Shown: one piece after another, positions 1-62,161 of the stretch | How positions within the stretch are numbered: position 1 is the stretch's first letter | Layout: each line of letters starts with the position of its first letter | Assembly (NCBI GenBank): GCA_964620955.1 | Contig: CAZUKH010000002.1 | Location: 78,451-140,611 of the forward strand | DNA: 62,161 nucleotides | DNA from: an uncultured Candidatus Saccharibacteria bacterium | GTDB lineage: Bacteria; Patescibacteriota; Dojkabacteria; J137 | Reading direction: 5' to 3' | Made by a program: the position numbers and the translations under genes | The notes under the pieces: generated by a model | Seen by the model: the letters and a program-made list of their open reading frames with translations, nothing else | The model's database searches: none | What the model was told of the DNA's origin: nothing

Positions 1-1
1 T

Positions 2-415
2 CACACTGCTGTAGATTTAAAAAAAATTTCCAACAAAAAAGAACGAATTGAAAAAGTGATTTTAGCAGCATGCAAGCAAAGTGGTAGAGTAAGTATACCT
101 ACATTTAACAGCGGAATAGAATTTAGCCAAATTGCCCCACAATCATTTCCAAAAGAAATTACAGTATTTATGACTCTTCCAGGTAACGAAACTACGATTA
201 ACAATGTCATAAAAGATTCACGGCAACTAAACTTACAAAACTATTCTACAATAAATATTATTATTGGACCGGAGGGAGGTTTTTCAAAAAAAGAAATCAA
301 TTATGCTAAAGAAAAAAACTGGGTTTTTGCAAGCTTTTTTGAAAACGTTTTAAGAAGTGAAACAGCGGCTATAGCCACAGTGAGTATAATGATATCTAGT
401 ATCTATTCCCTCTAA
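2..415 (+). CDS. rsmE: 16S rRNA methyltransferase RsmE, C-terminal part (5' end lies outside the window)
   Basis: The frame is open from the window edge. It contains ...IEKVILAACKQSGRVSIP... and IIIGPEGGFSKKE...VLRSETAAIA, typical of the RsmE SPOUT family. Confidence 0.8.
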   Translation, partial: HTAVDLKKISNKKERIEKVILAACKQSGRVSIPTFNSGIEFSQIAPQSFPKEITVFMTLPGNETTINNVIKDSRQLNLQNYSTINIIIGPEGGFSKKEINYAKEKNWVFASFFENVLRSETAAIATVSIMISSIYSL

Positions 416-448
416 AATCTATCAAATCTTTAATTCATTTCGTTCTCT

Positions 449-560
449 AGCCATAGTGTTATCCTGTAGCCATAGTGTCAAGTCTTCGACCATGCTTCGA
501 CAAGCTCAGCATGACAAGACAAGCTCAGCATGACACAGTAGGCTCAGCATGACAAGACAG
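449..560. repeat. Cluster of short direct repeats: agccatagtgt x2, atgcttcgac, and (a/g)gctcagcatgaca x3. Includes the 47-nt unit at 492-538.
   Basis: Read directly. The 47 nt at 492-538 are identical to 867-913. Confidence 0.9.
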
Positions 561-844
561 ATTATAGAAGTAAGAAAAAAAAGCTAAAAAGAAAAAATTG
601 AAGGGATAAGTAAATACTACATGTACTAAAAGGGGGTCTGGGGGTAGGTTATGTTTCATAACAATATAAAGGGTATAACACTAAGCTACCCCCAGGCTTT
701 TGCTACTTTTTGCAAAAAGTAGGGAAAAGGATGATATGTTTAATGAAAAGTTACTGAAAAAAGGAGTATTACACTGATTACAGGTAAAAACAAAAAGTGA
801 AAAGCGAAAAGATAGCAGCAGGCAGAAGACAGAAAACGGTAGGC

Positions 845-916
845 AGTCTTCGACTATGCTTCGACTATGCTTCGACAAGCTCAGCATGACAAGACAAGCT
901 CAGCATGACACAGCAG
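845..916. repeat. Second copy of the repeat cluster: tatgcttcgac x2 and agctcagcatgaca x2. Includes the 47-nt unit at 867-913.
   Basis: Perfect 47-nt direct repeat of 492-538, 375 bp downstream. Confidence 0.9.
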
Positions 917-965
917 ATCTTTTACTTTTAGTTTATAGTTTTTACTTATTTTACGAATTTAGCAA

Positions 966-1036
966 AGCGAAGTACGAGAATCGAACTCGCGTCTCCTGCT
1001 TGGGAAGCAGGCGTACTGCCTCTGTACTAACTTCGC
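966..1036 (-). tRNA. tRNA-Gly (anticodon CCC)
   Basis: The reverse complement GCGAAGTTAGTACAGAGGCAGTACGCCTGCTTCCCAAGCAGGAGACGCGAGTTCGATTCTCGTACTTCGCT folds as a cloverleaf. It has a 7-bp acceptor stem, anticodon stem CCTGC/GCAGG with loop TTCCCAA, and T-loop TTCGATT. No CCA is encoded. Confidence 0.9.
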
Positions 1037-1064
1037 TTAATTGTTTAGAAGATTTTAACACGTA

Positions 1065-1664
1065 TTACAACAACTGCTCTTTTGTTTTTAATTCGAATGC
1101 CCCAATCGCAACAGCCAAAAATCCTGTTATTATTAAAAATGTGAACACATACTCAGCAAGTAAAACAATCCTTTGATCTTCAATGCGCGATGCAGGAATT
1201 AAAATTTTCACATTTTCATCAAAAGTGGAATTAATAATCGAAAGCTCTTCTTCTGACAAAGTACTAAAATCAATTTGGTTTCCTAATACCTCTTCAAGTG
1301 GTTGGTTAAGTTTTTCGAGAATCTTCTCAAAGCCTTCTACATCTTCAATGTTTATTATTCTGCCGTATATACTCAAAACCTGACCATCAAGTGATTTATC
1401 CGACCTTACAATAAGCTTATTTCCATATTCGTTTGTAGAAAAATAATAATTTCCATCAACAGATTTTATTTTGAAAAAAGGACTCGGAGTTGCAGTTATT
1501 GTTGTATAAATATTACCTGTAAAACTAGTGTTTAAATCTTCAATACTTTTTACGCTAATCTCTTTTACACTTAACTGGTTTTGAATCATTCCAAAGTAAA
1601 GAAAAGTAGATACTAACAAAGAAACAGCAATTGATATTGTCAGCTTTGATGTATTTACTAACAT
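1065..1664 (-). CDS. Hypothetical membrane-anchored protein
   Basis: 199-aa ORF with hydrophobic helices at both the N and C termini. It is the last gene of a co-directional four-gene cluster. Confidence 0.6.
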   Translation of the reverse strand: MLVNTSKLTISIAVSLLVSTFLYFGMIQNQLSVKEISVKSIEDLNTSFTGNIYTTITATPSPFFKIKSVDGNYYFSTNEYGNKLIVRSDKSLDGQVLSIYGRIINIEDVEGFEKILEKLNQPLEEVLGNQIDFSTLSEEELSIINSTFDENVKILIPASRIEDQRIVLLAEYVFTFLIITGFLAVAIGAFELKTKEQLL

Positions 1665-1677
1665 AACGTTTACTTAA

Positions 1678-3933
1678 CTAATAAACTACTAATGCCATTC
1701 TGCCAGAATACGACCAAAAAGCATCAAATGTCCACCGATCCATCCAAAATCTACCCAACCATGGGTCTTGAATATAAAAAGCATCAGGATTGTTAGGATT
1801 GCCATGCACACCGGTAACAACAGTACCATGCATTCCGTTAAATGCATAGACATATGTTCCATCCCATGCTGTCCAGCTAATATTCTGACCCCCACCAACT
1901 CCGTTATATCTCCATACAATAACTGGATGACCTTGCACAATAGTATTTGCCATGTCTACAACATTCCATCCTTCTCTCGGCTCAGAATAAACACCCCTTG
2001 CAGACAGAATATTTCTTATTGGAGGCCAATACACACCGTAACCCCAGTCTCCGTCTGCGGTACCAACATATTCTCTGTATGGATTACCTATCCAAGTATC
2101 ACCGATTCGCTGGTCGTTATAGCCTATTTCAGAAATCAGCGAATACGCATCTGCACCTATTCCTTTCCACGCTAAAACCATAATTGCAGTGTAAATATTG
2201 CAAGAAAAACTCGTTTGTTGAAAAAATAAAGGCACTTCAAATGCATAAGAGTTAGGTCTTATTGTAAAACTTATTACTATTGGTGTATCACTATCTAACC
2301 CATAAATACTTTTAATTCCTGCTGCTACGGTTACTGTATAGGTTGTGCCCAATGCAAGAGAAGCATCAGGCTTAAATATCATTCTATTACCATCCCATTT
2401 AAACTGTCCTGTAGCAGCTGGGGCTATACTAAATCGCGATTGGGCATCCGCCTTATCTACTTCCTGATTAAAATCAAAGTAAACTTCAGTAGTTTCATCA
2501 ACATAGGTTGACTTATCTCCTGGCGCAGCTAATAAAATCCATACTCTCCCTATTGTTTTAAACTGATAGCTTAAATCTTTTTCCAGCACTCCACCCTTAC
2601 TGCTTTTTAAGCCAGAAGAAATTGTTAGCTTGTAAACCTTTTCCTTGTCAAATAACTGAGTATTGTTAAATACAAATGTTCTATCATCAACCCATTCAAC
2701 TTCACCATCAATAGCAGGATCGAAAATCAAGTGATCTAATAACATTGCTTTATTAGGAGGCTCTTCAAACTGAACTTTAATTTTTTCATCTACCTTCACG
2801 CTTTCTCCAGTAGGGTAAAACGATTGTACCAGGGGCTCTTTAGGAGTTTTAAAGTTTATTTCATAAACAACAAAATCTTTTGCATAACTGGTTACTTCTC
2901 TTGTAGAAATATTAATAGTTTTTGGCTTTAAGGTTAATGTAAGTTTATATTCTGTAGCCTGTTTTAACATATTAACAGGGGTTATTTTTATGGTTTTAGT
3001 CCCAGTATTTTCTAATATAATTTCTGTTTGAGGAGCAAGCGATGCCTCTAAATCTACGAGCTCTTGATATTCTTGGTCAAAATTTACAATTAAAGAATTT
3101 TCTCTGCTAAAGTTATCTTGACCTTCTAACGGATCTGACGACTCAATTTTTGGAATTGGCGTTGCGAACATTTCAAAACCGTACTCATGTTCAACTGCAT
3201 CTGTAATTTTGTTGATACCTGCAATGTAAGTAATAAACCTGCTGTCGGGGAGAGGTGTTTCTTGTATATAAAACTTTCCGTGTCTTGTAAGTGAACTAAT
3301 TCCAAGATACGAATCCCACTCCCAGGAACCTTTGAGTTCAGGCACTATTGAGGCCTTAAGTTTTTCTACTCTTACTGGAACATTAATTTTTACTTCTACA
3401 GGTGAGTTGTAATTTAAAATTGTTCCACCATTATTAGGAATTGTATACGAAAACTTTGGGTGTTTTTTGTAATAAGCAAAAAATAGTATTGATATTACAG
3501 TTATTAAAATAATTACCCAAACAACTCCAATTCTTTTTGCCTTAAAAATATTAAATGGTTTTCTTTTAATTTTGAAAATTCTTTTTAAAAAATAAATTAA
3601 AAGAACTAATAATCCCAAAACAATTACCGCAAAAACAAATACAAGGTATATATCAAAATCTAGATTTTGAAAAAACTCAATAATCCAAACAATTTGAAAC
3701 TTTTTGGCATAGAGAGTAGCTGCCAAAATTACAGTGAGTATTAAAAAGACATACAGTCTAAAAACTTTAGACTTAAAAAGTTTTCCTGGCCAAAGTTTTT
3801 TAAATAGCCTAGTTAGTTTTTTATTTTTTTTTGCTTTTGGATGCTCAGCAGGTTTGGCACTCACTTCTCTTAATAGTGGTGGTAAATCGTGAATAGTTCC
3901 TTTTTGTGGCTGGCTTGTTAAATCGCTATCCAT
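1678..3933 (-). CDS. Membrane-anchored protein with tandem bacterial Ig-like (SbsA/Big_5-type) repeats and a C-terminal peptidase C39-like domain
   Basis: N-terminal TM helices. Repeated segments such as KVYKLTISSGLKSSKGG and TTYTVTVAAGIKSIYGLDSD. C-terminal FSCNIYTAIMVLAWKG ... GHPVIVW ... GMHGTVVTGVHG resembles a Cys/His papain-like C39_2 domain. Confidence 0.55.
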   Translation of the reverse strand: MDSDLTSQPQKGTIHDLPPLLREVSAKPAEHPKAKKNKKLTRLFKKLWPGKLFKSKVFRLYVFLILTVILAATLYAKKFQIVWIIEFFQNLDFDIYLVFVFAVIVLGLLVLLIYFLKRIFKIKRKPFNIFKAKRIGVVWVIILITVISILFFAYYKKHPKFSYTIPNNGGTILNYNSPVEVKINVPVRVEKLKASIVPELKGSWEWDSYLGISSLTRHGKFYIQETPLPDSRFITYIAGINKITDAVEHEYGFEMFATPIPKIESSDPLEGQDNFSRENSLIVNFDQEYQELVDLEASLAPQTEIILENTGTKTIKITPVNMLKQATEYKLTLTLKPKTINISTREVTSYAKDFVVYEINFKTPKEPLVQSFYPTGESVKVDEKIKVQFEEPPNKAMLLDHLIFDPAIDGEVEWVDDRTFVFNNTQLFDKEKVYKLTISSGLKSSKGGVLEKDLSYQFKTIGRVWILLAAPGDKSTYVDETTEVYFDFNQEVDKADAQSRFSIAPAATGQFKWDGNRMIFKPDASLALGTTYTVTVAAGIKSIYGLDSDTPIVISFTIRPNSYAFEVPLFFQQTSFSCNIYTAIMVLAWKGIGADAYSLISEIGYNDQRIGDTWIGNPYREYVGTADGDWGYGVYWPPIRNILSARGVYSEPREGWNVVDMANTIVQGHPVIVWRYNGVGGGQNISWTAWDGTYVYAFNGMHGTVVTGVHGNPNNPDAFYIQDPWLGRFWMDRWTFDAFWSYSGRMALVVY

Positions 3934-6863
3934 TAAAACAAAGTCATATCAAAATTAAAGTAAATACTTTCTAAAGTTGAATATACTAGTGGCCCTGAAT
4001 CTTTTGCGTAATCATGCATTCCAGTTTGGTCAAACAATCCTCGAATTTTATTAGAGTCGAAGGTTTTAAATTGGTGTGGGTGACTTAAGTATGTTACAAC
4101 CTGTGGTGAATCCATAATCGGTTTGTAGTTTGCCAAAAATCTCTTTACTAGCTCGTTAGCATCAAACCAGTAAGAATCTGCGCCATTATTTGGGAATTCC
4201 CATAAATTAAGTGTTGGTGGCAAAGAAGAATTTATATCATTTATATTTGGTTTATACGGCTTAGTAGTTATTGCCAAGTTCCATGGTATTGGAGTGCTGG
4301 AGCCAACAGATGGATTTAGTAGCCCTGATGTTCTGCCCGATGAATCAACTGAAATACCTGAGTCTTGTAAAGCTTTTAAAACATTAGGCCCAGACATCCA
4401 AGCACCTGATCTAAAAGATACAGGTTGACCAATACCTCTTTCTTTAAACTTTTCTATTGACCACTCAAAAACTTTCATTAAATCTTCGTACGAATACGCT
4501 TGAAGCTTGGTTTCATCGCGTCCTATGCCAACAATTTCAGATCCAGGGACTTTTTCAACTTCTACTTGCGCAAGCAAGTCAGGATACAAATGAATATGTA
4601 GGCCGATTTCCTCACCAAACTCTGCCCTCCTTTGTAGTATCCAGTTTGTGTAATACGTTGCATGATCAGGAGGCACTGGAAAAGGAGAAAACTGGTTTTC
4701 AACATAAATTCTTGGATTGAAATAATGTGTAATTTTTGCTCCGTATTTGTTAACAATATCGGCTATATCTATTAAGTCAACCTGATTAACCCCAAAGCCT
4801 TCCCAGTCTAATGACCAGTTTACAAAAATTGGGTATGAAACAAAGAACCGGTTTTTTTTGCTTTCATATATTTGTATGCCGTTTTTTACTTCAATATCTA
4901 TAGTTTCAATAAAGTATGTACCCACAGGTAAATCTGCCAGAGGAACTGAGTAATTAAACGGTGTACTTGTTTGAAACTCATCAACTAAGCCACTTTTGAG
5001 TTCTTTTCCTGCTTCGTCTGTGATTGCAAATCTAACTTTAGAAAGTGAAGATTTTTCTGACACTAAAGCAAAACTTAAAGTCGAGTCTCGATTATCGTTA
5101 AATCCTTTTAAATGCCACTTTTTAAGCAAATTCAACGAAATTTCTTTAAATTCGGGTTGTGCAAGCTCTACATCAAAAGTACTTGCATAAGATTGTAGGT
5201 CTTCTACAACTTGTTTTTCGGAAGGGTACTGATTACCAAAATAAAAAAAGTATCTTGTGCCTCTACTTTCAGCCAGCTTAAATTTTACAGTAATTTTATC
5301 CGATCCTGGGTTTTCAATTACTGTAGGTATTTCTTTATATTCTTGGTTAAAACTAATAACTCTAATATCTTTACCATCCTGAAATAGTGAATAACCTTTT
5401 GAAATGTATTCTGCATGGTTGATACTAAAAGCTATTGTTTGTCCTGAACTTTGTACCATACCAATCGGTATGATGATTTCTGCACGGCCTAAATACTCGT
5501 CATTCCACCACGATTTGCCTGTGGTATCAAGCACCCTTTCAAAGCTTGATTCTGCCCTTATTTGTAACTGGCTTGTATAGTCACGATTTTGATTATACGC
5601 ATAAGCTATTAACGAAAAGGATAACAGTCCAAGTGTAATTAGTGATAAAGCTTTTTGACTAGAATTGTTTGATAAAAATCTTTTGTTTAATATGTTGGTG
5701 AATTTAACAGCAATACCTGTTGCAACTACAGTTATTAACCAAAATGCGATTATTGAAATGCTTCTGTTAAAATAATATATTGCATAGCCTGCAAGAAAAG
5801 CTTTTGCAAAAAGTATTATTACAATATGCCAAAAGAAGAACAGCATTGAATTTTTACTTATAAACTCAATAACACTTCTAATTATTTTATTTTGTAAAAC
5901 AGGAGTTTTTACTATTCTATCTAGAACTATTAACATTAAGTATGCAGCGGCTATTCCGATAGTAATAAAAACTAACGAAGGAGGAAATCTACCTGTATAA
6001 ACTGAAAAGTTAAGAAAATCGATTTGTTGGTTGAGTTGAAATATAACACTGCCTAGAGCTGCAAAGACTGCTACTGCCATTGTTAAAACCCCTAATTTAA
6101 ACTTGCTGTGAGCCTTATTGGCATACATTCCATAAAGAAGTTTACCTACAAATATCCCTATTAAAAACACCATGAAATACTGCAGCATTGGGAAGGTATG
6201 GGTGTCGGAGTATCCTGCGAAAATTGATTTAAAAGTGTTTGACCTTAAATCTCCAAGATCAATGTTATAGGTAATATATCCCCAAAAATAAAATATGATA
6301 GATAATAATGCTGTTAAGAAAATGCTTTTAGAAACTTTTCTATAAAATCCAGAAAATAATGCTACAGAAAGTGTTAAAAATACAAACGGAATAAGGTACT
6401 CCGTATAGGGTGGTATTCGCTGAAAAAAGAAAATCCTGACTAGATCTCTTATCCACTCTAAACTTGGTGTACCGTAAAATCCAAGGCCGAAAACCCATAA
6501 AGAAAGGCCAGCAGTTAAGTAAAAAGCTACTAAAATTATAAGCGATTTTTTAATAAGTTTGCTTTTTTTAACACTAGTAAAACCTTTTGTTGCTAGGAAG
6601 TTTCCGCTGCCTGAAAGTAGTAAAAACCAGGTAAAGCAAAATGTGCCCCCAGCTAAAGAAATATATTGAATTAAACTATTAGACTTAAAACTAAAAAAAA
6701 TTGCTGTAACGTGGGTAAAAATCATTAATAGTATTGTTGCAGCTTTTAACCAGTCTAAAGACTGGATTCTAATTTTTAAAGGCAAAGACTTTGTAACTTT
6801 TACATAATCTTTTGTAAGCAGTGGTTTTTGTTTAGTCTTTTTCGGACCAGGTGATTTTTTCAT
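3933..6863 (-). CDS. Large fusion membrane protein: N-terminal multi-TM acyltransferase-like (DUF1624/acyltransferase-3-like) domain plus extracytoplasmic polysaccharide-deacetylase-like domain
   Basis: RIQSLDWLKAATILLMIFTHV followed by about 10 TM helices. The C-terminal soluble part carries NWSLDWEGFG, LHIHLYPD and YLSHPHQF, which are metal-hydrolase-like motifs. Its stop/start abuts the downstream gene at 3933. Confidence 0.5.
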   Translation of the reverse strand: MKKSPGPKKTKQKPLLTKDYVKVTKSLPLKIRIQSLDWLKAATILLMIFTHVTAIFFSFKSNSLIQYISLAGGTFCFTWFLLLSGSGNFLATKGFTSVKKSKLIKKSLIILVAFYLTAGLSLWVFGLGFYGTPSLEWIRDLVRIFFFQRIPPYTEYLIPFVFLTLSVALFSGFYRKVSKSIFLTALLSIIFYFWGYITYNIDLGDLRSNTFKSIFAGYSDTHTFPMLQYFMVFLIGIFVGKLLYGMYANKAHSKFKLGVLTMAVAVFAALGSVIFQLNQQIDFLNFSVYTGRFPPSLVFITIGIAAAYLMLIVLDRIVKTPVLQNKIIRSVIEFISKNSMLFFFWHIVIILFAKAFLAGYAIYYFNRSISIIAFWLITVVATGIAVKFTNILNKRFLSNNSSQKALSLITLGLLSFSLIAYAYNQNRDYTSQLQIRAESSFERVLDTTGKSWWNDEYLGRAEIIIPIGMVQSSGQTIAFSINHAEYISKGYSLFQDGKDIRVISFNQEYKEIPTVIENPGSDKITVKFKLAESRGTRYFFYFGNQYPSEKQVVEDLQSYASTFDVELAQPEFKEISLNLLKKWHLKGFNDNRDSTLSFALVSEKSSLSKVRFAITDEAGKELKSGLVDEFQTSTPFNYSVPLADLPVGTYFIETIDIEVKNGIQIYESKKNRFFVSYPIFVNWSLDWEGFGVNQVDLIDIADIVNKYGAKITHYFNPRIYVENQFSPFPVPPDHATYYTNWILQRRAEFGEEIGLHIHLYPDLLAQVEVEKVPGSEIVGIGRDETKLQAYSYEDLMKVFEWSIEKFKERGIGQPVSFRSGAWMSGPNVLKALQDSGISVDSSGRTSGLLNPSVGSSTPIPWNLAITTKPYKPNINDINSSLPPTLNLWEFPNNGADSYWFDANELVKRFLANYKPIMDSPQVVTYLSHPHQFKTFDSNKIRGLFDQTGMHDYAKDSGPLVYSTLESIYFNFDMTLF

Positions 6864-8241
6864 GGTGATTGAGGTTCAAGGCAAGATGTAGTGCTGCATG
6901 AGCATAAGGTAAATACCCAAAAAGCAATAAATTTAAAATATTTATCGGTATCTCAAAAATTACATTTTTAACTAAGCCAATTATAGATATTTTTAGTTCA
7001 GAATAGAAGATCAAAAATAATTTAACAATAATAAGAAGAAAACCAAGAAAAGGAAGGAAACTCAATAATTTGGCAATTACTTCAATTTCTGTTTCTAAAT
7101 GCGCATAAAGTAAAGACGAAACCAATGAAGTAATAAAGCCTACTTTGACAAAAACCATCGACTCTAAAGCTTTAACAATGTCTATCATCTTTATAATTAT
7201 TGGTATGTTTGGGTTTTTAAAGATTGTCTTAAAAGCAATTTTAAGACTAATGACCCCATAACCCCAGCGGTAAAACTGGCTATATTGTGAAGTAAGGTTT
7301 TTAAAAATATTTTTATCGTAAATACCATGGAGAGATACAGAAGTTAAAAGTGGAACATTTCTCCAGTCGGAGTTGTATAGATTGTAAGGACGCCAATAAA
7401 AAGGTGTATCGTCTATGGCGATGGATGTGTCCCAATAACCTGCATTTATTAAAGTAGACAGACTTAAGGAAAAACATGAGAAAGTATACCTAGCTGCCGG
7501 TCTATAGGTGGAAGATGAAAGAATTGAAAGAGTTAGTGAAGTAGAAAGAATTTTTGAAAATAACCTTAATTTTTTAAAATTGTTTTGTACTTTGTACATC
7601 GCTGGCTGGAAAAACCGTTTATCTTTTTTAGGGTGATTAAGCCAAGTGTAGGATAAACAACTAAAGAAGTTTGGGTTAAACACTGTGTCTGCATCAGGAA
7701 TAGTAGCAATTACTCCAGACTGATTACCAGCAAAGAACTTTTTTACTCCTTTTTCGACCGCATGTTTTTTATTTGACGCTGCGCCTTTAACTTCTCCTGG
7801 CAGGTTAGAAGGATGATAAGCGATTGTAAAGTTTATATTTTTAGAAAGCAGGTAACTATTAACTTTCTTGCCAGTAAGTAAATTACAATGGTTATCTTCA
7901 AAAGACACTGATAAAAACAGCTTATTTATTGGATAATCCTGGGTTAGTATTGAGTCTAGTGTTTTTACTAAAACATTGTAAGGCTCTTTATTTACAGCAA
8001 TGGCAATTAGGTGTAAGGGAAGTCTTCCGTTGATTTTTGTTACCCAGTCATTTGATTCGGCTAATATGATTTTTATTAGCCCTAATATTGAAAACAAAAC
8101 ATAGGTTGTGAGTTTATACAGGCTGTATAATGCAATAGTTAAACAAAATACTACAAAAGCAGCTTTATTTGAAAAGTAGAGAAATATTGGAAGAGTTGGT
8201 CCTAAAATATAAACAGATATTGGGATAATACTTATTAGCAT
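6832..8241 (-). CDS. Processive family-2 glycosyltransferase (membrane-embedded synthase type)
   Basis: LTQDYP, IPDADTV (the D,D motif), AIDDT, and QFYRWGYG, which matches the Q-x-x-R-W motif of cellulose/chitin/PNAG-type synthases. TM helices lie at both ends. Confidence 0.75.
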   Translation of the reverse strand: MLISIIPISVYILGPTLPIFLYFSNKAAFVVFCLTIALYSLYKLTTYVLFSILGLIKIILAESNDWVTKINGRLPLHLIAIAVNKEPYNVLVKTLDSILTQDYPINKLFLSVSFEDNHCNLLTGKKVNSYLLSKNINFTIAYHPSNLPGEVKGAASNKKHAVEKGVKKFFAGNQSGVIATIPDADTVFNPNFFSCLSYTWLNHPKKDKRFFQPAMYKVQNNFKKLRLFSKILSTSLTLSILSSSTYRPAARYTFSCFSLSLSTLINAGYWDTSIAIDDTPFYWRPYNLYNSDWRNVPLLTSVSLHGIYDKNIFKNLTSQYSQFYRWGYGVISLKIAFKTIFKNPNIPIIIKMIDIVKALESMVFVKVGFITSLVSSLLYAHLETEIEVIAKLLSFLPFLGFLLIIVKLFLIFYSELKISIIGLVKNVIFEIPINILNLLLFGYLPYAHAALHLALNLNHHEKITWSEKD

Positions 8242-8259
8242 AATTGATTATTATGGATT

Positions 8260-8288
8260 TTGAATAAACAGTCAACGGTTGGTATAAT
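8260..8288 (+). promoter_or_regulatory. Sigma70-like promoter for tRNA-Gly(UCC)
   Basis: TTGAAT (8260-8265), 17-nt spacer, TATAAT (8283-8288), 14 nt upstream of the mature tRNA 5' end. Confidence 0.5.
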
Positions 8289-8302
8289 TGGTGACTAAAT
8301 GT

Positions 8303-8374
8303 GCGGGTATAGTATAGTGGCTATTATGTTGGTTTTCCAAACCAAAGACACGGGTTCGAGCCCCGTTACCCGCT
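8303..8374 (+). tRNA. tRNA-Gly (anticodon UCC)
   Basis: GCGGGTATAGTATAGTGGCTATTATGTTGGTTTTCCAAACCAAAGACACGGGTTCGAGCCCCGTTACCCGCT. Acceptor stem GCGGGTA/TACCCGC, anticodon stem TTGGT/ACCAA with loop TTTCCAA, T-loop TTCGAGC. Confidence 0.9.
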
Positions 8375-8394
8375 TATATCTATAAAATTTTCAA

Positions 8395-8955
8395 ATGGAT
8401 AAAATGTCTAGAACATGGACAAAAAAAGAAATGGGCAAGAGCTTATTTGTCAAACATACTGTCGGTCATCTTGAGGCACTTATGAAACTTGAGGTTGGTG
8501 GTTTACCAAGAATGCTGATCTGTTTTTCACTTGTAGAATTCGGTGGTAGAACTTTTGCTGTTAAAGAAAATAACTACGATCCAAGTGATAAGTACAAAGG
8601 ATTCTTCAGGTTAATGTTTGAAAAGATGAGCGAATCAACTGGAAATATACTGTATTCAGAAGTAAAAGTGGTTGATGCATTATACGATGGGTGGAGGAAT
8701 GGGTTAGCACATCTATTGGTTCCGACAAAAGATTTCTCAATCGGAGATGGGACTGAACAACGCAATAATCATATGAGAAAAAGAGGAAATAAAATAATAA
8801 TTTCAGACAAGCAGTTCACTTGGGATCTTATGCGTACCTTTGATAATTTTATTAAAAATCATGGAGAAGAATCGGTAGAGATATTTGTCGAAGAACATAA
8901 AGAAGATCGCGCTGATTTAAATTATCATGTAAGCAGTTCGAACTTCGGACAGTAG
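8395..8955 (+). CDS. Hypothetical protein (186 aa)
   Basis: Clean ORF just downstream of the tRNA with no recognisable motif. Its last 7 codons (SSSNFGQ*) are duplicated at 9530-9556. Confidence 0.6.
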   Translation: MDKMSRTWTKKEMGKSLFVKHTVGHLEALMKLEVGGLPRMLICFSLVEFGGRTFAVKENNYDPSDKYKGFFRLMFEKMSESTGNILYSEVKVVDALYDGWRNGLAHLLVPTKDFSIGDGTEQRNNHMRKRGNKIIISDKQFTWDLMRTFDNFIKNHGEESVEIFVEEHKEDRADLNYHVSSSNFGQ

Positions 8956-9059
8956 CCCGCTCCACAAAATATCCTTGCCCAACAAAGTAATACGAAGTAC
9001 CTTTAACAGCCCGCTAAAATTATTCAACCATCCGAGATATAATTTCAAATATTATTTTT

Positions 9060-9512
9060 ATGCTGATGATGAAAATATATGTATTGGGTAGCACTGCATT
9101 TATGCATTCAATGGTAGCTGCAAGGGATGAGTTAAAGAAAACTGGATTTGATGGATGGATACACCCAGATTATGATGCATATGTTAGCGGTAATCACCCT
9201 GATCTTTTGCGACATAAAAACCTTAACAAAGGAGAAAAAGCACAAATTAAGAGAGACAGAAACTATTTCAAAGTTCATTATGAAAACATACTCATTAGTG
9301 ATGCCATCTTGATCGTAAATATGAACAAGAAAGGAATTGAGAATTATATTGGTGGCAATGCATTAATTGAAATGGGGCAAGCCTATGTGAATGATAAGAG
9401 AATATTCTTATTAAATTATCTTCCAAAGGAATTACCTTACATTGATGAGATTGAAGCTATGGATCCTATTTGTCTAGGAGGCAATATAGCTAAAATTAAG
9501 GATTATGTTTGA
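9060..9512 (+). CDS. Nucleoside 2-deoxyribosyltransferase-like fold protein
   Basis: KIYVLGS... SDAILIVN ... IGGNALIEMGQAYVNDKRIFLL resembles the NDT/Rossmann-like pattern (iYlAG ... aD.vv ... G...EiGyA...kp). The likely start is the MKIYVLGS Met at 9069. Confidence 0.45.
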   Translation: MLMMKIYVLGSTAFMHSMVAARDELKKTGFDGWIHPDYDAYVSGNHPDLLRHKNLNKGEKAQIKRDRNYFKVHYENILISDAILIVNMNKKGIENYIGGNALIEMGQAYVNDKRIFLLNYLPKELPYIDEIEAMDPICLGGNIAKIKDYV

Positions 9513-9695
9513 GTTTGAAAGTAGTATTCAATTCGAACTTCGGTCAGTAGCCCGCTTTCTTCCTTCATTCTTAATCTAAACTCTAACCTGGATTCTAAGA
9601 ATTAAGACAAAGCACAAGGTTAAGAATGCAGAATGTATTTCGACTTTGGTTATAAGCAATGCCACCTAATAATTACTAGCTTTTGTAAAAAAACT

Positions 9696-10562
9696 TCAAC
9701 CTAGGTCTTCTATTTTACTAATTAATTTAATTATCTTTTCTTTATATTCATTCTTATCTAACCCTTGGTTATTAATAAAGTTTTTAAAGGCTTGTTCAAT
9801 TATTGCTACGCAACGTTGCTTAAAGCTACGTAATTCTAAACTTCGCTGATTTATCTTTTCTGTCTCACTCATATCAGTTGAGTCTTTGCTTAAATCAAAG
9901 TCTATACAAAAAGTCTTTTTCGTAATTAAATCAAAAAGTATGTTTTTTGGCGCAGCATCCCCATGAATTAGGTCAAAACCGTGAAAATCTTTTAAAGATT
10001 GTAATGCACTTTTAGTAATAGACTCTGCCTCTTCTATAAGATAACCAATTCCTTGCGTATTTGTGCAAATCTCTCCTACCAGTGCAGCTAATCTATCTTC
10101 TACTGATATAACCATATTGCGTGCTTCAGTTACATGTAAATAAGGTTTTTCCATCTCATCGCCAGAAATTATAGCAATAAGTTTTAAACCAGCTTCATTA
10201 CCAAGTTTTTTATAAACCATAGCTTCTCTTTTTGCCTGTTCTGCTGGCAACATTTTAACAACAACGGGTATTTCTTGCCTCTCCCTGTCCATATTCTCAA
10301 CAGTGAGCATTAAACCAATTGCTTTGTGTATGCTACTTGCAAATTTAATTACACCAGGAGTGCCTTGAGGCATTGGAAAGACTTCAATTTCTGAAGCATT
10401 TATCAAAAGTTCTGAATAAGCTGAATATATTAGGGGATAGTATCTATCTGGATCATCCGGGTCATTAACTATTTCTATGTTACTTAAAACTGCTGCAAAA
10501 AAACTGTTTGCAGTTTCTACTATATCTTTCTTTTCTTCAATTACATCGAGGTCTTCATCCAT
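9696..10562 (-). CDS. Protein-kinase/aminoglycoside-phosphotransferase-fold protein
   Basis: FDLIHGDAAPKNILFD...FCIDFDLS matches the catalytic-loop HGD-x4-N followed by a D-F-D metal-binding motif. Confidence 0.5.
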   Translation of the reverse strand: MDEDLDVIEEKKDIVETANSFFAAVLSNIEIVNDPDDPDRYYPLIYSAYSELLINASEIEVFPMPQGTPGVIKFASSIHKAIGLMLTVENMDRERQEIPVVVKMLPAEQAKREAMVYKKLGNEAGLKLIAIISGDEMEKPYLHVTEARNMVISVEDRLAALVGEICTNTQGIGYLIEEAESITKSALQSLKDFHGFDLIHGDAAPKNILFDLITKKTFCIDFDLSKDSTDMSETEKINQRSLELRSFKQRCVAIIEQAFKNFINNQGLDKNEYKEKIIKLISKIEDLG

Positions 10563-10583
10563 ATAGTCTTTGTACTGTGTAGT

Positions 10584-10853
10584 TTATACATTTGGATTAA
10601 CGTAGTATATTTCATATCTCGCTGCAAGATGATTTATAGCAAAATAAAAGTTTTCAAATTTTTTTATTGGATTTTGATTATCGGCAATGTGAGGATATTT
10701 ATTTTTTAAAAATTGTTCACAGCGTTGCAATATACCTTTTATTTGCCCTTCTAATGGCGGAGTTAGAGGAATATTTATCAATTTCGTAGCCTCTTTTGGA
10801 GCCTCGTCGACTTCAGTTACGCCACAGTCTTGTATTGTTTCGGTAGACTCCAT
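10584..10853 (-). CDS. Hypothetical protein (89 aa), upstream partner of the kinase-fold gene
   Basis: ORF lies 21 nt upstream of the 9696-10562 gene on the same strand. Confidence 0.45.
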   Translation of the reverse strand: MESTETIQDCGVTEVDEAPKEATKLINIPLTPPLEGQIKGILQRCEQFLKNKYPHIADNQNPIKKFENFYFAINHLAARYEIYYVNPNV

Positions 10854-10898
10854 AATAGTTTAATTATATCATTTTATAAGATTTTATTTAGACCCAAT

Positions 10899-12032
10899 TT
10901 GAAACAAAACAACTTTAAAACTCAATCCATAGTATTTGTAATATTATTATGCATCATAAGCTTTACCGTACTCTTTGGTATGTTTTATTTGAATGAAAAG
11001 CCTGCAAAAAACCCACAAGAACAAAAAGCTGTTGATGAAATTGAAATAATAAACGTACCGCCTGGTACGGAGTATATATATACCCTTTTGCCTTATGAAA
11101 ATCTCATTGAGAATAAAAGCCCAGACTTTGCAAAGCAGATTGATCGACTTTTAACACTTACCCCATCTAAAAAAGATATTGGCCAACACTCAATGCACAC
11201 CGTACTGCATGGTATGCTAAAGAAATATCAAATAAACGTCTTAAATCCGCCTGTGGATTCTAGTATGCTCGAAGCTGAAATCTCAAAGATCCTGGGTACT
11301 AAACAAAAAGACTTTGGAGTGTATGTTCAAGACTTAACAAGGAATCAAACAATTAATGTTAACGGAAACGAAGTCTTTGCCCCTGCAAGCATGGCTAAAG
11401 TAGCAATGGCAGTATTAGTATTGAGAGATATAGATGCTGGCAAATACTCATTGGATACTACTTACCCAATTCAAGATTCCTTACTCTTTACAAGTGGAGA
11501 TAGTCTTTCTCTACTACCAGCAGGAACAGAAGTTACAATATCACAATACCTTGAAGATATGATAATAATAAGTAGTAATACCGCTTGGTATCATTTAAAC
11601 GCATTTCTAGGGGGTTCATACGAAGTTGTAAATCAACGTACAATTGACGAACTTAATGTGAATCCACTTTTTTTAGACCCACTAATAGCTACACCAGTGA
11701 CAATCGGTAAAGTATTAATTGATTTATATAATGCTGAAACCCTATCACAAGAATCCAGCGAATACTTGATAAATTTAATGAAAAACGCAGTAGAGTCTAA
11801 TCGTGAAGGCATAGGATCAGTTTTACCAGCTGGAGTTGAATTCGCAAATAAAGTAGGCTTTTTAGCAACCGAGACCGACTTAAGTTACATGGATTCAGCA
11901 ATAGTTTTTAGTGTAACAACAGACTATGTCCTTGTGATAATGAATAAAGATACAGACTGGACAACTGCTTTAAATTATATTAAACAAATATCTGAAGTCG
12001 TTTATAACTATTTAAAATTTAATGAACTGTAG
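10899..12032 (+). CDS. Class A beta-lactamase-like serine hydrolase (membrane anchored)
   Basis: SMAK (S-x-x-K), ISSNTA (S-x-N) and NKVGF (K-T/S-G-like) occur in the expected order, with an N-terminal TM helix. The ORF is open from TTG 10830, but that start would overlap the divergent gene, so TTG 10899 (MKQNNFKTQS...) is proposed. Confidence 0.6.
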   Translation: MKQNNFKTQSIVFVILLCIISFTVLFGMFYLNEKPAKNPQEQKAVDEIEIINVPPGTEYIYTLLPYENLIENKSPDFAKQIDRLLTLTPSKKDIGQHSMHTVLHGMLKKYQINVLNPPVDSSMLEAEISKILGTKQKDFGVYVQDLTRNQTINVNGNEVFAPASMAKVAMAVLVLRDIDAGKYSLDTTYPIQDSLLFTSGDSLSLLPAGTEVTISQYLEDMIIISSNTAWYHLNAFLGGSYEVVNQRTIDELNVNPLFLDPLIATPVTIGKVLIDLYNAETLSQESSEYLINLMKNAVESNREGIGSVLPAGVEFANKVGFLATETDLSYMDSAIVFSVTTDYVLVIMNKDTDWTTALNYIKQISEVVYNYLKFNEL

Positions 12033-12056
12033 TAATTACAAATTTTATAATAATTT

Positions 12057-12305
12057 ATGTCTAAAGAAGAGTAAATAAGAATATCAACCGATTTTGCAAA
12101 ATAAGTTGCAGAAGACAAGCATATAAGAATAAAGCAAGTATATCTGTTTGGTTCCTATTCGAAAGATAAACAAAGAGAGCTTGAGGATATTGATGCTTTA
12201 ATTGAACTTATTGGAATGCCTGGGAGTGAGTTTGTTAAATTCAGTCCAACTGCGTATGAAGTTATGAAATATGGTGTCTTGATATATAACGACTTGAAGA
12301 AATAG
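12057..12305 (+). pseudogene. Minimal nucleotidyltransferase (MNT-like) pseudogene with two in-frame TAA codons
   Basis: A single frame reads MSKEE*IRISTDFAK*VAEDKHIRIKQVYLFGSYSKDKQRELEDIDALIEL...LIYNDLKK*. The LFGS...DID pattern is that of small nucleotidyltransferases. The in-frame stops are at 12072 and 12102. Confidence 0.5.
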
Positions 12306-12310
12306 CCAGA

Positions 12311-14095
12311 TTAACTTCTTTTGTTGTTACTGTTTATAAGATTAAGTGCAGAACTAAAGTCTAAAGGTTTTTCCAACTGCCCTGCCGAAATAAAAAATAT
12401 TTGATCAGCATTTTCAATTGTGTTAAGCCTATGAGCAATAATTACTTTCGTTGTTTCTTTAGGAAGTTTTTGAATAATTTCTTCAAGCAACTGCTCTGTA
12501 ACTGTATCAATATTGGCTGTAGCTTCATCGAGGATTAAAAGCTTTGGCTGTCTTAGCAAAATACGTACAAAAGCAATAAGTTGTTTTTGCCCTAAGCTAA
12601 TATTATCCGAGCCACCTTTAATTTGAGTTTGCAAACCATTTTCAAACCTTTCAATAAGTTTAAGTAAACCTAGTTCTTTAAGTTTAGATTCCAACAAATT
12701 ATCGTTAATATCAGTAAGCTCAGTATTACCATACTTAATATTTTCCGCTAAACTGCCTGTAAACAACAAAGGTTCTTGCAAAATAAAACCAATAATTTTT
12801 GTAAGCTCAGATTTTTTGTAACTTCTAATATCTTTACCATTTAACAATACCTTACCTTCTGTGGCATCATAGAGCCTTGCCATAAGCGCTGCTGTAGTGC
12901 TTTTACCGCCTCCCGTAGGACCTACCAATGCATAGGTTTTTCCTCGTTCAAGTTCCATATTCATTTTCTTTATTACCATATCGTCTTTTATATAGCCGAA
13001 ACTTACATTCTCAAATGAAATAATTAATTTCGACTTTTCGTCAGGTTTATCGCTAGAATCGATTTTTACAAGGTTACTACTTAGCCCAAGAATTCGTCGC
13101 ACTCTACCCCAAGCTGCAACAGCGGTTTGTAATTGGCTAAACAGAGTAGCCATTTCTCTTAACGGATTAAAGAATGATTCTGAATATAAAAGAAAACTAA
13201 TGAGTGTTCCAAATTCGGGAATTGAGCCAGCTTTTATTGGATCCAAAATAAGAAGCTCTATTCCAAAAATAAAAATCAACATGCTTGCGATAGAGCCAGA
13301 GAAATTGTACACAGGTTGAAGAATTCCGTTTGAAATACTAGCCCAGGTTACAGCCCTTCTATTGTGTTCATTAGCTTTTTCAAAAGATTTCCTAAAGTAA
13401 TCTCTTCGATTAAATACAACAGTAACTCTAAAGTTAGATAAGCTTTCTTGAATTTCAGCAGATAGCTCTCCTAGCTTTTGAAGACTATTTGAATTAGTTG
13501 ATCTTATCCAAGGCGAAAGAACAAGCGTAATTATTAAAATAATGCCAAAAACGCCGAGCGCTATTAAGCCCAGTTTGTAATTTAAAATAATCATTACTAT
13601 TCCGATACCAATTATTACAAATATATTTCCAAAAAATCTTAATATGGTTTCGGAAAAAGCTTGATTTAGCTTTTCGGTATCATTATTAACTCGAGAAATT
13701 AAATCTCCAGTTTTATTTTCGTTAAAGAATTGCAAAGGCAGCGATTGAAGCTTATTAAAGATATCATTACGAAGCTTAAATAAAATCACTTGACCTACCC
13801 TTCCCATAATTTTGATTTGCTGGTAACTGGCAATTGCCCCAACTATATAAATTAAAAGTAAAAACAATACAGATTCGATTAACCCTTGTTTATCGGCACT
13901 CGGAATAAACTTGTTTGTAATATCACCTATTAAAAAAGGCGTAACTATAAACACCAAAGAGTTAACCATTAAAAAGAAAAAAGCAGTTACGACACTTTTT
14001 CTTGATCCTAAAAGATATTTGTACAAACCCATAATCGAAGTGATTATGCCTGCCCGTGTTTTATTTTTATCATCTAAATCTAACCTGTAATTCAT
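12311..14095 (-). CDS. ABC exporter, fused permease/ATPase (MdlB/MsbA-like half transporter)
   Basis: Six-TM N-terminal domain, Walker A GPTGGGKST, signature LGQKQ, Walker B LLILDEATA. Confidence 0.9.
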   Translation of the reverse strand: MNYRLDLDDKNKTRAGIITSIMGLYKYLLGSRKSVVTAFFFLMVNSLVFIVTPFLIGDITNKFIPSADKQGLIESVLFLLLIYIVGAIASYQQIKIMGRVGQVILFKLRNDIFNKLQSLPLQFFNENKTGDLISRVNNDTEKLNQAFSETILRFFGNIFVIIGIGIVMIILNYKLGLIALGVFGIILIITLVLSPWIRSTNSNSLQKLGELSAEIQESLSNFRVTVVFNRRDYFRKSFEKANEHNRRAVTWASISNGILQPVYNFSGSIASMLIFIFGIELLILDPIKAGSIPEFGTLISFLLYSESFFNPLREMATLFSQLQTAVAAWGRVRRILGLSSNLVKIDSSDKPDEKSKLIISFENVSFGYIKDDMVIKKMNMELERGKTYALVGPTGGGKSTTAALMARLYDATEGKVLLNGKDIRSYKKSELTKIIGFILQEPLLFTGSLAENIKYGNTELTDINDNLLESKLKELGLLKLIERFENGLQTQIKGGSDNISLGQKQLIAFVRILLRQPKLLILDEATANIDTVTEQLLEEIIQKLPKETTKVIIAHRLNTIENADQIFFISAGQLEKPLDFSSALNLINSNNKRS

Positions 14096-15831
14096 TGTGT
14101 AGATCTTTGTGAATTAAATATCTGTTTATATTCAAACGATTTTGCCAAGAGGTTTTCGTGGTTACCTTTAGCTACAATTTCTCCTTCCATTAACAAGATT
14201 ATCTCGTCGAAGTCTTTGACTGAATTTATTTTTTGAGTTACGACTACAAGCGTTGTATTTGGATAATTTTGCTCTAAATTTTTGAAAATACGCTTTTCTG
14301 TTTGGATATCTACTCTTGCTGTAAAATCATCTAATAACAATATTTTAGGGTTTAAAGCAAGTGCTCTTGCAAGTGTAAGCCTCTGTTTTTGCCCCCCCGA
14401 TAAACTTGCGCCTCTTTCAGAAATGACTGTATCTAACTTTTGAGGTAAAGCATTTACAAAATCAAAAAATTCAGAGGTTTTTATTGCTTTCCATATTTGT
14501 TCTTCAGGTATTTCTGCATTCCTAAATGCTATGTTTTCTCGAATGGTTGAATTAAAGATAATACTATCTTGGAAAACCATTCCAATTTGTGAATATAAAC
14601 TATCTAGATTATAGTCTTCTAGCTTTACTTCATCTATTTTTATACTACCTGCATTTGGCTTAATAAGACCAGTAATAATATAAAAAAGTTGAGTTTTACC
14701 TGCTGCTGTAGGTCCAATAATTCCTACTCTAGAACCGCTTTGTACATTTAAACTTACATTGTTAAGAATACTTTTGTTTTTGTAATTTAAAGACACGCTT
14801 TCTAATGATATTTTACCTTCAATTGCTTTAACTGTAGTGCCAGTACTTTTTTGCTCTTTTGAATTAATTACTGCTGCAATTCTTTGGTATGTGGCAAACG
14901 CCCTGCCAACAGAACTTCCTAAGAAACCAAGTAACAGTACTGGTGTAATAAATGTAAAAATATAAGAAAAAAATGCAGCAAAATTTCCAGTGCTCAAAGT
15001 CCCATCAATAACTTGTACGCCTCCATACCCAAGGACTATTAGGTAAGCTATATTTAATACTGTATTGATAATTGGTACTAAAGCTGCAAACCCATTAATT
15101 ATTTTTATTCCAATAAATTTTGTTTCTTCATTAACCTTAGTAAACTTATTTTTTTCAACCTTAACTGAGTTTAAAACTCTAACAAGTTGTGCCCCAACAA
15201 TACTTTCACTAATGACTCTGTTTAACTTGTCAATAGCCTCTTGAGCCTTAGTAAAATACTTTTCAATTCGCTTAAAAATAATTATAAAAGAAAAAAGGAG
15301 TACTGGAATTGTTAAAATTATTGGTAAGGCAAGCTGCCAATTAATAGTGAGTAAAAGGACTGCACTTCCAAAAAGCTGAACCACAGCAGCGAAAGCAATT
15401 ACCAGCCCTTGAGAGATAAACGTTTTAACTGCATCAACATCCGAAGTAAGATTTGTTAATAATTTAGCATTTGTAACTTTATTAATATATTCAAATGATT
15501 GTACCGAGAGCTTTTTAACGATTTGACTTCTTAACTCTGCTGCAATATTTTCAGTTACATAATTACTTAAAAGCGTTTGTAAAACTCCCACTATAAATAT
15601 TGCTACTACAACCCCACCAAAAAGCTTTGCGTAATCATTTTTATCATATGAAAAGGTTGCGAGTGAGTCTATTGCTAAAGAATTAATCTTTGGCAGAAGA
15701 AGCGTTAAGATATTTAGCATCATTGCTAATATCACTACTACAACAATTCCTCTCCTAAATTTTTTCAAGAAAGAAAACAAGTTTGGTGTTTTTTCTTTTT
15801 TATTTTTTTGTACTGAAGAAAATTTTGCCAC
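14092..15831 (-). CDS. ABC exporter, fused permease/ATPase (partner half transporter)
   Basis: Walker A GPTAAGKTQ, signature LSGGQKQR, Walker B ILLLDDFTA. A 4-nt overlap with the downstream paralog suggests a heterodimer. Confidence 0.9.
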   Translation of the reverse strand: MAKFSSVQKNKKEKTPNLFSFLKKFRRGIVVVVILAMMLNILTLLLPKINSLAIDSLATFSYDKNDYAKLFGGVVVAIFIVGVLQTLLSNYVTENIAAELRSQIVKKLSVQSFEYINKVTNAKLLTNLTSDVDAVKTFISQGLVIAFAAVVQLFGSAVLLLTINWQLALPIILTIPVLLFSFIIIFKRIEKYFTKAQEAIDKLNRVISESIVGAQLVRVLNSVKVEKNKFTKVNEETKFIGIKIINGFAALVPIINTVLNIAYLIVLGYGGVQVIDGTLSTGNFAAFFSYIFTFITPVLLLGFLGSSVGRAFATYQRIAAVINSKEQKSTGTTVKAIEGKISLESVSLNYKNKSILNNVSLNVQSGSRVGIIGPTAAGKTQLFYIITGLIKPNAGSIKIDEVKLEDYNLDSLYSQIGMVFQDSIIFNSTIRENIAFRNAEIPEEQIWKAIKTSEFFDFVNALPQKLDTVISERGASLSGGQKQRLTLARALALNPKILLLDDFTARVDIQTEKRIFKNLEQNYPNTTLVVVTQKINSVKDFDEIILLMEGEIVAKGNHENLLAKSFEYKQIFNSQRSTQ

Positions 15832-15949
15832 AAGTTTAGATTATACACCTAGGCCTATAATTTAGGAACTACATTGAATCTAAAATTATTTTAACTTGCG
15901 TGTATTAAATGTTATTATTTAGTGCTATTAATATTTAAGTAATTTTATC

Positions 15950-16234
15950 GTGGCAAGTCCCGAACAACAAGGTGGAGCAAGTGCAGAGCAAGAAGCTGCA
16001 AAGGCTGAGTTCGAAGCGATGCAAAAAGAACTTGGTCCTTTGATTCAAAAACTTCAGGAACTTATGAAGAATCCTGATGGGGATGCTAAAGAAAAGTTGA
16101 AACTTGCGAAAAGGATTTTTGAAATCCTCCAGAAGTTTAAAGAGATGATGGGAGAGGAGGCATTCTCACAAAACGAGCAACTTGTGCAAATTGAACAATT
16201 TGTTAATCAAGTTTTGGGTCAGTTAGAAGGTTAA
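15950..16234 (+). CDS. Small helical hypothetical protein (94 aa, GTG start)
   Basis: ORF with coiled-coil-like composition, followed 2 nt later by the next ORF. Confidence 0.5.
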   Translation: MASPEQQGGASAEQEAAKAEFEAMQKELGPLIQKLQELMKNPDGDAKEKLKLAKRIFEILQKFKEMMGEEAFSQNEQLVQIEQFVNQVLGQLEG

Positions 16235-16236
16235 TT

Positions 16237-16509
16237 ATGGAAGCTACAAGTCTTATAAAACAAAACCTAGATTTCCTGCTTAAAATGTATAAGCTGGACT
16301 TACCGCTTTCTAATAAAATTGAAATTGTAGAGCAGCTTGATATTAATCTCGATTATCTTAAGAATACCCTAGACAAAGCTACATTCAAATCTAAGTATTC
16401 TTCTACTCAGTCCAAAGTAAAAAAAGTTATTAATGATTTAACTTCACCCGAATTCGTTGAAGAACTTATAGATAAGCTTCAAAAGCTACAAAAAAGCATA
16501 GGGAGTTAA
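16237..16509 (+). CDS. Small helical hypothetical protein (90 aa)
   Basis: ORF tightly coupled to 15950-16234. Confidence 0.5.
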   Translation: MEATSLIKQNLDFLLKMYKLDLPLSNKIEIVEQLDINLDYLKNTLDKATFKSKYSSTQSKVKKVINDLTSPEFVEELIDKLQKLQKSIGS

Positions 16510-16687
16510 TCACTACTCTTATTCTCTTACTAAGAGTGCACATGCAACCCTTGCTTCCAGTATCATCACGCTTGGCAATTATCATCACTGAGCGACTTGT
16601 AGCACTGGCTTCCTGAAACACCTAAAACATTTTGCCAGAAAAAACCGAAAAAGCCCCACCCCAGGTGAGAGCAAGTTTTGGAGCAGG

Positions 16688-16963
16688 GTGCGTAGAAGAC
16701 AAGTTAAAGGCCTTCGATTCTTAAGGCAAAGACCCATTCTGAATTATATAGTTGACTTTATTCAACTAGATTCAAAATTAATAGTCGAAATTGATGGTAT
16801 GAGCCATAATGACCTAAATGTCGCAAGAAAAGACGCAATAAGACAGAAAGAGTTAGAGAGTCTCGGTTTCAGGTTTTTGAGATTCGCAGAGTTTGAAGCT
16901 TCCCATAAAATTGATCAAGTCTTGGATACTTTGTATTTATGGCTTGACGAAAACTGGCGTTGA
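16688..16963 (+). CDS. DUF559 endonuclease-domain protein (Vsr-like fold)
   Basis: RFLRQRPILNYIVDF...LIVEIDGMSH...RQKELESLGFRFLRF is the DUF559 signature. Homology continues upstream of GTG 16688 (HFARKNRKSPTPGESKFWSRV, back to about 16628) where no ATG, GTG or TTG is present, so the start is uncertain or the gene is 5'-degraded. Confidence 0.7.
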   Translation: MRRRQVKGLRFLRQRPILNYIVDFIQLDSKLIVEIDGMSHNDLNVARKDAIRQKELESLGFRFLRFAEFEASHKIDQVLDTLYLWLDENWR

Positions 16964-17014
16964 ATTAATTCTTTTACTCAACTTTTAAGAGTAAACACTT
17001 TTCTACTAGTTTTG

Positions 17015-18463
17015 CTATAAGCATTTAGAGAGTTTTTCAGCAAATTTAATTACTCCAAAATCATCAAACCACTTACCCATTACTTGCATACCAACCGGTA
17101 GGTTTGCAGAGTCCATACCAATGGGTATGTTAATACTTGGTATTCCTACAAGGTTTGCTGTAACAGTATAAATGTCAGAAAGATACATTTCTAGTGGGTT
17201 ATCTGTCTTTTCACCAAGCTTAAATGCAGTTGTTGGAGAAGTTGGCGTTATTAATGCATCTACTTGTCTAAATATTTGTTTAAATTCCTGCTTTATTTTT
17301 GTTCTTACTTTACTTGCTTTTTTATAAAATTGATCTGAGTACCCTGCACTTAAAACATAGGTTCCTATCATAATTCTTCGTTTGACTTCGTCTTCAAAAT
17401 ATTTTGTTCGTGAACTAAAAAGATTCTTTAAATAGTTATCCGAGTTTTTTTTGCCATATCTAACACCATCATATCTGGCCCTGTTTGCCGAAATTTCTGC
17501 AGGTACTAAAACGTAATATGCTGCCAAACTATACTTAACGCTAGGTAAGCTAACATTTTTAACCTCAAAACCATTAACTTTTAAATTTTCAATAACAGAG
17601 TTTATTTTTGATTCAATTTCTTGATTTAATCCTTTTCCATAAAATTGACTTGGAATACCTATTGTTTTAATTTTGCTATGGGTTGGAGCTTTATTGTGAT
17701 CGCTTGAAGTAGGATCGTGGGCATCAATTCCCTCCATAATGTTTTCAAGTAATTCTACATCTTTAGCATGCCTTGCGAAAAATCCTGGAGTATCAAATGA
17801 AGAACCCATTACTCCTATGCCAAACCTAGAGTTACGACCATAGGTAGGCTTAAAACCATAAAGACCAGTCATACTCGCTGGTTGCCTTACAGAACCACCA
17901 GTATCCGTGCCAAGAGAGAAAAACCCTACTCCAGCCGCCATACTTGCTGAAGAACCAGAGCTACTCCCTCCTGGTGTTCTTGTAAGATCAAAAGGATTTT
18001 TCGCAGGACCAAAGCCTGAATTTTCACCACTTCCTCCAAATCCCCATGGATCACAGTTTGTTTTTGCAATTAAAATTGCTCCATTCTCAAGACACTTTTG
18101 CAAAACTGTCCCAGTGTATGGAGCTATAAAATCTTCCATAAATTTCGACCCGAAGGTTGTTTTAGTGTTTTTAACGAGGTAAAGATCTTTTGTAGTGAAA
18201 GGAATACCAAGCAAATTCAAGTTGTCAAGCAAATCGCCTTTCGCAATTCTTGAATCTAAACTTTTTGCAGCAGATATTGGATCGTATTGGCTGATATTTG
18301 TTTCTCCATCGAAAATAGTTATGAAAGCATTTGTTAATTGCTGAATCTCTTTCGCTCTTTTAATATGCTCTGTAACTAAATCAAGAACTGTGAGTTGTCG
18401 ATTTTTTAAAGCTTGAACAGTTTCTTTTATAGAAGGAAGTTTAGGAATATCAAGTTTTTTCAT
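17015..18463 (-). CDS. gatA: Glu-tRNA(Gln)/Asp-tRNA(Asn) amidotransferase subunit A
   Basis: Amidase signature GGSSSGSSASMAAG, plus GTDTGGSVRQPAS and a typical GatA N terminus. Confidence 0.9.
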   Translation of the reverse strand: MKKLDIPKLPSIKETVQALKNRQLTVLDLVTEHIKRAKEIQQLTNAFITIFDGETNISQYDPISAAKSLDSRIAKGDLLDNLNLLGIPFTTKDLYLVKNTKTTFGSKFMEDFIAPYTGTVLQKCLENGAILIAKTNCDPWGFGGSGENSGFGPAKNPFDLTRTPGGSSSGSSASMAAGVGFFSLGTDTGGSVRQPASMTGLYGFKPTYGRNSRFGIGVMGSSFDTPGFFARHAKDVELLENIMEGIDAHDPTSSDHNKAPTHSKIKTIGIPSQFYGKGLNQEIESKINSVIENLKVNGFEVKNVSLPSVKYSLAAYYVLVPAEISANRARYDGVRYGKKNSDNYLKNLFSSRTKYFEDEVKRRIMIGTYVLSAGYSDQFYKKASKVRTKIKQEFKQIFRQVDALITPTSPTTAFKLGEKTDNPLEMYLSDIYTVTANLVGIPSINIPIGMDSANLPVGMQVMGKWFDDFGVIKFAEKLSKCL

Positions 18464-18512
18464 TCCTGAATTATAGTTTATACTTGCAAGTTTCTCAAAA
18501 TATTAATATGGA

Positions 18513-19610
18513 TTAAAGTAGACCAACCATGCTTCTAGACAATTTCTCGAATCCATATCTTTGAGCTGTTTCAATTGCATTTACCCTAATGTTTTGGGTA
18601 TTATGCCAATTCTGATAGATATTTTTTATTTTTTCAAGCATTTCTTCTTTTGATGTGACTATATAGCCGTTATATCCGTCTTGAATAAATTCGCTAGCCC
18701 CCAATGTATTACTACTAACTACAATGCAGCCCTGTGACATTGCTTCTAACATAGTTATACCAAAAGATTCTCGAATACTCGGCATCAAAAATATGTCAGC
18801 TTTTTGTGCTTTATTAATAAATTCTTTGGAATCATATTTGTGAAAATCTATAAGAAGATTATGCAGATTTCCCGAAGGCTTAAACCCGTTATTTGTTCCA
18901 ATAATTTCGAATTGGTACTGCGGCATTTGTAAAGCAAGGTACTCAACCCAATCAAGTCTTTTTACCGGGTCAAGCCTGCCCATAAACAGCAAATTATTAT
19001 ATGGGTTTCCACCAAGCCTTGCTAAGGATTTAGACTTTTGATTTAAAAAAATGTCGTCTATTGCATGTGGAATAAAAACTGTTTTTCGTTGTGGTACAAA
19101 TCTTTTTTTTAATGGATTTATTTCCCACTGTGCTATTCTAATTATTTTTTTATAAAGCTTTAGTTCCCACCAACCTATTAAAATATCGTATAGTCTGTCG
19201 AAAACTTTGATTATTGAAGACCTGGAAGGGTCTTTGTAAAAAGGACCGTGGGGTGTTAAAAATACTTTTGCTCCAATAAGCTTACCTATTATAACTCCCA
19301 TTAGTGAATGGGGATATCTATAGCCATGAATGAATATGTATCCAGGGCGCAAACGCAACAATTGAAATTGAAAGAAAAAAAATATTGCGTTTGCGCCCAG
19401 GTTAAACCATATTTTAAATCTATGTAGTTTTACTCCAAAATACTCTTCTTCTTTAGCAGAAGTTTTATTAGTACTTTTAATTTTGTTTGATGAAAAAATA
19501 TGGACTTCGTGACCTGCATTTCTAAAGGCCCTTGCATCCATTTCTACACGTTTCCAAATCCCGCATGCAGAAGGGTAAGAATACGGGCATATAAGCAAAA
19601 TTTTAGACAT
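18513..19610 (-). CDS. Family 4 (GT-B) glycosyltransferase
   Basis: The N terminus MSKILLICPYSYP..GIW and the C-terminal PSIRESFGITMLEAMSQGCIVVSS are Glycos_transf_1 features. The ORF is open to 19658, but Met at 19610 fits the family N terminus. Confidence 0.8.
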   Translation of the reverse strand: MSKILLICPYSYPSACGIWKRVEMDARAFRNAGHEVHIFSSNKIKSTNKTSAKEEEYFGVKLHRFKIWFNLGANAIFFFFQFQLLRLRPGYIFIHGYRYPHSLMGVIIGKLIGAKVFLTPHGPFYKDPSRSSIIKVFDRLYDILIGWWELKLYKKIIRIAQWEINPLKKRFVPQRKTVFIPHAIDDIFLNQKSKSLARLGGNPYNNLLFMGRLDPVKRLDWVEYLALQMPQYQFEIIGTNNGFKPSGNLHNLLIDFHKYDSKEFINKAQKADIFLMPSIRESFGITMLEAMSQGCIVVSSNTLGASEFIQDGYNGYIVTSKEEMLEKIKNIYQNWHNTQNIRVNAIETAQRYGFEKLSRSMVGLL

Positions 19611-19661
19611 AGGGTATTTTATGTTACTATGATACTTGTAACATACTAGCATTATCATATT

Positions 19662-20000
19662 GTGTTTAGAAACCTAAATTTAAATTATCCAAAAAGTAGT
19701 GGAATATTCTATGAAGATGAAGACAGTGACAAATCGATTCAAATTTTAAGGAGCATTATTTTAAGAATGACGTCTTCAATGCCTGAAAGGGTTCCACTAG
19801 CAGCTTTAATAGAAGAATGCTTGAGACAAAATGTAAAGATTTGCCATTCAGAACTAAGCGAAAGTGCTTTCATAAAGTATTTTCCTGATCTCAACTTAGT
19901 TGTATTTGATGCTATCAAGATTGCGGGGCGTGATGAAAATTCTTCTATAGTACTGGTTCATCAGATAACCTTAACACTAAATTCTATCAATAATAGTTAA
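19662..20000 (+). CDS. Hypothetical protein upstream of the CDPS-like gene
   Basis: The ORF has a GTG start at 19662. An internal Met at 19767 (MTSSMPERV...) would leave a more plausible divergent promoter region. Confidence 0.4.
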   Translation: MFRNLNLNYPKSSGIFYEDEDSDKSIQILRSIILRMTSSMPERVPLAALIEECLRQNVKICHSELSESAFIKYFPDLNLVVFDAIKIAGRDENSSIVLVHQITLTLNSINNS

Positions 20001-20099
20001 TTGATTCTAAAAAATCATAATGAATCTCTATTACAGGTGTTATAATGATACGTTTCTGTTTATTTTTATGTAAAAGAGGATGAAAATTACATACTAATT

Positions 20100-21083
20100 A
20101 TGATATTTGACCCCAAACAAATAGTTGATACGATCAATTTATTAGTCAAAGATACCGAGCGAATTAGTCAGAATATTTCAGCTTTTTCGCCAGATTATCA
20201 TGCACTCGAGTCTGAAGAAGTACAAAGTTTTTTAAATTCTAATCCTAAAATGGGAAGAGAGGTTGACATTGGTAGCAACTATCTCCCTATGATAATAGAA
20301 GAAATCACAGGAATTGCGCTTGACCCAAAAATCTATCGTGACTCAGACGCATTCTTTGGAATAAGTCTAGCACACAAATATTTTAGCAAAAAGGTTTTGC
20401 GACATTTTATCGCATATGGTAACAATACTTTCAGAACTTTCAATGTACTTTTAATGGATGTACCCCATGTATTTAATTATATTATGTTCTCACCAGATCT
20501 TGATCTCGAATCGTTAGATATTAGTAAAATTCTGAAAACACCACTTGCAAAGGAGTCTTTAGCAAAAACAAAACGTATTTCTGATGAAACAATGGTGGCT
20601 CTAAATAGAGCCAAGAACGACGTAATACAAAAAGACCCAGTTAAAAGTTCAGGTAATAATATTAGATTAATTTCGTTTGTTGAACTTCTTCAAGATAATT
20701 CGTTTCTTGAATTAACACAAGGTATATATAAATATGCCGGCGATAATGTCGAATTCTGTAGAGACCTATACAACCTCATTGTTCATAGTATAGGAGGACT
20801 CATTGACATGAGGTTAAAACACACCAAAAATATCAGCTCCGAGAATCTAGCCAAATTCAAGATGGGATTAATGAATTATATAATTTTGGAACTTGCATCC
20901 CTCATCTATTTAACAGAAATCTCACTTTATAGAATTGAGCTAGATCCGACCAGAGAGTTTCTGACTAAAAAAAACATGTATGATGGCAAGTATCCTGATT
21001 TATGGGAGAAGTTAAAGATAAAAAACCCTAGTAGGGGACACATCAACACACACCCCAAAGGTCTTCTAAAAAAGTCTTACTAA
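20100..21083 (+). CDS. Cyclodipeptide synthase (CDPS)-like protein, tRNA-dependent
   Basis: FFGISLAHKYFSKKV (compare AlbC IGISAGNSYFSQKN, YvmC GISPFNSRFS). FRTFNVLLMD. IRLISFVELLQ...NVEFCRDLYNLIVHSI (AlbC FRVRSLSELQ...DAEFATACEDMVRAVV). GLMNYIILELASL (AlbC GLNYVLAEAPLF, the Y-x3-E motif). SLYRIELDP (AlbC LCYHIDTP). Confidence 0.65.
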   Translation: MIFDPKQIVDTINLLVKDTERISQNISAFSPDYHALESEEVQSFLNSNPKMGREVDIGSNYLPMIIEEITGIALDPKIYRDSDAFFGISLAHKYFSKKVLRHFIAYGNNTFRTFNVLLMDVPHVFNYIMFSPDLDLESLDISKILKTPLAKESLAKTKRISDETMVALNRAKNDVIQKDPVKSSGNNIRLISFVELLQDNSFLELTQGIYKYAGDNVEFCRDLYNLIVHSIGGLIDMRLKHTKNISSENLAKFKMGLMNYIILELASLIYLTEISLYRIELDPTREFLTKKNMYDGKYPDLWEKLKIKNPSRGHINTHPKGLLKKSY

Positions 21084-21092
21084 TCAACAAAC

Positions 21093-21875
21093 TTAAAGTA
21101 ATTCCCACATAGTCTGATGCAATGCTTTTAAACTTCTTGCTACATGGTCTGACCTTATCAACGTTGCCAAAGGCTGCTCTGCATTCAACTGAATTATTGC
21201 AACTTTATCCTCAAAAAATATATAATCTGCGAAATCAAATCCAGAGAAAAACTCCTTTTTAGGTAGAAATTTGTAATGATAATTTTTGTGTGCGAGTTTT
21301 ACAACTTTCCTTGCATAGTCAGTATCGACAAGTATATCCCAAACATACCTATCCGGGTTAGATTCAAATATTAAATTCCAATCTGACGGAGTCTCCTCCG
21401 AAAACAATTTGTAGTACTTCTCGAGATCAGCAAACGAATAGTAAGTGTTAATCTTCATTAAGATACTATAAATATACTTGATACCTTCCGTTCCACTGTA
21501 ATATTTTACGTCAACTGAATTATCGTCCTTACTCTCAGGCACCATCTTTTGGATCGCTCCAATAACATTTGGTAAATTATCCTCAAGCTTTTTGACCCTC
21601 CACTTTTTTTGCTCCAGTAAAAACTTTAGCTTCTCGGGATCTTCAGCAATAACCATTCTTCTTTCACCATAGTTTGTTTGACTAACTAAGCCCTTTTTAA
21701 CAAGTTCTTCAACATTGTTATGAGTTGTCGATCTTTTTATATTTGTTTCTCGAGATAAATTCATGATAGTATTAGGACCTGTTCTTAAAAGAGTCAAATA
21801 CAGTTGAACTTCACGTTCAGTTAAATTAAACTCTTCAAGAAAATCTTGTAAATGTTTATCAATCTTTTGCTTCAT
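21093..21875 (-). CDS. TrmB-family transcriptional regulator
   Basis: The N-terminal wHTH EREVQLYLTLLRTGPNTIMNLSRETNIKRSTTHNNVEELVKKGLV...GERRMVIAEDPEKL is typical of TrmB. Confidence 0.75.
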   Translation of the reverse strand: MKQKIDKHLQDFLEEFNLTEREVQLYLTLLRTGPNTIMNLSRETNIKRSTTHNNVEELVKKGLVSQTNYGERRMVIAEDPEKLKFLLEQKKWRVKKLEDNLPNVIGAIQKMVPESKDDNSVDVKYYSGTEGIKYIYSILMKINTYYSFADLEKYYKLFSEETPSDWNLIFESNPDRYVWDILVDTDYARKVVKLAHKNYHYKFLPKKEFFSGFDFADYIFFEDKVAIIQLNAEQPLATLIRSDHVARSLKALHQTMWELL

Positions 21876-22035
21876 TTTACGTAACTATAATAAAAATTAA
21901 ATATCGTCAGCTCAAACTGGCTTCCGGCTAATTATAACATAACTAATCTTATGTAAATAGGGTTAAATGTACGAATTTATGACTCCGTCAACTGACAGTG
22001 TCAAAAAGTACTCAATACTTAAGTAACAACAATAA

Positions 22036-22818
22036 CTACTCTTTAGCAGAAATCCAAATAAGCTTGTGTAAAGCTAAAAATCCCTTTGCTATTGAAGCAG
22101 AGTTAATAACAATAATGTTAGATTCATTCGCAGAGCCGTCTAGTATCGCAACCTCATCACCAAAGACAGCAAAATTCATATTCATTAAATCTTTTGAAGG
22201 TTCGATAAATTTAAAATGAAGCCTTTCTGCCTTATAATCAAGGCTTCTTGAAACTGGCGTATCTAAAACAATACCATAAACCTCAATGTTTTCATCTTGA
22301 CTATAAGATTGAACAAATTCTTCAACAAGATTTTCGTTGCCTCTAATATATCTTTCAATATCTGCTAAAAAAGTTATTTTACCTTGCTTAATTGCCCTCC
22401 TAAAAAGCCGTGCAATTTCTTTACTAGTTTTGTAATACTTGACCGCCATTATAGAATTAATACTGGACTCTGGAACAGCGTTTTGAATAACCGATACTAT
22501 TGATGGCAATCCTTCAATAAGTTTCTCAACTCTCCATTTCTCCTCTTCTAAAAGCAAATTTAACTTTTGAGGATCTTCAGCAACAACCACCCTCCTTTCA
22601 CCTGTAGATGACTCGCTAACCATTCCTCTTTCAACCAACCGCTGAACAATATGATGGGTTGTAGAACGTTTAACCTTAGCTAAAGCAGAGAGCTCGGCAA
22701 TACTGCAAGGCCCACTATTTAACAAAGTGATGTATAAGATTATTTCCTTTTCTTCAAAACCAAGTTTTTGTAAGTAGTTTTGAACGGATAGGTATGAATC
22801 AAAATTTAATAATGACAT
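22036..22818 (-). CDS. TrmB-family transcriptional regulator (tandem paralog)
   Basis: Same length (260 aa) and same architecture: EKEIILYITLLNSGPCSIAELSALAKVKRSTTHHIVQRLVERGMV...GERRVVVAEDPQKL. Confidence 0.75.
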   Translation of the reverse strand: MSLLNFDSYLSVQNYLQKLGFEEKEIILYITLLNSGPCSIAELSALAKVKRSTTHHIVQRLVERGMVSESSTGERRVVVAEDPQKLNLLLEEEKWRVEKLIEGLPSIVSVIQNAVPESSINSIMAVKYYKTSKEIARLFRRAIKQGKITFLADIERYIRGNENLVEEFVQSYSQDENIEVYGIVLDTPVSRSLDYKAERLHFKFIEPSKDLMNMNFAVFGDEVAILDGSANESNIIVINSASIAKGFLALHKLIWISAKE

Positions 22819-22926
22819 TTTTCAAAGTTAGCATCCCAAACCAAAATTTTAAATCAAGTTTGCTCTACAGTCCAGTGACGCTTTTGTAATTATAGCAACA
22901 ACTTAAGTCAATGTCTGTCGGCACTA

Positions 22927-22952
22927 AAAAATATTAGTAAACTAATATTTTT
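22927..22952. promoter_or_regulatory. Perfect 12-bp inverted repeat (AAAAATATTAGT-aa-ACTAATATTTTT), candidate operator in a divergent promoter region
   Basis: Read directly. It lies between the divergent starts at 22818 (TrmB paralog) and 23012. Confidence 0.35.
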
Positions 22953-23011
22953 GACTTGAGAATTGAACCTATTTATAATATAATTAAAGGAGCCTTACCC
23001 GTTATTTATTT

Positions 23012-23302
23012 TTGATGACATATTCTGACTATTCACTTTCTGCAGAAGAATACGAAGAATTTCTTAAAACTAAGCGTTCTACAAAGCTTCATAATATTTG
23101 GGAAGACCTGCTAAGAAGAATAGACGACACCGAACTACAAGAAGAAGCAAAGTCCAAGGGTTACGAGCTTGTAGACAATCCAGATGTTGAAGATGATGTA
23201 ATAGCATTTTATAAGATGCTTGTAATTCCAGAATCTTCTCCAAGGCTCAACCGGGTTTGGAGTGAAGATCTCTATCCTTTTGTTGTTTGTTTAAAGGACT
23301 AA
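23012..23302 (+). CDS. Hypothetical acidic protein (96 aa)
   Basis: ORF with adjacent TTG 23012 and ATG 23015 starts. Confidence 0.5.
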   Translation: MMTYSDYSLSAEEYEEFLKTKRSTKLHNIWEDLLRRIDDTELQEEAKSKGYELVDNPDVEDDVIAFYKMLVIPESSPRLNRVWSEDLYPFVVCLKD

Positions 23303-24538
23303 TTAATTGCCCCCTATCTTTTCAACCAATTGCTCAAAGATATTGCCAATTTCCTGGCAAATCTGTCCATTGTCCCCTTCAGCAATGCACATATAACCTA
23401 CAAAAATAATTGTGGCGATAGCAACAATTAAAAGTACAAGCCCAATTAAGTTAAAGTTAAAAAGCTTATGTTTGTCGTATTGGCCATAATCATTACCCTC
23501 ATGCACTTCTAAATTTACATTGGCATTAACAGTCGACTGTGACACATTATTGGTTTTCAAAGAAGTCCAGCCTCCAAAAGGTGCTGCCGCTGGAGTTACT
23601 GGCTTAATCCTTTCAACTTGACTTATTTCTTGAGGGCTTTTGACTTGCTTTACAGTCTTCAAAATTTCTTTTTCTTCATGGATAGTGTTTTTTTGATCTA
23701 CATTAGGTAATGCTGTTTGTTCACTTTTCTTACGTTTGATTTCGAATTCTGAAGACTCATTAGCGCCTTCTTCATACTCGTGTTGTTCATCCCAAGACTT
23801 TTTTGTTTTAATTTTCTGCTCTACTGGCAATTGGTCCGCCAGCTCAGGCTTTTGTGTCCAAGAATCATCTGCTTCAGGCTTGTTTTTCTTATTCTTTGAG
23901 TCTTCAGGAAAAAACTCATCCTCCCAGTTTGCATTAAGCCTATCAACAGATTCATCGGTTAACTCGCCATCATCACCGACAATCTTTTTAGTTTCATCAA
24001 TTAACCCTTTAACTTCCTGCTGGGATGACTCTTTAACTTCCTGCCCGGGAAACTCCGTAGAATCTACATCTTGCTTTGTGCTAGTTTGCAGTTTTTCATA
24101 TTCATCTTGTACTAAAGGTTTTACCGCAATTGATTTTGGTTGATCGTTTTCATATATTTCAGAACCTTTTTGACCTTCTTCTTGATCTTCTTGATCTTCC
24201 TGGTCCTCTTGAACTCTTACTTCTTGATTTATTTGATCTTCAGACGATTTTTGACTTTCATCACTCTCAACCTCTTCTTCACTACTCATTTGATTATGTT
24301 CATGTTGATTATCTTCTTTTAAATCTTCATTATCTTCAGCTTGGTCGTTGGATTCGTTTTCTTTTTGTTCTACAACTGGCAATTCAATTGTACTGTCAGA
24401 TTCCTCATCATTATCGTCTTCGGAAGTTGATTCTTCTTTTTGTTTTTTTAGCTCTTCTTTTAACTTTTCAAGTTTTTTGAGTTCTTCTTCATCAAGAAAC
24501 TTTTCTTTAGAAATTTCTGCCATTGAATATTCTATCAC
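23303..24538 (-). CDS. Highly acidic low-complexity protein with C-terminal TM helix
   Basis: A 411-aa ORF with long E/D/Q/S-rich tracts and the hydrophobic segment LIGLVLLIVAIATIIFVGYM near the C terminus. Confidence 0.6.
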   Translation of the reverse strand: MIEYSMAEISKEKFLDEEELKKLEKLKEELKKQKEESTSEDDNDEESDSTIELPVVEQKENESNDQAEDNEDLKEDNQHEHNQMSSEEEVESDESQKSSEDQINQEVRVQEDQEDQEDQEEGQKGSEIYENDQPKSIAVKPLVQDEYEKLQTSTKQDVDSTEFPGQEVKESSQQEVKGLIDETKKIVGDDGELTDESVDRLNANWEDEFFPEDSKNKKNKPEADDSWTQKPELADQLPVEQKIKTKKSWDEQHEYEEGANESSEFEIKRKKSEQTALPNVDQKNTIHEEKEILKTVKQVKSPQEISQVERIKPVTPAAAPFGGWTSLKTNNVSQSTVNANVNLEVHEGNDYGQYDKHKLFNFNLIGLVLLIVAIATIIFVGYMCIAEGDNGQICQEIGNIFEQLVEKIGGN

Positions 24539-24738
24539 TTTAAAAACAACTCATGTAATTACTACTAAAGTTTTCATCTTGAGAGTCTTTATAAGCGTGC
24601 CTAACCCAGAGGGTAAAGGCGAATGGGTAACAAGCTAATCATCACCTTGTGGCATCACTTTGACTTTTGATAAATTAAATATATAATCCTTTATAACTAC
24701 TGTTTCATATTAATTTACTTATTAGTTCTATATGGAAA

Positions 24739-25488
24739 ATGGCTAAAAACGATAAGCAGTCTAAGCCTTCTTCAGACAATAACTCTCAAAATAAAAACAA
24801 CGAGGGGGACAAAAAATCTGAAAAGAAAACTAAAAAACAAGTTACCAATAAGCCACTTTTGGCTGCCCTGGTGCTTGTCGGATTAATTGCACTTGCTGCA
24901 ATAGGAGTTGGCGTTTACTCACTTTTAAATACAAACAGTGATCCAAACTCAACAGGCGATAACCAAACTACTCAAACATCAGAAAATACCGAATCTGAAT
25001 CTTCAAATGAAGAATCACAGGCTACTGAAAATGGATCAGAATCTGAAACAAATGAAAACTCAGATGCTACAGCTGACAACAATTCAAATGAAAATAGTAC
25101 AGATTCAAACACCCAAACCAATAATGAAAGTAATAATCAAGCCGAAACCAATAACGCAGAAAATGCAGAGGGTACAATAAGCACCGCAGGAACTAATGAT
25201 ATTGTTACATCTGGTCATTCTGCATTAGGCTACCAAAAATCACTTGCTAATCAGGCTTCTATAAAAGCCAGTGGGATTTGGACTGCTACCGACTACGCAC
25301 TTGGTGATATTGCAGGGCCAAATTACACAGTTCAACTAGGCGATACTCTTTGGGAGATATCTGAAGGTTACTATGGTACAGGTTTTAGATGGACCGAAAT
25401 CTTAAATAAAAATGAAGATAAAGTAGGAACTTTGCCAAACGGAGAAAGAGCATTAATATTTCCTAATGTGGTGTTAAACTTGCAGTAA
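24739..25488 (+). CDS. LysM-domain protein with N-terminal TM anchor and N/S/T/E-rich linker
   Basis: The C-terminal YTVQLGDTLWEISEGYYGTGFRWTEILNKN...ALIFPNVVLNL is a LysM motif. Confidence 0.7.
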   Translation: MAKNDKQSKPSSDNNSQNKNNEGDKKSEKKTKKQVTNKPLLAALVLVGLIALAAIGVGVYSLLNTNSDPNSTGDNQTTQTSENTESESSNEESQATENGSESETNENSDATADNNSNENSTDSNTQTNNESNNQAETNNAENAEGTISTAGTNDIVTSGHSALGYQKSLANQASIKASGIWTATDYALGDIAGPNYTVQLGDTLWEISEGYYGTGFRWTEILNKNEDKVGTLPNGERALIFPNVVLNLQ

Positions 25489-25506
25489 AAAGTTTTAAAT
25501 AAAAGT

Positions 25507-25548
25507 AAAAAACCCCAAAAACGTCCGAAAGAGTTTTTGGGGTTTTTG
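25507..25548. terminator. Bidirectional intrinsic terminator
   Basis: The stem CCCCAAAAAC (25513-25522) pairs with GTTTTTGGGG (25533-25542). It is flanked by an A-run and a T-run and sits between convergent genes. Confidence 0.8.
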
Positions 25549-25566
25549 CTGTAATTCCGAGAAACA

Positions 25567-27000
25567 CTACTTCATCATTGAATTAACATCTTCAATGCTA
25601 TTTACAACTTTTATCATTTCAACCTTGTCAGCAGAGACTGACATACTGGATGAAATTGACTGCATTATTTGGGTCCACTGGCTCCCTACAAGAATAATTG
25701 ACTTGTCTTTCCATTGATAAGTATCTGCCATAGACCACAAAGTTGTTATTGTTGCAAGGGTATCTAGTTTTTGATCAAAAAGTATTATAAAAGTTTTTGC
25801 ACTCTTTAATAGGTACTCTAATCTATCAAGATATTTGGAAAATGACACTTGATGACTTGAAGAACTTGAATCAATAGCTTGCGTGCCTTCAGCAGATCCC
25901 AAATAAAGTACTGTTAAGTTATCATGACCATGTGGCATAACCTCTTGTAATGATTTTGATGCTTGGTCATTACCAAACACAGAAAGTTTTCCTCCCTTAT
26001 CTAAAATCTGCTTGGCAAAATCAGATATTCCCATGACATTTTGGGTGTCACCGCCAATTAAAGCGACCTGATCAAAAGATACCCCAGATCCAAGTGAAAC
26101 TTGGGGTTTTTCGATATTATCTGTAGCGGGCAAAGCTTGGGGAAGTTGTAAGTCTGGCATTTGAAAATTACCAAAATCAAATTGAGGGGCTGCTGTGGCA
26201 CTTGGTACAGCCTGGGGTTCTGAAACCTGCTGTTCAGGCTGATAAGATTCAACTGCAGGGGCAGATACTTGATTTTCGGTTTGTTGTTGTAATTGATTAT
26301 TATCAACCATGTTTGCGCCTTGGTTTACACCAATTTGTAAATCCCCTAAGCTGCTTGCAGGTGTTTCTGCCGACAGCATAGTTTGTCCAGCTTTTTCTTC
26401 TTGCTGCGCTACTGGCATTTGAGGTATTGGCGTTTGTAACTCCTGAGTTTGCTGAAAAGTCGTTGGCTCTTGTTGTGGCATATTTAAGTTTGGTAACAAC
26501 CCGCCTGCTGGAGCTTGTAACCCTGGCTGTTCAACTCCATATTGTTGTTGCAAAAGGTCTGGTGCAAGTAAAGAATCATTTTGTGGGTTTTGCGAGTTAG
26601 TATCTGGCACGGTTTGCACTGGCGGCTGGGGTTCTAAAGCAGCATTCGGATCTAAATCGGCCTTTTGATACTCTGCCATCATTGAGTTAGGGTCACGTGT
26701 TTGGAATTGTGCATCTTGAGTTCCAGCATTTTCCACTGGCATTGGTTGAGGTGTCTCAAGAGGCGGTAGCCCTATTGGAGGTTGGCCTCCCATTGGTGGT
26801 TGCCCACCCATTGGATAAATCGGAGAATCTACTGGAACCTGAGTATTAGCTGGTGCTGGCGGCGTAGGCAACATTGGCGAAGGCTGTTCCGGTTGAGAGG
26901 CCTGTGCAGCTGCAGGTTGTTGTTTTTTATCTTTTTTATCCTTTGATATAAAATCAAGAAGTCCCATATGGTTTTTATAAAAATTACAATATCTAAACAA
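25567..27000 (-). CDS. P/Q-rich low-complexity protein with C-terminal Rossmann-like (LOG/SLOG-like, degenerate) domain
   Basis: About 300 aa of P/Q-rich sequence, then VALIGGDTQN...LSVFGND...LTVLYLGSAEG...IILVGSQW. The likely start is MGLLDFISKDKK at 26967. Confidence 0.5.
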   Translation of the reverse strand: MFRYCNFYKNHMGLLDFISKDKKDKKQQPAAAQASQPEQPSPMLPTPPAPANTQVPVDSPIYPMGGQPPMGGQPPIGLPPLETPQPMPVENAGTQDAQFQTRDPNSMMAEYQKADLDPNAALEPQPPVQTVPDTNSQNPQNDSLLAPDLLQQQYGVEQPGLQAPAGGLLPNLNMPQQEPTTFQQTQELQTPIPQMPVAQQEEKAGQTMLSAETPASSLGDLQIGVNQGANMVDNNQLQQQTENQVSAPAVESYQPEQQVSEPQAVPSATAAPQFDFGNFQMPDLQLPQALPATDNIEKPQVSLGSGVSFDQVALIGGDTQNVMGISDFAKQILDKGGKLSVFGNDQASKSLQEVMPHGHDNLTVLYLGSAEGTQAIDSSSSSHQVSFSKYLDRLEYLLKSAKTFIILFDQKLDTLATITTLWSMADTYQWKDKSIILVGSQWTQIMQSISSSMSVSADKVEMIKVVNSIEDVNSMMK

Positions 27001-27074
27001 CAGAATACAGCAATTAAAATACTGCTACAAGTTTTTTGATTTGTATAATATAATCATTAATTACCACAACAATT

Positions 27075-28385
27075 ATGGAAAGAACTCTTGCTTTAGAAAC
27101 ACTAAAAAAAGTTGGAGAAAAAGTTGTACTCAAAGGCTGGGTTGCTAATCAAAGGGTCATGGGCAAAATGACCTTTGTGGATTTAAGAGACAGGTCAGGC
27201 GTTGTTCAATGCGTTGGGTTTGATACGATGAAAGATTTAACTAGTGAATCTGTAATTGAAATTGTTGGAATAGTTAAGAGCAGACCAGAAAAACAGGTGA
27301 ATGAGGAAAGCAATACAGGATCTGTTGAGATTGAGGTTGATGACTATAAAATACATAGCAAAGCAGAAGCACTCCCAATTCAAGTTAATGCCAAAGCCCA
27401 AAATGAAACTGAAATTGATGCAAGACTTGATTATAGGTGGATTGACTTGCGTAAACCTGAGAAAAATATGATTTTCGAGGTTTGGACGGAGTTAGAAAAA
27501 GCATTTAGAGAATACTGGACATCGAACAAATATATAGAAATTCATAGTCCAAAGCTTTTAGGTGCTCCAAGCGAGTCAGGTGCTGAGGTTTTTGAAGTTA
27601 AATACTTTGACAGAACAGCTTACCTTGCCCAATCTCCTCAATTTTATAAGCAGATGGCTATGGCATCAGGGTTTGAGCGTGTTTTCGAAGTCGGACCTGT
27701 TTTCAGAGCAGAAAATTCAAATACTATAAGGCATACAACTGAATTCACAGGCTATGATGCTGAGATTTCTTATATTGATTCCCACGCTGATGTAATGTCT
27801 GAACTTGAAAAGCTTATTGTAAAAGGTATTACGAGTGTAAAAGCAAACTGTTCGGAGATGATAAGTCAAACCATAGGTGTCAATATCGAGGTTCCGACGA
27901 TTCCATTTCCTGTGTTAACAATCTCAAAAGCAAAAGAGATCTTAGGTAAACTCGGCATTAAGAGCGAGAAGTCAGGTGATTTAAGCAGTGAGGAGGAAAA
28001 AGCTATTGGTGAATATGTATCCCGCGAACTGAGTCATGACTTTGTTTTTATAACTGAATATCCACATGAAGGCAGGGCCTTTTATCATATGCGACTTGAA
28101 ACAAATAATGAACTAACAAAGGGATTCGATTTACTTTATAAAGGTCTTGAGATAGTCACTGGCGCTCAAAGGGAACATAGATATGAAGTACTCGAAAAAC
28201 AAGCTCAAGAAAGAAAAATGAATCTTGATCTTATACAGTTCTATTTAGATTTTTTTAGATACGGCTGTCCTCCCCATGGTGGCTTTGGAATGGGGCCGAG
28301 CAGGCTGCTTATGAAGCTTTTAAATCTAGGAAGCATTAGAGAAACAATGTATTTGTTTAGAAATCCAAGAAGGTTAAATCCATAG
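27075..28385 (+). CDS. aspS: Aspartyl-tRNA synthetase, archaeal/eukaryal type (probably non-discriminating)
   Basis: OB-fold N terminus, class II motifs FRAENSNTIRHTTEFTGYDAE and GGFGMGPSRLLM, and a compact 436-aa length. Confidence 0.9.
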   Translation: MERTLALETLKKVGEKVVLKGWVANQRVMGKMTFVDLRDRSGVVQCVGFDTMKDLTSESVIEIVGIVKSRPEKQVNEESNTGSVEIEVDDYKIHSKAEALPIQVNAKAQNETEIDARLDYRWIDLRKPEKNMIFEVWTELEKAFREYWTSNKYIEIHSPKLLGAPSESGAEVFEVKYFDRTAYLAQSPQFYKQMAMASGFERVFEVGPVFRAENSNTIRHTTEFTGYDAEISYIDSHADVMSELEKLIVKGITSVKANCSEMISQTIGVNIEVPTIPFPVLTISKAKEILGKLGIKSEKSGDLSSEEEKAIGEYVSRELSHDFVFITEYPHEGRAFYHMRLETNNELTKGFDLLYKGLEIVTGAQREHRYEVLEKQAQERKMNLDLIQFYLDFFRYGCPPHGGFGMGPSRLLMKLLNLGSIRETMYLFRNPRRLNP

Positions 28386-28467
28386 TTTTGCTAAAAACCT
28401 TGCTATATACACAAATTATTCGTAATATTAATTATATAATTTAAATTTATTTATTATTTTTTTTGTT

Positions 28468-28968
28468 ATGGAGAAACTTTGGGCTAATGCAAAAGAGCAC
28501 GTTATTTCTGTTGCTCTATATGCTGTAATTTTTATTGCAATGTTACTTCCATGGATTTCTATCAGTGTCCCTGGTTATTTTAATGTTGCTGGCCTAAGCA
28601 CAAGTGTAAACTTTCTTTCAGCAATGGGACTTACAGATATTCTTGTTCTTATTGCGTTAGTAGTAGGTGCAGGATTTACCGGTTACACCCTATACAAGTT
28701 TTATTCAGGGTCCAAACCAAGTCGAATGCTTATTTCGCTAACAGTTGCAGTAAATGCCATCGCAGGAGTTGGAAGTGCAATATTAGTTTTACTTAACGGA
28801 TTAAGTGCAGGATTTAACTTCCTAGGTATTGGGTTTTACTTATTCTTGCTTTCAACAGTAGCTCTTGGAGGACTAAATGGTTATAGTTTTTATCAAAACA
28901 GAACACATGTTATGGAAGATTTGAAAGAAGCTCAAAAGAAAGTGACATCTGGTGGTTCTAAAGAATAA
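28468..28968 (+). CDS. Hypothetical integral membrane protein (4 TM)
   Basis: ORF with four hydrophobic helices. Confidence 0.55.
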   Translation: MEKLWANAKEHVISVALYAVIFIAMLLPWISISVPGYFNVAGLSTSVNFLSAMGLTDILVLIALVVGAGFTGYTLYKFYSGSKPSRMLISLTVAVNAIAGVGSAILVLLNGLSAGFNFLGIGFYLFLLSTVALGGLNGYSFYQNRTHVMEDLKEAQKKVTSGGSKE

Positions 28969-29003
28969 TGGTTCCAAGAAGTTGTAGGAGATGAGTTTTA
29001 ACA

Positions 29004-29054
29004 ATGCCCCGCATACAAAATTTTTTAATTTGAATGCGGGGCATCTTTTATTTT
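29004..29054. terminator. Intrinsic terminator between convergent genes
   Basis: ATGCCCCGCAT (29004-29014) pairs with ATGCGGGGCAT (29034-29044), followed by CTTTTATTTT. Confidence 0.75.
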
Positions 29055-29084
29055 GTAAGGCTAATAACCCAAAGCGCTAAGTTG

Positions 29085-29912
29085 CTATTTATCAAAATCT
29101 GGTTCATCTTCTGCGACACTTTCATGGTACTTTATCTTTGATGCCATTCTCTCAACAAGACCATCTGAAAGAGAAGGTGCAATTCTTTTTATAAAAGCAA
29201 ATGCCTTAGAAGACCCAGGTAAAACAACTCTTTTTCTATTTGTAAAAAATACATCGTAAACCTGATTTGCTACATCTTCAGCCGAAATAACATCACCTCC
29301 AAGATTAGAAATATCTATATCCGCCTTTTCTTTCTCAAAAAACTCAGTTTTTACTCCACCCGGATGAATTGTAGTTACTTGAATATTAAATGGTTTTAAT
29401 TCTGGCCTTATGCAATCTGCAAAGCCCGTAATTGCCCACTTCGAGGCAACATAAACAGACCATTGGGGTAAAGTAACTAATCCTGCTAAAGAAGATGTCA
29501 TTATAATGTGACCTGATTTTTGACGTGTCATTACTTCTGCAGCGTATTTAGCTACAATTATCATTCCAGCCACGTTTACATCAATAATCTTATGTATTTG
29601 ATCTGTAGTGAGTTCATAAATATTTCCGATAAAACCAAGACCAGCGTTGTTAAAAACTCCATCTAAAGGCTTTCCATCCTCAGTTGCTGCTAAAAAAAGA
29701 TTTTTAACATCTTCATCCTTAGTAACATCGGTTACAACTATTTTAGGCTTACCACCTAACAGGCTAATTTCTTCTGCAAGTTTTTCAAGCTTATCTTTAC
29801 TTCTTGCTGCAAGAATCACTTCTGCCCCATCTTCTGCAACCTTTAGTGCTACAGCCTTACCAATACCAGATGAAGCACCAGTAATTAATATTTTCTTTTC
29901 ACTAAATTTCAT
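29085..29912 (-). CDS. Short-chain dehydrogenase/reductase (SDR)
   Basis: TGASSGIGKA cofactor motif, NNAG, and the catalytic YVASKWA (Y-x3-K). Confidence 0.85.
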   Translation of the reverse strand: MKFSEKKILITGASSGIGKAVALKVAEDGAEVILAARSKDKLEKLAEEISLLGGKPKIVVTDVTKDEDVKNLFLAATEDGKPLDGVFNNAGLGFIGNIYELTTDQIHKIIDVNVAGMIIVAKYAAEVMTRQKSGHIIMTSSLAGLVTLPQWSVYVASKWAITGFADCIRPELKPFNIQVTTIHPGGVKTEFFEKEKADIDISNLGGDVISAEDVANQVYDVFFTNRKRVVLPGSSKAFAFIKRIAPSLSDGLVERMASKIKYHESVAEDEPDFDK

Positions 29913-30026
29913 AAGATATATGTAAAAAGTTAACTATTAAACAGTTTACACTAATTTCATGCACCGCTATGATACAAAATTGAAAATTTCTACTTACAAA
30001 ATAACAATATATTAGTCAGATTAAAT

Positions 30027-31103
30027 ATGAGGCTATTAGTACCTTGCGATTTTTCTGGTAAACTGTATTTTATGGAACCACATCCAGTACCGCAAGATAT
30101 TTTAAATACAGAGTTTAAGCTATTTGGTAGCTTTACTTTAAAGCAGTTTTTAAAAATGCTTTTTGGGTGTCTTTTTGCGCTTTTTATTTATTTGACTCCA
30201 ATACCAGCAATACTTAAATGGCCATTTATAGGGATTTCTATTACTCTTGGCATAGCTCTTGCAATCGTCCCAAGATTTGATGTTAAGCTTAGTGGTTTTG
30301 TTAAAGCAATATTTATTTCACCAAGATACATTTGGATGAAAAACTCAAAGACACCTGATATTCTTAACTACCAGCAAAAAAGTACAAAACCTCAACCAAA
30401 AATTAATCCAGAAAGAAGATCCAATTTGCCTCCAAAGCAAATGACTGAAGACGAAATATCTATTGAAAAACTACTATCTGCAAACTCCCCTGCCGAAAAA
30501 ATGCTGATTACACAAAATACCCAGCAGTCGAATAGCTCAGAACCTTCAACTGCAAGAGATCAAAATATTGATCGAATGTTCCAGAATGTTTATACTAACG
30601 TTGCCGAAAACGAAAATGATAAAAACAACTATGATGTTTCGAAAATGTCCCAAGGCGAGCTAATAAAAGAAATTCAAAGACTAAGAACTGCTCTAAACCA
30701 GCTTGTTAAAGATGAACACTATAAGGAAAAAGAAAGCGAAATACTTAGCCAAATTAATGAGCTTTACCAGGCTACTAAGTCAACTGACGTACCAGTCAAC
30801 GACCAATTGACTCCTGGATTAAACATGCAAGGCTCATCTGACATTAAAGGGCAGTCAGTTTTTGGCATAGTTGTTGATAAAGCTGATAGGCCAATTGCAA
30901 ATGCAAAAATTTACTTTGACGAAGCAGATAACGCTAAAGATCGAGTAATAATTACTGGTCCAGATGGTAAATTCGGAACACAAGGCAAGCTTGGCTACGG
31001 CAACTACACTGTAAAAGTTGAGCATCCTAACTACAGGTTTGATCCATACATAATACAGGTAGGTCCTTCTACCCTTCCTGCCTTCAAATTAAGATCCCGC
31101 TAA
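30027..31103 (+). CDS. PrgI-family membrane protein with C-terminal carboxypeptidase-regulatory-like beta-sandwich
   Basis: The N terminus PVPQDILNTEFKLFGSFTLKQFLKMLFG plus two TM helices is the PrgI family pattern. The C-terminal GIVVDKADRPIANAKIYFDE...GPDGKFG...GNYTVKVEHPNY is CarboxypepD_reg-like. The probable start is Met 30069. Confidence 0.55.
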   Translation: MRLLVPCDFSGKLYFMEPHPVPQDILNTEFKLFGSFTLKQFLKMLFGCLFALFIYLTPIPAILKWPFIGISITLGIALAIVPRFDVKLSGFVKAIFISPRYIWMKNSKTPDILNYQQKSTKPQPKINPERRSNLPPKQMTEDEISIEKLLSANSPAEKMLITQNTQQSNSSEPSTARDQNIDRMFQNVYTNVAENENDKNNYDVSKMSQGELIKEIQRLRTALNQLVKDEHYKEKESEILSQINELYQATKSTDVPVNDQLTPGLNMQGSSDIKGQSVFGIVVDKADRPIANAKIYFDEADNAKDRVIITGPDGKFGTQGKLGYGNYTVKVEHPNYRFDPYIIQVGPSTLPAFKLRSR

Positions 31104-31198
31104 GTAGTTTTCAAAAACAACATTATGCAATATAATTACAACTAGCAATTATAAATAACGGAAGAATTTTATGTGACATAAAGTTCTAACTGAAAAAC

Positions 31199-31487
31199 AA
31201 ATTAATCATTCCGCTACACTACGTTTGCAGAATGAAAATTTGGTAAGTGGTAAAATTTAACAACAAGATTAGTTGCCCCGCTACGTTACGAAATCAAAGA
31301 TTTCTACTAGCGGGATAACAATAAATTAATCATTCTGCTGCATTGCATTTGCAGAATGAAAATTAGGTAAGTGGTAAAATTAACAACAAGATTAGTTGCC
31401 CCGCTACGTTACGAAATCAAAGATTTCTACTAGCGGGATAACAATAAATTAATCATTCTGCTGCATTGCATTTGCAGAATGAAAATT
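31199..31487 (+). repeat. Tandem repeat, about 2.4 copies of a 123-124-bp unit with two internal hairpins
   Basis: Units start near 31199, 31323 and 31446. Units 2 and 3 are identical over their shared length. Hairpins are CATTCTGC...GCAGAATG and CCCGCTA-(GAAATC-aaa-GATTTC)-TAGCGGG. Confidence 0.9.
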
Positions 31488-31622
31488 TATTAGTTAGTCG
31501 GAGTGGTGCTAAACAGATTGTTAGTGAGAACAAGGTTCGAACTTACAAGATGTTAGTCCGCCGTAGTTTTACGAAGGCGGAGAACGGTTTTGGTTCATAA
31601 TATTTAACAACTTATTTGTTCG

Positions 31623-31704
31623 GTCGGAGTGGTGGAACGGTAGACACTACGGACTTAAAATCCGTTGCCATAAAGGCGTGAGGGTTCGAGTCCCTCCTCC
31701 GATA
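31623..31704 (+). tRNA. tRNA-Leu (anticodon UAA)
   Basis: GTCGGAGTGGTGGAACGGTAGACACTACGGACTTAAAATCCGTTGCCATAAAGGCGTGAGGGTTCGAGTCCCTCCTCCGATA. Anticodon stem ACGGA/TCCGT with loop CTTAAAA, a long variable arm, T-loop TTCGAGT, and a G1-U72 wobble pair. Confidence 0.85.
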
Positions 31705-31954
31705 TATAGTTGTAATATAAGTCTCCAAACAATGGGACGCAAAAGATAAGAAAGCTTTGATAACAAACTAAAACCGAATCTACTGCTAAAAGATATACCG
31801 GGTATATAGGTGTATCTTGTAGCCAGAATATCTCTAGTTATATTTACGTTGCATTACCTTTAAGTAGTTGCTAAGATTTTATTGATCCTTATTGATGTAC
31901 GCGAACCTAAAAAAATGTTCAAAGGATCGCAGTAAAGATAGCCGGCCGGCAATT

Positions 31955-32674
31955 CTAAATGCTTCGTAAACTCTCAAGAATTGAGATAAATATTTCTCTG
32001 GCGATTTTCGGAGAATTGTCTTGTGCTGTACCAATTACAGTTAAACCAAGCTTTGAAACATAAGAAACATAAATAGGATTGGAAATATAAGTTTCATTGA
32101 TTGTTGCCCCAGACTCATAAATCTGCATTTTTACTTGCCCCATTGTAGAATTTTGTACGTATTGAGTAATTGAACTTCCATTAATAATAACTTCTTCTGT
32201 TTGATAAAACTCAAGTTCACTTAAAGGACCATTGCCGGTAAATCGCAAAGCTGCATTTCCTGCTGATTCAGTTAGGCCATCTGAAAGATATGATGGAAAG
32301 AAAAAAGCTAATCCTAAATCTAAAGTTTCGTAAGTTACGTAAGAACTATTATCAATTTGTTGAGTAGTACTTTCACCCTGCGAGTCTTCTTCAGCTATTT
32401 TATTTAGCTGACTTTCTATAAGAACATCAATTTTTGTTGCACGCAAAATATCATTTAAAATTGGGATAAATCGTATTCCTGAAACAAGTTGGGCAGCAAG
32501 AAAAATAAATAATGCAAATCCTACAGTAGCTCCAATTGCGGTGAAAATTCCTGATAATAAGGACCTTCCAACTACACTACGAGTTTTATAAGAATCAGAA
32601 ATGTTTTTAAGATATTTTTTTATTTCTTTTATTTCTTTTTCTTGTGTATTAGCGTCTATTTTACTCATATTCAA
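31955..32674 (-). CDS. Hypothetical membrane-anchored protein
   Basis: 239-aa ORF with one TM helix (SLLSGIFTAIGATVGFALFIFLAAQLV) followed by a soluble domain. Confidence 0.55.
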   Translation of the reverse strand: MNMSKIDANTQEKEIKEIKKYLKNISDSYKTRSVVGRSLLSGIFTAIGATVGFALFIFLAAQLVSGIRFIPILNDILRATKIDVLIESQLNKIAEEDSQGESTTQQIDNSSYVTYETLDLGLAFFFPSYLSDGLTESAGNAALRFTGNGPLSELEFYQTEEVIINGSSITQYVQNSTMGQVKMQIYESGATINETYISNPIYVSYVSKLGLTVIGTAQDNSPKIAREIFISILESLRSI

Positions 32675-32903
32675 ATCATACTTTGAATTTATAAAGAGAT
32701 CAAACTAACGGCTGCTTCATAAGAGAAATTTGTTGCTTGTATTATGCTTGGCTGTGAGAATTGTAGGCATGCCCAACCAGAGTGGGGACACGTAGTTGTG
32801 AAAGAAAATTTGTATTGTAATACAATGTTTTTTGTTTAAAAAAGTTGTATAAATACTGCATCGTTACGAATTAGTATCAATAGCTGTTATATACGTAAAT
32901 AAC

Positions 32904-33071
32904 ATGAATCAAAAAAGATATTATAAAAGTCTATTTTATACGTTGTTGAACTCTGATGGGTTAAAAAAGTTATCACCAGAAGAAGTAGTAAAAGTACTTG
33001 AAAATGCTAAAAAACTTGATTTATTTATTTTCACACTTATTAAGCGGTTTAAATTACCAATAATTATTTAA
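32904..33071 (+). CDS. Possible small ORF (55 aa), below the ORF-track threshold
   Basis: ATG 32904 to TAA 33069-33071 (MNQKRYYKSLFYTLLNSDGLKKLSPEEVVKVLENAKKLDLFIFTLIKRFKLPIII), 16 nt before the next gene. Confidence 0.3.
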   Translation: MNQKRYYKSLFYTLLNSDGLKKLSPEEVVKVLENAKKLDLFIFTLIKRFKLPIII

Positions 33072-33087
33072 TTATTTATTTTTATTT

Positions 33088-33492
33088 ATGAACATTACCA
33101 TAAAGTCAAAAAATGCAGATTTAAAAAATAAGTTAATCAAAGTCATTAAAAGTCTTGTTAAAGATTATGATGACTTTGAAAGCGAAGTAATTATTCAAGA
33201 GGAACTTGTTGCTTTTCTTCCTGAAATAAAACATCTTGAAAAGAAACGAACCTATACTATTGAAGACAAGGGTACGAGGAAAGCCTTAATTGAAACCTTC
33301 AATAAGGTGATTAGCGCTCAGCTAAAATTTTTGATATTTGTAAATGGACGTCTAATTGATGTTATAGAGTCAAAAGGCACTTACGCTTTTACCGAGAAGG
33401 GCAATTCGATTACTTTACCTGGAATAGGAAATTATTTAGTTGAAAACACCATTGTTAACCAAATAGCTAATTCAGTTCGTAAAAACTGCTAA
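33088..33492 (+). CDS. Hypothetical protein (134 aa)
   Basis: ORF whose 3' end overlaps the convergent AI-2E gene by 26 nt. Confidence 0.5.
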   Translation: MNITIKSKNADLKNKLIKVIKSLVKDYDDFESEVIIQEELVAFLPEIKHLEKKRTYTIEDKGTRKALIETFNKVISAQLKFLIFVNGRLIDVIESKGTYAFTEKGNSITLPGIGNYLVENTIVNQIANSVRKNC

Positions 33493-34732
33493 GTTCCTTT
33501 TTAACTTGTGATGCTGTTTGTTGTGAGTGTTCTAGGTTATAAACTTCCATAACAGTTGTTAGAAGAACGAGTATTAAAGGACCATAGAGTATGCCAAGCG
33601 GGCCAAACATTCCTATACCACCCATAACTGCAAGAATAATCGCAAGAGGGTGCAATTTTGTACCACCTCTCATTACTAGCGGTCTTAAGAAAGCATCAAT
33701 AACATTAATAATTATCGCGCTGTAAACAATAAGCACAATCCCCTGGGCAGGCTGCCCAATAATCATAAGTATTACACCTATTGGGAACCAAACAATGCCT
33801 GATCCTATTGGCACTACAGAAAGGATAACCATTATTATCCAAAGTAATATTGGCGCTCCAATCCCTATTACAGAAAGTGCAAGACTGACTGCTGTGGCTT
33901 GAGCAATGGCAACAACAAATGTTCCAAGTAAGACTGCTCTTGTTGTTTCCCGAAATTTTTTGAAAAGTAAGTTATCTACTTTGTTATCTAATGGTGAATA
34001 CTTTGAAAAAACTTTAGGTAATTGATCGTAAACTGTGAAAAGAAACAATAAAGAAATTATTAACAAAAAAAGAAAAAAGATTACGTTTAACCCACCTGAA
34101 ATTACACTTCCTATGGTTGGTAAAATCTGGTTTTGAATTTCAGTAAGCACTTCGCGCAAAATTTGTGTAAGGTTAGGGTAACTCAGCTTAAAATCTATGT
34201 TAAAGTCTTGTAAAGTTAAATTTAGACTATCTACTAGCGGGAATATTGCTTGTTCTATTGATTTTATGGATTCGTTGGTAGACAGAGCATCGTTGGCTTC
34301 TGCTGGCTCAGAAGTTGTTACAGTATTTGCAAAATCATCATTTTTTAAGCTGTTTTGAGCATTCGAGGTAATGTTTTTTATTGAGATTGTTAAATCATTT
34401 ACTGCATCTTCATTAGGAAGTGGATCTTCTTGAGTAGACTGATTAATATTAGTAAGAATAGTGTTGATTTCGTTGGCTGCTAGTATAGAAATAAAGGTTA
34501 TTGGAACAACTAAAAAGAATATTGATACAAGTGTTGCTATTACGCTGGAAACTCCCTTGCTTCCTAAAAATAACTTAAATGATGCATAAACTGGATGAAA
34601 GATTTGGACAATTATTAATGCTATTACGATTATATTAACAAAAGGGGCAAAAATTTGTAGTGTGACTAAAATAAGCCCAAGCATCAAAATTATTAAGAAG
34701 AAACCTTTTACTTGTAAGTCACTAACTTTCAT
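33467..34732 (-). CDS. AI-2E family transporter (PerM/UPF0118)
   Basis: Multi-TM protein with the conserved C-terminal block VPIGSGIVWFPIGVILMI...INVIDAFLRPLVMRGGTKLHPLAIILAVMGG..MFGPLGILYGPLIL. Confidence 0.8.
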   Translation of the reverse strand: MKVSDLQVKGFFLIILMLGLILVTLQIFAPFVNIIVIALIIVQIFHPVYASFKLFLGSKGVSSVIATLVSIFFLVVPITFISILAANEINTILTNINQSTQEDPLPNEDAVNDLTISIKNITSNAQNSLKNDDFANTVTTSEPAEANDALSTNESIKSIEQAIFPLVDSLNLTLQDFNIDFKLSYPNLTQILREVLTEIQNQILPTIGSVISGGLNVIFFLFLLIISLLFLFTVYDQLPKVFSKYSPLDNKVDNLLFKKFRETTRAVLLGTFVVAIAQATAVSLALSVIGIGAPILLWIIMVILSVVPIGSGIVWFPIGVILMIIGQPAQGIVLIVYSAIIINVIDAFLRPLVMRGGTKLHPLAIILAVMGGIGMFGPLGILYGPLILVLLTTVMEVYNLEHSQQTASQVKKELSSFYELN

Positions 34733-34773
34733 AAGTATATTATAAGCATGTAGATTTATATGTCCAGTGGCTT

Positions 34774-36288
34774 TCAGGACTTTATGTTTATCATTTGTTG
34801 TGCCAAGTGTAAAAGAGTTTCTTTTTTATTAAGGATTGGATCTTCAATAACTTTATCTAAAAGCGAATTAAGAATTTGGCCAATTTGTTGCCCTGGAGAT
34901 AACCCCAGATGGTTAATAAGATCCTGTCCCGATACGTCAAGATCAGTGACTTTAAGTGCCATGTCTAAGGCTGTAACTTCCGATACTCGCTCAGCAAGCA
35001 CTTCGATTTCTTGCGGATTAAATTCGCTTTTTGCATTGGCAGATGCATCAGCAATTCTGAGTTTAAACAAATCATTTAATGCTTCTACTCCACCAACATT
35101 CTTGATGAGTCTCCTTATCGCTGAATCTGTCCATCCCCCTGGAGCTTCTTTAGATGATACTGATTTTATGTGTGTTTGAATTTCATCTTTTGTTGCATTT
35201 TGATAATCAAAATCGTCCATTTTTAATTTTCTCCAGTCCGCCGATGGATAATAAAACATGTGCCACCTTACAAGTCTCGACACATAGTCGATTTCTGCTT
35301 TTGGAAACTTAAGCCTTGTTAAAATTTCTTTTGTCATTTGAGATCCTAAAGTATCGTGACCATAAAAGTGAACCCCCTTTTCATCTTCAGATTTGGTTCT
35401 TGGTTTTGCGATATCGTGAAAAAGTGCAGCAAGCTTTATTGAATCTTCTGCTAAATCGCATGCTTTTAAAGAATGATTCCAAACATCCTCAGCGTGAAAC
35501 TTAGGCTGTACAACTTCTTTTCCTTCTAGCAATTCTGGAATAAATATCTTTAATATGCCCGCTTCATCGAGTAGTTTAATGCCTTTAGATGGTACCGGCG
35601 ACTTATAAATTATTTTTATAAATTCATCTCTAAAACGTTCGATAGAAACTTGGGCAGTAATATGATTAGTTTTTGTAATAGCCTCAAAAGTATTTTGCTC
35701 AATTTCAAAATTTAGTTGAGAAGCAAACCTACAAGCACGTACACCCCTTAGCCCATCTTCCGAAAACCTTTCAAGTGGATCACGAACGGCTTTAATTGTT
35801 CTGTTGTTAAGATCTGATATACCATTAAATGGGTCTTCCAATACCTCCTGAATTGAAATATCTTGCTCATCAAAGTGTTGTAGGTTTAAAGCGATTGCAT
35901 TTATTGTAAAATCTCTTCTTGCGAGATCATCATAAATATTTTTAGAAAATTCAACTTTAGATGGCCATCTTCCTCCAACATAATCTGCTTCTGATCGATA
36001 TGTAGTCACTTCTACATCAAATCTTTCACCATTTTCATCCTGCGTTACAACTGTGATTGTTCCAAACTTTGCACCTGTCGGTATGGATTTTTTAAAAAGT
36101 TTAACAATTACTTCAGGGTAAGCGTTTGTTGCTATGTCGAAATCTGAAGGATGCCTACCGAGAAGAATATCTCGAACGCTCCCGCCGACTAAAAAAGCTT
36201 CGAAATCGTGCTTCTGCAAAGTTTCTGCAATATCGATAACGTAAGAAGGTATTTTCTCAAGAAAATCTCCAATGGTAATATTAATCAT
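34774..36288 (-). CDS. cca: CCA-adding tRNA nucleotidyltransferase with HD domain
   Basis: LVGGSVRDILLGRHPSDFDIATNA (the PolyA_pol head), RDFTINA, and the HD motif AALFHDIAKP. Confidence 0.85.
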   Translation of the reverse strand: MINITIGDFLEKIPSYVIDIAETLQKHDFEAFLVGGSVRDILLGRHPSDFDIATNAYPEVIVKLFKKSIPTGAKFGTITVVTQDENGERFDVEVTTYRSEADYVGGRWPSKVEFSKNIYDDLARRDFTINAIALNLQHFDEQDISIQEVLEDPFNGISDLNNRTIKAVRDPLERFSEDGLRGVRACRFASQLNFEIEQNTFEAITKTNHITAQVSIERFRDEFIKIIYKSPVPSKGIKLLDEAGILKIFIPELLEGKEVVQPKFHAEDVWNHSLKACDLAEDSIKLAALFHDIAKPRTKSEDEKGVHFYGHDTLGSQMTKEILTRLKFPKAEIDYVSRLVRWHMFYYPSADWRKLKMDDFDYQNATKDEIQTHIKSVSSKEAPGGWTDSAIRRLIKNVGGVEALNDLFKLRIADASANAKSEFNPQEIEVLAERVSEVTALDMALKVTDLDVSGQDLINHLGLSPGQQIGQILNSLLDKVIEDPILNKKETLLHLAQQMINIKS

Positions 36289-36295
36289 GAATTTA

Positions 36296-37738
36296 TTATA
36301 TCAATCTAGTTATCTTCTGTCCCTCGTTTGTGTCTAAAACTTCTAATCTGAATTTTTCTTTTAGTTCATCACGTATTTCATCGGACTTTTTAAAATCTTT
36401 ATTTATTCTTGCTAATTGCCTTTGGCTTAGTAAGTTTTTAACTTCATCATTAAATTCATTTGAGAGATTTTTTTTGTTGTGCTTAAATTTAGTAAGACTT
36501 TCTTCAATTTTAAGGCCCAACACTTTATCAAACTGAATAATTGTTGAATATGTTTTAGGCGTTGGAGTTTTAATCATGTCCCACAAAATACTTAATGCAG
36601 AAGGAATGTTGAAATCATCTTCGAGTGCTTTTACGAATTTTTGATTAAATTCTTCATAAAGATTTGTATTGCTTGTTGAGGTTTTATTAATTATTTTATC
36701 GACTTCTTTTAGTAAATTTTTGCGAGATCTTTGAGCCGATTCAAGTGCTTTCCATGTAAAGTTTTGTTTTGACCTGTAATGTGATTGAAGAAGAAAATAA
36801 CGGTAGTCTAAAGCTTCGAAACCTTTTGATTCTAGATTATCCAATGAATAAACATTTCCTAGGGATTTAGACATTTTACCGTTATCGAGTAAAAGCATTT
36901 CATGGTGTAACCAATAATTTACAAACTTTTGTCCATTAGCCGACTCGCTTTGAGCAATTTCATTGGTGTGGTGTACTGGAATATGTTCTCTACCTCCCAT
37001 GTGAATATCTATTGACAAACCAAGCTTATCTTTTGCCATAGCACTACATTCAATGTGCCAGCCCGGAAAACCCTCTTCAACCAGCTGGGTTATTCCATCA
37101 AACTTTTGTTTCCAAGTTTGAATTGCGTTTTTATGTGATCCTGTTTTAAAAAACCATAGTGCAAAATCATATGGTTTTTTCTTATTGGTGTCAGTAACGT
37201 CTCCATGTCCTGCTTTTTCAATATTTGACTCTAACTTTTGACCACTTAACTTTGTATAGTCAGAAAATTTATCCACTTCGAAATAAATTGCTAGTTCTGT
37301 AGCATAAGCAAAGCCTTTATTTAAAAGATCCTGCACCATTTGAGCCATTTGTTTTATATACGCTGTGGCAGGTGTTTCAAATGTAGGGGGAAGCGCGTTA
37401 AGTTTGGCTAAATCTTGATGGTAAAGATCGGTATACTTTTTTGCAATTTGCTCGGGTTTTAAGCCTTCTGCTTTCGATCCTTTTTCCATTTTGTCTTCAC
37501 CTTCATCATCATCACTTACTAAATGCCCTACGTCAGTAATATTTCGGACAAATTTTACTTTGTAGCCCAAATACTCGAAACTTCGGCGAATGAAATCTCC
37601 TAAAACTCCTGAACGCATATTGCCAATATGTTGTCTTGAGTAGACTGTTGGTCCACATTGATAAAATGAAACCTCACCTCTTTTTATAGGTGTAAAATCT
37701 TCAAGTTGTCTTGTGAGGGTATTGTAAATTTTCAGCAT
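36296..37738 (-). CDS. cysS: Cysteinyl-tRNA synthetase
   Basis: MLKIYNTLTRQLEDF...YQCGPTVYSRQHIGNMRS (HIGH region) and the KMSKS motif (GKMSKSLGN). Confidence 0.9.
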   Translation of the reverse strand: MLKIYNTLTRQLEDFTPIKRGEVSFYQCGPTVYSRQHIGNMRSGVLGDFIRRSFEYLGYKVKFVRNITDVGHLVSDDDEGEDKMEKGSKAEGLKPEQIAKKYTDLYHQDLAKLNALPPTFETPATAYIKQMAQMVQDLLNKGFAYATELAIYFEVDKFSDYTKLSGQKLESNIEKAGHGDVTDTNKKKPYDFALWFFKTGSHKNAIQTWKQKFDGITQLVEEGFPGWHIECSAMAKDKLGLSIDIHMGGREHIPVHHTNEIAQSESANGQKFVNYWLHHEMLLLDNGKMSKSLGNVYSLDNLESKGFEALDYRYFLLQSHYRSKQNFTWKALESAQRSRKNLLKEVDKIINKTSTSNTNLYEEFNQKFVKALEDDFNIPSALSILWDMIKTPTPKTYSTIIQFDKVLGLKIEESLTKFKHNKKNLSNEFNDEVKNLLSQRQLARINKDFKKSDEIRDELKEKFRLEVLDTNEGQKITRLI

Positions 37739-37894
37739 AGGCTAATTATAGTTTAATAGATAAAATTTACAAGATGACTGTGAATAATCGCTCTAATCTT
37801 TTTAAAACCTGCTTCTGTAGTAGCACATTTAGGAATGTCCGTCTATAACCGGACAATTATAGACTAGAAGAGATATTTGAGTACTAAACATCAT

Positions 37895-38692
37895 TTAATA
37901 TTCGTCTGTGTAATACTCATACGGAACTAAAAAGGCTTTGAGTAATACAGGTACAATATAAACCAGGTTTTGGGATTTATACTCTTTTGTTGCCAGGTAT
38001 TTTTTCCATTGTCCGTAAATACTAAAAAACTTAAACTTTGGTTTTTGACACAGTTCATCATTATGCAATTCAAGCCCGTGAATTTGCTTTCTTATTGCTG
38101 CAAGTTTCTCAATTCTGTGAGGAATTGTAGAATAGAAAACTTTGAATTTTACCTCCCGGGATAATTCATGAACGTATTTTGATAGTGCTACATGATCTGG
38201 ATGGCCATATAACCCAGTTTTCTCATATGTAAAAACTATTTCTATTTGATTAATTTTTATGAAATTTCGCAAATAGTTTTTTATTTCATTTGTCTTAGAT
38301 TCTACTTTGCAGTCACCAAAATCTTCTACTTGTGCATTTACTTCACCAATTTTGTTGAGTGCTCTTAGAAATTCGTTTGACCTAACTTCTTTTAGTTTTT
38401 CTTTTGAAACTTTTAACTTTGCATTGCCAAGCTCTCCCTTAGTGACAGATATGACGTGTACTTCAAACTTTTGTGACATTCTTGCAAGTTTTGTTATTAA
38501 ACTTCCACTTGCCATTACTTCATCATCTGGATGAGGATATACAAAAAGCACTCTTACTTTTTGCTTTTTTGCATGTATTTGCAATTGTTTAATAATGCCT
38601 GGTAAGTATGGCATGTTTATAAAGACAATTATTGAAGTTACAAAAACAGTAAGAGTAATTAATGCAATAAAAAAGATCTCAGTTAATATCAT
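37895..38692 (-). CDS. PIG-L/LmbE-family N-acetylglucosaminyl deacetylase, membrane anchored
   Basis: VLFVYPHPDDEVMASG and GHPDHVA motifs. The ORF is open to 38731, but Met 38692 (MILTEIFF...) starts just after the radC stop. Confidence 0.8.
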   Translation of the reverse strand: MILTEIFFIALITLTVFVTSIIVFINMPYLPGIIKQLQIHAKKQKVRVLFVYPHPDDEVMASGSLITKLARMSQKFEVHVISVTKGELGNAKLKVSKEKLKEVRSNEFLRALNKIGEVNAQVEDFGDCKVESKTNEIKNYLRNFIKINQIEIVFTYEKTGLYGHPDHVALSKYVHELSREVKFKVFYSTIPHRIEKLAAIRKQIHGLELHNDELCQKPKFKFFSIYGQWKKYLATKEYKSQNLVYIVPVLLKAFLVPYEYYTDEY

Positions 38693-38693
38693 G

Positions 38694-39368
38694 TTATAGT
38701 CTTGAATTCTGCTTGAAAGAATACCATCCAACAGTGCTTACAATCAAATGGTCTAAGAGTTCTATACCCATTAGCTTTGAGGCTTCAATAAGTTTGTTAG
38801 TTATTTGAATATCTTCAATTGAAGGCTCTAAAACATTCGAGGGATGATTGTGAGCAAGAATTATTGAATGAGCAGAAAGTCTTATTGCTGGTTCGAAAAC
38901 TTCTCTCGGATGAATGAGCGAAGAGTTTAGTATGCCAATAGATATTGTTTCTTTGGATATGAGTTGTGTTCTTGAGTTTAGATAAAATACTACTAGGTTT
39001 TCCTTTTTTGAAGATCTAAAATCGTGGCATAACTCCCAGATTGTTGTAGGATTATTTAGTAAAATTCGTTTTGAATTGTTAAGTCTCTTTGAGAGTTCAA
39101 ATATTGCAACAATTTGAGAAGCCTTTGCTAACCCAATTCCTTTAATTTTTGAGACCGATGAAACTGTCAATTTGTTTAAGTCAAGCTTAAGTACTTTTTT
39201 AGAGATATCAAGTACATTATGATTTTTAACTCCAGAACCTAGAATCAATGCAAGCAGCTCATGATCTGTCAGCTTTTCTACACCATAACGTGAAAGTTTT
39301 TCTCGTGGTTTGTCAAATATTTGCAGGTCTTTAATTCTTCTCGAATAGGACATTAGTGATGATAACAC
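38694..39368 (-). CDS. radC: RadC-family JAB-domain protein
   Basis: N-terminal helix-hairpin-helix region (ELLALILGSG, IKGIGLAKASQI) and the JAMM motif ILAHNHPSNVLEPSIEDIQITNKL. Confidence 0.85.
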   Translation of the reverse strand: MLSSLMSYSRRIKDLQIFDKPREKLSRYGVEKLTDHELLALILGSGVKNHNVLDISKKVLKLDLNKLTVSSVSKIKGIGLAKASQIVAIFELSKRLNNSKRILLNNPTTIWELCHDFRSSKKENLVVFYLNSRTQLISKETISIGILNSSLIHPREVFEPAIRLSAHSIILAHNHPSNVLEPSIEDIQITNKLIEASKLMGIELLDHLIVSTVGWYSFKQNSRL

Positions 39369-39381
39369 TGTTTACTACTCC

Positions 39382-39446
39382 AGTAAACTACTCCAGGCAA
39401 CAGTCTACTGAGTCTTTAACAAACTTACCTAACTTTGCCCAAAATG
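39382..39446. repeat. 65-bp perfect direct repeat, copy 1 (5' of radC)
   Basis: agtaaactactccaggcaacagtctactgagtctttaacaaacttacctaactttgcccaaaatg is identical to 40613-40677. Confidence 0.95.
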
Positions 39447-39447
39447 G

Positions 39448-40590
39448 CTAGGGTCTATAGTTCATTAAAAATTCCAAAAGTTTTTTCCATCTGGGGACTT
39501 GTGGAGGTGTATAGTTTAGTAAATCTCTAACCCACTTGCCTCTCAGTGTATGATCCGGGAAACCCACTGCCTCCAGCAACGTATGACTCATCGCGTAAAG
39601 TCTTTCCAAGCCTTGGTGTGTTGTGGTGGGAGATACTCGCGGTATTAAGTAAGCTTCAAGTATTACTTGTTGGACCTGGCTAAAGTCAAATTCTAACAAC
39701 CCTATTCCTGGATTGAATCGACACCTAATACCCTTCATAGTAACCCCGAGATTAAGCCAAGCAGATGTACCACTACTAAGGCTTAAAGGTCTCACTATTG
39801 GTGCTTGATTGTGAAGGTTACCTTCCTCCATACTTAGATTTTTTAATAGATCTTGTTGTTCAGGTTCAAGATTATTATAAACTAACCTGTATAAATCGCG
39901 GTCTTTTCTAAGTATGTACTCTCCGTCTTTGTCGGAATATTTCCCAGCTATTTGAAGTGCTTCTATTATCTTACGAGAACCAATTTTTCTCATAAAAAAA
40001 GTAAACATTTCATCTTCAAGGAATTGTTCTTGGAGAGAGGTTACATTTACTCCAAGTTTCTGTAAGATTCCAAAAAGCTCATTTATTGCTTGATCCATTG
40101 GTACTCTTTCATGATTAGCCTCCCATTCATTAAGGAATATAGAAACCGGGAAACCCTCTATACCATTTAAGACCGGTACTGGGGCCTCAAGAATAAGATT
40201 TGGTGTATCCGGAATACGTCTTACCTTGATACTAGCCTGGATTGTGGCAGGGTAATTAGCAAAATCAGGCCTATCATAGTATTTAAAATACAACTCATCA
40301 TCAACTCCTCCAGAGTTCAATGATTGTCTAGCTGCCACTCCTTGATCTCTAGCTTCTGAAATCGCTGCATTAATAAACGCACTATTATTTTGAGGGTCTT
40401 GGTTTGATAGGGGTTGACGAGTAATCATAAAAAAAACTGCTGAAGTGACAATTTTTTCGACCACATCAGGTTCAGAAGAAATAACATATTGGCGGGGTCG
40501 AAATTCTGAAACTCTCCAATGACTAGGAACATTATCTAAATCAGGGTTTGGAAATTGATTATCTATTGCCATTATATACAATTCTATCAC
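39448..40590 (-). CDS. Hypothetical protein (380 aa), bracketed by the 65-bp repeat
   Basis: Long clean ORF with no recognised motif. It looks visibly less AT-rich than its neighbours. An alternative start is Met 40572. Confidence 0.65.
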   Translation of the reverse strand: MIELYIMAIDNQFPNPDLDNVPSHWRVSEFRPRQYVISSEPDVVEKIVTSAVFFMITRQPLSNQDPQNNSAFINAAISEARDQGVAARQSLNSGGVDDELYFKYYDRPDFANYPATIQASIKVRRIPDTPNLILEAPVPVLNGIEGFPVSIFLNEWEANHERVPMDQAINELFGILQKLGVNVTSLQEQFLEDEMFTFFMRKIGSRKIIEALQIAGKYSDKDGEYILRKDRDLYRLVYNNLEPEQQDLLKNLSMEEGNLHNQAPIVRPLSLSSGTSAWLNLGVTMKGIRCRFNPGIGLLEFDFSQVQQVILEAYLIPRVSPTTTHQGLERLYAMSHTLLEAVGFPDHTLRGKWVRDLLNYTPPQVPRWKKLLEFLMNYRP

Positions 40591-40612
40591 GATCTAGGCT
40601 ACTTGCCAAGTT

Positions 40613-40677
40613 AGTAAACTACTCCAGGCAACAGTCTACTGAGTCTTTAACAAACTTACCTAACTTTGCCCAAAATG
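40613..40677. repeat. 65-bp perfect direct repeat, copy 2 (5' of the 380-aa gene)
   Basis: Identical to 39382-39446, with an offset of 1231 bp. Confidence 0.95.
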
Positions 40678-40776
40678 ATTTAGGGGTTTTTGTTTTTTTT
40701 ACAGGTTCTTTTACAAGCTCTTTCTTTTTTTTAGGTTCTTTATTTATTTCCAGTTTTGCTATTTTAGTCTTATTCT

Positions 40777-41229
40777 TCATTTTTGCTTTACTTCAGAAGG
40801 ATTAATTATTCCCATAACTAACGCCCAAAAAAGCGAGTACAAACCATAAGCTTTTTCAAATATATCTTCCGCGCTTTTTCTTTTACCTTTTGCAAGCTCT
40901 TTAGTTCCATACTCCATTAACCTATAGCTTGAGGCTAAAAGATGCTTTGAAATACACCAAACTTCACCTTCATAATCTTTAATAATTTTTTTTAGTAATT
41001 CTTTGCGTAACTCACGAACTTCGTAAAGCAAATCGTAATAGCTGGTTTTCCCTGTTTTTGCACCACTAAAAAACAAATGCTCTTCAATTGAAATTAAATT
41101 CATAATAGCAATACTTAAATCTTCATCAGCTGAAAGATCAAGCTTATTATCTTTTTTTAATGAGTCATATTTTTCAACAAGCTCTTCGACTTCTTTAATT
41201 TTTATCTCCGGTTTTACTTTTTTGTTCAT
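40777..41229 (-). CDS. Hypothetical helical protein (150 aa)
   Basis: The ORF is open to 41322, but Met 41229 (MNKKVKPEIK...) begins 6 nt after the upstream gene stop at 41235. Confidence 0.55.
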   Translation of the reverse strand: MNKKVKPEIKIKEVEELVEKYDSLKKDNKLDLSADEDLSIAIMNLISIEEHLFFSGAKTGKTSYYDLLYEVRELRKELLKKIIKDYEGEVWCISKHLLASSYRLMEYGTKELAKGKRKSAEDIFEKAYGLYSLFWALVMGIINPSEVKQK

Positions 41230-41234
41230 AAGTA

Positions 41235-42281
41235 TTAATAGTAAATAATTAAATAAATTACCAAAGTTAAAATCCAAAGCGAACCTATTGGTAAAACTAC
41301 CTTTTGAAAAGGCAAAAACCAAGTTTTGAATTTGTTTTTAAAATAAAAATGAAGTTTTGCGCCTAAGAAAAAAAATCCACTTCCCAGTGTTAATCCTAAA
41401 AAAACTTTATCTATTCCCATTAGAGTATTACCTGGTGCGCTCATAAAGCCCGAAAGATACAAAGGCACTACTGCAAGTGCATAAGTTAAAACTACTGTTA
41501 TTAATACTACTTTTGTACCCCTATGTTTTCTTTTTTCAAGCCATGACAAAATCCAAAATATTGTGGAAACTATAAGCCCTCCCATCCAAATACTTGTAAT
41601 TGTATCGTCAATTCCAAAATACCTTGAAAGCCCAAGACCAGCACCCACTGCAACTGTACACACAGGGCAAACTGCACTGACTTTAGTTACAAAAACACTT
41701 AAGGATAAAAATAGAGATGTAATTATAGCTAAAGACTTTGCAGAAAATGCATTTTGTGATTTTAGAGCCTTACCCCCAGCAACAAGAAGCAGTAACATTA
41801 TTAAAATAATTCCCAGTACAATTTCAGTGTTCCGCTTACCTGCCTCATCATTAACCCCAAGTGTAGACTCCTGCTCTTGAGTATTTAAATTTACATCTGG
41901 CTCAATCTTTTGTTGCGGAGGAATGTCAATACTTTCAGCTTCAAGCAACAAAGTTTGTATAACAGGGGAATCTCCCATGCTGCATTTGCCTTTATAAAAA
42001 AGCATTGGTACACCTGCTCTTGACGGATCCAAATTGCAAATTGTTAGGGCTTGTAAAAACTCTTCTTGGTTTATAATATCCGACGAAACTTCTTTAAAAT
42101 CAATCATAAAGATTTTATCGAGACCAAGCTTGGGAATTTCTTCTTTAACAACCTCGCAATGAGGGCAACCTTCAGCCCAAAATATTATCGGGTTTATTGA
42201 TTGAGCGTTTATTTGATTAGATATTGCTGAAAGCGAGGTTAAAAATACAATAAGAAAGGCAGAAATAAAGATTTTGAACAT
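41235..42281 (-). CDS. Fusion of secreted thioredoxin/glutaredoxin-like domain (CPHC) with multi-TM domain carrying a membrane CPVC motif
   Basis: Signal peptide, IIFWAEGCPHCEVVKEEIP...GVPMLFYKGKC, a linker, then about 6 TM helices including VSAVCPVCTVAVGAGLG. Confidence 0.55.
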   Translation of the reverse strand: MFKIFISAFLIVFLTSLSAISNQINAQSINPIIFWAEGCPHCEVVKEEIPKLGLDKIFMIDFKEVSSDIINQEEFLQALTICNLDPSRAGVPMLFYKGKCSMGDSPVIQTLLLEAESIDIPPQQKIEPDVNLNTQEQESTLGVNDEAGKRNTEIVLGIILIMLLLLVAGGKALKSQNAFSAKSLAIITSLFLSLSVFVTKVSAVCPVCTVAVGAGLGLSRYFGIDDTITSIWMGGLIVSTIFWILSWLEKRKHRGTKVVLITVVLTYALAVVPLYLSGFMSAPGNTLMGIDKVFLGLTLGSGFFFLGAKLHFYFKNKFKTWFLPFQKVVLPIGSLWILTLVIYLIIYY

Positions 42282-42385
42282 TTAACATAGGTTTAAAGAA
42301 TACTAGGTAAGTATAACTCTATTAAACTCATCTGGGAAGAATCTTATCATATTGATAAGATAATCGGCAGATTTTGATATGATTT

Positions 42386-42793
42386 TTAAATTTCAAGAAC
42401 TGGGAAATCGGAGATCACACTGCTTTGATCGATTTCACTGGTCACGAAAGCTATTGCAGCATCAATCTGCGTAAATACTTCATTAGTGTCATTATTTACT
42501 TCTTCGCCTAAATTGTTTGTATTAGGAGATTGTGCTGTGTTTGAAGGTTGTGTGTTTAATAGCGGATTTACATTTGGTGTAATAAATGGTTTTGCTACAA
42601 CTGCAACGACAAAGACTGATAACGAAGCAACAGCAAAAAGACCTGCAACAAGAAATCTATTTAAATAAGACTTTCGTCTTTTATTTTCAAACTTTTGCCA
42701 GCTTTTATGACTAACAACTTCAAAGTTTTCTAGCGGCGTCGAAAGACTATCAATGATGTACTTTTCTAGTTTTGGTTGAGCGTTTGGATCCAT
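42386..42793 (-). CDS. Putative anti-sigma factor (single-pass membrane protein)
   Basis: 135-aa ORF that overlaps the 3' end of the ECF sigma gene. It has one central TM helix (FLVAGLFAVASLSVFVVAVV). Confidence 0.4.
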   Translation of the reverse strand: MDPNAQPKLEKYIIDSLSTPLENFEVVSHKSWQKFENKRRKSYLNRFLVAGLFAVASLSVFVVAVVAKPFITPNVNPLLNTQPSNTAQSPNTNNLGEEVNNDTNEVFTQIDAAIAFVTSEIDQSSVISDFPVLEI

Positions 42794-43284
42794 ATTGTTT
42801 TAAGTTTTTTTACTAATCTGTTATTAATAACTTTTGCATTTCCTACGGAAATATTAAGCTCTTTCGCAATTTGAATATATGTTTTATTTTCTTTATATTT
42901 TTTATTATAAAAAAGCTGGTCTTTTGTATTTAACTTAGCTACTAGTGTTTGAATCAAAAGGTTTTCAGTATTTTGGATACTATCTTCATTAGAACTTGAC
43001 AAAGAGTCAATCAACTCATCAGATAGACTCAATTCCTTATTAGAAAACCGGTACTTCTTTCTTAAAAAGTCTAAAACTCTTCTTTTTGTAACTGTAAAAA
43101 CATAGGATTTAATATTAGAATTAAAATCTAAGTTTTCAAAACTATGCCAAATATTAACAAACACTTCGCTAATTATATCTGATGCGTCTTCTGTGTTGGC
43201 AATGTGCGACCTTACAATTTTATATACATACCTAAAATATGTGTTATAAAAGTCTTTAAACCGCTTGTCTTCTGTTTTAGCCAT
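42766..43284 (-). CDS. ECF-type RNA polymerase sigma-70 factor
   Basis: The region 2-like segment DASDIISEVFVNIWHSF...VTKRRVLDFLRKK and the region 4 HTH YIQIAKELNISVGNAKVINNRLVKKLK. Confidence 0.75.
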   Translation of the reverse strand: MAKTEDKRFKDFYNTYFRYVYKIVRSHIANTEDASDIISEVFVNIWHSFENLDFNSNIKSYVFTVTKRRVLDFLRKKYRFSNKELSLSDELIDSLSSSNEDSIQNTENLLIQTLVAKLNTKDQLFYNKKYKENKTYIQIAKELNISVGNAKVINNRLVKKLKTIWIQTLNQN

Positions 43285-43296
43285 AAACTCATATTG

Positions 43297-43578
43297 CTAA
43301 AACTCCTCTAAAAGCTCAAGGTCTTTTGTGACACTTATTGAGTCAATAGCTTTATCTATTTCATTAATAGTCTCTTCTAAGTTTTCATCTGTTTCTTTAT
43401 TTTCATCTACTTTAACATTAACTTCGCTTTCAACCACTTCAGGTTGTTGCTCTTGATCATTTGTAGTTTGTACTTTATTTGCATTATTATTTTGGGTATT
43501 AATAACTATAAAAAGGGCAAAAACTGCTATTAAAGCAAGTAAAACAATTGATATAAAAAAGAACTTTTGATTTTTCAT
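43297..43578 (-). CDS. Small membrane-anchored acidic protein
   Basis: 93-aa ORF with an N-terminal TM helix. Confidence 0.5.
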   Translation of the reverse strand: MKNQKFFFISIVLLALIAVFALFIVINTQNNNANKVQTTNDQEQQPEVVESEVNVKVDENKETDENLEETINEIDKAIDSISVTKDLELLEEF

Positions 43579-43615
43579 GAGTTATGAGTATAAAGAATTT
43601 TAACTAAAATAAATT

Positions 43616-43637
43616 TAGGGGGTATTTCTACCCCCTA
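43616..43637 (-). terminator. Hairpin downstream of 43652-44245
   Basis: TAGGGGGTA-tttc-TACCCCCTA forms a 9-bp stem. On the minus strand it is followed by AATTTATTTT. Confidence 0.5.
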
Positions 43638-43651
43638 TAAGTTGACTCTGC

Positions 43652-44245
43652 TTATCTATTTGCTGATTTAATTGCTTCTAACTCTGGGACTACATTTGTT
43701 ACAAAGTAGTTATTAATTTCTACTGCTTCAGCTCTTGCCTGTAAAAGGTACTGCCGTGATTCTTGCAACTTATTTAAATACGCTCCTTCGCTTTCACCAC
43801 ATGCTAAAGTTTTGGTTTCATTTGCTGCGTTCATTGTTTGTTGCATAAGATTATTAAATTCTTGTGTCATTACTCTTATTTGCTCAATTTGAGCGGGCAA
43901 GCCTGCTGGGTCAATTTCTTTAGTTTGTAAAAATTCTACGAGATTTTCAAGCCTTTGAATTAGATTGTTATACCTGTTTACATATCTCAATCGATTTTGC
44001 TCGTATTTTTGTGTAATTGTATCTATTCTTGATGTTGCTATTTCACATCTTTGCTCTACATTTTGCTGTCTTGCTTCTTGAGCATCTTCTTTCGCATTTT
44101 GAATATCTTCTTGAAGATCTTGCCGATTTTGTTGAATTGTATCTACAGGGTTGTTTTGCTGTTGTGCTGATACACTAACTGGCAAAAACACAGATGGTGC
44201 AAATGCTAAAACTGCAATTGCGGCTAAGGTTTTTTTACCTTTCAT
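43652..44245 (-). CDS. Secreted coiled-coil protein
   Basis: Signal peptide (MKGKKTLAAIAVLAFAPSVFLPVSVSAQ) followed by Q/E/N-rich helical sequence. Confidence 0.55.
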   Translation of the reverse strand: MKGKKTLAAIAVLAFAPSVFLPVSVSAQQQNNPVDTIQQNRQDLQEDIQNAKEDAQEARQQNVEQRCEIATSRIDTITQKYEQNRLRYVNRYNNLIQRLENLVEFLQTKEIDPAGLPAQIEQIRVMTQEFNNLMQQTMNAANETKTLACGESEGAYLNKLQESRQYLLQARAEAVEINNYFVTNVVPELEAIKSANR

Positions 44246-44529
44246 AATGAACTAATAATAATAAATAATTTAATCCCCATTTTGGGAAGATAAGTTTTCT
44301 TATCTACTATTATATTCGAACTGGGGTTACAAATTAAGTGGAGAATTTATTAGCAATTATGGCGGGAGGTTCTGGACCAAGTTCGAACTTTTTTCATGAA
44401 TGGGAATAATCTCAACTTACCTCAAATCACCTTATCCGTTAATAATTTCCAGCTTTAGGCTTTGATTTTAACTTTGTAGTATCTTTAGAGAGTCTGATTA
44501 TATTAGCTAAACTTTATATTTATTGTAAT

Positions 44530-45516
44530 TTAATATATTAGTCTAATATTTACCCCAGTCTTACTTCTTTCAAATAGCTCTCTGTATTTCTCAAGAGTTT
44601 TTCGACTTTCTTCATTAATTTCCGATATCCTTTTTAATTCATTATTAATTTTAACTCGTGGATCAAAATATCTTGCTTTTAACTTTATATGTCTAAAATC
44701 GTATTTTTCATTATCTCCAACAATTACTGTATTATATCGTTCGTTGAATACCCTGAAGTATTTAGAGTCATATTGATCAAGTCGTTGTTGAAACAATTTG
44801 AATAAATCGTTATCAGTACCTAACAAATTATGCTTTGTAATCCACCCATCGTTTAAACCATCTTTGAGAATATTTATTACTGATTGGTAGACTACAGCAA
44901 TTTGTGGGTCATAAATTACTTGCCACATTGCTTTGTTCCCTCTATCTGAAAATTCTTTAGCAACTTCAGGTGATGTAAATATTATTTCTCCGTTAAATAC
45001 TTCTACGTTATTTAATACAATGCTCCCAAAGTTATCTCCTGCGGGAATAACACACTCAAGATCCCAAATTGCATAATCAAGCCTATCAGTTCCTATATCT
45101 GGTAAATCATTTTTTATTAATCTATAGGAATCTACATTATTTAATTTAATATTAGTAGCATTTAAAATTTTTTCTATTTCATCCCAACCTTCAAGATCTG
45201 TTTGAGAAAATTCATGTTGGTTTTCTGAAGATTCTGATTCTACCATATCAACTAAGTGAGAAAATGCAAAATGACCAACATCATGTAGCAGCGCTGCTAC
45301 TTGTGTTTCTAGATCACCTCCTAGTTTATAGGTTGCATACCATACACCTATTGAATGTTCATACCTGCTTGTTTGGTAAGCTTCTTTATAAACAAAATTA
45401 ACCCCTCCGTACTGGTTTATTTTTTTTAGTCTTTGAAATGGTTTTGTTTCAATAAGTTTTAATATTATTTCATTTTCAATTTCGATTTCACCATAAATCC
45501 TGTCAGACATTTTCAT
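44530..45516 (-). CDS. HD-domain phosphohydrolase (COG1078, SAMHD1/dGTPase-like)
   Basis: IYGEIEI...KPFQRLKKINQYG...RYEHSIGVWYAT...AALLHDVGHFAFSH...RLDYAIWD. Confidence 0.75.
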   Translation of the reverse strand: MKMSDRIYGEIEIENEIILKLIETKPFQRLKKINQYGGVNFVYKEAYQTSRYEHSIGVWYATYKLGGDLETQVAALLHDVGHFAFSHLVDMVESESSENQHEFSQTDLEGWDEIEKILNATNIKLNNVDSYRLIKNDLPDIGTDRLDYAIWDLECVIPAGDNFGSIVLNNVEVFNGEIIFTSPEVAKEFSDRGNKAMWQVIYDPQIAVVYQSVINILKDGLNDGWITKHNLLGTDNDLFKLFQQRLDQYDSKYFRVFNERYNTVIVGDNEKYDFRHIKLKARYFDPRVKINNELKRISEINEESRKTLEKYRELFERSKTGVNIRLIY

Positions 45517-45815
45517 TTTAATTGTGTAAGAAATATTGAATAATTATATTTCAAAAACTTTAGAAAAACCATGAAATTTGCAATTGGGCCACTTTAGCTC
45601 GAACTATAAAAGGTCCATAAAATATAAATTATTCAGATTTTAGTCAAACGCTAGGGAGAGGGTAGGAAGTTCGAACTTCTAGATTCCTCATTGCTGTTGG
45701 TGATTTTCGGCGATTAAAAAAATGTCTGCAGGTAGTAGATAATGTTCGACTTTTTTTTGATCACATTTTCAAGTAAAGTTTATTTAATATAAACAAATCT
45801 ATTTTTTTACATACT

Positions 45816-46529
45816 TTAGTAAACTATTCCTTGCCCTATAGGCTTCGTGTCAGTAAGCTTAAAATGATACAATTTTGGACTAGTGACCTTCGTGTAGAAA
45901 AGCGCAGGAGCTTCGAAATTATTTACAACAAAAGGTAAAATCATAAGGCTAATCTCATCTATCAAATCTTCTTTAATAATAGATCCATTAATAGCACCTC
46001 CACCTTCTAAAAGTAATTTTTTGACTCCAAATTTATTTTTCAATTTTTCAAATATTAATTCGAAGTTTAATTCATCATCGCCTCCAAAAATATAGGAAAT
46101 ATTTTTACTTTTGAGATAAGCTAAATATTCTACTGGTGTACTGGAATTGACTATCATGATTAAACCGTAGTTTATACCATTAACTACTCTAAAGTTATCT
46201 TTCCATCTTAAAACACCTCTAGTATCCGTACTTATACCAAAATGTTTATAGTCAACTTGTGCAATAAAGTCTTCATTTGCAACAACCACTGAATCTTTGA
46301 ATGCAGTTAAATCCTCTTCTTCATGGTTATCAACCTCATCCATTGTCTTTCTACCCAGAATGAAGGACCAATCTTCACCATAACTTTTTTCAATTTTTTC
46401 ATAAAGATTCATGTAGCTTCCAAAGGGCGAAAAATCAACGTATTTACCATCAATTGTCCCAAAGGATATTTTCCCATCAAGCGAGATCATCATATGGCAA
46501 ATAACATAAGGTCTGTCTTTTGTGTCCAT
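45816..46529 (-). CDS. RibD C-terminal domain / dihydrofolate-reductase-like reductase
   Basis: PYVICHMMISLDGKI...LGRKTM...KKLLLEGGGAINGSIIKEDLIDEISLMILPFVV. Confidence 0.65.
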   Translation of the reverse strand: MDTKDRPYVICHMMISLDGKISFGTIDGKYVDFSPFGSYMNLYEKIEKSYGEDWSFILGRKTMDEVDNHEEEDLTAFKDSVVVANEDFIAQVDYKHFGISTDTRGVLRWKDNFRVVNGINYGLIMIVNSSTPVEYLAYLKSKNISYIFGGDDELNFELIFEKLKNKFGVKKLLLEGGGAINGSIIKEDLIDEISLMILPFVVNNFEAPALFYTKVTSPKLYHFKLTDTKPIGQGIVY

Positions 46530-46605
46530 ATATGCTTTTATAAAAATTATTAGCTTAATTTTATTATTTTTATTTCCTTTTTACCATTAGGAGTTTGAAA
46601 TGATA

Positions 46606-46827
46606 CTAAATCTCCAACCTTTTTATCCTCTTTAATTGATACTCGTATTGTTGTGCCTCAGATCTCGTTGAGAATGCTTTAGAATAAATCAGCTTCCAGG
46701 GTATATATGCTTTTGTAGATTTTGAAAGACCATTGTTATGTTCAAGAAGACGTTTTTCCATATTCTGACAAGATCCGATATAGTATCGACCGTTCAGTAG
46801 GCTTTGAAGCACATACGTTTTAAACAT
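46606..46827 (-). CDS. GIY-YIG nuclease-family protein (stand-alone URI domain)
   Basis: YVLQSLLNGRYYIGSCQNMEKRLLEHNNG...PWKLIYSKAFSTRSEAQQYEYQLKR. Confidence 0.8.
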   Translation of the reverse strand: MFKTYVLQSLLNGRYYIGSCQNMEKRLLEHNNGLSKSTKAYIPWKLIYSKAFSTRSEAQQYEYQLKRIKRLEI

Positions 46828-46850
46828 TATGGATCGTCATAAATTCAGAA

Positions 46851-46927
46851 TGGCGGAATGGACGGGAATCGAACCCGCAACCTTTCGCGTGACAGGCGAA
46901 TGCTCTAACCAGTTGAGCTACCACTCC
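46851..46927 (-). tRNA. tRNA-Asp (anticodon GUC), CCA encoded
   Basis: The reverse complement is GGAGTGGTAGCTCAACTGGTTAGAGCATTCGCCTGTCACGCGAAAGGTTGCGGGTTCGATTCCCGTCCATTCCGCCA. Anticodon stem TTCGC/GCGAA with loop CTGTCAC. Confidence 0.9.
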
Positions 46928-46964
46928 ATATTAGTGTTATGAATTTTAACCGATTTTTTAATTA

Positions 46965-48119
46965 TTAGCTAGCCTCACTTAACCCTACAATTTCCACAAG
47001 CCTTGGTATTAAACTTGCCCAAAGCATAGCCGAGCCTGACCTGAAACCCAATCTTCCCTGAAGAGGCCCAGTACCGTCTGGAGTAAGTACTTCAAAATAG
47101 TTGTGCCATGATTCAATAGACTTAACAAACCTTGTTAAAACTTGCCTTGCGTACAAAGGCTCAACATTATTTACTAATTCTATATAAAGTGGCGCATTCA
47201 TAGTCCAAATTGAGTTGCCTTGATAGTTTGGTACCACTATTCTTGAAAAAAAGTTTGCCAAGTGGTCATAGTTTTTATTGTGATATTTGATAGGTAAAGG
47301 CCTGTCAAATCTTAACTTTTGAATCCATTTTAAGCTTTGCGAAAGCTTGTATTTATCTTCAACTACGCCTGTCCAAAAGGGCCAAATATTCGCATCCGAA
47401 GAATCAACCCTTTCTTTAAAGCCCCTATCATTGGCAAAATGATCTATACGCCAAAATGCTTTCATAAATACTTTTTTCAAGGAATCAAAATCAGGGAATG
47501 GATTATCGAAGCCTTTTAAACCTTCTAGCTGTTTTACCAAAAACAACATAAACGTATTCGCAACTGTTGTATTTCTTATTTTTATCATGTCTTTTGGAAT
47601 AGAGAAAAGTTTTAACGGGTTTACCATCCTAAGTTTAGGATCGTACACTAGTGAATAATAGTAGTTAATTTCACTGTTTAAGAACTTTTTATATTTTTGC
47701 AAAAGATCAGGCTCATTTATTTCATTGATTATGTGTAATACAAAAGGAAGAGTATCCGCTCCATAAGTGTCTACATCATAGCAAAACCCTTCCCTGCTAA
47801 TAGTTGTTGTTAAGTGGCCATTTTTCATAAACTTATCCATAGCCCACTCTATACTACTTTTTACTCTATCTTTATAACCAAGATTTATTAGCCCTTTAGT
47901 GCTCCAACCTAAATCTCTTACCCAAAAGGAAGACAGATGAACTTCTTGACCAGCTTCTAAATAATCACCATTCCAGCGGTCTTTTACAATATTGTTTGTA
48001 ATTGATTTGTAATTATCACCAAAGTTTTTATATCGCGACTTTTTCCTATATTCACCAAGTCTTTTAATAGCTATCTTTGGGTTTTTGAGTAGATGTAGGC
48101 TGTATTGAAGCTCCCCCAT
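46965..48119 (-). CDS. Possible (alpha/alpha)6-barrel glycoside-hydrolase-like protein
   Basis: FWVRDLGWSTKGLINLGY resembles the GDE_C/GH63-like segment (f.RD......L...G). This is a weak call. Confidence 0.35.
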   Translation of the reverse strand: MGELQYSLHLLKNPKIAIKRLGEYRKKSRYKNFGDNYKSITNNIVKDRWNGDYLEAGQEVHLSSFWVRDLGWSTKGLINLGYKDRVKSSIEWAMDKFMKNGHLTTTISREGFCYDVDTYGADTLPFVLHIINEINEPDLLQKYKKFLNSEINYYYSLVYDPKLRMVNPLKLFSIPKDMIKIRNTTVANTFMLFLVKQLEGLKGFDNPFPDFDSLKKVFMKAFWRIDHFANDRGFKERVDSSDANIWPFWTGVVEDKYKLSQSLKWIQKLRFDRPLPIKYHNKNYDHLANFFSRIVVPNYQGNSIWTMNAPLYIELVNNVEPLYARQVLTRFVKSIESWHNYFEVLTPDGTGPLQGRLGFRSGSAMLWASLIPRLVEIVGLSEAS

Positions 48120-48133
48120 ATTTAATGTAAAAC

Positions 48134-48706
48134 TTAAGCTAAATTCGAGTTTAGTTTAAGCTTTCTAATAAGAATTCCAGAAGTCACAAGGGCCATGCCT
48201 GCGAAAAGTAACGGAAGTCCTTTCCAGTCAAGACTTGTATTTGGTAGGCTACTGGAAAATCTTAAAAGCTCTGTGCCCTCTGTTACAACCTGATCATCAG
48301 AGTAAATTGAATTTGCTCCAACTGTTATAGTACCTGTTTGCCCAGTTCCTTGTACAGTAAAAGATCCAATTGATTCGCCTACTGTAAAATTCCCAGAGCC
48401 TTTTGCAATTGAAACACAAACTCTACCTGACTCATATTTTGCACTCCCTGCACAGTTTCCTAAAACTAATGTACCTGGGGCGTCAGTGTAGCTAATGACC
48501 GTCATTCCTGTTACATTTAAATAAACGTCAACCCCATTTGAAGCACCTGTTGGGTTTGCTTTTATAGTAATAACCTGAGTTGCACCATTTGCTAGAACTC
48601 CTCCAGTTGCAGGATTAAGTGTGAAAGCCTTTACAGTATAGACAAATGATACGAGCGTTAAAACCGATGCGAAAACTATTGCTAGCGATCTAAATATAAA
48701 TTTCAT
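48134..48706 (-). CDS. Cell-surface protein with LPxTG-like (LPNTS) sorting signal
   Basis: Signal peptide, a Gly/Thr-rich beta-type domain, then LPNTS, a hydrophobic stretch (LPLLFAGMALVTSGILI) and a basic tail (RKLK). Confidence 0.6.
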   Translation of the reverse strand: MKFIFRSLAIVFASVLTLVSFVYTVKAFTLNPATGGVLANGATQVITIKANPTGASNGVDVYLNVTGMTVISYTDAPGTLVLGNCAGSAKYESGRVCVSIAKGSGNFTVGESIGSFTVQGTGQTGTITVGANSIYSDDQVVTEGTELLRFSSSLPNTSLDWKGLPLLFAGMALVTSGILIRKLKLNSNLA

Positions 48707-48770
48707 CTTAAATTTTTAACTTTTAATACTCTACAATTTATTAAATGACAAGACAAGCTAGATTACTAAG

Positions 48771-50150
48771 TTAAGATTTTTTTGCTGCTCTTCCCATGTA
48801 TCTTATAAAACCAAAGATCTTTCTTTCAAACCAAGGTCGATCATGAAGCCCTGCAATTGACCACAAACAGCCTACATAACCATTAGGGTCATAACCATCC
48901 AGACTATATTTGTCATTAAGCTTAATTGCATAGTTTAATGCTGTAGTTGCATTGGGAGTCCATTCTAAAATCTTTTTAGCCCAGTACATTCGAAGGTAGC
49001 CATGCATTTTACCAGTTGAAACCATTTGTTGTTGTGCCAAGTTCCACTTTGGATCATGCGTTTTGGCTTTTTCAAACTGCGTATAAGTATAAATATAATC
49101 TCTTTTGTCTTTTTTATGTTTTTGTAAAGTTTTTTTGGCCCATTCTGGAGCTCCATCCAGAGAGTCGTATTGATTATTGTAATAACAAAAGTTATCTGAA
49201 AGTTCTTTTCTTACAATTATTTCTTCAATTAGAGCATTGACCGAATTATTTAAATCATCTTTACTTGGGCCGGATATGCCTGCTTCTAAAAGCATTTTTT
49301 GATACCTATTAAGCTCAAGCACAACTCTTAAAGAAGAAATCTGTCCAAAATGTAAATAAGGGCTTAAGTTTGTAAGAGCATCAATATCGGGATTATTTCT
49401 GTTTTTAAAGTAATTTAAGAGTTTGCCTTTTAAAAAATTAATTAAAGTAGTGTTTGCGTGTTGACTCCCAGATATTTGCATTGGCTCGTAATTATCAATA
49501 GTTTTAAGTTTCAATTTTGCTAATAATTTCTGCCAGTTATTTCTTTTTAAATCTAGATTATGATTTTGTGAGTTTATTTTTTGTGGTTCGTAAAGATAAT
49601 TTTGAATATGCTTGTTGAGTTTAGGCCTAATTGTTCTTGCAGCGTATTCTTGTTTGTTTGATGTAATCCAAACTGGAACAATATTGTGGGTATCTACCAT
49701 GAATACGGGAAAAGACGAGTCATTTGCAAAATCTAATTTAACTTTTATGGGACCTTTTAATGGTGAGAAGTCAAAATAAACTGCAACTGGACCGAACTCT
49801 TCCGCAGCACTTTTATATACCTTACTTGCTTTCCCCGATATTATGAAGAATGGAATATTTAGTAAATGCAACTGATTTTCTACTTCTTTTAAACCTTCAA
49901 TCATCCACTTAAACTGATTCATAGTTCTATTTTTAACAGAAGAATAAAGAGCAAAAATAACTAGTAATGGGACTTTAAGTCTTTCCGAATGAAGTTTTGC
50001 TGCAATTAGCGCATGATTATCGTTTACTCGTTGATCTCTAGACATGAAGTAAATAACGCACTTGCCATAAGTTGAATTTGCAGTATTAAGTTTTTTGATG
50101 CGAGATTTAAGGAGTTGAGTTTGGCTGATTGCTGTTTGTGGTACTTTCAT
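48771..50150 (-). CDS. phr: Class II CPD deoxyribodipyrimidine photolyase
   Basis: VIYFMSRDQRVNDNHALIAA, GKMHGYLRMYWAKKILEW, and NGYVGCLWSIAGLHDRPW. Confidence 0.8.
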   Translation of the reverse strand: MKVPQTAISQTQLLKSRIKKLNTANSTYGKCVIYFMSRDQRVNDNHALIAAKLHSERLKVPLLVIFALYSSVKNRTMNQFKWMIEGLKEVENQLHLLNIPFFIISGKASKVYKSAAEEFGPVAVYFDFSPLKGPIKVKLDFANDSSFPVFMVDTHNIVPVWITSNKQEYAARTIRPKLNKHIQNYLYEPQKINSQNHNLDLKRNNWQKLLAKLKLKTIDNYEPMQISGSQHANTTLINFLKGKLLNYFKNRNNPDIDALTNLSPYLHFGQISSLRVVLELNRYQKMLLEAGISGPSKDDLNNSVNALIEEIIVRKELSDNFCYYNNQYDSLDGAPEWAKKTLQKHKKDKRDYIYTYTQFEKAKTHDPKWNLAQQQMVSTGKMHGYLRMYWAKKILEWTPNATTALNYAIKLNDKYSLDGYDPNGYVGCLWSIAGLHDRPWFERKIFGFIRYMGRAAKKS

Positions 50151-52596
50151 TCAAGTTACTTAAGTTAGTAAAGAAAGTTTGCTTTTGCTGATTAGCGATT
50201 GTTTCTTGGTGGCCGGGGTCATTGGTGTTAAGGTTTTCTGCCTGTGCCAATGCAGGTTGACCTGTTGAGATTTCTTTATTTGGTTGTTCTGTTTTTTCAA
50301 TGGGTGTTGAATCGAATATATCAGGGTTTTGGTTTTGCCCTTCTTGCCCAAGAGTGTCACCTGCTTTCGCAATAACGAAGCTAAATGTACTTCCCTTGCC
50401 CACGCCTTCACTTGTTACTTCAAGTTTACTATCCATTGCCTGTAGCAAACCTTTAATAACATATAGCCCAATACCTGTACCACCTGGCCTTACAATTTTT
50501 CGGCCACCTATTTTGCCATCTGAATTTAGATGAGGGTTAATTCTATAAAACTTTTTACCCAAGTTGGCAATATTTTCTGGAGATATTCCTTCACCAGTAT
50601 CTATAACTGAAAATCTAACTTTATTTTCTTCTTCTGTTACTTTAATCAAAACACTGCCAGAGGGAGTATATTTTACAGCATTGCTGACAAGGTTATCGAG
50701 CACTTGTTGTATAGCCGTTTTGTCTGCTGCAACTTCTGTATTTGCATCGATACTAATTTCGGTTTTTAGCTCCAGTTTTTTCTTTTCAGCCATTGGACCA
50801 AATGCCTCGAGCGAATCATCAATCATATCCTGAATTTTTACTCTTTCAAGATTTATTTGCACCCTGTCATTTTCTAGCCTTGCTGACTGCAAAATTGTTT
50901 CGAGTAAATCTTTTTCACGCCTTATATTGTCTTTTGCCATTTTTAAGTACTTAGCCTGCTTTTCAGGGTCAAGGCTATTTTTTTCGGACAAATCGCTCAT
51001 CATTACTATTGCGTTTCGAGCTGTTCCCAATGGCGTTCGGAGCTCATGGCCAAGAATATCCATCATATCTCGCTCTTTTCTCAACTGTTCCGCAAGCTGA
51101 TCGTTTGCAACTTTAAGCTCTTTTGTTGCTTCATCAACTTTTGCCTGAAGGGTTGCATTAAACTCTTGGACTTCTTCATATAAAAATGCTCTTGCTAATG
51201 AGACTGCTGTAATATCTGCTAAAGACTTTATAAATGTAACTTCAGAACCTGAGTAGTAGCTATTACCTGCTTTTGATCCCACCAATATAGCACCAAAAAT
51301 ATCGTTAGATTCTTGCTTAAAAGGTACTATTACTTTAATACCCAGCTCTTGCATTATTACTATTACTTCTTTAACTATGTAGTCTAATGTTTTGAATTCA
51401 GGAGGTATTTCGTTTTCTAGCTGGTCGAGGTTGAAAATTTTTATATCTAAAGGGTGCAGCATTTCCAGAAGTTTTTTAAGTTTATCCATTTGATCGGATG
51501 AGTAGCCGTTTTTCTGAAAGATTTTTGGGTTACCTTTTGAGTCCTGTACTAAAACATAGCTAAAAGATGGCCTCACTGTTTTAGAAATTAATTCGGACGT
51601 TTTTTCGGACACAAGGTTATAGTCAAGTGTTGTGCTTATGGCCTGATTAAATCTCGCTATTTCGGCATTTGGGTCGTAGTTGGGGAATATAATTCTTGAG
51701 TCTACCTGTTCTCGAATATATGTGTTTAGCGAGTTGTAAGCGATAACAAACACTACAGCTACAAACGTACCGAACAGTATACTGCCTGCGCTAAAAAAGT
51801 CTCCAAAAACTGTTTGATCGAATATTAATACAGCGTAAAAGACAAAAAAAGCAACAGAAGCTGTTACGAGGTAGTATATGATTCTACCGATAATGAGACG
51901 AATGTCGAGGAATTGATAGCGGAAGATGGCGAAGAAAATGGTAAAAGCAAAAATTAAAACAGAGAACATTCCAAGGTTTTGTATTAGAGTATATGCTTCA
52001 ATGCTGTACAGCCCTGCCGTAAACAGAATTGGATTGACAATATTTGTAATTACACCCCAAAAAACTGATACAGAAAGACCTAAGAACAATAATTTCCTTT
52101 GAAATTTTTCTTTTCCTTTTGAATTACGATAACCATCTACAAGTCTATAAAGAGCAATGAGCAAATAGGTCAAGAAGTGAAAAATAAAAAGTCCATAACC
52201 CGGACCGTATATAGTCTTAAGGTTGCCATCAATTAAAGTTTCCTCCACTACAACAAAAGCTGAGAATTGGTTTAGTAATAAAATTATACTCATTTCAAGC
52301 CATATAAACACCTCCAAACCACTAGTTGACTTTGCTTTAGGGAAGTTTCTAACGAAAATAAATAAAGAAGGGGACAGAACTATTCCAAAAGAGAAGTTCA
52401 ATCTCCCCATAAAAAGAAGCGTGTCTGGATCCACTATTTGGTAAAGCATATATAGCGTAAATATCCAACCTAAAAGTGATAACAAGGTTAAGAGAAACAA
52501 GAAGGCAGGCTTATCTCTTCGGCTAAAGAGAATTAGAACCGACAACGTTATTACGACCGAGAAGGTTGCTATATAAAGGAATTGAGTAATTAACAT
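50107..52596 (-). CDS. Sensor histidine kinase (multi-TM sensor, GAF-like linker, HisKA, HATPase_c)
   Basis: H-box LGHELRTPLGTARN, N-box LDNLVSNAVKYT, and G-boxes VIDTGEGISPE and GGTGIGLYVIKG. About 7 N-terminal TM helices. No adjacent response regulator. Confidence 0.85.
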   Translation of the reverse strand: MLITQFLYIATFSVVITLSVLILFSRRDKPAFLFLLTLLSLLGWIFTLYMLYQIVDPDTLLFMGRLNFSFGIVLSPSLFIFVRNFPKAKSTSGLEVFIWLEMSIILLLNQFSAFVVVEETLIDGNLKTIYGPGYGLFIFHFLTYLLIALYRLVDGYRNSKGKEKFQRKLLFLGLSVSVFWGVITNIVNPILFTAGLYSIEAYTLIQNLGMFSVLIFAFTIFFAIFRYQFLDIRLIIGRIIYYLVTASVAFFVFYAVLIFDQTVFGDFFSAGSILFGTFVAVVFVIAYNSLNTYIREQVDSRIIFPNYDPNAEIARFNQAISTTLDYNLVSEKTSELISKTVRPSFSYVLVQDSKGNPKIFQKNGYSSDQMDKLKKLLEMLHPLDIKIFNLDQLENEIPPEFKTLDYIVKEVIVIMQELGIKVIVPFKQESNDIFGAILVGSKAGNSYYSGSEVTFIKSLADITAVSLARAFLYEEVQEFNATLQAKVDEATKELKVANDQLAEQLRKERDMMDILGHELRTPLGTARNAIVMMSDLSEKNSLDPEKQAKYLKMAKDNIRREKDLLETILQSARLENDRVQINLERVKIQDMIDDSLEAFGPMAEKKKLELKTEISIDANTEVAADKTAIQQVLDNLVSNAVKYTPSGSVLIKVTEEENKVRFSVIDTGEGISPENIANLGKKFYRINPHLNSDGKIGGRKIVRPGGTGIGLYVIKGLLQAMDSKLEVTSEGVGKGSTFSFVIAKAGDTLGQEGQNQNPDIFDSTPIEKTEQPNKEISTGQPALAQAENLNTNDPGHQETIANQQKQTFFTNLSNLNESTTNSNQPNSTP

Positions 52597-52670
52597 CTTT
52601 CAATATAATTGATACCATTCTACACTTTAAAAAACTTATTTAAAACAATAATTCTGATGATTAGTTAGGT

Positions 52671-53645
52671 TCAGCCCAATACTCCTGAATTTAAAATAAG
52701 AGAGATAGTGTCCGGCTCAATTTCAGCATGGTAGTAAACTATTTGTGCATAATCTGAATTAGGAACGAAAGGAAGTAAACCTAATATTCCATTTAGCTTA
52801 CCCTTAGCCAATTTATCTATGACTCCTCCTGTAGTTGTCCGAAAAAAGAGTTTTATCGGTTTTGGGTGTCCGAAATTATCATATGACTGGGAAGTAATGA
52901 CTTTAACAAGCCCAGAAATCAGACTCCTAGACAGACCTTGAGATTGATACTTAGGATGAACAAGTATCTCATCAACATAAAATACATGAGCAGTTCTATT
53001 GAACCAAGGCTGGGATTGGATTTCACCAGCAACAATTCCCCACTTTGTCTGATCTAGAGGGTAATTTGCCTTACCGATCCTCTTTAATAACAATTCGAAA
53101 TTTGTTTGGGTACCCCAAGACAAGCCTACAAACTCACGTCTAGAATCAATAGCCTTTTCAACTGTACGTCCAATCAAGAATGGTATATTATCTTCCGATA
53201 GTCGCAGCTCTTTTGACATCCTGTTAGCTAGTCCAACTGGATCATGGATAAGTCTAAACATAAGCTGACCATCAGGAGATAAGTCGAGAAATTCTTCTAT
53301 ACTAATTCGGTCTGCGGGATTAATGGGTGATCCATATGCAATATATGCACCCTCAAGCCACCTAATATCGTTTCCGTATACTGAAATATATAGACCGATC
53401 ATGCTTACAAGTTCCCTTGGGCTTATTTGACCAATAATTGAACCTGTTAAATTCAGAACCTCAAATCTGTCACCGTCTTCTGGGCTTAATTCAGAAAACC
53501 TTCTTAGACTTTGAACGATCCCAGGCTCAACAAGGGTACCAAAATTATTCATGTAGGGTTGATCATTATCGTTTTCAATCATAGTCATGTGTAATATTTT
53601 ACTTGCCAATTGAATGCTGTGTGTAGATGATGGTGTTTCAATCAT
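52671..53645 (-). CDS. Hypothetical protein with C-terminal GNAT-like acyl-CoA N-acyltransferase motif
   Basis: VFYVDEILVHPKYQSQGLSRSLISGLVKV resembles GNAT motif A (V.P.yqg.G....L). It shares a 4-nt ATGA overlap with the upstream gene. Confidence 0.45.
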   Translation of the reverse strand: MIETPSSTHSIQLASKILHMTMIENDNDQPYMNNFGTLVEPGIVQSLRRFSELSPEDGDRFEVLNLTGSIIGQISPRELVSMIGLYISVYGNDIRWLEGAYIAYGSPINPADRISIEEFLDLSPDGQLMFRLIHDPVGLANRMSKELRLSEDNIPFLIGRTVEKAIDSRREFVGLSWGTQTNFELLLKRIGKANYPLDQTKWGIVAGEIQSQPWFNRTAHVFYVDEILVHPKYQSQGLSRSLISGLVKVITSQSYDNFGHPKPIKLFFRTTTGGVIDKLAKGKLNGILGLLPFVPNSDYAQIVYYHAEIEPDTISLILNSGVLG

Positions 53646-54460
53646 TGCTTTCCATCAACATTAAACAACATACATTTTACACCACCTCCCGACTTTAGAA
53701 ATTCACTAACATCCACCTCTTTTACAACAATCCCCAATTCATTCATTCGTCCTTTTAAGTCTTCTGAAATCCCCATATTCACCACAAACTGATCCTTAAT
53801 CACGAAACCATTACATGCAAAGTTCAGAGCATCATCATAAGAAACGGGAATAATTGTAATATTGGTTCTTTCTTTTAGTTCGTCTAGGTCTGACTCTCTA
53901 AATGCGAGTGGACAAGCTATAGCAAGATCTTTTCTCAATAGGCAGAATGCCACATCTAAATGATAAAAAAACGGATCTATAAGCTCAATAAAAATAATAT
54001 TATCAACAGAGAGATTTATAATTTCAGCAATTCTATAATATGAATCTTTTCTGGCTCTCAAACCATATGAAGCTATCAAATTCTCTCCTATCTTAAGTGA
54101 GCAAGCTTCACCCTCCCAATACAAACCACCATCTAGGCTATAAGTTTCAAAACCATTGTAACGCATTCTTTCTTCAAAAAACCTCGATTCTGGTCTCCTT
54201 TCTTTGTCTTTAAAGTTACTTGAAATAAATATGTTCCCATCTACCCAGCCAGCATTTGCGGCGAAAACCATATCCTTTAATCCTTGTATACCTTTCATGA
54301 CATCAATTTTAATCCCCATATCAGTAAGGAGTGTATGTAAGTTTTTCCACTGAGTTCTTGCCTTAGCCTTATTTACTTTTGTATTAGGGTTCATCCAAGG
54401 ATTTATCGAGTAGTCAACATCAAAACTTTCAGGTGTCACCATTAAAAGCTTTTTGCTCAT
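53642..54460 (-). CDS. Amidinotransferase / DDAH / arginine-deiminase-fold enzyme (guanidino-group-modifying superfamily)
   Basis: LLMVTPESFDVDYSINPWMNP at the N terminus, FYHLDVAF (catalytic His region), and C-terminal GGGVKCM (catalytic Cys). Confidence 0.65.
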   Translation of the reverse strand: MSKKLLMVTPESFDVDYSINPWMNPNTKVNKAKARTQWKNLHTLLTDMGIKIDVMKGIQGLKDMVFAANAGWVDGNIFISSNFKDKERRPESRFFEERMRYNGFETYSLDGGLYWEGEACSLKIGENLIASYGLRARKDSYYRIAEIINLSVDNIIFIELIDPFFYHLDVAFCLLRKDLAIACPLAFRESDLDELKERTNITIIPVSYDDALNFACNGFVIKDQFVVNMGISEDLKGRMNELGIVVKEVDVSEFLKSGGGVKCMLFNVDGKQ

Positions 54461-55800
54461 TTTAAAAAAATAACTTCGGTCTTTTTTGGATAAGATTTCA
54501 AAACATCATCAGGGCTGAACCCGTTGTTTTTCCAAATAACTTCAACTACTTTACCTAGCTTCTTTAAACTATTTGATAACGAATATGCACTTTGAAGATT
54601 ATTTGAAAATATTACGTAATCGACTTCGTAGTCTGCACGTATAATCATGTTTTTATTAATTGTATCGAGAGATTGTTGTTTTAATGCGGCAATTATTCTT
54701 TCTAAACTATATGCATACCCAGTTGCAGGTACCAGTGATTTGTTCAATTTGGAATTTACCACTCTGTTTATTAGAAGGTCATATCTCCCTCCACCTGCTA
54801 CCTCAGCAAGGATTCCATTCTTAGTCTGGATATCAATTTGAAAAGTACATTTATTGTAGTAGTCTTGACTTCTTACCACCCCAAAATCAAGTTTCGCTTG
54901 AACACCTAGCTCTCTAAAAAATTTAACTAATTCTTGTGCTTCCTTTAAAACTTCTTTTCCCAAATATCTTACTAATAACTCAACATCCTTTAATGAAGGA
55001 TATGACCGGTAGAGTAATTTACACATCTCAATGTGAGTTTCATTTTTTAGTATAGAACTAGTGTAGGAATCAAGTTTACTAACCGCCCTTAAAAGCTGAC
55101 TTTTCAGACCTTTGGCCCTTGCTGATGCTACATTATCCAGAAGTTCTTTAATAATATTAGCTTCGTTTACGGAAATGCCAATATTTTTGATAACTTCATT
55201 AAAAATCCTTACATCGCTTACACGAAGAATTAATTGCTTAGTATCGAATCCAAGCGAATTGAGGCTGTTAATAGCCATATCTATAACCTCAATGTCAGCG
55301 TTAACGCTTGACTTTCCAAAAAACTCTACACCCACCTGCACAAACTCTCTGAATTTAGTTTCCGAGACCTTGCTAAGAAGCTCGTTCCTGAAACAGTTTG
55401 GTGTGTAAAAGATTCTTAAGGGTCTGGCATTAAGCTCAGCGGCAGCCTTAGTAATGTCTTTATATCTTGAGGCGAGCCATCTACAGACGGATGTAGTTCC
55501 TTCCGGTATAAGGAAACAATGTATCTCCTCGGCGGGGAGAGACTCGTAATCTTTTTGATAACCTTTTAAGTGTAACGATATTAAGCTTTTCGGATGCCAA
55601 CCCGGCCAGGGATGAACACCTACAATCTCCGAGGAAAAGAATGATTGTCGCTCAATAGATGGCAAAGTTAACTTCTTGTAATTTGAAAGATAAAAATAAT
55701 GACTTAGTAAATTTTGAATATAGTCCCTTAAACTTGCGTCACCATTATAGATGTCTCGAAAACCTAATGGTGGTATAAATTTATTCTTTTGACCTAGCAT
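54457..55800 (-). CDS. hisS: Histidyl-tRNA synthetase family protein (HisS-like class II aaRS; housekeeping versus paralog role unresolved)
   Basis: PLGFRD, LIPEGTTSVCRW, motif 2 CFRNE..(insert)..KFREFVQVGVEFFG, VRSQDYYNKCTFQI, GGGRYDLLI, VPATGYAYSLERI, plus a C-terminal anticodon-binding-like domain. Confidence 0.7.
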   Translation of the reverse strand: MLGQKNKFIPPLGFRDIYNGDASLRDYIQNLLSHYFYLSNYKKLTLPSIERQSFFSSEIVGVHPWPGWHPKSLISLHLKGYQKDYESLPAEEIHCFLIPEGTTSVCRWLASRYKDITKAAAELNARPLRIFYTPNCFRNELLSKVSETKFREFVQVGVEFFGKSSVNADIEVIDMAINSLNSLGFDTKQLILRVSDVRIFNEVIKNIGISVNEANIIKELLDNVASARAKGLKSQLLRAVSKLDSYTSSILKNETHIEMCKLLYRSYPSLKDVELLVRYLGKEVLKEAQELVKFFRELGVQAKLDFGVVRSQDYYNKCTFQIDIQTKNGILAEVAGGGRYDLLINRVVNSKLNKSLVPATGYAYSLERIIAALKQQSLDTINKNMIIRADYEVDYVIFSNNLQSAYSLSNSLKKLGKVVEVIWKNNGFSPDDVLKSYPKKTEVIFLK

Positions 55801-55919
55801 AAAGGGGTTAAATTTTGTGAATAAATTTTAGCATTGATTTTGGTAAGTGTCAATTTCTGCTGACAAAAACTGATTGATCTACACATTCTATTAAGCAATT
55901 ATTAAATGCCCTGTCATAA

Positions 55920-56378
55920 TTAATGGGCTCCCATGAGCCTAAGTTTGCAAATCAGAGTATCAACCCCATTAACAGTGTCGATCGTACCTTGATCCTTAGC
56001 ATTTATTACAAGTCGATAAAACTTCGAGCCTGTTATTCCAGCACATTCAGGTAAATAAGTATTACTTATCTTAGAATAAGCCAGTACCAATAAAGGAAAT
56101 ATCGCTAACCTTGAGTATATTTCTATTGCCTCAATACAAGCTTTAAGTCTAACCGGGCTTAGTCCTCCAGTTGTGGAATAAGAATTCAATGTCTCCGTAA
56201 GAATTATAATTCCCGAGATTACGATCGGTAAAATACAAATGATCGAAGTTACTGTGGCGACGTCATTCAGTGCCTCAAGCCTAATATATCTCGCTATTTT
56301 TTGCTGGTAGTCAAATTCGTTCCCCTCCAACTGGTCGGTAGGTTTTCCTTGACAATAGCAATCTTCAACATTCGACAT
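55920..56378 (-). CDS. Hypothetical membrane protein (152 aa)
   Basis: ORF with 2-3 hydrophobic helices, divergent from the XRE genes. Confidence 0.5.
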   Translation of the reverse strand: MSNVEDCYCQGKPTDQLEGNEFDYQQKIARYIRLEALNDVATVTSIICILPIVISGIIILTETLNSYSTTGGLSPVRLKACIEAIEIYSRLAIFPLLVLAYSKISNTYLPECAGITGSKFYRLVINAKDQGTIDTVNGVDTLICKLRLMGAH

Positions 56379-56433
56379 GTTTTAAACCATTTGAATGTAT
56401 GTTAACATAAAAATGTGTTAGCAACACAATAAA

Positions 56434-57219
56434 ATGAGTCATCTTGGCAATAGAATATATTTCTTCCGAAAGCGAGCGGGTCTAAGTCAAATGAAGTTAG
56501 AACTAGAGTCAGGTGTAGCCTTAGGTGGGTTAAGCCGAATTGAGAATGGTGAAATCAACCCAAATAAAGAAACGATTAGAAATATAGCGGAGGCCTTATC
56601 GCTTACACCTAGAGAGTATAATTACCTTGTTGGAAGTTTCTCTAGACCTGCTTCAACCGAGGAAAGGGAAAAGGCTGTAAAAGAACTAGAAAATACTTTT
56701 GAGGACGAACGCATATATGCATATTTATTTGATGAAACACAGACTTTACTTTACTTCTCAAAAGGAATACAGAAGCTGATTCTACGAGTAGTGCAAAAAG
56801 ATTACCCTCAGCTACGCTTAGAGGACTATATAGGTAAAACCTTGTACGAGGTTTTACTTACCCCCTCTTTCGGTATATATTCGATGCTTTCACAAGACCA
56901 AAACGATTTCCTTGAATTACTAAAATCACTTCTAATCAGATTCTACATTGAAACTAGTTTTATGTTTGACAACCCCCAGGTACAAAAAACCCTGGAGATT
57001 GTAAAATCACACCCTATTGCCAGCCAGGCCTGGAAAGAAGTATTAGCCGAAAAGCCAAGCATTTACAATAACGAATCAACTACTTTTTATATGCACTTTG
57101 GTCCATTTAAAGCAAAAATGGAATACAAAATAGAAAAAATGCTTTCCAACGACCGCTTTGAAGTAATAATCTACAAGCCAAAAAATATCTTCTTAAAGAT
57201 TATTAATATGTTTGGATAA
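56434..57219 (+). CDS. XRE-family HTH regulator with about 190-aa C-terminal sensor-like domain
   Basis: IYFFRKRAGLSQMKLELESGVALGGLSRIENGEINPNKETIRNIAEAL is an HTH_3 motif. Confidence 0.75.
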   Translation: MSHLGNRIYFFRKRAGLSQMKLELESGVALGGLSRIENGEINPNKETIRNIAEALSLTPREYNYLVGSFSRPASTEEREKAVKELENTFEDERIYAYLFDETQTLLYFSKGIQKLILRVVQKDYPQLRLEDYIGKTLYEVLLTPSFGIYSMLSQDQNDFLELLKSLLIRFYIETSFMFDNPQVQKTLEIVKSHPIASQAWKEVLAEKPSIYNNESTTFYMHFGPFKAKMEYKIEKMLSNDRFEVIIYKPKNIFLKIINMFG

Positions 57220-57275
57220 CCCCCCTACCCACCAACTTCGCAAAATGGTAAAATTACTCATTCATATAAACCATC

Positions 57276-58064
57276 GTGGCATCTACACTTGGTACTAGGC
57301 TTAAATATTTTAGAAAAAGAGCAGGTTTAAGCCAGTTTCAATTGGAAATTGACACTGTATCTTCTCCTGGCTCTGTAAGTAGAATTGAAAGCGGTGAGAC
57401 TAACCCAAACAAAGAAACGTTGACTAATCTGGCAGATGGGCTCAAACTTAACCCCAAAGAGAGAAGCTACCTTTTTGGTAACTTCGCAAGACAGGCATCG
57501 CGAGAAGAGATTGAAGCGGCAAAAGCAGAAGTTGCCAATGAATTCAGACGAACTGATTTTTATGGGTACCTTGTTGATGAAACTCACGTTTTATTAGATG
57601 CATCAGCAGGTATGGAGAAATTATTACACCCCTATGCTTTAAAAAACTCTCCCTCTGTTGATAAGTCAAAAGTAATTGGTAAAACTATATATGAGCTTGT
57701 AACTGATCCGCAATATGGAATAGTTCAACTAATAAATAGAAATGAAGATGAGTATTACAACTTTTTAAAAGAGCAAGTTTTAATTTTCTTGCGTGAGTCT
57801 AGTTTTATGCTTGAATATGAAGGTATAAAAAGAAGTCTTGATGCAATAAAGTCGAACCCACTAGCCTTAAAAGCATGGGAAGAAATTGATAAGGAAAAGC
57901 CAAGTATTTACAACCCCAACTTTACTTCGTTTAATATGTACTTAGGTAACTTTAAGGTAAGAATGGAATACAAATCGGAAAAACTACTTTCTAATGACAG
58001 ATTTGAAGTAATTATCTACAAGCCAAAAAATATCTTCTTAAAGATTATTAATATGTTTGGATAA
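57276..58064 (+). CDS. XRE-family HTH regulator, tandem paralog (GTG start)
   Basis: LKYFRKRAGLSQFQLEIDTVSSPGSVSRIESGETNPNKETLTNLADGL. Its last 51 nt are identical to the 3' end of the upstream paralog. Confidence 0.75.
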   Translation: MASTLGTRLKYFRKRAGLSQFQLEIDTVSSPGSVSRIESGETNPNKETLTNLADGLKLNPKERSYLFGNFARQASREEIEAAKAEVANEFRRTDFYGYLVDETHVLLDASAGMEKLLHPYALKNSPSVDKSKVIGKTIYELVTDPQYGIVQLINRNEDEYYNFLKEQVLIFLRESSFMLEYEGIKRSLDAIKSNPLALKAWEEIDKEKPSIYNPNFTSFNMYLGNFKVRMEYKSEKLLSNDRFEVIIYKPKNIFLKIINMFG

Positions 58065-58186
58065 TTATCCAAACTATACTAAGAATTTCGAGGGAGGTTA
58101 GTTAAAAGAGTTTTGGGTTAGTTTTTTGTTTTAATGATTTAACACAAATGGCTAAAGTGTTTGCTCTGTGTACTTGCTAACTAGAT

Positions 58187-58528
58187 TTATTGCTTTGTAT
58201 ATTGCAAACTTACTAAGTCAAGAATATAGTATTGATTTCTTTCATACTCATCGACAAGATAACTAGTCTTAATTTTGTAGCTATTATCAGAAAGTATCTC
58301 AACTGAATTAAATCTTGGATAAATGGAAAATTCTGTTTGATCTGAGAGGGAATTAGAAGGGATTACCTTGAGAAACTGTTTAGACCTTACATCGAATGCC
58401 CATATACCACCAAACTCTTCATACTCAGCCTTAATGGGTGCAATGCAGGCATCGTAGTTTGGGTTAGCATGCCCGTCATAACTCGAGCAGTTGCCATAAC
58501 TACCCATTGTTATGGTGAAGAATAGCAA
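58187..58528 (-). CDS. Hypothetical protein. The frame is actually open upstream to 58708, so this is probably the 3' part of a frameshifted gene.
   Basis: The track ORF starts at TTG 58528. The same frame stays open to 58708 with no ATG, GTG or TTG, and overlaps the end of 58669-59091. Confidence 0.45.
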   Translation of the reverse strand: MLFFTITMGSYGNCSSYDGHANPNYDACIAPIKAEYEEFGGIWAFDVRSKQFLKVIPSNSLSDQTEFSIYPRFNSVEILSDNSYKIKTSYLVDEYERNQYYILDLVSLQYTKQ

Positions 58529-58668
58529 GGATCTACTTTTAGGTATTAAATATGCGTTGTCTGGTGCAAAATCTCCAGAAAGTACTGAAAGTTTTACCTC
58601 TTTACCAAAGTCGAATTTTGCAATAGTTTTATACTGAGCATCTTGTATTATAAGTCCGCGAAGATAAC

Positions 58669-59091
58669 CTAGCGGATTTTCTCCCCATTTATTGTGATTA
58701 ATGAATAGTTAATTGAGTACTGGTCCTGCACTGCATTCAATTTTTGAGTATTCTTAGTAGTTAAATCTGCAACTTTAATCTTCTCTTTAGATAGTTGAGT
58801 TTCTAAATCCTCGACTTGAGCCTCTAACTCTTCTATTGACAATCTAAAAGTATTGATTTTTTGCTCGGCCTCCCCAAGTAAAGCACCAAAAAGAAATACG
58901 CTAATTACTAACAAACCAGTGACAAATTTACGAAACCATGGTTTTTTAATAACTTTAAATTTTCTGTAAAAAAATCCAATAACTTTGTCGAGTAATCTAA
59001 AACCTTTTAGAATTAAACCTTTTGCTTCTTTACTTTCTTCTTTGGTCTTGGTCATTGTAATTAATTTACGTAAAATATTTTTTGTCTGCAA
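58669..59091 (-). CDS. Membrane-anchored coiled-coil protein, possible 5' part of a frameshifted gene
   Basis: 140-aa ORF with a TM helix (LLVISVFLFGALLG) and then a coiled coil. Confidence 0.5.
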   Translation of the reverse strand: MQTKNILRKLITMTKTKEESKEAKGLILKGFRLLDKVIGFFYRKFKVIKKPWFRKFVTGLLVISVFLFGALLGEAEQKINTFRLSIEELEAQVEDLETQLSKEKIKVADLTTKNTQKLNAVQDQYSINYSLITINGEKIR

Positions 59092-59213
59092 ACATTATTT
59101 ATAAAACACTGCATTAAATGTCCATGGTATTTATACTACGTTTTTAATTAAAAAACATTGTATTACAATACAAATCTTTGGGAATTAATTTTTAACTATA
59201 TATACCAAAATAT

Positions 59214-60008
59214 TCAATTAGGTTTTAAAGCTTTTTCTTCTTCTGCCTGTTTTTTTATTTCTTCTTTTAGTCTTATGCTTTCTTTGTATACTTCTTTTAA
59301 CTCTTCCCAGTATGTTCCTTCTTTTTTCTTTGCTTCTACCATTTTTTCTGCTAATTCATACTCTGGATAGTTCTTTTTTGCTTCTCTTAATGCTTCTTCA
59401 AATATTGGCTTTTCTTTTTTTAATATCTCTTCTTTTTCTTCTTCTGTTAATGGCTTTTCTGGAGCTTTTGTTTGTATGTGTATGTCATCCGGATATTTAT
59501 CCCAGTAGTCTTTTGCTACTATGTAAAACAACCAGAAATATTTAAAATATATTTTCCTGCTTACTTTCCATTCTGGCATTGCTACTGTATTTGTTTGCAC
59601 TACTTCTTCTCCTTTTACTACTATGTCATATTCTTCGGGAGACATAAGTCGCCTAGGTTCTTTAGTTGTAGCATCTGCATAAACGTTCCTAATTGTATAA
59701 GATCTGGCTATTGGGGTATATTTCTCACGTATTTTTTCACCTTTTTCCCACCTTACCCAGGTTTCAACTTCACCTGTGCCTACGCTTGCTGTGTTGGGTG
59801 TTTCAATAAAGATTCCTTTTGACCTTAGCATAACAGTCTCTGGTCCTTCAGTAGTTGCTGCTATTGGGAACATAACTTTAGAACCAAATTTTTCATATAT
59901 TTCTTTCTCAAGAGTACTTCTATCTTTCACATGACCGTATTTTACCTGATGCATATTCCCATCAGTGAACACATTATTAAAACTCTTTATTGTTAGTAGA
60001 TCTTTCAT
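59214..60008 (-). CDS. Hypothetical protein (264 aa) with K/E-rich C-terminal tail
   Basis: Clean ORF in a co-directional cluster with no recognised motif. Confidence 0.55.
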   Translation of the reverse strand: MKDLLTIKSFNNVFTDGNMHQVKYGHVKDRSTLEKEIYEKFGSKVMFPIAATTEGPETVMLRSKGIFIETPNTASVGTGEVETWVRWEKGEKIREKYTPIARSYTIRNVYADATTKEPRRLMSPEEYDIVVKGEEVVQTNTVAMPEWKVSRKIYFKYFWLFYIVAKDYWDKYPDDIHIQTKAPEKPLTEEEKEEILKKEKPIFEEALREAKKNYPEYELAEKMVEAKKKEGTYWEELKEVYKESIRLKEEIKKQAEEEKALKPN

Positions 60009-60014
60009 GTAATT

Positions 60015-60194
60015 TTACGGCTCAAACCACCAACTTGAATTTGGCATATTGTTCAAAATAGTATCGTAGCCACGCACTCTGTACTCATTACCATTTATAG
60101 TGTACCTACTTTTTGAAATTATCCCGATCTTTTGTCCTGTCTGTGGGTGGAAGACTTCGTCAAAATTATTTAACTCAAAATCTTTTTTTAACAT
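60015..60194 (-). CDS. Small hypothetical protein (59 aa), missing from the ORF track
   Basis: ATG at 60194-60192 to TAA at 60017-60015 (MLKKDFELNNFDEVFHPQTGQKIGIISKSRYTINGNEYRVRGYDTILNNMPNSSWWFEP). It ends 6 nt before the next gene start. Confidence 0.5.
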   Translation of the reverse strand: MLKKDFELNNFDEVFHPQTGQKIGIISKSRYTINGNEYRVRGYDTILNNMPNSSWWFEP

Positions 60195-60255
60195 AAACCC
60201 TGCTTCTAAAAATTGTTCTGCTGTTGTACTGGAAAAGGCTTTGATAAACCCACAC

Positions 60256-60942
60256 TCATTTTATATAAGGGATTTCCTCAAAGTTTAACCTCACTTCTGC
60301 TACCATGGCCCTCAATACGATTCCATTTGGAGCTTTATAGGATATCATTTTCGCATTATTGAAAAGACTTACCTGCTCCATTTCTTCGTATTCATAAATG
60401 CTAATCGATGCATTACTAGTTATTGTGAGTTCGTTGGGATCTAATCTCATATGAAGAATATCTTCCTTTATGGTAGTTATAAAAACTTCTTGATTAACGC
60501 TAGTTATCTTGAAATCTGCTACATTTTCTATGATTAAAACTTCTGATTGGTGGGACTTGTTAATTAGGTTATATTTAATCGCGTATAGGTTTCCTGGCTT
60601 TACAATCGATCCCTCATTATTGCAACCTTTACCAATAAGGATTAGGCTATCCTCTGTCCTGAAAATGCCAAAATGCAGCGGATCAATCTGTGGAGATAAG
60701 TATACCCCATCGAGCAAAACATTGAGCACTTCATCTCTACATGGCGAAACATACCGGGGTAGGCCGTTAGTGACATTTGATTTTTCTAGGTAATCGTTTT
60801 TAACCACAGACTCATACACATTAACATTCGATTGAAGAACAATGTCGTGTTGTGGTTGTCTCAAGATAAAGAAAGTTACGGATAATAAAACAAGTATTAT
60901 CCCTAAATAAATAAATTTCTTGACATTTCTTATGCTATTCAT
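60256..60942 (-). CDS. Hypothetical membrane-anchored protein (228 aa)
   Basis: N-terminal TM helix (FIYLGIILVLLSVTFFIL) and a 4-nt overlap with the upstream gene. Confidence 0.55.
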   Translation of the reverse strand: MNSIRNVKKFIYLGIILVLLSVTFFILRQPQHDIVLQSNVNVYESVVKNDYLEKSNVTNGLPRYVSPCRDEVLNVLLDGVYLSPQIDPLHFGIFRTEDSLILIGKGCNNEGSIVKPGNLYAIKYNLINKSHQSEVLIIENVADFKITSVNQEVFITTIKEDILHMRLDPNELTITSNASISIYEYEEMEQVSLFNNAKMISYKAPNGIVLRAMVAEVRLNFEEIPYIK

Positions 60943-62161
60943 TTTAAGCTTTTATAGTAGTGAAATACATTATCTCCATAGGTACAAACATTTCCTCTCC
61001 AATCTTGGCAATTTGTACTTTTGACTAAGCGACCACCCACATTATCATAGTAATACGTACCATTATATCTTTGAAAAGCTTCTCGCATTAGCTCGTCTTC
61101 GCTGTAATTTCCTGCTCCAATTATCCCATTCAAGTGATTACGTGCATAAGATAGTTTACTATTAAAACAAGCTTGCCCACCATCAATATTGCTCTTCCAG
61201 GACCAAATCTCTTTATACGTTGGTAAGCCATTGCATTCAGTCAGTTGTGTTAGTCCAAATCCTCCGTCAAAGGATACAACTGGATCTAACAGTCCGTTAC
61301 TAGCCGCACCAAAGTGTTTGCCATCGCGTGCTTCATACTTATATATTGCTTTTATTTCTTTAGGCATGTATGACTCTTTTTGTTCTAAGGATGGTTCAGT
61401 ACCCCAAATTTGAAAGCCAGCTTCAGTACTCAAGTTTTTATCTTCCAAAATTAAAGCTGCCGTAACTTTCCCATTTGCACCACCACCATAGTTATTACCT
61501 AATGTATTGGCGTCTAGATGCCAAATACTCGACAGGTTTTGTCCATTTAACTCCCAATAGTCACCTGTAGCTTTCCCACTTCTCTGCCTATGAATACCAG
61601 TATTAATAAAATGTTGGCCTTTCCATGTTCCATCCCAGTATTCGATCTCAACATGCCAATTAAATTTATCTTTTGTAAATTCTGATAAAGCTTTAATTTC
61701 GTTTGGACTTGTTACACCTTCGAATCTTAATACGAAATCCATTTGAGGCATATTTGCATCATTGTCCAAATAATAGATATATTCATTATTGGTTCCATTA
61801 GGATTGAGTTTAATACCGGTTAAGTTTTTTAGTGCATTATTTAAATCTTCTTCGGTGGGATTCGTATCTACGCATCTACTTCCATCCCAGGCTTGACCGT
61901 CATTGCATCGTGGGGTAGCGGTTTCGCTACATTGATTTCTCAGATCATCCCAAACTTTGGGTGGCTGGCAATTTGCAGGTAGTTCACCAGGGCAGTGAAT
62001 AAATTGAAGTGGTATATCGGTATAAATAACTGAAAATCTATAATAATTAATATTTGTTAGTTCGAATCTTTGTGTATAGAAAGTTCCAAGCCAATTTGAA
62101 CTTTCTTCTCCTGTTGGCATACCAAATTTTTGTTCTGCTCCATTATTAAAGTAATAACTCC
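60939..62161 (-). CDS. Cys-rich secreted protein with possible lytic-transglycosylase (SLT)-like C-terminal domain. The 5' end lies outside the window.
   Basis: The frame stays open upstream of Met 62120 to the window edge. YEARDGKHFGAASNGLLDPVVSFDGGFGLTQLT and FQRYNG resemble the SLT E...S..G..GLMQ...AYNAG pattern. Many paired Cys residues. Confidence 0.4.
   Translation of the reverse strand, partial: SYYFNNGAEQKFGMPTGEESSNWLGTFYTQRFELTNINYYRFSVIYTDIPLQFIHCPGELPANCQPPKVWDDLRNQCSETATPRCNDGQAWDGSRCVDTNPTEEDLNNALKNLTGIKLNPNGTNNEYIYYLDNDANMPQMDFVLRFEGVTSPNEIKALSEFTKDKFNWHVEIEYWDGTWKGQHFINTGIHRQRSGKATGDYWELNGQNLSSIWHLDANTLGNNYGGGANGKVTAALILEDKNLSTEAGFQIWGTEPSLEQKESYMPKEIKAIYKYEARDGKHFGAASNGLLDPVVSFDGGFGLTQLTECNGLPTYKEIWSWKSNIDGGQACFNSKLSYARNHLNGIIGAGNYSEDELMREAFQRYNGTYYYDNVGGRLVKSTNCQDWRGNVCTYGDNVFHYYKSLK

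Follow-up and report, generated by a model that had tools for sequence, protein, structure and literature searches.

A divergent cyclodipeptide synthase-like gene with Asp at the predicted site of the cyclisation Tyr and a convergent TrmB-like neighbour

The CDPS-like locus

The window, i.e. the whole stretch of 62,161 nucleotides analysed here, encodes a GatA that is 64% identical to that of a Candidatus Saccharibacteria MAG. This agrees with the CPR-like host proposed by the first-pass annotation, which was made from the letters alone. The same annotation described a 327-aa ORF at 20100-21083 as related to tRNA-dependent cyclodipeptide synthases (CDPSs), and such an ORF, with an ATG start on the plus strand, was found there. 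The features of the locus are given below.

19662..20000, plus strand: upstream ORF of 112 aa with a GTG start; gene status uncertain, not conserved with the module
20087..20098, plus strand: leader 12-mer TTACATACTAAT, directly 5′ of the start codon ATG 20100
20100..21083, plus strand: CDPS-like gene, 327 aa; ATG ORF whose product is a divergent X-D-P clade member on a long branch
20100..20288, plus strand: 63-aa N-terminal extension, which the 327-aa protein alone has in the alignment with the clade
20364-20366, plus strand: codon of S89
20373-20375, plus strand: codon of H92
20490..20543, plus strand: insertion of ~15-18 aa, SPDLDLESLDISKILKTP, unique to the 327-aa protein in the alignments; it follows the LLMDxPxxxN motif
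20877-20879, plus strand: codon of Y260
20889-20891, plus strand: codon of E264
20943-20948, plus strand: codons of D282-P283
21093..21875, minus strand: TrmB-like gene 1, 260 aa; convergent partner of the CDPS-like gene with a Pfam TrmB match
22036..22818, minus strand: TrmB-like gene 2, 260 aa; tandem paralogue, 36% identical to gene 1
23012..23302, plus strand: acidic ORF of 96 aa, divergent from the TrmB genes; conserved beside the module in some loci

Homology and predicted fold of the 327-aa protein

The 327-aa protein was compared with the Pfam CDPS family (PF16715; E=0.0025, 18 bits against a curated cut-off of 27) and with NCBIfam TIGR04539 (E=2e-6, 27.5 bits against a curated cut-off of 45). 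The HMM check therefore gave a result that is better than chance but lies under both curated cut-offs, and the direct matches span residues 80-124 only, which hold the Ser motif. The sole sequence match in the PDB was 9gun, a putative CDPS (E=2.9e-4, residues 84-299). A word-indexed homologue search with the single 327-aa protein as the query returned a self-match only. Relatives were gathered by an exhaustive HMMER scan, which yielded about 36 of them. All 27 aligned relatives match PF16715 at E≤0.01, and typical members of the X-D-P clade are above the NCBIfam CDPS cut-off (50-55 bits vs 45). The family profile of these relatives matches all solved CDPSs, with the best E-value for 9gun (1.5e-30), followed by 5ocd (8e-16), 9j61 (5e-15), AlbC (3e-11), YvmC (3e-10) and Rv2275 (3e-6).

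The fold was predicted with AlphaFold (AF2), and the model had a pLDDT of 90.4 and a pTM of 0.89. In a Foldseek comparison with the PDB, ranks 1-45 were all CDPSs with a probability of 1.00, TyrRS came next, and the best target-normalised TM to CDPS chains was 0.84. The class-Ic-aaRS-like Rossmann fold, which the first-pass annotation had named as a check, is thus present in the model. Together, the family profile and the fold make the homology unambiguous. Judged by profile and predicted structure, the product of 20100-21083 is a genuine, very divergent homologue of the CDPS fold. PADLOC gave no defence-system assignment for the gene. Scans of viral contigs turned up no relatives and thus gave no hint that the gene came from a phage.

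Catalytic residues and alignment register

S89, in the motif GFxGIS, aligns with AlbC S37 and BcmA S43, and Y260/E264 align with AlbC Y178/E182. The catalytic Ser, the acceptor of the first aminoacyl group, and the Y-x3-E motif, whose Tyr/Glu pair anchors the substrate and takes part in catalysis, were claimed at first and are kept in the alignment. The Ser is invariant in A1; one clade member, P0044, has Thr at this position. Glu occupies the E264 position in all 45 aligned sequences, and the Y260 position is Tyr in the 327-aa protein and in most of the clade.

The positions that define the CDPS subfamilies had been read as H … Y-R, which proved to be the wrong register: AlbC N40/Y202/H203 correspond to H92/D282/P283, and Y277-R278 sit five residues upstream of D282-P283. 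In both the HMM and the MAFFT alignments, D282-P283 match the Y-P of four XYP structures column for column, and the spacing from Y-x3-E to D282-P283 is identical to that in Fdum-CDPS. The basal relatives P0035 and P0036 carry Y-P at the exact site of the clade's D-P. The published pocket residues (200, 204, 206 and 207 in AlbC; 204, 208, 210 and 211 in SsBcmA) place BcmA Y206-P207 opposite AlbC Y202-H203.

At the site of the cyclisation Tyr (AlbC Y202), Asp was found throughout the clade of 30 sequences, with Glu once, in P0007. On the alignment and homology, Asp282 would be located in the active site. AlbC Y202 is reported to be strictly conserved in active CDPSs, and the Y202F variant is reported to accumulate dipeptidyl-enzyme. 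The only subfamilies recognised in a 2018 survey and a 2026 review are NYH and XYP. The XYP signature at AlbC positions 40, 202 and 203 is any residue, Tyr and Pro (PMC11580168); in the 327-aa protein, positions 40 (H92) and 203 (P283) fit it and position 202 (D282) does not. The NYH signature (N40, Y202, H203) is absent from the protein, which reads H92, D282, P283, and the NYH structures scored weaker than the XYP structures with the family profile.

Phylogeny and conservation of the X-D-P clade

In an NJ tree, which is distance-based, contains few references and leaves the exact position within XYP unsettled, the 30 D/E-P sequences were monophyletic with 98% bootstrap. They were nested within the non-NYH group with 100% support, and the NYH references split off at 100%. 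The clade grouped with 9gun at 99%, and Y-P forms branched basally. The phylogenetic placement suggested earlier as a check thus puts the clade on the XYP side, apart from NYH. The P1 pocket is strongly conserved within the clade (F85, G87, M119, F193 and the invariant E280) and the P2 pocket is variable. The clade's own conserved residues are P122, N126, Y270, E286, K290 and RGH 312-314. The basic C-terminal tail that was listed at first among the special features of the protein is present as RGHINTHPKGLLKKSY, but it is a clade-wide motif and not peculiar to the 327-aa protein.

The first-pass annotation had suspected an undescribed CDPS clade. The clade is indeed absent from the searchable literature, where we found no characterised member of it, no third CDPS subfamily, no CDPS-TrmB link and no paper on 9gun; the residue signature proposed for it, however, was wrong. 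On the sequences, the real mark of the clade is the loss of the cyclisation Tyr (D282-P283). Both this X-D-P signature and the TrmB pairing described below appear to be new. The data are best explained by a clade that arose from XYP-type CDPSs and occurs chiefly in metagenomic genomes resembling Patescibacteria. In the case of P0044, a search of GTDB representative genomes with this sequence alone as the query found no relatives. The 80 loci gathered via the M17 peptidase adjoining P0044 contained no CDPS, which indicates that this adjacency is not conserved.

Peculiarities of the copy in the window

The usual start of clade members is a 'MIIE' motif, which corresponds to M64 of the 327-aa protein. 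An N-terminal extension, earlier estimated at about 80 aa, does exist, but relative to the protein's own clade its length is 63 aa. No homologue of it was found in any fetched locus. Its codon score of 0.279 is typical of real genes and is reached by 2.8% of spurious stop-free stretches, and the AF2 model shows it as helices with a pLDDT of ~82-85. The internal insertion was modelled with a pLDDT >90. The leader 12-mer occurs once in the 62-kb window; among 108 loci it was found only in L001/L002, again directly before the CDPS start of the closest relative. Shine-Dalgarno sites are hardly used in this genome, so they say little about the CDPS start codon. In the NJ tree the 327-aa protein forms the longest branch of the clade. 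A basic residue (K/R) that is near-universal in CDPSs is replaced by L234, and the clade-conserved Trp at position 106 by Y106.

The TrmB-like partner and the neighbourhood

The neighbours listed at first, a GT4 gene and two TrmB-family genes, were confirmed near the CDPS-like gene. The absence of classical tailoring genes was confirmed as well, since no oxidase, P450 or methyltransferase lies within ~6 kb; the CDPS gene is outside any tailoring cluster. TrmB-like gene 1 has the winged helix-turn-helix domain of PF01978 (9.2e-12; score 45 bits, cut-off 25.6). It is no TrmB/TrmBL1 equivalog by the NCBIfam models, scoring 21-28 bits against cut-offs of 500-650. Its PDB similarity (3qph) is limited to residues 8-109, and past residue 110 the C-terminal domain of ~150 aa has no Pfam, NCBIfam or PDB similarity. 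PADLOC matches of the TrmB genes are to a generic winged helix only.

The pairing recurs in the clade. In 10 of the 14 informative contexts the CDPS is convergent with an orthologous TrmB-like gene of 256-264 aa, and in paired contexts the spacing between the two 3′ ends ranges from -31 to +20 nt. Orthologues with 33-63% identity are convergent to the CDPS in L001, L009, L010, L011, L012, L019 and L022. A gene of the TrmB family (262 aa by gene call) lies convergent alongside P0005, and L111 gave a strong match to the TrmB partner profile. Where TrmB is missing, the CDPS has GNAT or SET-domain genes at its side. The link is asymmetric: in representative genomes, none of the six TrmB orthologues has a CDPS in its vicinity. 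No terminator-like site was detected between the CDPS-like gene and TrmB-like gene 1 of the window. As these genes are convergent and almost abut, antisense interference would be possible. The AT-rich upstream regions of CDPS and TrmB at seven loci yielded no convincing common operator or palindrome.

TrmB-like gene 2 is absent from the other loci. The 96-aa ORF has no Pfam or NCBIfam match; it shares 60% identity with L010 9888-10175 and is a distant relative of L022 6508-6801 (E ~1e-7), and a homologue adjoins TrmB in the CDPS-less L104. The small ORF that had been noted upstream of the CDPS-like gene is present, but its coding statistics are ambiguous (15% of spurious stop-free stretches attain its codon score of 0.202), no homologue was detected in any fetched locus, and it has no Pfam, NCBIfam or PADLOC match.

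The context had been called unusual, which is too simple a description: the adjacent TrmB is the conserved partner of the clade, and the GT4 gene is genomic backbone, since GT4 and TrmB also occur in a syntenic Saccharibacteria MAG that has no CDPS. A functional link between GT4 and CDPS, with a glycosylated product, was rejected on the same ground, as L104 keeps GT4 and TrmB without CDPS. The CDPS slot of L104 holds a 517-aa ORF, which was considered as a hidden CDPS and dismissed: it has no profile match even with filters off, and its sole homologue is a similar ORF in L103.

Proposed mechanism and alternative explanations

We propose, with a probability of about 60%, that the gene codes for a rapidly evolving enzyme of the X-D-P clade, with an aminoacyl-tRNA-dependent CDPS fold derived from the XYP type and in most cases paired with TrmB, and that the product of this enzyme is most likely a cyclodipeptide. 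Ser89 would be acylated by a first aminoacyl-tRNA, which is probably the same across the clade. Attack on a second aminoacyl-tRNA would then give the dipeptidyl-enzyme. The product would be released with the carboxylate of Asp282 acting as the proton shuttle in place of the missing Tyr, so the scheme assumes that cyclisation can proceed without this Tyr. The TrmB-like protein would most plausibly control the expression of the CDPS gene or sense the CDPS product.

The chemistry itself may have changed. If the loss of Tyr abolishes diketopiperazine formation, the acyl- or dipeptidyl-enzyme could be resolved by hydrolysis, giving a linear dipeptide, or by transfer to an acceptor. The reported strict conservation of Y202 in active CDPSs and the dipeptidyl-enzyme that builds up in Y202F speak for this. 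So does the fixation of Asp/Glu across a clade with 98% support, which suggests a selected function rather than drift. Clade-specific conserved residues (E286, K290, Y270) adjoin the D282 site, and where TrmB is absent the CDPS is flanked by GNAT or SET-domain genes. Yet all other catalytic elements of CDPSs are retained, among them the Glu responsible for the second acyl transfer; the chemistry of a carboxylate permits proton relay; and no gene that could provide an acceptor is consistently linked. We therefore regard altered chemistry as possible but unlikely. A broader and equally tentative proposal is a third, functionally distinct CDPS branch concentrated in Patescibacteria, in which Asp alters the outcome. 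It would yield a linear dipeptide or an aminoacyl-transfer product, or cyclise by a different proton relay, and the co-inherited TrmB-like protein would sense the product via its novel C-terminal domain. If this were true, CDPS and TrmB would form a compact signalling or metabolite module, fed by aminoacyl-tRNA, in ultra-small episymbiotic bacteria.

It is also conceivable that the clade is active and the copy in this genome is losing or changing its function. Besides the longest branch, the unique extension and insertion, the lost K/R and W106 and an HMM score under cut-offs that the relatives pass, the identity to L010 is 34% for the CDPS against 63% for the adjacent TrmB and 60% for the 96-aa ORF, and in the syntenic L104 another gene takes the place of the CDPS. 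Against this, the ORF is intact, S89, Y260, E264, D282, P283 and most P1 residues are kept, codon statistics are typical of real genes in the core and the extension alike, the AF2 model is confident including the insertion, and the 5′ leader is conserved; decay or neofunctionalisation is improbable. Still less credible is an ordinary XYP enzyme with a misplaced alignment, in which Tyr277 or another Tyr, e.g. Y270, is the true cyclisation residue. In its favour, the first-pass annotation had aligned SLYRIELDP with AlbC CYHIDTP, most of the clade keeps Y277, the clade also conserves Y270, which lies close to the P1 region, and the NYH references were shifted by two columns in the MAFFT alignment. 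But Fdum-CDPS (KYDFEVYP) and 9gun (GYTCEIYP) have both tyrosines and the catalytic one precedes Pro; the HMM and MAFFT alignments concur, have no gaps and give the same distance from Y-x3-E; the Y-P of P0035/P0036 falls exactly on the clade's D-P; and Y277, which is on a beta strand at a distance of five residues, would point to the other side.

CDPS enzymology builds on four catalytic residues, of which Tyr202 is regarded as strictly conserved and as needed for ring closure. A monophyletic clade under purifying selection with Asp at the Tyr202 site is thus a natural experiment on the CDPS mechanism. Either a carboxylate can substitute for the phenol relay, or evolution has co-opted the fold for a different aminoacyl-tRNA-dependent reaction, and either outcome would broaden the rules of CDPS genome mining. 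Organisms with minimal metabolism keep a stand-alone CDPS paired with one regulator and without tailoring enzymes, which hints that the unmodified product serves signalling or host interaction rather than classical secondary metabolism. The copy in the window also illustrates that curated HMM thresholds overlook divergent CDPS members.

Comparison with known systems

TrmB-like gene 1 resembles Pyrococcus furiosus TrmB (3qph) over residues 8-109, where an N-terminal TrmB-type winged helix leads into a coiled-coil. Unlike in archaeal TrmB, its C-terminal 150 aa show no detectable similarity to the sugar-binding domain. The catalytic domains of class Ic aaRSs (TyrRS 2cyc and 1tyd) share the Rossmann-like fold with the 327-aa protein and were the first non-CDPS matches in Foldseek (ranks 46 and 50), much weaker than the CDPSs (TM ~0.39). 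In contrast to them, the 327-aa protein has the CDPS acyl-Ser. To our knowledge, the CDPS fold lacks the ATP-binding signature motifs of aaRSs.

The NYH CDPSs (AlbC, YvmC, Rv2275 and BtCDPS) have the same fold, catalytic Ser and Y-x3-E as the 327-aa protein, in which N40, Y202 and H203 are replaced by H92, D282 and P283. ParcuCDPS, from Parcubacteria bacterium RAAC4_OD1_1 (PDB 7qaq and related entries), is characterised, makes cHP/cHE and has crystal structures. It too is an XYP-type CDPS from a CPR genome and lacks an obvious tailoring cluster. The presence of a CDPS in a reduced CPR host, which had been considered notable, therefore has a precedent and is not new. The two differ in that ParcuCDPS keeps the canonical Tyr (there is an entry for the Y189F mutant, and we infer that Y189 corresponds to AlbC Y202), whereas the clade has Asp. 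The match between ParcuCDPS and the clade is weak (profile E ~2e-11, Foldseek E ~6e-4), which puts ParcuCDPS on a different XYP branch.

The XYP CDPSs 9gun (putative, P. gingivalis), SsBcmA (9j61), Fdum-CDPS (5ocd) and Nbra-CDPS (5mlq) have the same fold, with target-normalised TM values of 0.75-0.84. They share with the clade the G-x-S nucleophile motif, Y-x3-E, Pro at AlbC position 203 and a non-conserved position 40. The clade differs from them in having Asp (Glu once) for the cyclisation Tyr (AlbC Y202, BcmA Y206), its own conserved residues and the usual pairing with a TrmB-like gene, and the copy in the window adds the 63-aa N-terminal extension and the internal insertion.

Genomic context of the CDPS-like gene

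The ORF listing and the domain matches agreed with the gene arrangement described in the first-pass annotation, namely a 327-aa cyclodipeptide synthase (CDPS)-like ORF with a small ORF upstream, a GT4 glycosyltransferase gene and two TrmB genes:

18513-19658 (-), GT4 glycosyltransferase
19662-20000 (+), 112-aa ORF with GTG start, preceding the CDPS (ORF listing)
20100-21083 (+), CDPS-like ORF, 327 aa, ATG start (ORF listing)
21093-21875 (-), TrmB-family gene (TrmB1)
22036-22818 (-), second TrmB-family gene

Genes for GatA, DUF559, two ABC exporters, a LysM protein and a class II aaRS lie farther out. The G+C content of the window is ~34%. Its GatA is 64% identical to GatA from a Candidatus Saccharibacteria MAG, so the earlier label of the host as CPR-like is reasonable. 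Classical tailoring genes are absent, as had been observed: no cyclodipeptide oxidase, P450 or methyltransferase was found within about 6 kb of the CDPS. The 112-aa ORF has ambiguous coding statistics and no homologue among the loci compared. The GT4 protein gave a short match (residues 276-330) to Pfam PF20706, "GT4 in conflict systems", with 28.5 bits (threshold 26) in a region that overlaps the generic GT1 domain; PADLOC returned nothing for this gene. A 91-aa ORF at 16688-16963 (+) matches only positions 25-107 of 109 of the DUF559 (Vsr-like endonuclease) profile and may be a truncated remnant.

Homology to CDPSs

For the query protein alone, all CDPS signals were sub-threshold. It matched Pfam CDPS with E=0.0025 and 18 bits (cut-off 27) over residues 82-124 only, and NCBIfam TIGR04539 with E=2e-6 and 27.5 bits (cut-off 45). 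The single match among PDB sequences was 9gun, a putative P. gingivalis CDPS (E=2.9e-4, residues 84-299). A word-indexed search returned no relatives; an exhaustive HMMER scan revealed 36, mostly of 230-260 aa, 22 of them with E<1e-10. Pfam CDPS was matched by 27 of 27 aligned sequences, and the family profile matched essentially every solved CDPS. On the side of the XYP subfamily these were 9gun (1.5e-30), Fdum-CDPS (8e-16) and SsBcmA (5e-15), followed by BtCDPS (7e-13), AlbC (3e-11), YvmC (3e-10) and Rv2275 (3e-6). The AlphaFold model built with the alignment had a pLDDT of 90.4 and a pTM of 0.89 (only pLDDT 33 in a single-sequence run). In a Foldseek search of the PDB, the best 45 matches of the model were all CDPS chains, with a target-normalised TM of up to 0.84 (SsBcmA). 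TyrRS came next, which is expected for this fold. The homology is clear once relatives are used, and the profile matches and predicted CDPS fold uphold the CDPS-like assignment.

Active-site residues and proposed mechanism

The reference AlbC sequence was checked against 3oqv (100% identity). Residues were mapped in an alignment of 37 family members, four NYH and four XYP structures, the two subfamilies being named for AlbC positions 40, 202 and 203. The clade below comprises 30 sequences with Asp or Glu at AlbC Y202:

AlbC S37, query S89: invariant in the alignment of the query and its relatives; Thr in the relative P0044
AlbC N40, query H92: His or Asn in the clade
AlbC Y178, query Y260: mostly Tyr
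AlbC E182, query E264: invariant (45/45 sequences)
AlbC Y202-H203, query D282-P283: all clade members have Asp (Glu in one) followed by Pro

The Ser and Y-x3-E residues recognized in the first pass thus align with those of AlbC. The subfamily residues had been read as Y-R in the wrong register, Y277-R278 being five residues upstream of D282-P283. P0044 (L012 8001-8714, NCBI GCA_040961035.1) reads GITIRN, with Thr at the site of the catalytic Ser. Its gene is directly preceded by one for an M17 leucyl aminopeptidase, an arrangement that 80 related M17 loci do not share.

Four lines of support from sequence comparison mark D282-P283 as the predicted counterpart of AlbC Y202-H203 and speak against the lesser alternative that the Tyr was mis-registered or relocated. 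HMM alignments place the family E-x-D-P on x-x-Y-P without gaps (EIYPG in 9gun, EVYPS in Fdum-CDPS, MVYPG in SsBcmA), and the spacing from Y-x3-E to D-P in the query is identical to that of Fdum-CDPS. The published pocket residues of AlbC (200/204/206/207) and SsBcmA (204/208/210/211) make BcmA Y206-P207 equivalent to AlbC Y202-H203. In P0035 and P0036, which branch off most basally among the relatives, the very column of D282-P283 reads Y-P. The core clade has Asp there (Glu in P0007), followed by an invariant Pro. By homology, Asp282 would lie in the active site. Y202 is reported to be strictly conserved in active CDPSs. In AlbC, the Y202F variant stalls at the dipeptidyl-enzyme, and Y202 was assigned a proton-relay role in cyclisation (PMC5935735). 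With Ser89, Tyr260 and Glu264 in place, the query would follow a ping-pong course via aminoacyl- and then dipeptidyl-Ser89 intermediates. The P1 pocket is conserved across the clade (F85, G87, L/I/V117, M119, F193, S/A/G267, L/I268 and the invariant E280) and the P2 pocket is variable; the first substrate is probably common to all members. On product release, the Asp282 carboxylate would replace the Tyr hydroxyl relay, and the product is most probably still a cyclodipeptide. The main alternative is that the chemistry has changed, yielding a linear dipeptide or an acyl transfer.

Decay of the window's particular copy is a lesser alternative. On the tree, no clade member has a longer branch than the query. 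It carries a 63-aa N-terminal extension (the usual clade start, MIIE, is at M64), an insertion of about 15-18 aa (residues 131-148) and changes at conserved sites (W to Y106; K/R to L234, a position that is basic in nearly all CDPS references). Compared with locus L010, identity is 63% for TrmB and 60% for the 96-aa ORF but only 34% for the CDPS, which indicates accelerated evolution of the latter. Several points speak against a pseudogene. The ORF is uninterrupted and retains all active-site and most P1 residues. The codon scores are gene-like, 0.206 for the core and 0.279 for the extension (real-gene mean 0.27); among spurious stop-free stretches, just 2.8% score as high as the extension. 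Furthermore, the 12-mer TTACATACTAAT (20087-20098), unique in the window and directly 5' of the ATG at 20100, recurs among 108 loci only at L001 151-162, directly before the CDPS start of the closest relative, and is absent from the other 106. That relative shares only ~40% protein identity with the query. The element might be translational or regulatory. Together, the intact ORF, codon statistics and leader 12-mer support 20100 as the start. Ribosome-binding-site arguments are uninformative here, since almost all window genes lack a Shine-Dalgarno motif. A six-codon mini-ORF (20080-20097, +; ATG AAA ATT ACA TAC TAA) overlaps the 12-mer, lies downstream of a TATAAT box (20041-20046) and stops 2 nt short of the CDPS start. 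In many window genes, a TATAAT-like box sits just ~7-12 nt ahead of the start codon (for example 34774-36288, 36296-37738, 17015-18463 and 14092-15831, all -). Together with the scarcity of Shine-Dalgarno motifs, this suggests that leaderless or very-short-leader mRNAs are widespread in this genome.

Phylogeny

A neighbour-joining tree was built from BLOSUM62 distances (227 columns, 100 bootstraps). The four NYH references split from all other sequences (100%), 9gun joined the family (99%), and the 30 D/E-P sequences, including the query, formed one clade (98%). The basal branches carry Y-P forms (9gun, P0036, P0035) and a few odd forms (A-H, N-P, S-K). The clade therefore derives from XYP-type CDPSs, with Asp having taken the place of Tyr. 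Typical members score 50-55 bits against NCBIfam (cut-off 45) and JGI labels some "tRNA-dependent cyclodipeptide synthase", so the family is annotated, but we found no discussion of its peculiarity in the searchable literature.

Pairing with TrmB and other neighbours

The first pass had regarded the neighbourhood as unusual, which misread its significance. Of 14 informative contexts, 10, the window included, have a convergent TrmB-like gene (256-264 aa) directly beyond the 3' end of the CDPS. Orthology to TrmB1 (33-63% identity) was found in L001, L009 (partial), L010, L011, L012, L019 and L022; L111 strongly matches the TrmB partner profile, and the context of the relative P0005 was counted from the gene call alone (262-aa TrmB-family product). 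The distance between the 3' ends of the two genes ranges from -31 to +20 nt. What lies on the other flank is different at each locus, so the pair has persisted through many rearrangements. L007, L004, L110 and L112 have no TrmB partner. L007 (60% G+C) has a GNAT gene (1300-2433, -) adjoining the CDPS, and the mobile-looking region in L004 also has one (5314-5751, +). A SET-domain gene (L003 1-294, +) overlaps the start of the P0003 CDPS gene. It is possible that the GNAT and SET-domain genes encode tailoring enzymes for some clade members. The basal Y-P member P0035, a single case, has no TrmB neighbour.

The link is asymmetric. Seen from the TrmB side, none of six orthologues, all in representative MAGs of Saccharibacteria and Patescibacteria, had a CDPS within 3.5 kb. 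L104 shows synteny with the window (96-aa ORF, TrmB, GT4), and an unrelated 517-aa protein fills the slot of the 112-aa ORF and CDPS. TrmB and GT4 thus belong to a conserved backbone, and the CDPS is an accessory gene preferentially kept beside TrmB. In Patescibacteria MAGs that lack a CDPS, a protein family of ~460-520 aa without a Pfam match takes the slot facing this TrmB orthologue in convergent orientation. An acidic ~96-aa protein of no known family, ending in YPFVVCLK, recurs beside TrmB with or without the CDPS. Several loci carry genes for aaRSs no more than a few kb from the CDPS; these are of the class II Asp/Asn/Lys type, and in L009 the gene directly upstream is AlaRS.

Slot-filling protein: L104 4267-5817 (-); L103 4248-5801 (-); 38% identical to each other
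Acidic ~96-aa protein: window 23012-23302 (+); L010 9888-10175; L022 6508-6801; L104 2791-3084
aaRS genes: window 27075-28385 (+); L010 5663-6985 and 12808-14217; L009 792-2750; L012 2606-5107

The aaRS proximity, for which a rough statistical estimate was made, may reflect coincidence in genomes this small or point to substrate supply. In the TrmB partner, the N-terminal 110 residues align with P. furiosus TrmB over its winged helix and coiled-coil; the C-terminal 150 had no match in Pfam, NCBIfam or PDB. No operator motif was identified at the CDPS/TrmB loci. The window has no terminator-like site between the convergent genes, so antisense overlap is possible.

Comparison with known CDPSs

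A 2018 survey assigned all 765 CDPSs to NYH or XYP, and a 2026 review still lists these as the sole subfamilies. We found no description of the D-P clade in the searchable literature, in line with the earlier suggestion of an undescribed clade. Within that literature and to our knowledge, two features are new: a monophyletic clade has Tyr replaced by Asp as a fixed change, and this clade is repeatedly paired with one specific TrmB-like gene. The feature noticed at first is real, and its interpretation was partly right. Its interest mostly rests on what the loss of the cyclisation tyrosine might entail, so far a matter of hypothesis. The presence of a CDPS in a CPR genome has a precedent in ParcuCDPS, which makes cHP/cHE and has crystal structures. 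The query descends from XYP CDPSs and putatively works like them, but it lacks Tyr202, one defining feature of the family, and falls below the curated HMM thresholds. We therefore file it as a CDPS-fold homologue of an X-D-P variant clade rather than as a bona fide XYP member.

Follow-up and report, generated by a model that had tools for sequence, protein, structure and literature searches.

The 62,161-nucleotide stretch of DNA analysed here (the window) carries a gene of the histidyl-tRNA synthetase (HisRS) family joined to an ArgZ-like gene and a GNAT-fold gene, and this raises the question of whether the HisRS-like gene is a housekeeping hisS or part of something else. The initial annotation had suggested an accessory amino-acid or guanidino-compound modification pathway. 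The features of the locus are as follows.

54457 to 55800, minus strand: HisRS paralog gene, 447 aa (ORF list and profile searches)
53642 to 54460, minus strand: ArgZ-like gene, 272 aa (ORF list and profile/PDB matches)
52671 to 53645, minus strand: GNAT-fold gene, 324 aa (ORF list and weak GNAT matches)
50107 to 52596, minus strand: 7TM-GAF histidine kinase gene, 829 aa (Pfam domains and orthologues)
55825 to 55853, minus strand: promoter-like site, TTGACA, 17-nt spacer, TG-TAAAAT, 11 of 12 matches
55920 to 56378, minus strand: ORF with hydrophobic segments, 152 aa, between the operon and the regulators
56434 to 57219, plus strand: MmyB-like regulator 1, 261 aa (HTH_3 and LBD profile)
57276 to 58064, plus strand: MmyB-like regulator 2, 262 aa, GTG start (HTH_31 and paralogy)

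The first three minus-strand reading frames had been described as chained by ATGA stop/start overlaps, and both overlaps were confirmed in the sequence: AAAATGAGC at 54457-54460, between the HisRS paralog and ArgZ-like genes, and CAATGATTG at 53642-53645, between the ArgZ-like and GNAT-fold genes, each of the two later genes being translationally coupled to the one before it. The operon extends beyond 52671 to a fourth conserved gene, that of the kinase, at 50107-52596; the four genes are co-directional and tightly packed. The promoter-like site lies 25 nt 5′ of the paralog start codon and is correctly placed and the top-scoring one in 9 kb, as a consensus match only, the total count of such sites being not above that in shuffled controls. 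The locus has neither a T-box nor any other leader RNA of a known kind, and no carrier protein gene is present in it. Of the upstream elements that had been noted, the two XRE reading frames are indeed arranged in tandem and oriented divergently to the operon. The membrane ORF of 152 aa lacks conservation: it matched no family, resembled none of the ORFs in the corresponding place of related loci, and probably lies outside the system.

By its sequence, the product of the first gene is a non-orthodox, catalytically intact HisRS-family paralog. It matches Pfam tRNA-synt_His (2e-30) but not HGTP_anticodon, and scores 158 bits against NCBIfam hisS (TIGR00442, cut-off 287) and 132 bits against hisZ (TIGR00443, cut-off 272), whereas true HisRS genes adjoining in related loci score 280-303 bits on the hisS equivalog. 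In a neighbour-joining tree the paralog family is monophyletic and separate from both canonical and archaeal-type HisRS, which places it outside orthodox HisRS. Alignment shows that all the catalytic, ATP and histidine-pocket residues of the class II core are kept. The motifs VRSQDYY, GGGRYD and FRNE-LLSKVSETKF-REF are present, in agreement with the intact histidine pocket and motif-2 insertion reported earlier, the motif-2 loop being three residues longer than in canonical HisRS. Across 26 divergent family members the TXE motif, R138, E140, Q155, E159, R310, Y314, Y315 and GGGRY are invariant, together with the motif-2 Arg/Glu and motif-3 Arg, and the basic pair K149/R151 in the motif-2 loop is conserved.

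The paralog shares with canonical HisRS its fold, motifs 1-3, the HisA/HisB residues and a helical insertion domain. It differs in a family-specific segment, VGVHPWPGWHPKS at residues 61-72 (pattern VGxxPWPxWHPKS), in which PWPxWHPKS replaces TD.V.KEMY, in an 11-aa insertion, and in its C-terminus, where an anticodon-binding-like domain (hhalign probability 89% against the canonical domain) is truncated to about 60 aa. The AF2 model (pLDDT 88, pTM 0.90) is a confident HisRS fold, and its Foldseek matches are HisRS and HisZ at E ~1e-24, with the HisZ/HisRS entry 3od1 (E 2e-24) ranking first by a negligible margin. HisZ likewise originates from the HisRS catalytic core and is without a full anticodon-binding domain, but it partners HisG and has lost adenylation (PMC9437257), whereas the paralog keeps its catalytic and histidine-pocket residues and is partnered by an ArgZ-like enzyme, a GNAT-fold protein and a kinase. 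PGAP names a Dojkabacteria orthologue of the paralog 'ATP phosphoribosyltransferase regulatory subunit'. HisZ-like behaviour, one of the roles proposed initially, is unlikely, since the catalytic residues are retained and hisG is not nearby.

The second gene product had been assigned to the guanidino-group-modifying superfamily, and profile and PDB matches allow this to be made more precise: it is an ArgZ/AgrE-type, arginine-dihydrolase-like member. Residues 4-268 match Sll1336 (ArgZ; PDB 6jv0/6juy) at E 2e-46, with approximately 45% identity to the arginine dihydrolase domain. Compared with cyanobacterial ArgZ/AgrE (PDB 6juy, 6lrf), this identity extends over the 265-aa catalytic domain and the equivalents of Asn71, His168/Asp170 and Cys264 are kept, but the window protein consists of this part only and lacks the ornithine cyclodeaminase half that ArgZ has at its C-terminus. 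INPWM, FYHLD and GGGVKC are present, the catalytic Cys, His and Asn are intact, and INPWMN, F.ANAG, EG, FYHLD and GGG..C are invariant among ten orthologues. Because the scores for Arg_dihydro (NCBIfam, 187 bits, cut-off 450) and Mtb-type dimethylargininase (DDAH, 192 bits, below cut-off) are equally good, arginine can be named only as a candidate substrate. An enzyme of this kind might just degrade free arginine, with no link to the paralog, which would speak against a joint pathway.

The third gene appears to encode a fast-evolving, divergent, single-domain GNAT-like protein, an assignment that rests on weak scores. Its likeness to GNATs, noted before, was borne out, while the motif-A-like stretch is weak, its Pfam match to Acetyltransf_1 (E = 0.011) falling short of the cut-off. 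GNAT families were matched only at E 0.01-0.08 and N-acetyltransferases among PDB sequences at E 0.07-1.6. The N-terminal ~58 aa are predicted to be disordered. The AF2 model (pLDDT 63, pTM 0.61) gave weak Foldseek matches (E ≥ 0.014), almost all of them to GNATs, some being toxins that act on aminoacyl-tRNA (AtaT, KacT). Positional orthologues were found in seven loci at 24-32% identity, there are about five relatives among 1.84 billion representative proteins, and the acetyl-CoA loop is not kept in every orthologue. A Fem-type or amino acid:carrier-protein ligase, as had been suggested, finds no backing: Pfam gave no Fem match, no Fem, MprF or L/F-transferase occurs in the top 50 Foldseek matches, and a carrier gene is lacking.

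The kinase matches HisKA_7TM, HisKA and HATPase_c in Pfam and is laid out as a 7TM N-terminus, a cytoplasmic GAF-like domain, HisKA with the H-box HELRTP at 517, HATPase_c and a Q/N/T-rich tail; a profile of its middle region matched GAF domains in the PDB at E 1e-9 to 1e-3. Orthologues 33-41% identical over the full length lie directly downstream in all loci with the four-gene block (A-type loci).

Both XRE proteins are, from profile comparisons, MmyB-like, with an XRE helix-turn-helix followed by a PAS-like ligand-binding domain, which agrees with the sensor-like domains first proposed for them. Regulator 1 matches HTH_3 (9e-10) and regulator 2 HTH_31 (7e-10); they are 50% identical, with 83% identity over the last 171 nt of the genes and an identical C-terminal peptide. 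A C-terminal profile of regulator 1 matched MltR (PDB 3pxp) at E 1e-5, and PF17765 (MLTR_LBD) was matched by four of ten regulator family members (best E 6e-7), both window regulators being sub-significant in the Pfam search so that the domain is reached only through the family profile. MltR, a solved MmyB-like member, has a fatty acid as ligand, and members of the family have been connected with small-molecule, antibiotic and other secondary-metabolite clusters (PMC3406030). The window regulators share the architecture and length (~260-290 aa) of this family but are very divergent, and their host belongs to the Patescibacteria, not to the actinomycetes or Chloroflexi. Orthologues of regulator 1 adjoin the operon in L001, L003, L011, L012, L094 and L095, and tandem pairs occur in L001 and L012 also. 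The block is usually flanked by MmyB-like regulators, with a response regulator instead in one lineage.

The same gene order was found in ten independent loci of ultra-small (CPR) bacteria (the window, L001, L003/L011, L005, L012, L090, L094, L095, L097 and L098), the named carriers being Dojkabacteria and Saccharibacteria, so that the neighbourhood is conserved across Patescibacteria. This synteny is kept though the proteins are only 33-46% identical, and in seven of the nine other related loci with gene coordinates the paralog gene again shares 4 nt with the ArgZ-like gene, which indicates an arrangement beyond chance. The proposed accessory pathway is largely supported by the non-orthodox gene and the conserved synteny, the 829-aa kinase having been missed from the unit. 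The paralog family as a whole is rare (~33 clusters among 5.8 billion proteins) and patchy, occurring in CPR, DPANN archaea, actinomycetes, Planctomycetota and others. More distant members also occur without the kinase or ArgZ-like gene, and other contexts include C-N hydrolases (creatininase family, Amidohydro_2, M20), methyltransferases, GNATs and kinase-like proteins. Distant members adjoin bona fide HisRS genes in the complete genomes of TM7i (781 kb) and a Woesearchaeota (919 kb), and also in actinomycetes; paralog function therefore appears not to be redundant with HisRS. In L015, L027, L031 and L035 a tRNA-His(GTG) gene with G-1 and C73 lies directly upstream of the distant member, and in L013 one is close by. 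Taken with the invariant basic motif-2 loop residues and the anticodon-domain stub, this adjacency fits an enzyme still using tRNA-His, and speaks against the small-molecule reading given next.

We tentatively read the locus as a ligand-controlled, Patescibacteria-specific operon for an amino-acid-derived small molecule, not a housekeeping hisS; the product, the acceptor and the order of reactions we infer. The paralog would bind L-histidine and ATP to form histidyl-adenylate, as proposed because the HisRS residues for that chemistry are invariant in its family. It may then hand the histidyl group to an acceptor outside the normal translation pool, a step suggested by the reshaped active-site rim (PWPxWHPKS and the longer motif-2 loop) and the stub anticodon domain; tRNA-His is a possible intermediate carrier. 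The ArgZ-like enzyme would hydrolyse a guanidino group in an arginine-to-ornithine type of reaction, yielding a free amine acceptor or trimming the product, and the GNAT-fold protein would cap an amino group by acyl transfer. Product or substrate would be sensed intracellularly by the kinase GAF domain and the MmyB-like regulators, giving control of the operon.

This proposed order of a hydrolase, an aaRS-paralog ligase and a GNAT would resemble MshB, MshC and MshD of the mycothiol pathway in logic only. In that pathway an amidohydrolase exposes an amine, MshC joins to it an amino acid activated with ATP, and the alpha-amine is capped by a GNAT. Of these proteins, MshC derives from CysRS and belongs to class I, MshB is an LmbE-type deacetylase and MshD a tandem GNAT; they have no sequence relationship to those of the operon, and the genes of the mycothiol pathway are not accompanied by one for a sensor kinase. 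MshC and others have been listed as aaRS paralogs that act as amide ligases (PMC9437257).

An unlikely but serious alternative is that the paralog is a working, specialised histidine-tRNA ligase, and that the ArgZ-like enzyme breaks down arginine in the ordinary way, controlled by the same kinase and regulators. The ligase would either secure His-tRNA-His when the operon is on or deliver His-tRNA to the GNAT-fold protein, which would then be an aminoacyl-tRNA-dependent transferase of the Fem/MprF type, in line with the Fem idea raised initially. The retained catalytic residues, K149/R151, the anticodon-domain stub and the upstream tRNA-His genes fit such an enzyme, as do the weak matches of the third protein to AtaT and KacT. 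However, the A-type loci have no tRNA gene within or next to them, no leader RNA accompanies the operon, and the adjacency in distant members may only reflect a neighbouring housekeeping hisS. The paralog also falls far under the hisS equivalog cut-off and is without most of the anticodon domain, and the third protein has a single GNAT domain, not the tandem arrangement of Fem and MprF. There is a precedent in the extra hisS of the lactobacillal histidine-decarboxylase cluster, likewise an aaRS gene inside an amino-acid catabolic cluster, but that copy is a full orthodox HisRS (PMC5313534).

It is improbable that the paralog makes no product and is instead a sensor of histidine, ATP or uncharged tRNA-His that allosterically controls the ArgZ-like enzyme and/or the kinase, coupling amino-acid status to signalling. 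Both known non-translational HisRS derivatives, HisZ (PMC9437257) and the HisRS-like domain of GCN2 (PMC11363354), are regulators. The kinase is always co-encoded with the paralog in the A-type block, the start/stop overlap suggests that the paralog and the ArgZ-like enzyme are made in stoichiometric amounts, and 3od1 heads the Foldseek matches. Against this, the adenylation lost by HisZ contrasts with the invariant motif-2 Arg, motif-3 Arg, R310 and histidine pocket of the 26 paralogs, which argues for chemistry; hisG is absent from the Pfam lists of every related locus, and distant members dispense with the kinase or ArgZ-like gene. The catalytic residues of the GCN2 domain are likewise lost. 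GCN2 resembles the operon in associating a HisRS-derived module with a protein kinase, but in the operon each is encoded by its own gene, the kinase is of the bacterial histidine type, and the HisRS module retains its catalytic residues.

HisRS identity rests mainly on G-1/C73. That the paralog is simply the divergent sole HisRS of a reduced genome, packed among unrelated neighbours, is very improbable. In its favour, the 62-kb window holds no second hisS, CPR proteins are often divergent, G-1/C73-based identity might tolerate the reduced anticodon domain, and JGI calls some family members 'histidyl-tRNA synthetase'. Against it, the window is part of a ~141 kb contig and a fraction of the genome, the family is rare and patchy and is found together with true HisRS genes even where a small genome is complete, the four-gene synteny persists at low identity, and PGAP does not label P0002 hisS.

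Under the small-molecule reading, these Patescibacteria would possess a four-gene operon of previously undescribed function, with a histidine/arginine-derived small molecule as its most likely product or substrate.

Three minus-strand genes in the window are chained by ATGA stop/start overlaps at 54457-54460 and 53642-53645, both of which are seen in the DNA as the initial annotation described them. The three genes are real, and the unit they form is larger than the proposed trio, as a histidine kinase gene just downstream is conserved with them in related loci. The features of this region are as follows.

Genes of the operon and its upstream flank
50107-52596, minus strand: histidine kinase, 829 aa, 74 nt downstream of the GNAT-fold gene
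52671-53645, minus strand: GNAT-fold protein, 324 aa (ORF list)
53642-54460, minus strand: ArgZ-like enzyme, 272 aa (ORF list)
54457-55800, minus strand: HisRS paralog, 447 aa (ORF list)
55920-56378, minus strand: membrane ORF of 152 aa, upstream of the trio
56434-57219, plus strand: XRE-HTH regulator 1, in tandem with regulator 2
57276-58064, plus strand: XRE-HTH regulator 2, in tandem with regulator 1

The best promoter-like site in 9 kb (55853-55825, minus strand; TTGACA, a 17-nt spacer and TG-TAAAAT) lies 25 nt upstream of the HisRS paralog gene. No convincing terminator was found between the operon genes, and an Rfam scan revealed no T-box, riboswitch or other leader RNA. The 152-aa membrane ORF was dropped as a member of the system because it is not conserved in the related loci. 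A defence system, a toxin-antitoxin pair and a phage origin were likewise dropped, since not one match supported them. With PADLOC defence models the XRE proteins gave matches confined to their HTH domains, and neither the enzymes nor the kinase nor the 152-aa ORF matched. A tblastn search against plasmids was negative. The window, which derives from hot-spring metagenome runs, has a G+C content of about 34%. At 26001-28000 the G+C content rises locally to 0.406, compared with about 0.34, and the GC skew is positive; this stretch overlaps ORFs at 25567-27000 (minus strand) and 27075-28385 (plus strand), and contains no rRNA or other Rfam family. Directly past the regulators, at 58187-62120, is a minus-strand run of ORFs of 113-393 aa with zero Pfam matches except one weak coiled-coil, typical of CPR 'dark' proteins.

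The product of the first gene contains a HisRS core (Pfam, 2e-30), and the anticodon-binding domain PF03129 is absent by Pfam from this protein and from every close family member. It scored 157.7 bits against the TIGR00442 hisS equivalog and 131.6 bits against TIGR00443 hisZ, reaching neither cut-off (286.75 and 271.65 respectively). Among 5.8 billion proteins, homologues formed about 33 clusters with 30-41% identity, about 430-450 aa long and all without PF03129; a sharp break follows, and ordinary HisRS comes next at about 25% identity. Motifs 2 and 3 of the class II core and the histidine pocket specific to HisRS are all present in the family. In 26 aligned members E100, T102, R138, E140, Q155, E159, R310, Y314, Y315 and G336-Y340 are invariant, and the TXE (LIPEGT), motif 2 (FRNE...K.REF.Q.G.E), HisA (VRSQ-D/E-YY) and motif 3 (GGGRYD) signatures are kept throughout. 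Judged from this alignment, all HisRS residues for histidine and ATP binding and for adenylation catalysis are retained. The insertion noticed earlier inside motif 2 is a loop three residues longer than the canonical one. Where canonical enzymes have the segment TD.V.KEMY, the family has VGxxPWPxWHPKS, which is invariant, and then about 11 inserted residues. With hhalign (probability 89%) the C-terminal 60 or so residues align to the anticodon-binding domain, covering its first two thirds, and they form a small beta-alpha-beta-alpha-beta unit in an AlphaFold model built from the family alignment (pLDDT 88, pTM 0.90). Foldseek searches with this model gave full-length matches to HisRS and HisZ structures (E about 1e-22 to 1e-24).

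The initial annotation had proposed a phylogeny of this protein against HisS and HisZ. In a neighbour-joining tree the family formed a single clade, outside both bacterial-type and archaeal-type HisRS. By sequence comparison, the first gene encodes a HisRS paralog that is neither an orthodox HisRS nor HisZ. No second hisS was found within the 62-kb window. HisZ was rejected as an identity on the retained adenylation residues, the shortfall against TIGR00443, and the absence of HisG from the Pfam lists of all the loci; a PGAP label of HisZ on one orthologue is a mislabel. The curated libraries (Pfam, NCBIfam) hold no model for the paralog or for the GNAT-fold protein.

The order paralog, ArgZ-like gene, GNAT-like gene, 7TM kinase was found at ten independent loci, referred to here as A-type: the window; L001 (Dojkabacteria GCA_016927655.1); L003/L011 (Dojkabacteria); L005-7, including a 644-kb contig present in dozens of samples; L012 (Saccharibacteria); L090; L094; L095/96; L097; and L098, the L numbers denoting related loci in other genomes or metagenomes. 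The conservation of the neighbourhood across Patescibacteria, a point raised in the initial annotation, is borne out by these loci, which include both Dojkabacteria and Saccharibacteria. Between pairs of these loci the paralog is only 38-42% identical, the ArgZ-like enzyme 40-52% and the kinase 31-41%, indicating that the synteny is old. The paralog and ArgZ-like genes overlap by 4 nt in the window and at seven of the nine other loci. One to three MmyB-like XRE genes flank the block in seven loci, and in L097 and L098 a receiver-domain protein lies upstream in their place. In L001 a gene of about 300 aa with only marginal similarity to the GNAT-fold gene sits upstream of the paralog. A metagenome scan with family-specific patterns returned four loci only, with one further A-type locus and two of B-type, that is, distant members of the paralog family outside such a block.

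Two features near A-type blocks were noted separately. In several A-type CPR loci, and in about seven B-type ones, a gene for a trans-polyprenyl synthase is found no more than a few kb from the paralog; these loci include L003 (14857-15951), L011, L096 (6446-7540) and L013 (1692-2750). The window has no such gene, and the proximity could be chance or could reflect a functional tie to isoprenoid chemistry. Just downstream of the block in L097 (11782-14329), efp is one gene away from a 352-aa LysRS-like (tRNA-synt_2) gene, a second aaRS paralog in the block's neighbourhood; efp near a LysRS-like gene is the usual PoxA/EpmA arrangement.

The second gene had been assigned to the guanidino-group-modifying superfamily, and this assignment held. 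Over residues 4-268 the identity is about 45% to the arginine dihydrolase domains of two cyanobacterial proteins, Synechocystis ArgZ (PDB 6juy/6jv0, E 2e-46) and Anabaena AgrE. The equivalents of Asn71 (FAANAG), His168/Asp170 (FYHLD) and Cys264 (GGGVKC), which we take to be the ArgZ catalytic residues from PDB variant sequences, are invariant in ten orthologues. Scores against the curated models for arginine dihydrolase (NF052232, 187.4 bits, cut-off 450) and Mtb-type dimethylargininase (NF045659, 191.6 bits, cut-off 300) are on a par and reach neither cut-off. The predicted fold and catalytic machinery can thus be regarded as settled, and the substrate is not fixed by either model.

The third gene product is far more divergent. 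Its best match to Pfam GNAT models had an E value of 0.011, with all matches below cut-off, and its matches among PDB sequences were N-acetyltransferases at E 0.07-1.6. Word-index homology searches with the single sequence and with an eight-sequence profile found only the protein itself and one positional orthologue, and an exhaustive HMMER scan of 1.84 billion representatives yielded about five relatives. Its positional counterparts in the related loci are homologous (24-32% identity) and share the motifs LY..VFG..PW.EGA, RIG.ANY, YIDEI..P..QG.G and FFRT. A six-sequence AlphaFold model of moderate quality (pLDDT 63, pTM 0.61), with about 58 disordered N-terminal residues, has a strand and helix order that fits a single GNAT domain with insertions (beta1-alpha1-alpha2-beta2-4-alpha3-beta5-alpha4-beta6). 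Foldseek matches to the model were weak (E 0.014-0.3, TM 0.25-0.5) and nearly all GNATs, among them NAT10, GNAT toxins, SpeG and Naa10. Motif A (Q/R-x-x-G-x-G/A), the acyl-CoA pyrophosphate loop, is present as YQSQGLS in the window protein and is found in L094 and L097; it is degenerate in L003 and L095. The initial annotation had also drawn a parallel with Fem-type transferases, which found no support: no Fem, MprF or L/F-transferase appeared in Pfam or NCBIfam searches (E <= 0.1) or among the top 50 Foldseek matches, and the model fits one GNAT domain, not the tandem arrangement of Fem/MprF-type proteins.

The kinase has HisKA (1e-8) and HATPase_c (5e-23) domains, an H-box (HELRTP) and a 7TM N-terminus, and its cytoplasmic middle region, used as a profile, matched GAF domains in the PDB (E 1e-9 to 1e-3). 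No response regulator was found in the window; the receiver-domain protein of L097 and L098 is a response regulator directly upstream of the operon. The kinase C-terminus (50107-50350) is a low-complexity tail of about 80 aa, rich in Q, N, T, S and P and absent from the orthologues, and the last 44 nt of the gene overlap the start of a downstream photolyase-family ORF (48771-50150).

The two XRE proteins (50% mutual identity) each have a significant N-terminal HTH and a C-terminal domain of about 190 aa, in which sensor-like character had been suspected. That suspicion proved correct: a profile of the C-terminal family matched the MmyB-like regulator MltR (PDB 3pxp, residues 95-220, E 1e-5), and four of ten family members matched PF17765, the MLTR ligand-binding domain (best E 6e-7), the two window proteins matching this domain through the family profile only. 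MltR binds a fatty acid, and MmyB-like regulators have been associated with gene clusters for antibiotics and secondary metabolites (PMC3406030). Over their final 171 nt (57049-57219 and 57894-58064) the two XRE genes are 83% identical in DNA, and the last 25 or so residues of both proteins, LSNDRFEVIIYKPKNIFLKIINMFG, are identical against only 50% identity overall, which suggests gene conversion or strong constraint on the C-terminal peptide.

A scan of GTDB species genomes revealed more distant members of the paralog family (30-35% identity) at the B-type loci. Their hosts are Saccharibacteria, including a complete 781-kb TM7i genome; Azambacteria; Woesearchaeota (a complete 919-kb chromosome) and other archaea; Pyrinomonadaceae; one Planctomycetota MAG; and many actinomycetes (Nocardiopsis, Frankia, Kitasatospora, Sphaerisporangium and a Streptomyces plasmid). 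At these loci the paralog adjoins a second HisRS gene, of archaeal/eukaryal type (LRYDLT, QCDIDI), whose hisS-model scores are 280-303 bits. In L015, L027, L031 and L035 the paralog is directly preceded by a tRNA-His(GTG) gene that encodes G-1 and C73, and in L013 such a gene is close by. Genes that recur around the paralog encode C-N hydrolases (creatininase family, Amidohydro_2, M20), methyltransferases and radical SAM enzymes, a GNAT and APH/kinase-like proteins, a polyprenyl-synthase-like protein and XRE-TPR regulators. Even minimal genomes keep the paralog in addition to a true HisRS, so it is not redundant with the latter. We conclude that the family is persistently linked to histidine and tRNA-His and repeatedly associated with small-molecule tailoring enzymes.

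The B-type loci show several arrangements. The order tRNA-His(GTG), distant paralog, archaeal-type HisRS occurs in DPANN archaea, Azambacteria and Saccharibacteria, including two complete genomes below 1 Mb (L015:7786-10585, L027:7829-11112, L031:2639-6276, L035:7892-11000, L022:7956-10432), and looks like a conserved unit of its own. A creatininase-family gene directly follows the paralog in three archaeal loci, L027, L029 and L035. Actinomycete loci (L016:4001-12568, L018, L019, L020, L032, L014, L023) contain the paralog with a co-evolving extra archaeal-type HisRS, which could be a self-resistance copy, and with a polyprenyl-synthase-like gene, a kinase-like protein faintly similar to LxmK, an APH-family kinase, an FkbM-type methyltransferase and an XRE-TPR regulator, a layout that looks like a biosynthetic gene cluster. 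In the Planctomycetota MAG (L008:6402-15142) the paralog forms a 709-aa fusion with a SAM methyltransferase; a full HisRS gene follows it, and two radical SAM enzymes, a GNAT and an MFS transporter flank the fusion.

Gene content, conservation, the intact catalytic sites of the paralog and ArgZ-like enzyme, and the GAF and MmyB-like sensor domains lead us to favour, tentatively, a small-molecule pathway. The paralog would form His-AMP and pass histidine to a non-standard acceptor; the ArgZ-like hydrolase would free the acceptor amine, in an arginine-to-ornithine type of reaction, or trim the product; the GNAT-fold protein would acylate an amino group; and product or substrate would feed back through the kinase and regulators. 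In mycothiol synthesis MshB carries out the hydrolase step and MshD the GNAT step. The closest known logic to the proposed pathway may be this succession of hydrolase, aaRS-paralog ligase (MshC) and GNAT. MshC is counted among the aaRS-like ligases (PMC9437257).

It is possible, with a lower probability, that the paralog is a specialised enzyme for charging tRNA-His, with or without a tRNA-dependent GNAT transferase; extra hisS genes in histidine-decarboxylase clusters provide a precedent (PMC5313534). A HisZ- or GCN2-like sensor is unlikely, as the catalytic residues are fully conserved. We also consider it rather improbable that the paralog and the 7TM-GAF kinase form an aminoacyl-adenylate-based signalling device of ultra-small symbionts. 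Such a device might be a bacterial counterpart of GCN2, in which histidine or tRNA-His charging would be read out to the kinase, or a signal synthase/receptor pair, in which the three enzymes would make a histidine/ornithine-derived, possibly acylated autoinducer sensed by the kinase and the MmyB-like regulators. That the gene is a plain housekeeping hisS is very improbable.

Returning to the small-molecule pathway, the proteins are small and soluble, so that the hypothesis is directly testable with recombinant enzymes. Searches of the literature for bacterial HisRS paralogs of this type yielded only work on GCN2, HisZ and duplicate hisS genes, and in them neither the paralog family nor the operon was found described. 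An aaRS paralog in non-translational chemistry is a known theme; what is new here is its occurrence in an operon architecture that includes a sensor kinase. To our knowledge only two HisRS-derived lineages act outside translation, HisZ and the sensor domain of GCN2, and neither is catalytic. The present family would be a third, with the chemistry retained. Its presence in some of the smallest known genomes (CPR, DPANN) and in actinomycete clusters implies a non-redundant function. If the autoinducer version of the signalling device were true, it would be the first quorum- or host-sensing chemistry for Patescibacteria. In these bacteria the paralog comes as a fixed set with an arginine-dihydrolase-like enzyme and a private GNAT-fold protein, together with a sensor kinase and ligand-binding regulators. 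Because Patescibacteria have almost no biosynthesis and depend on hosts, a conserved, regulated small-molecule module might serve in host interaction, nutrient sensing or envelope modification.
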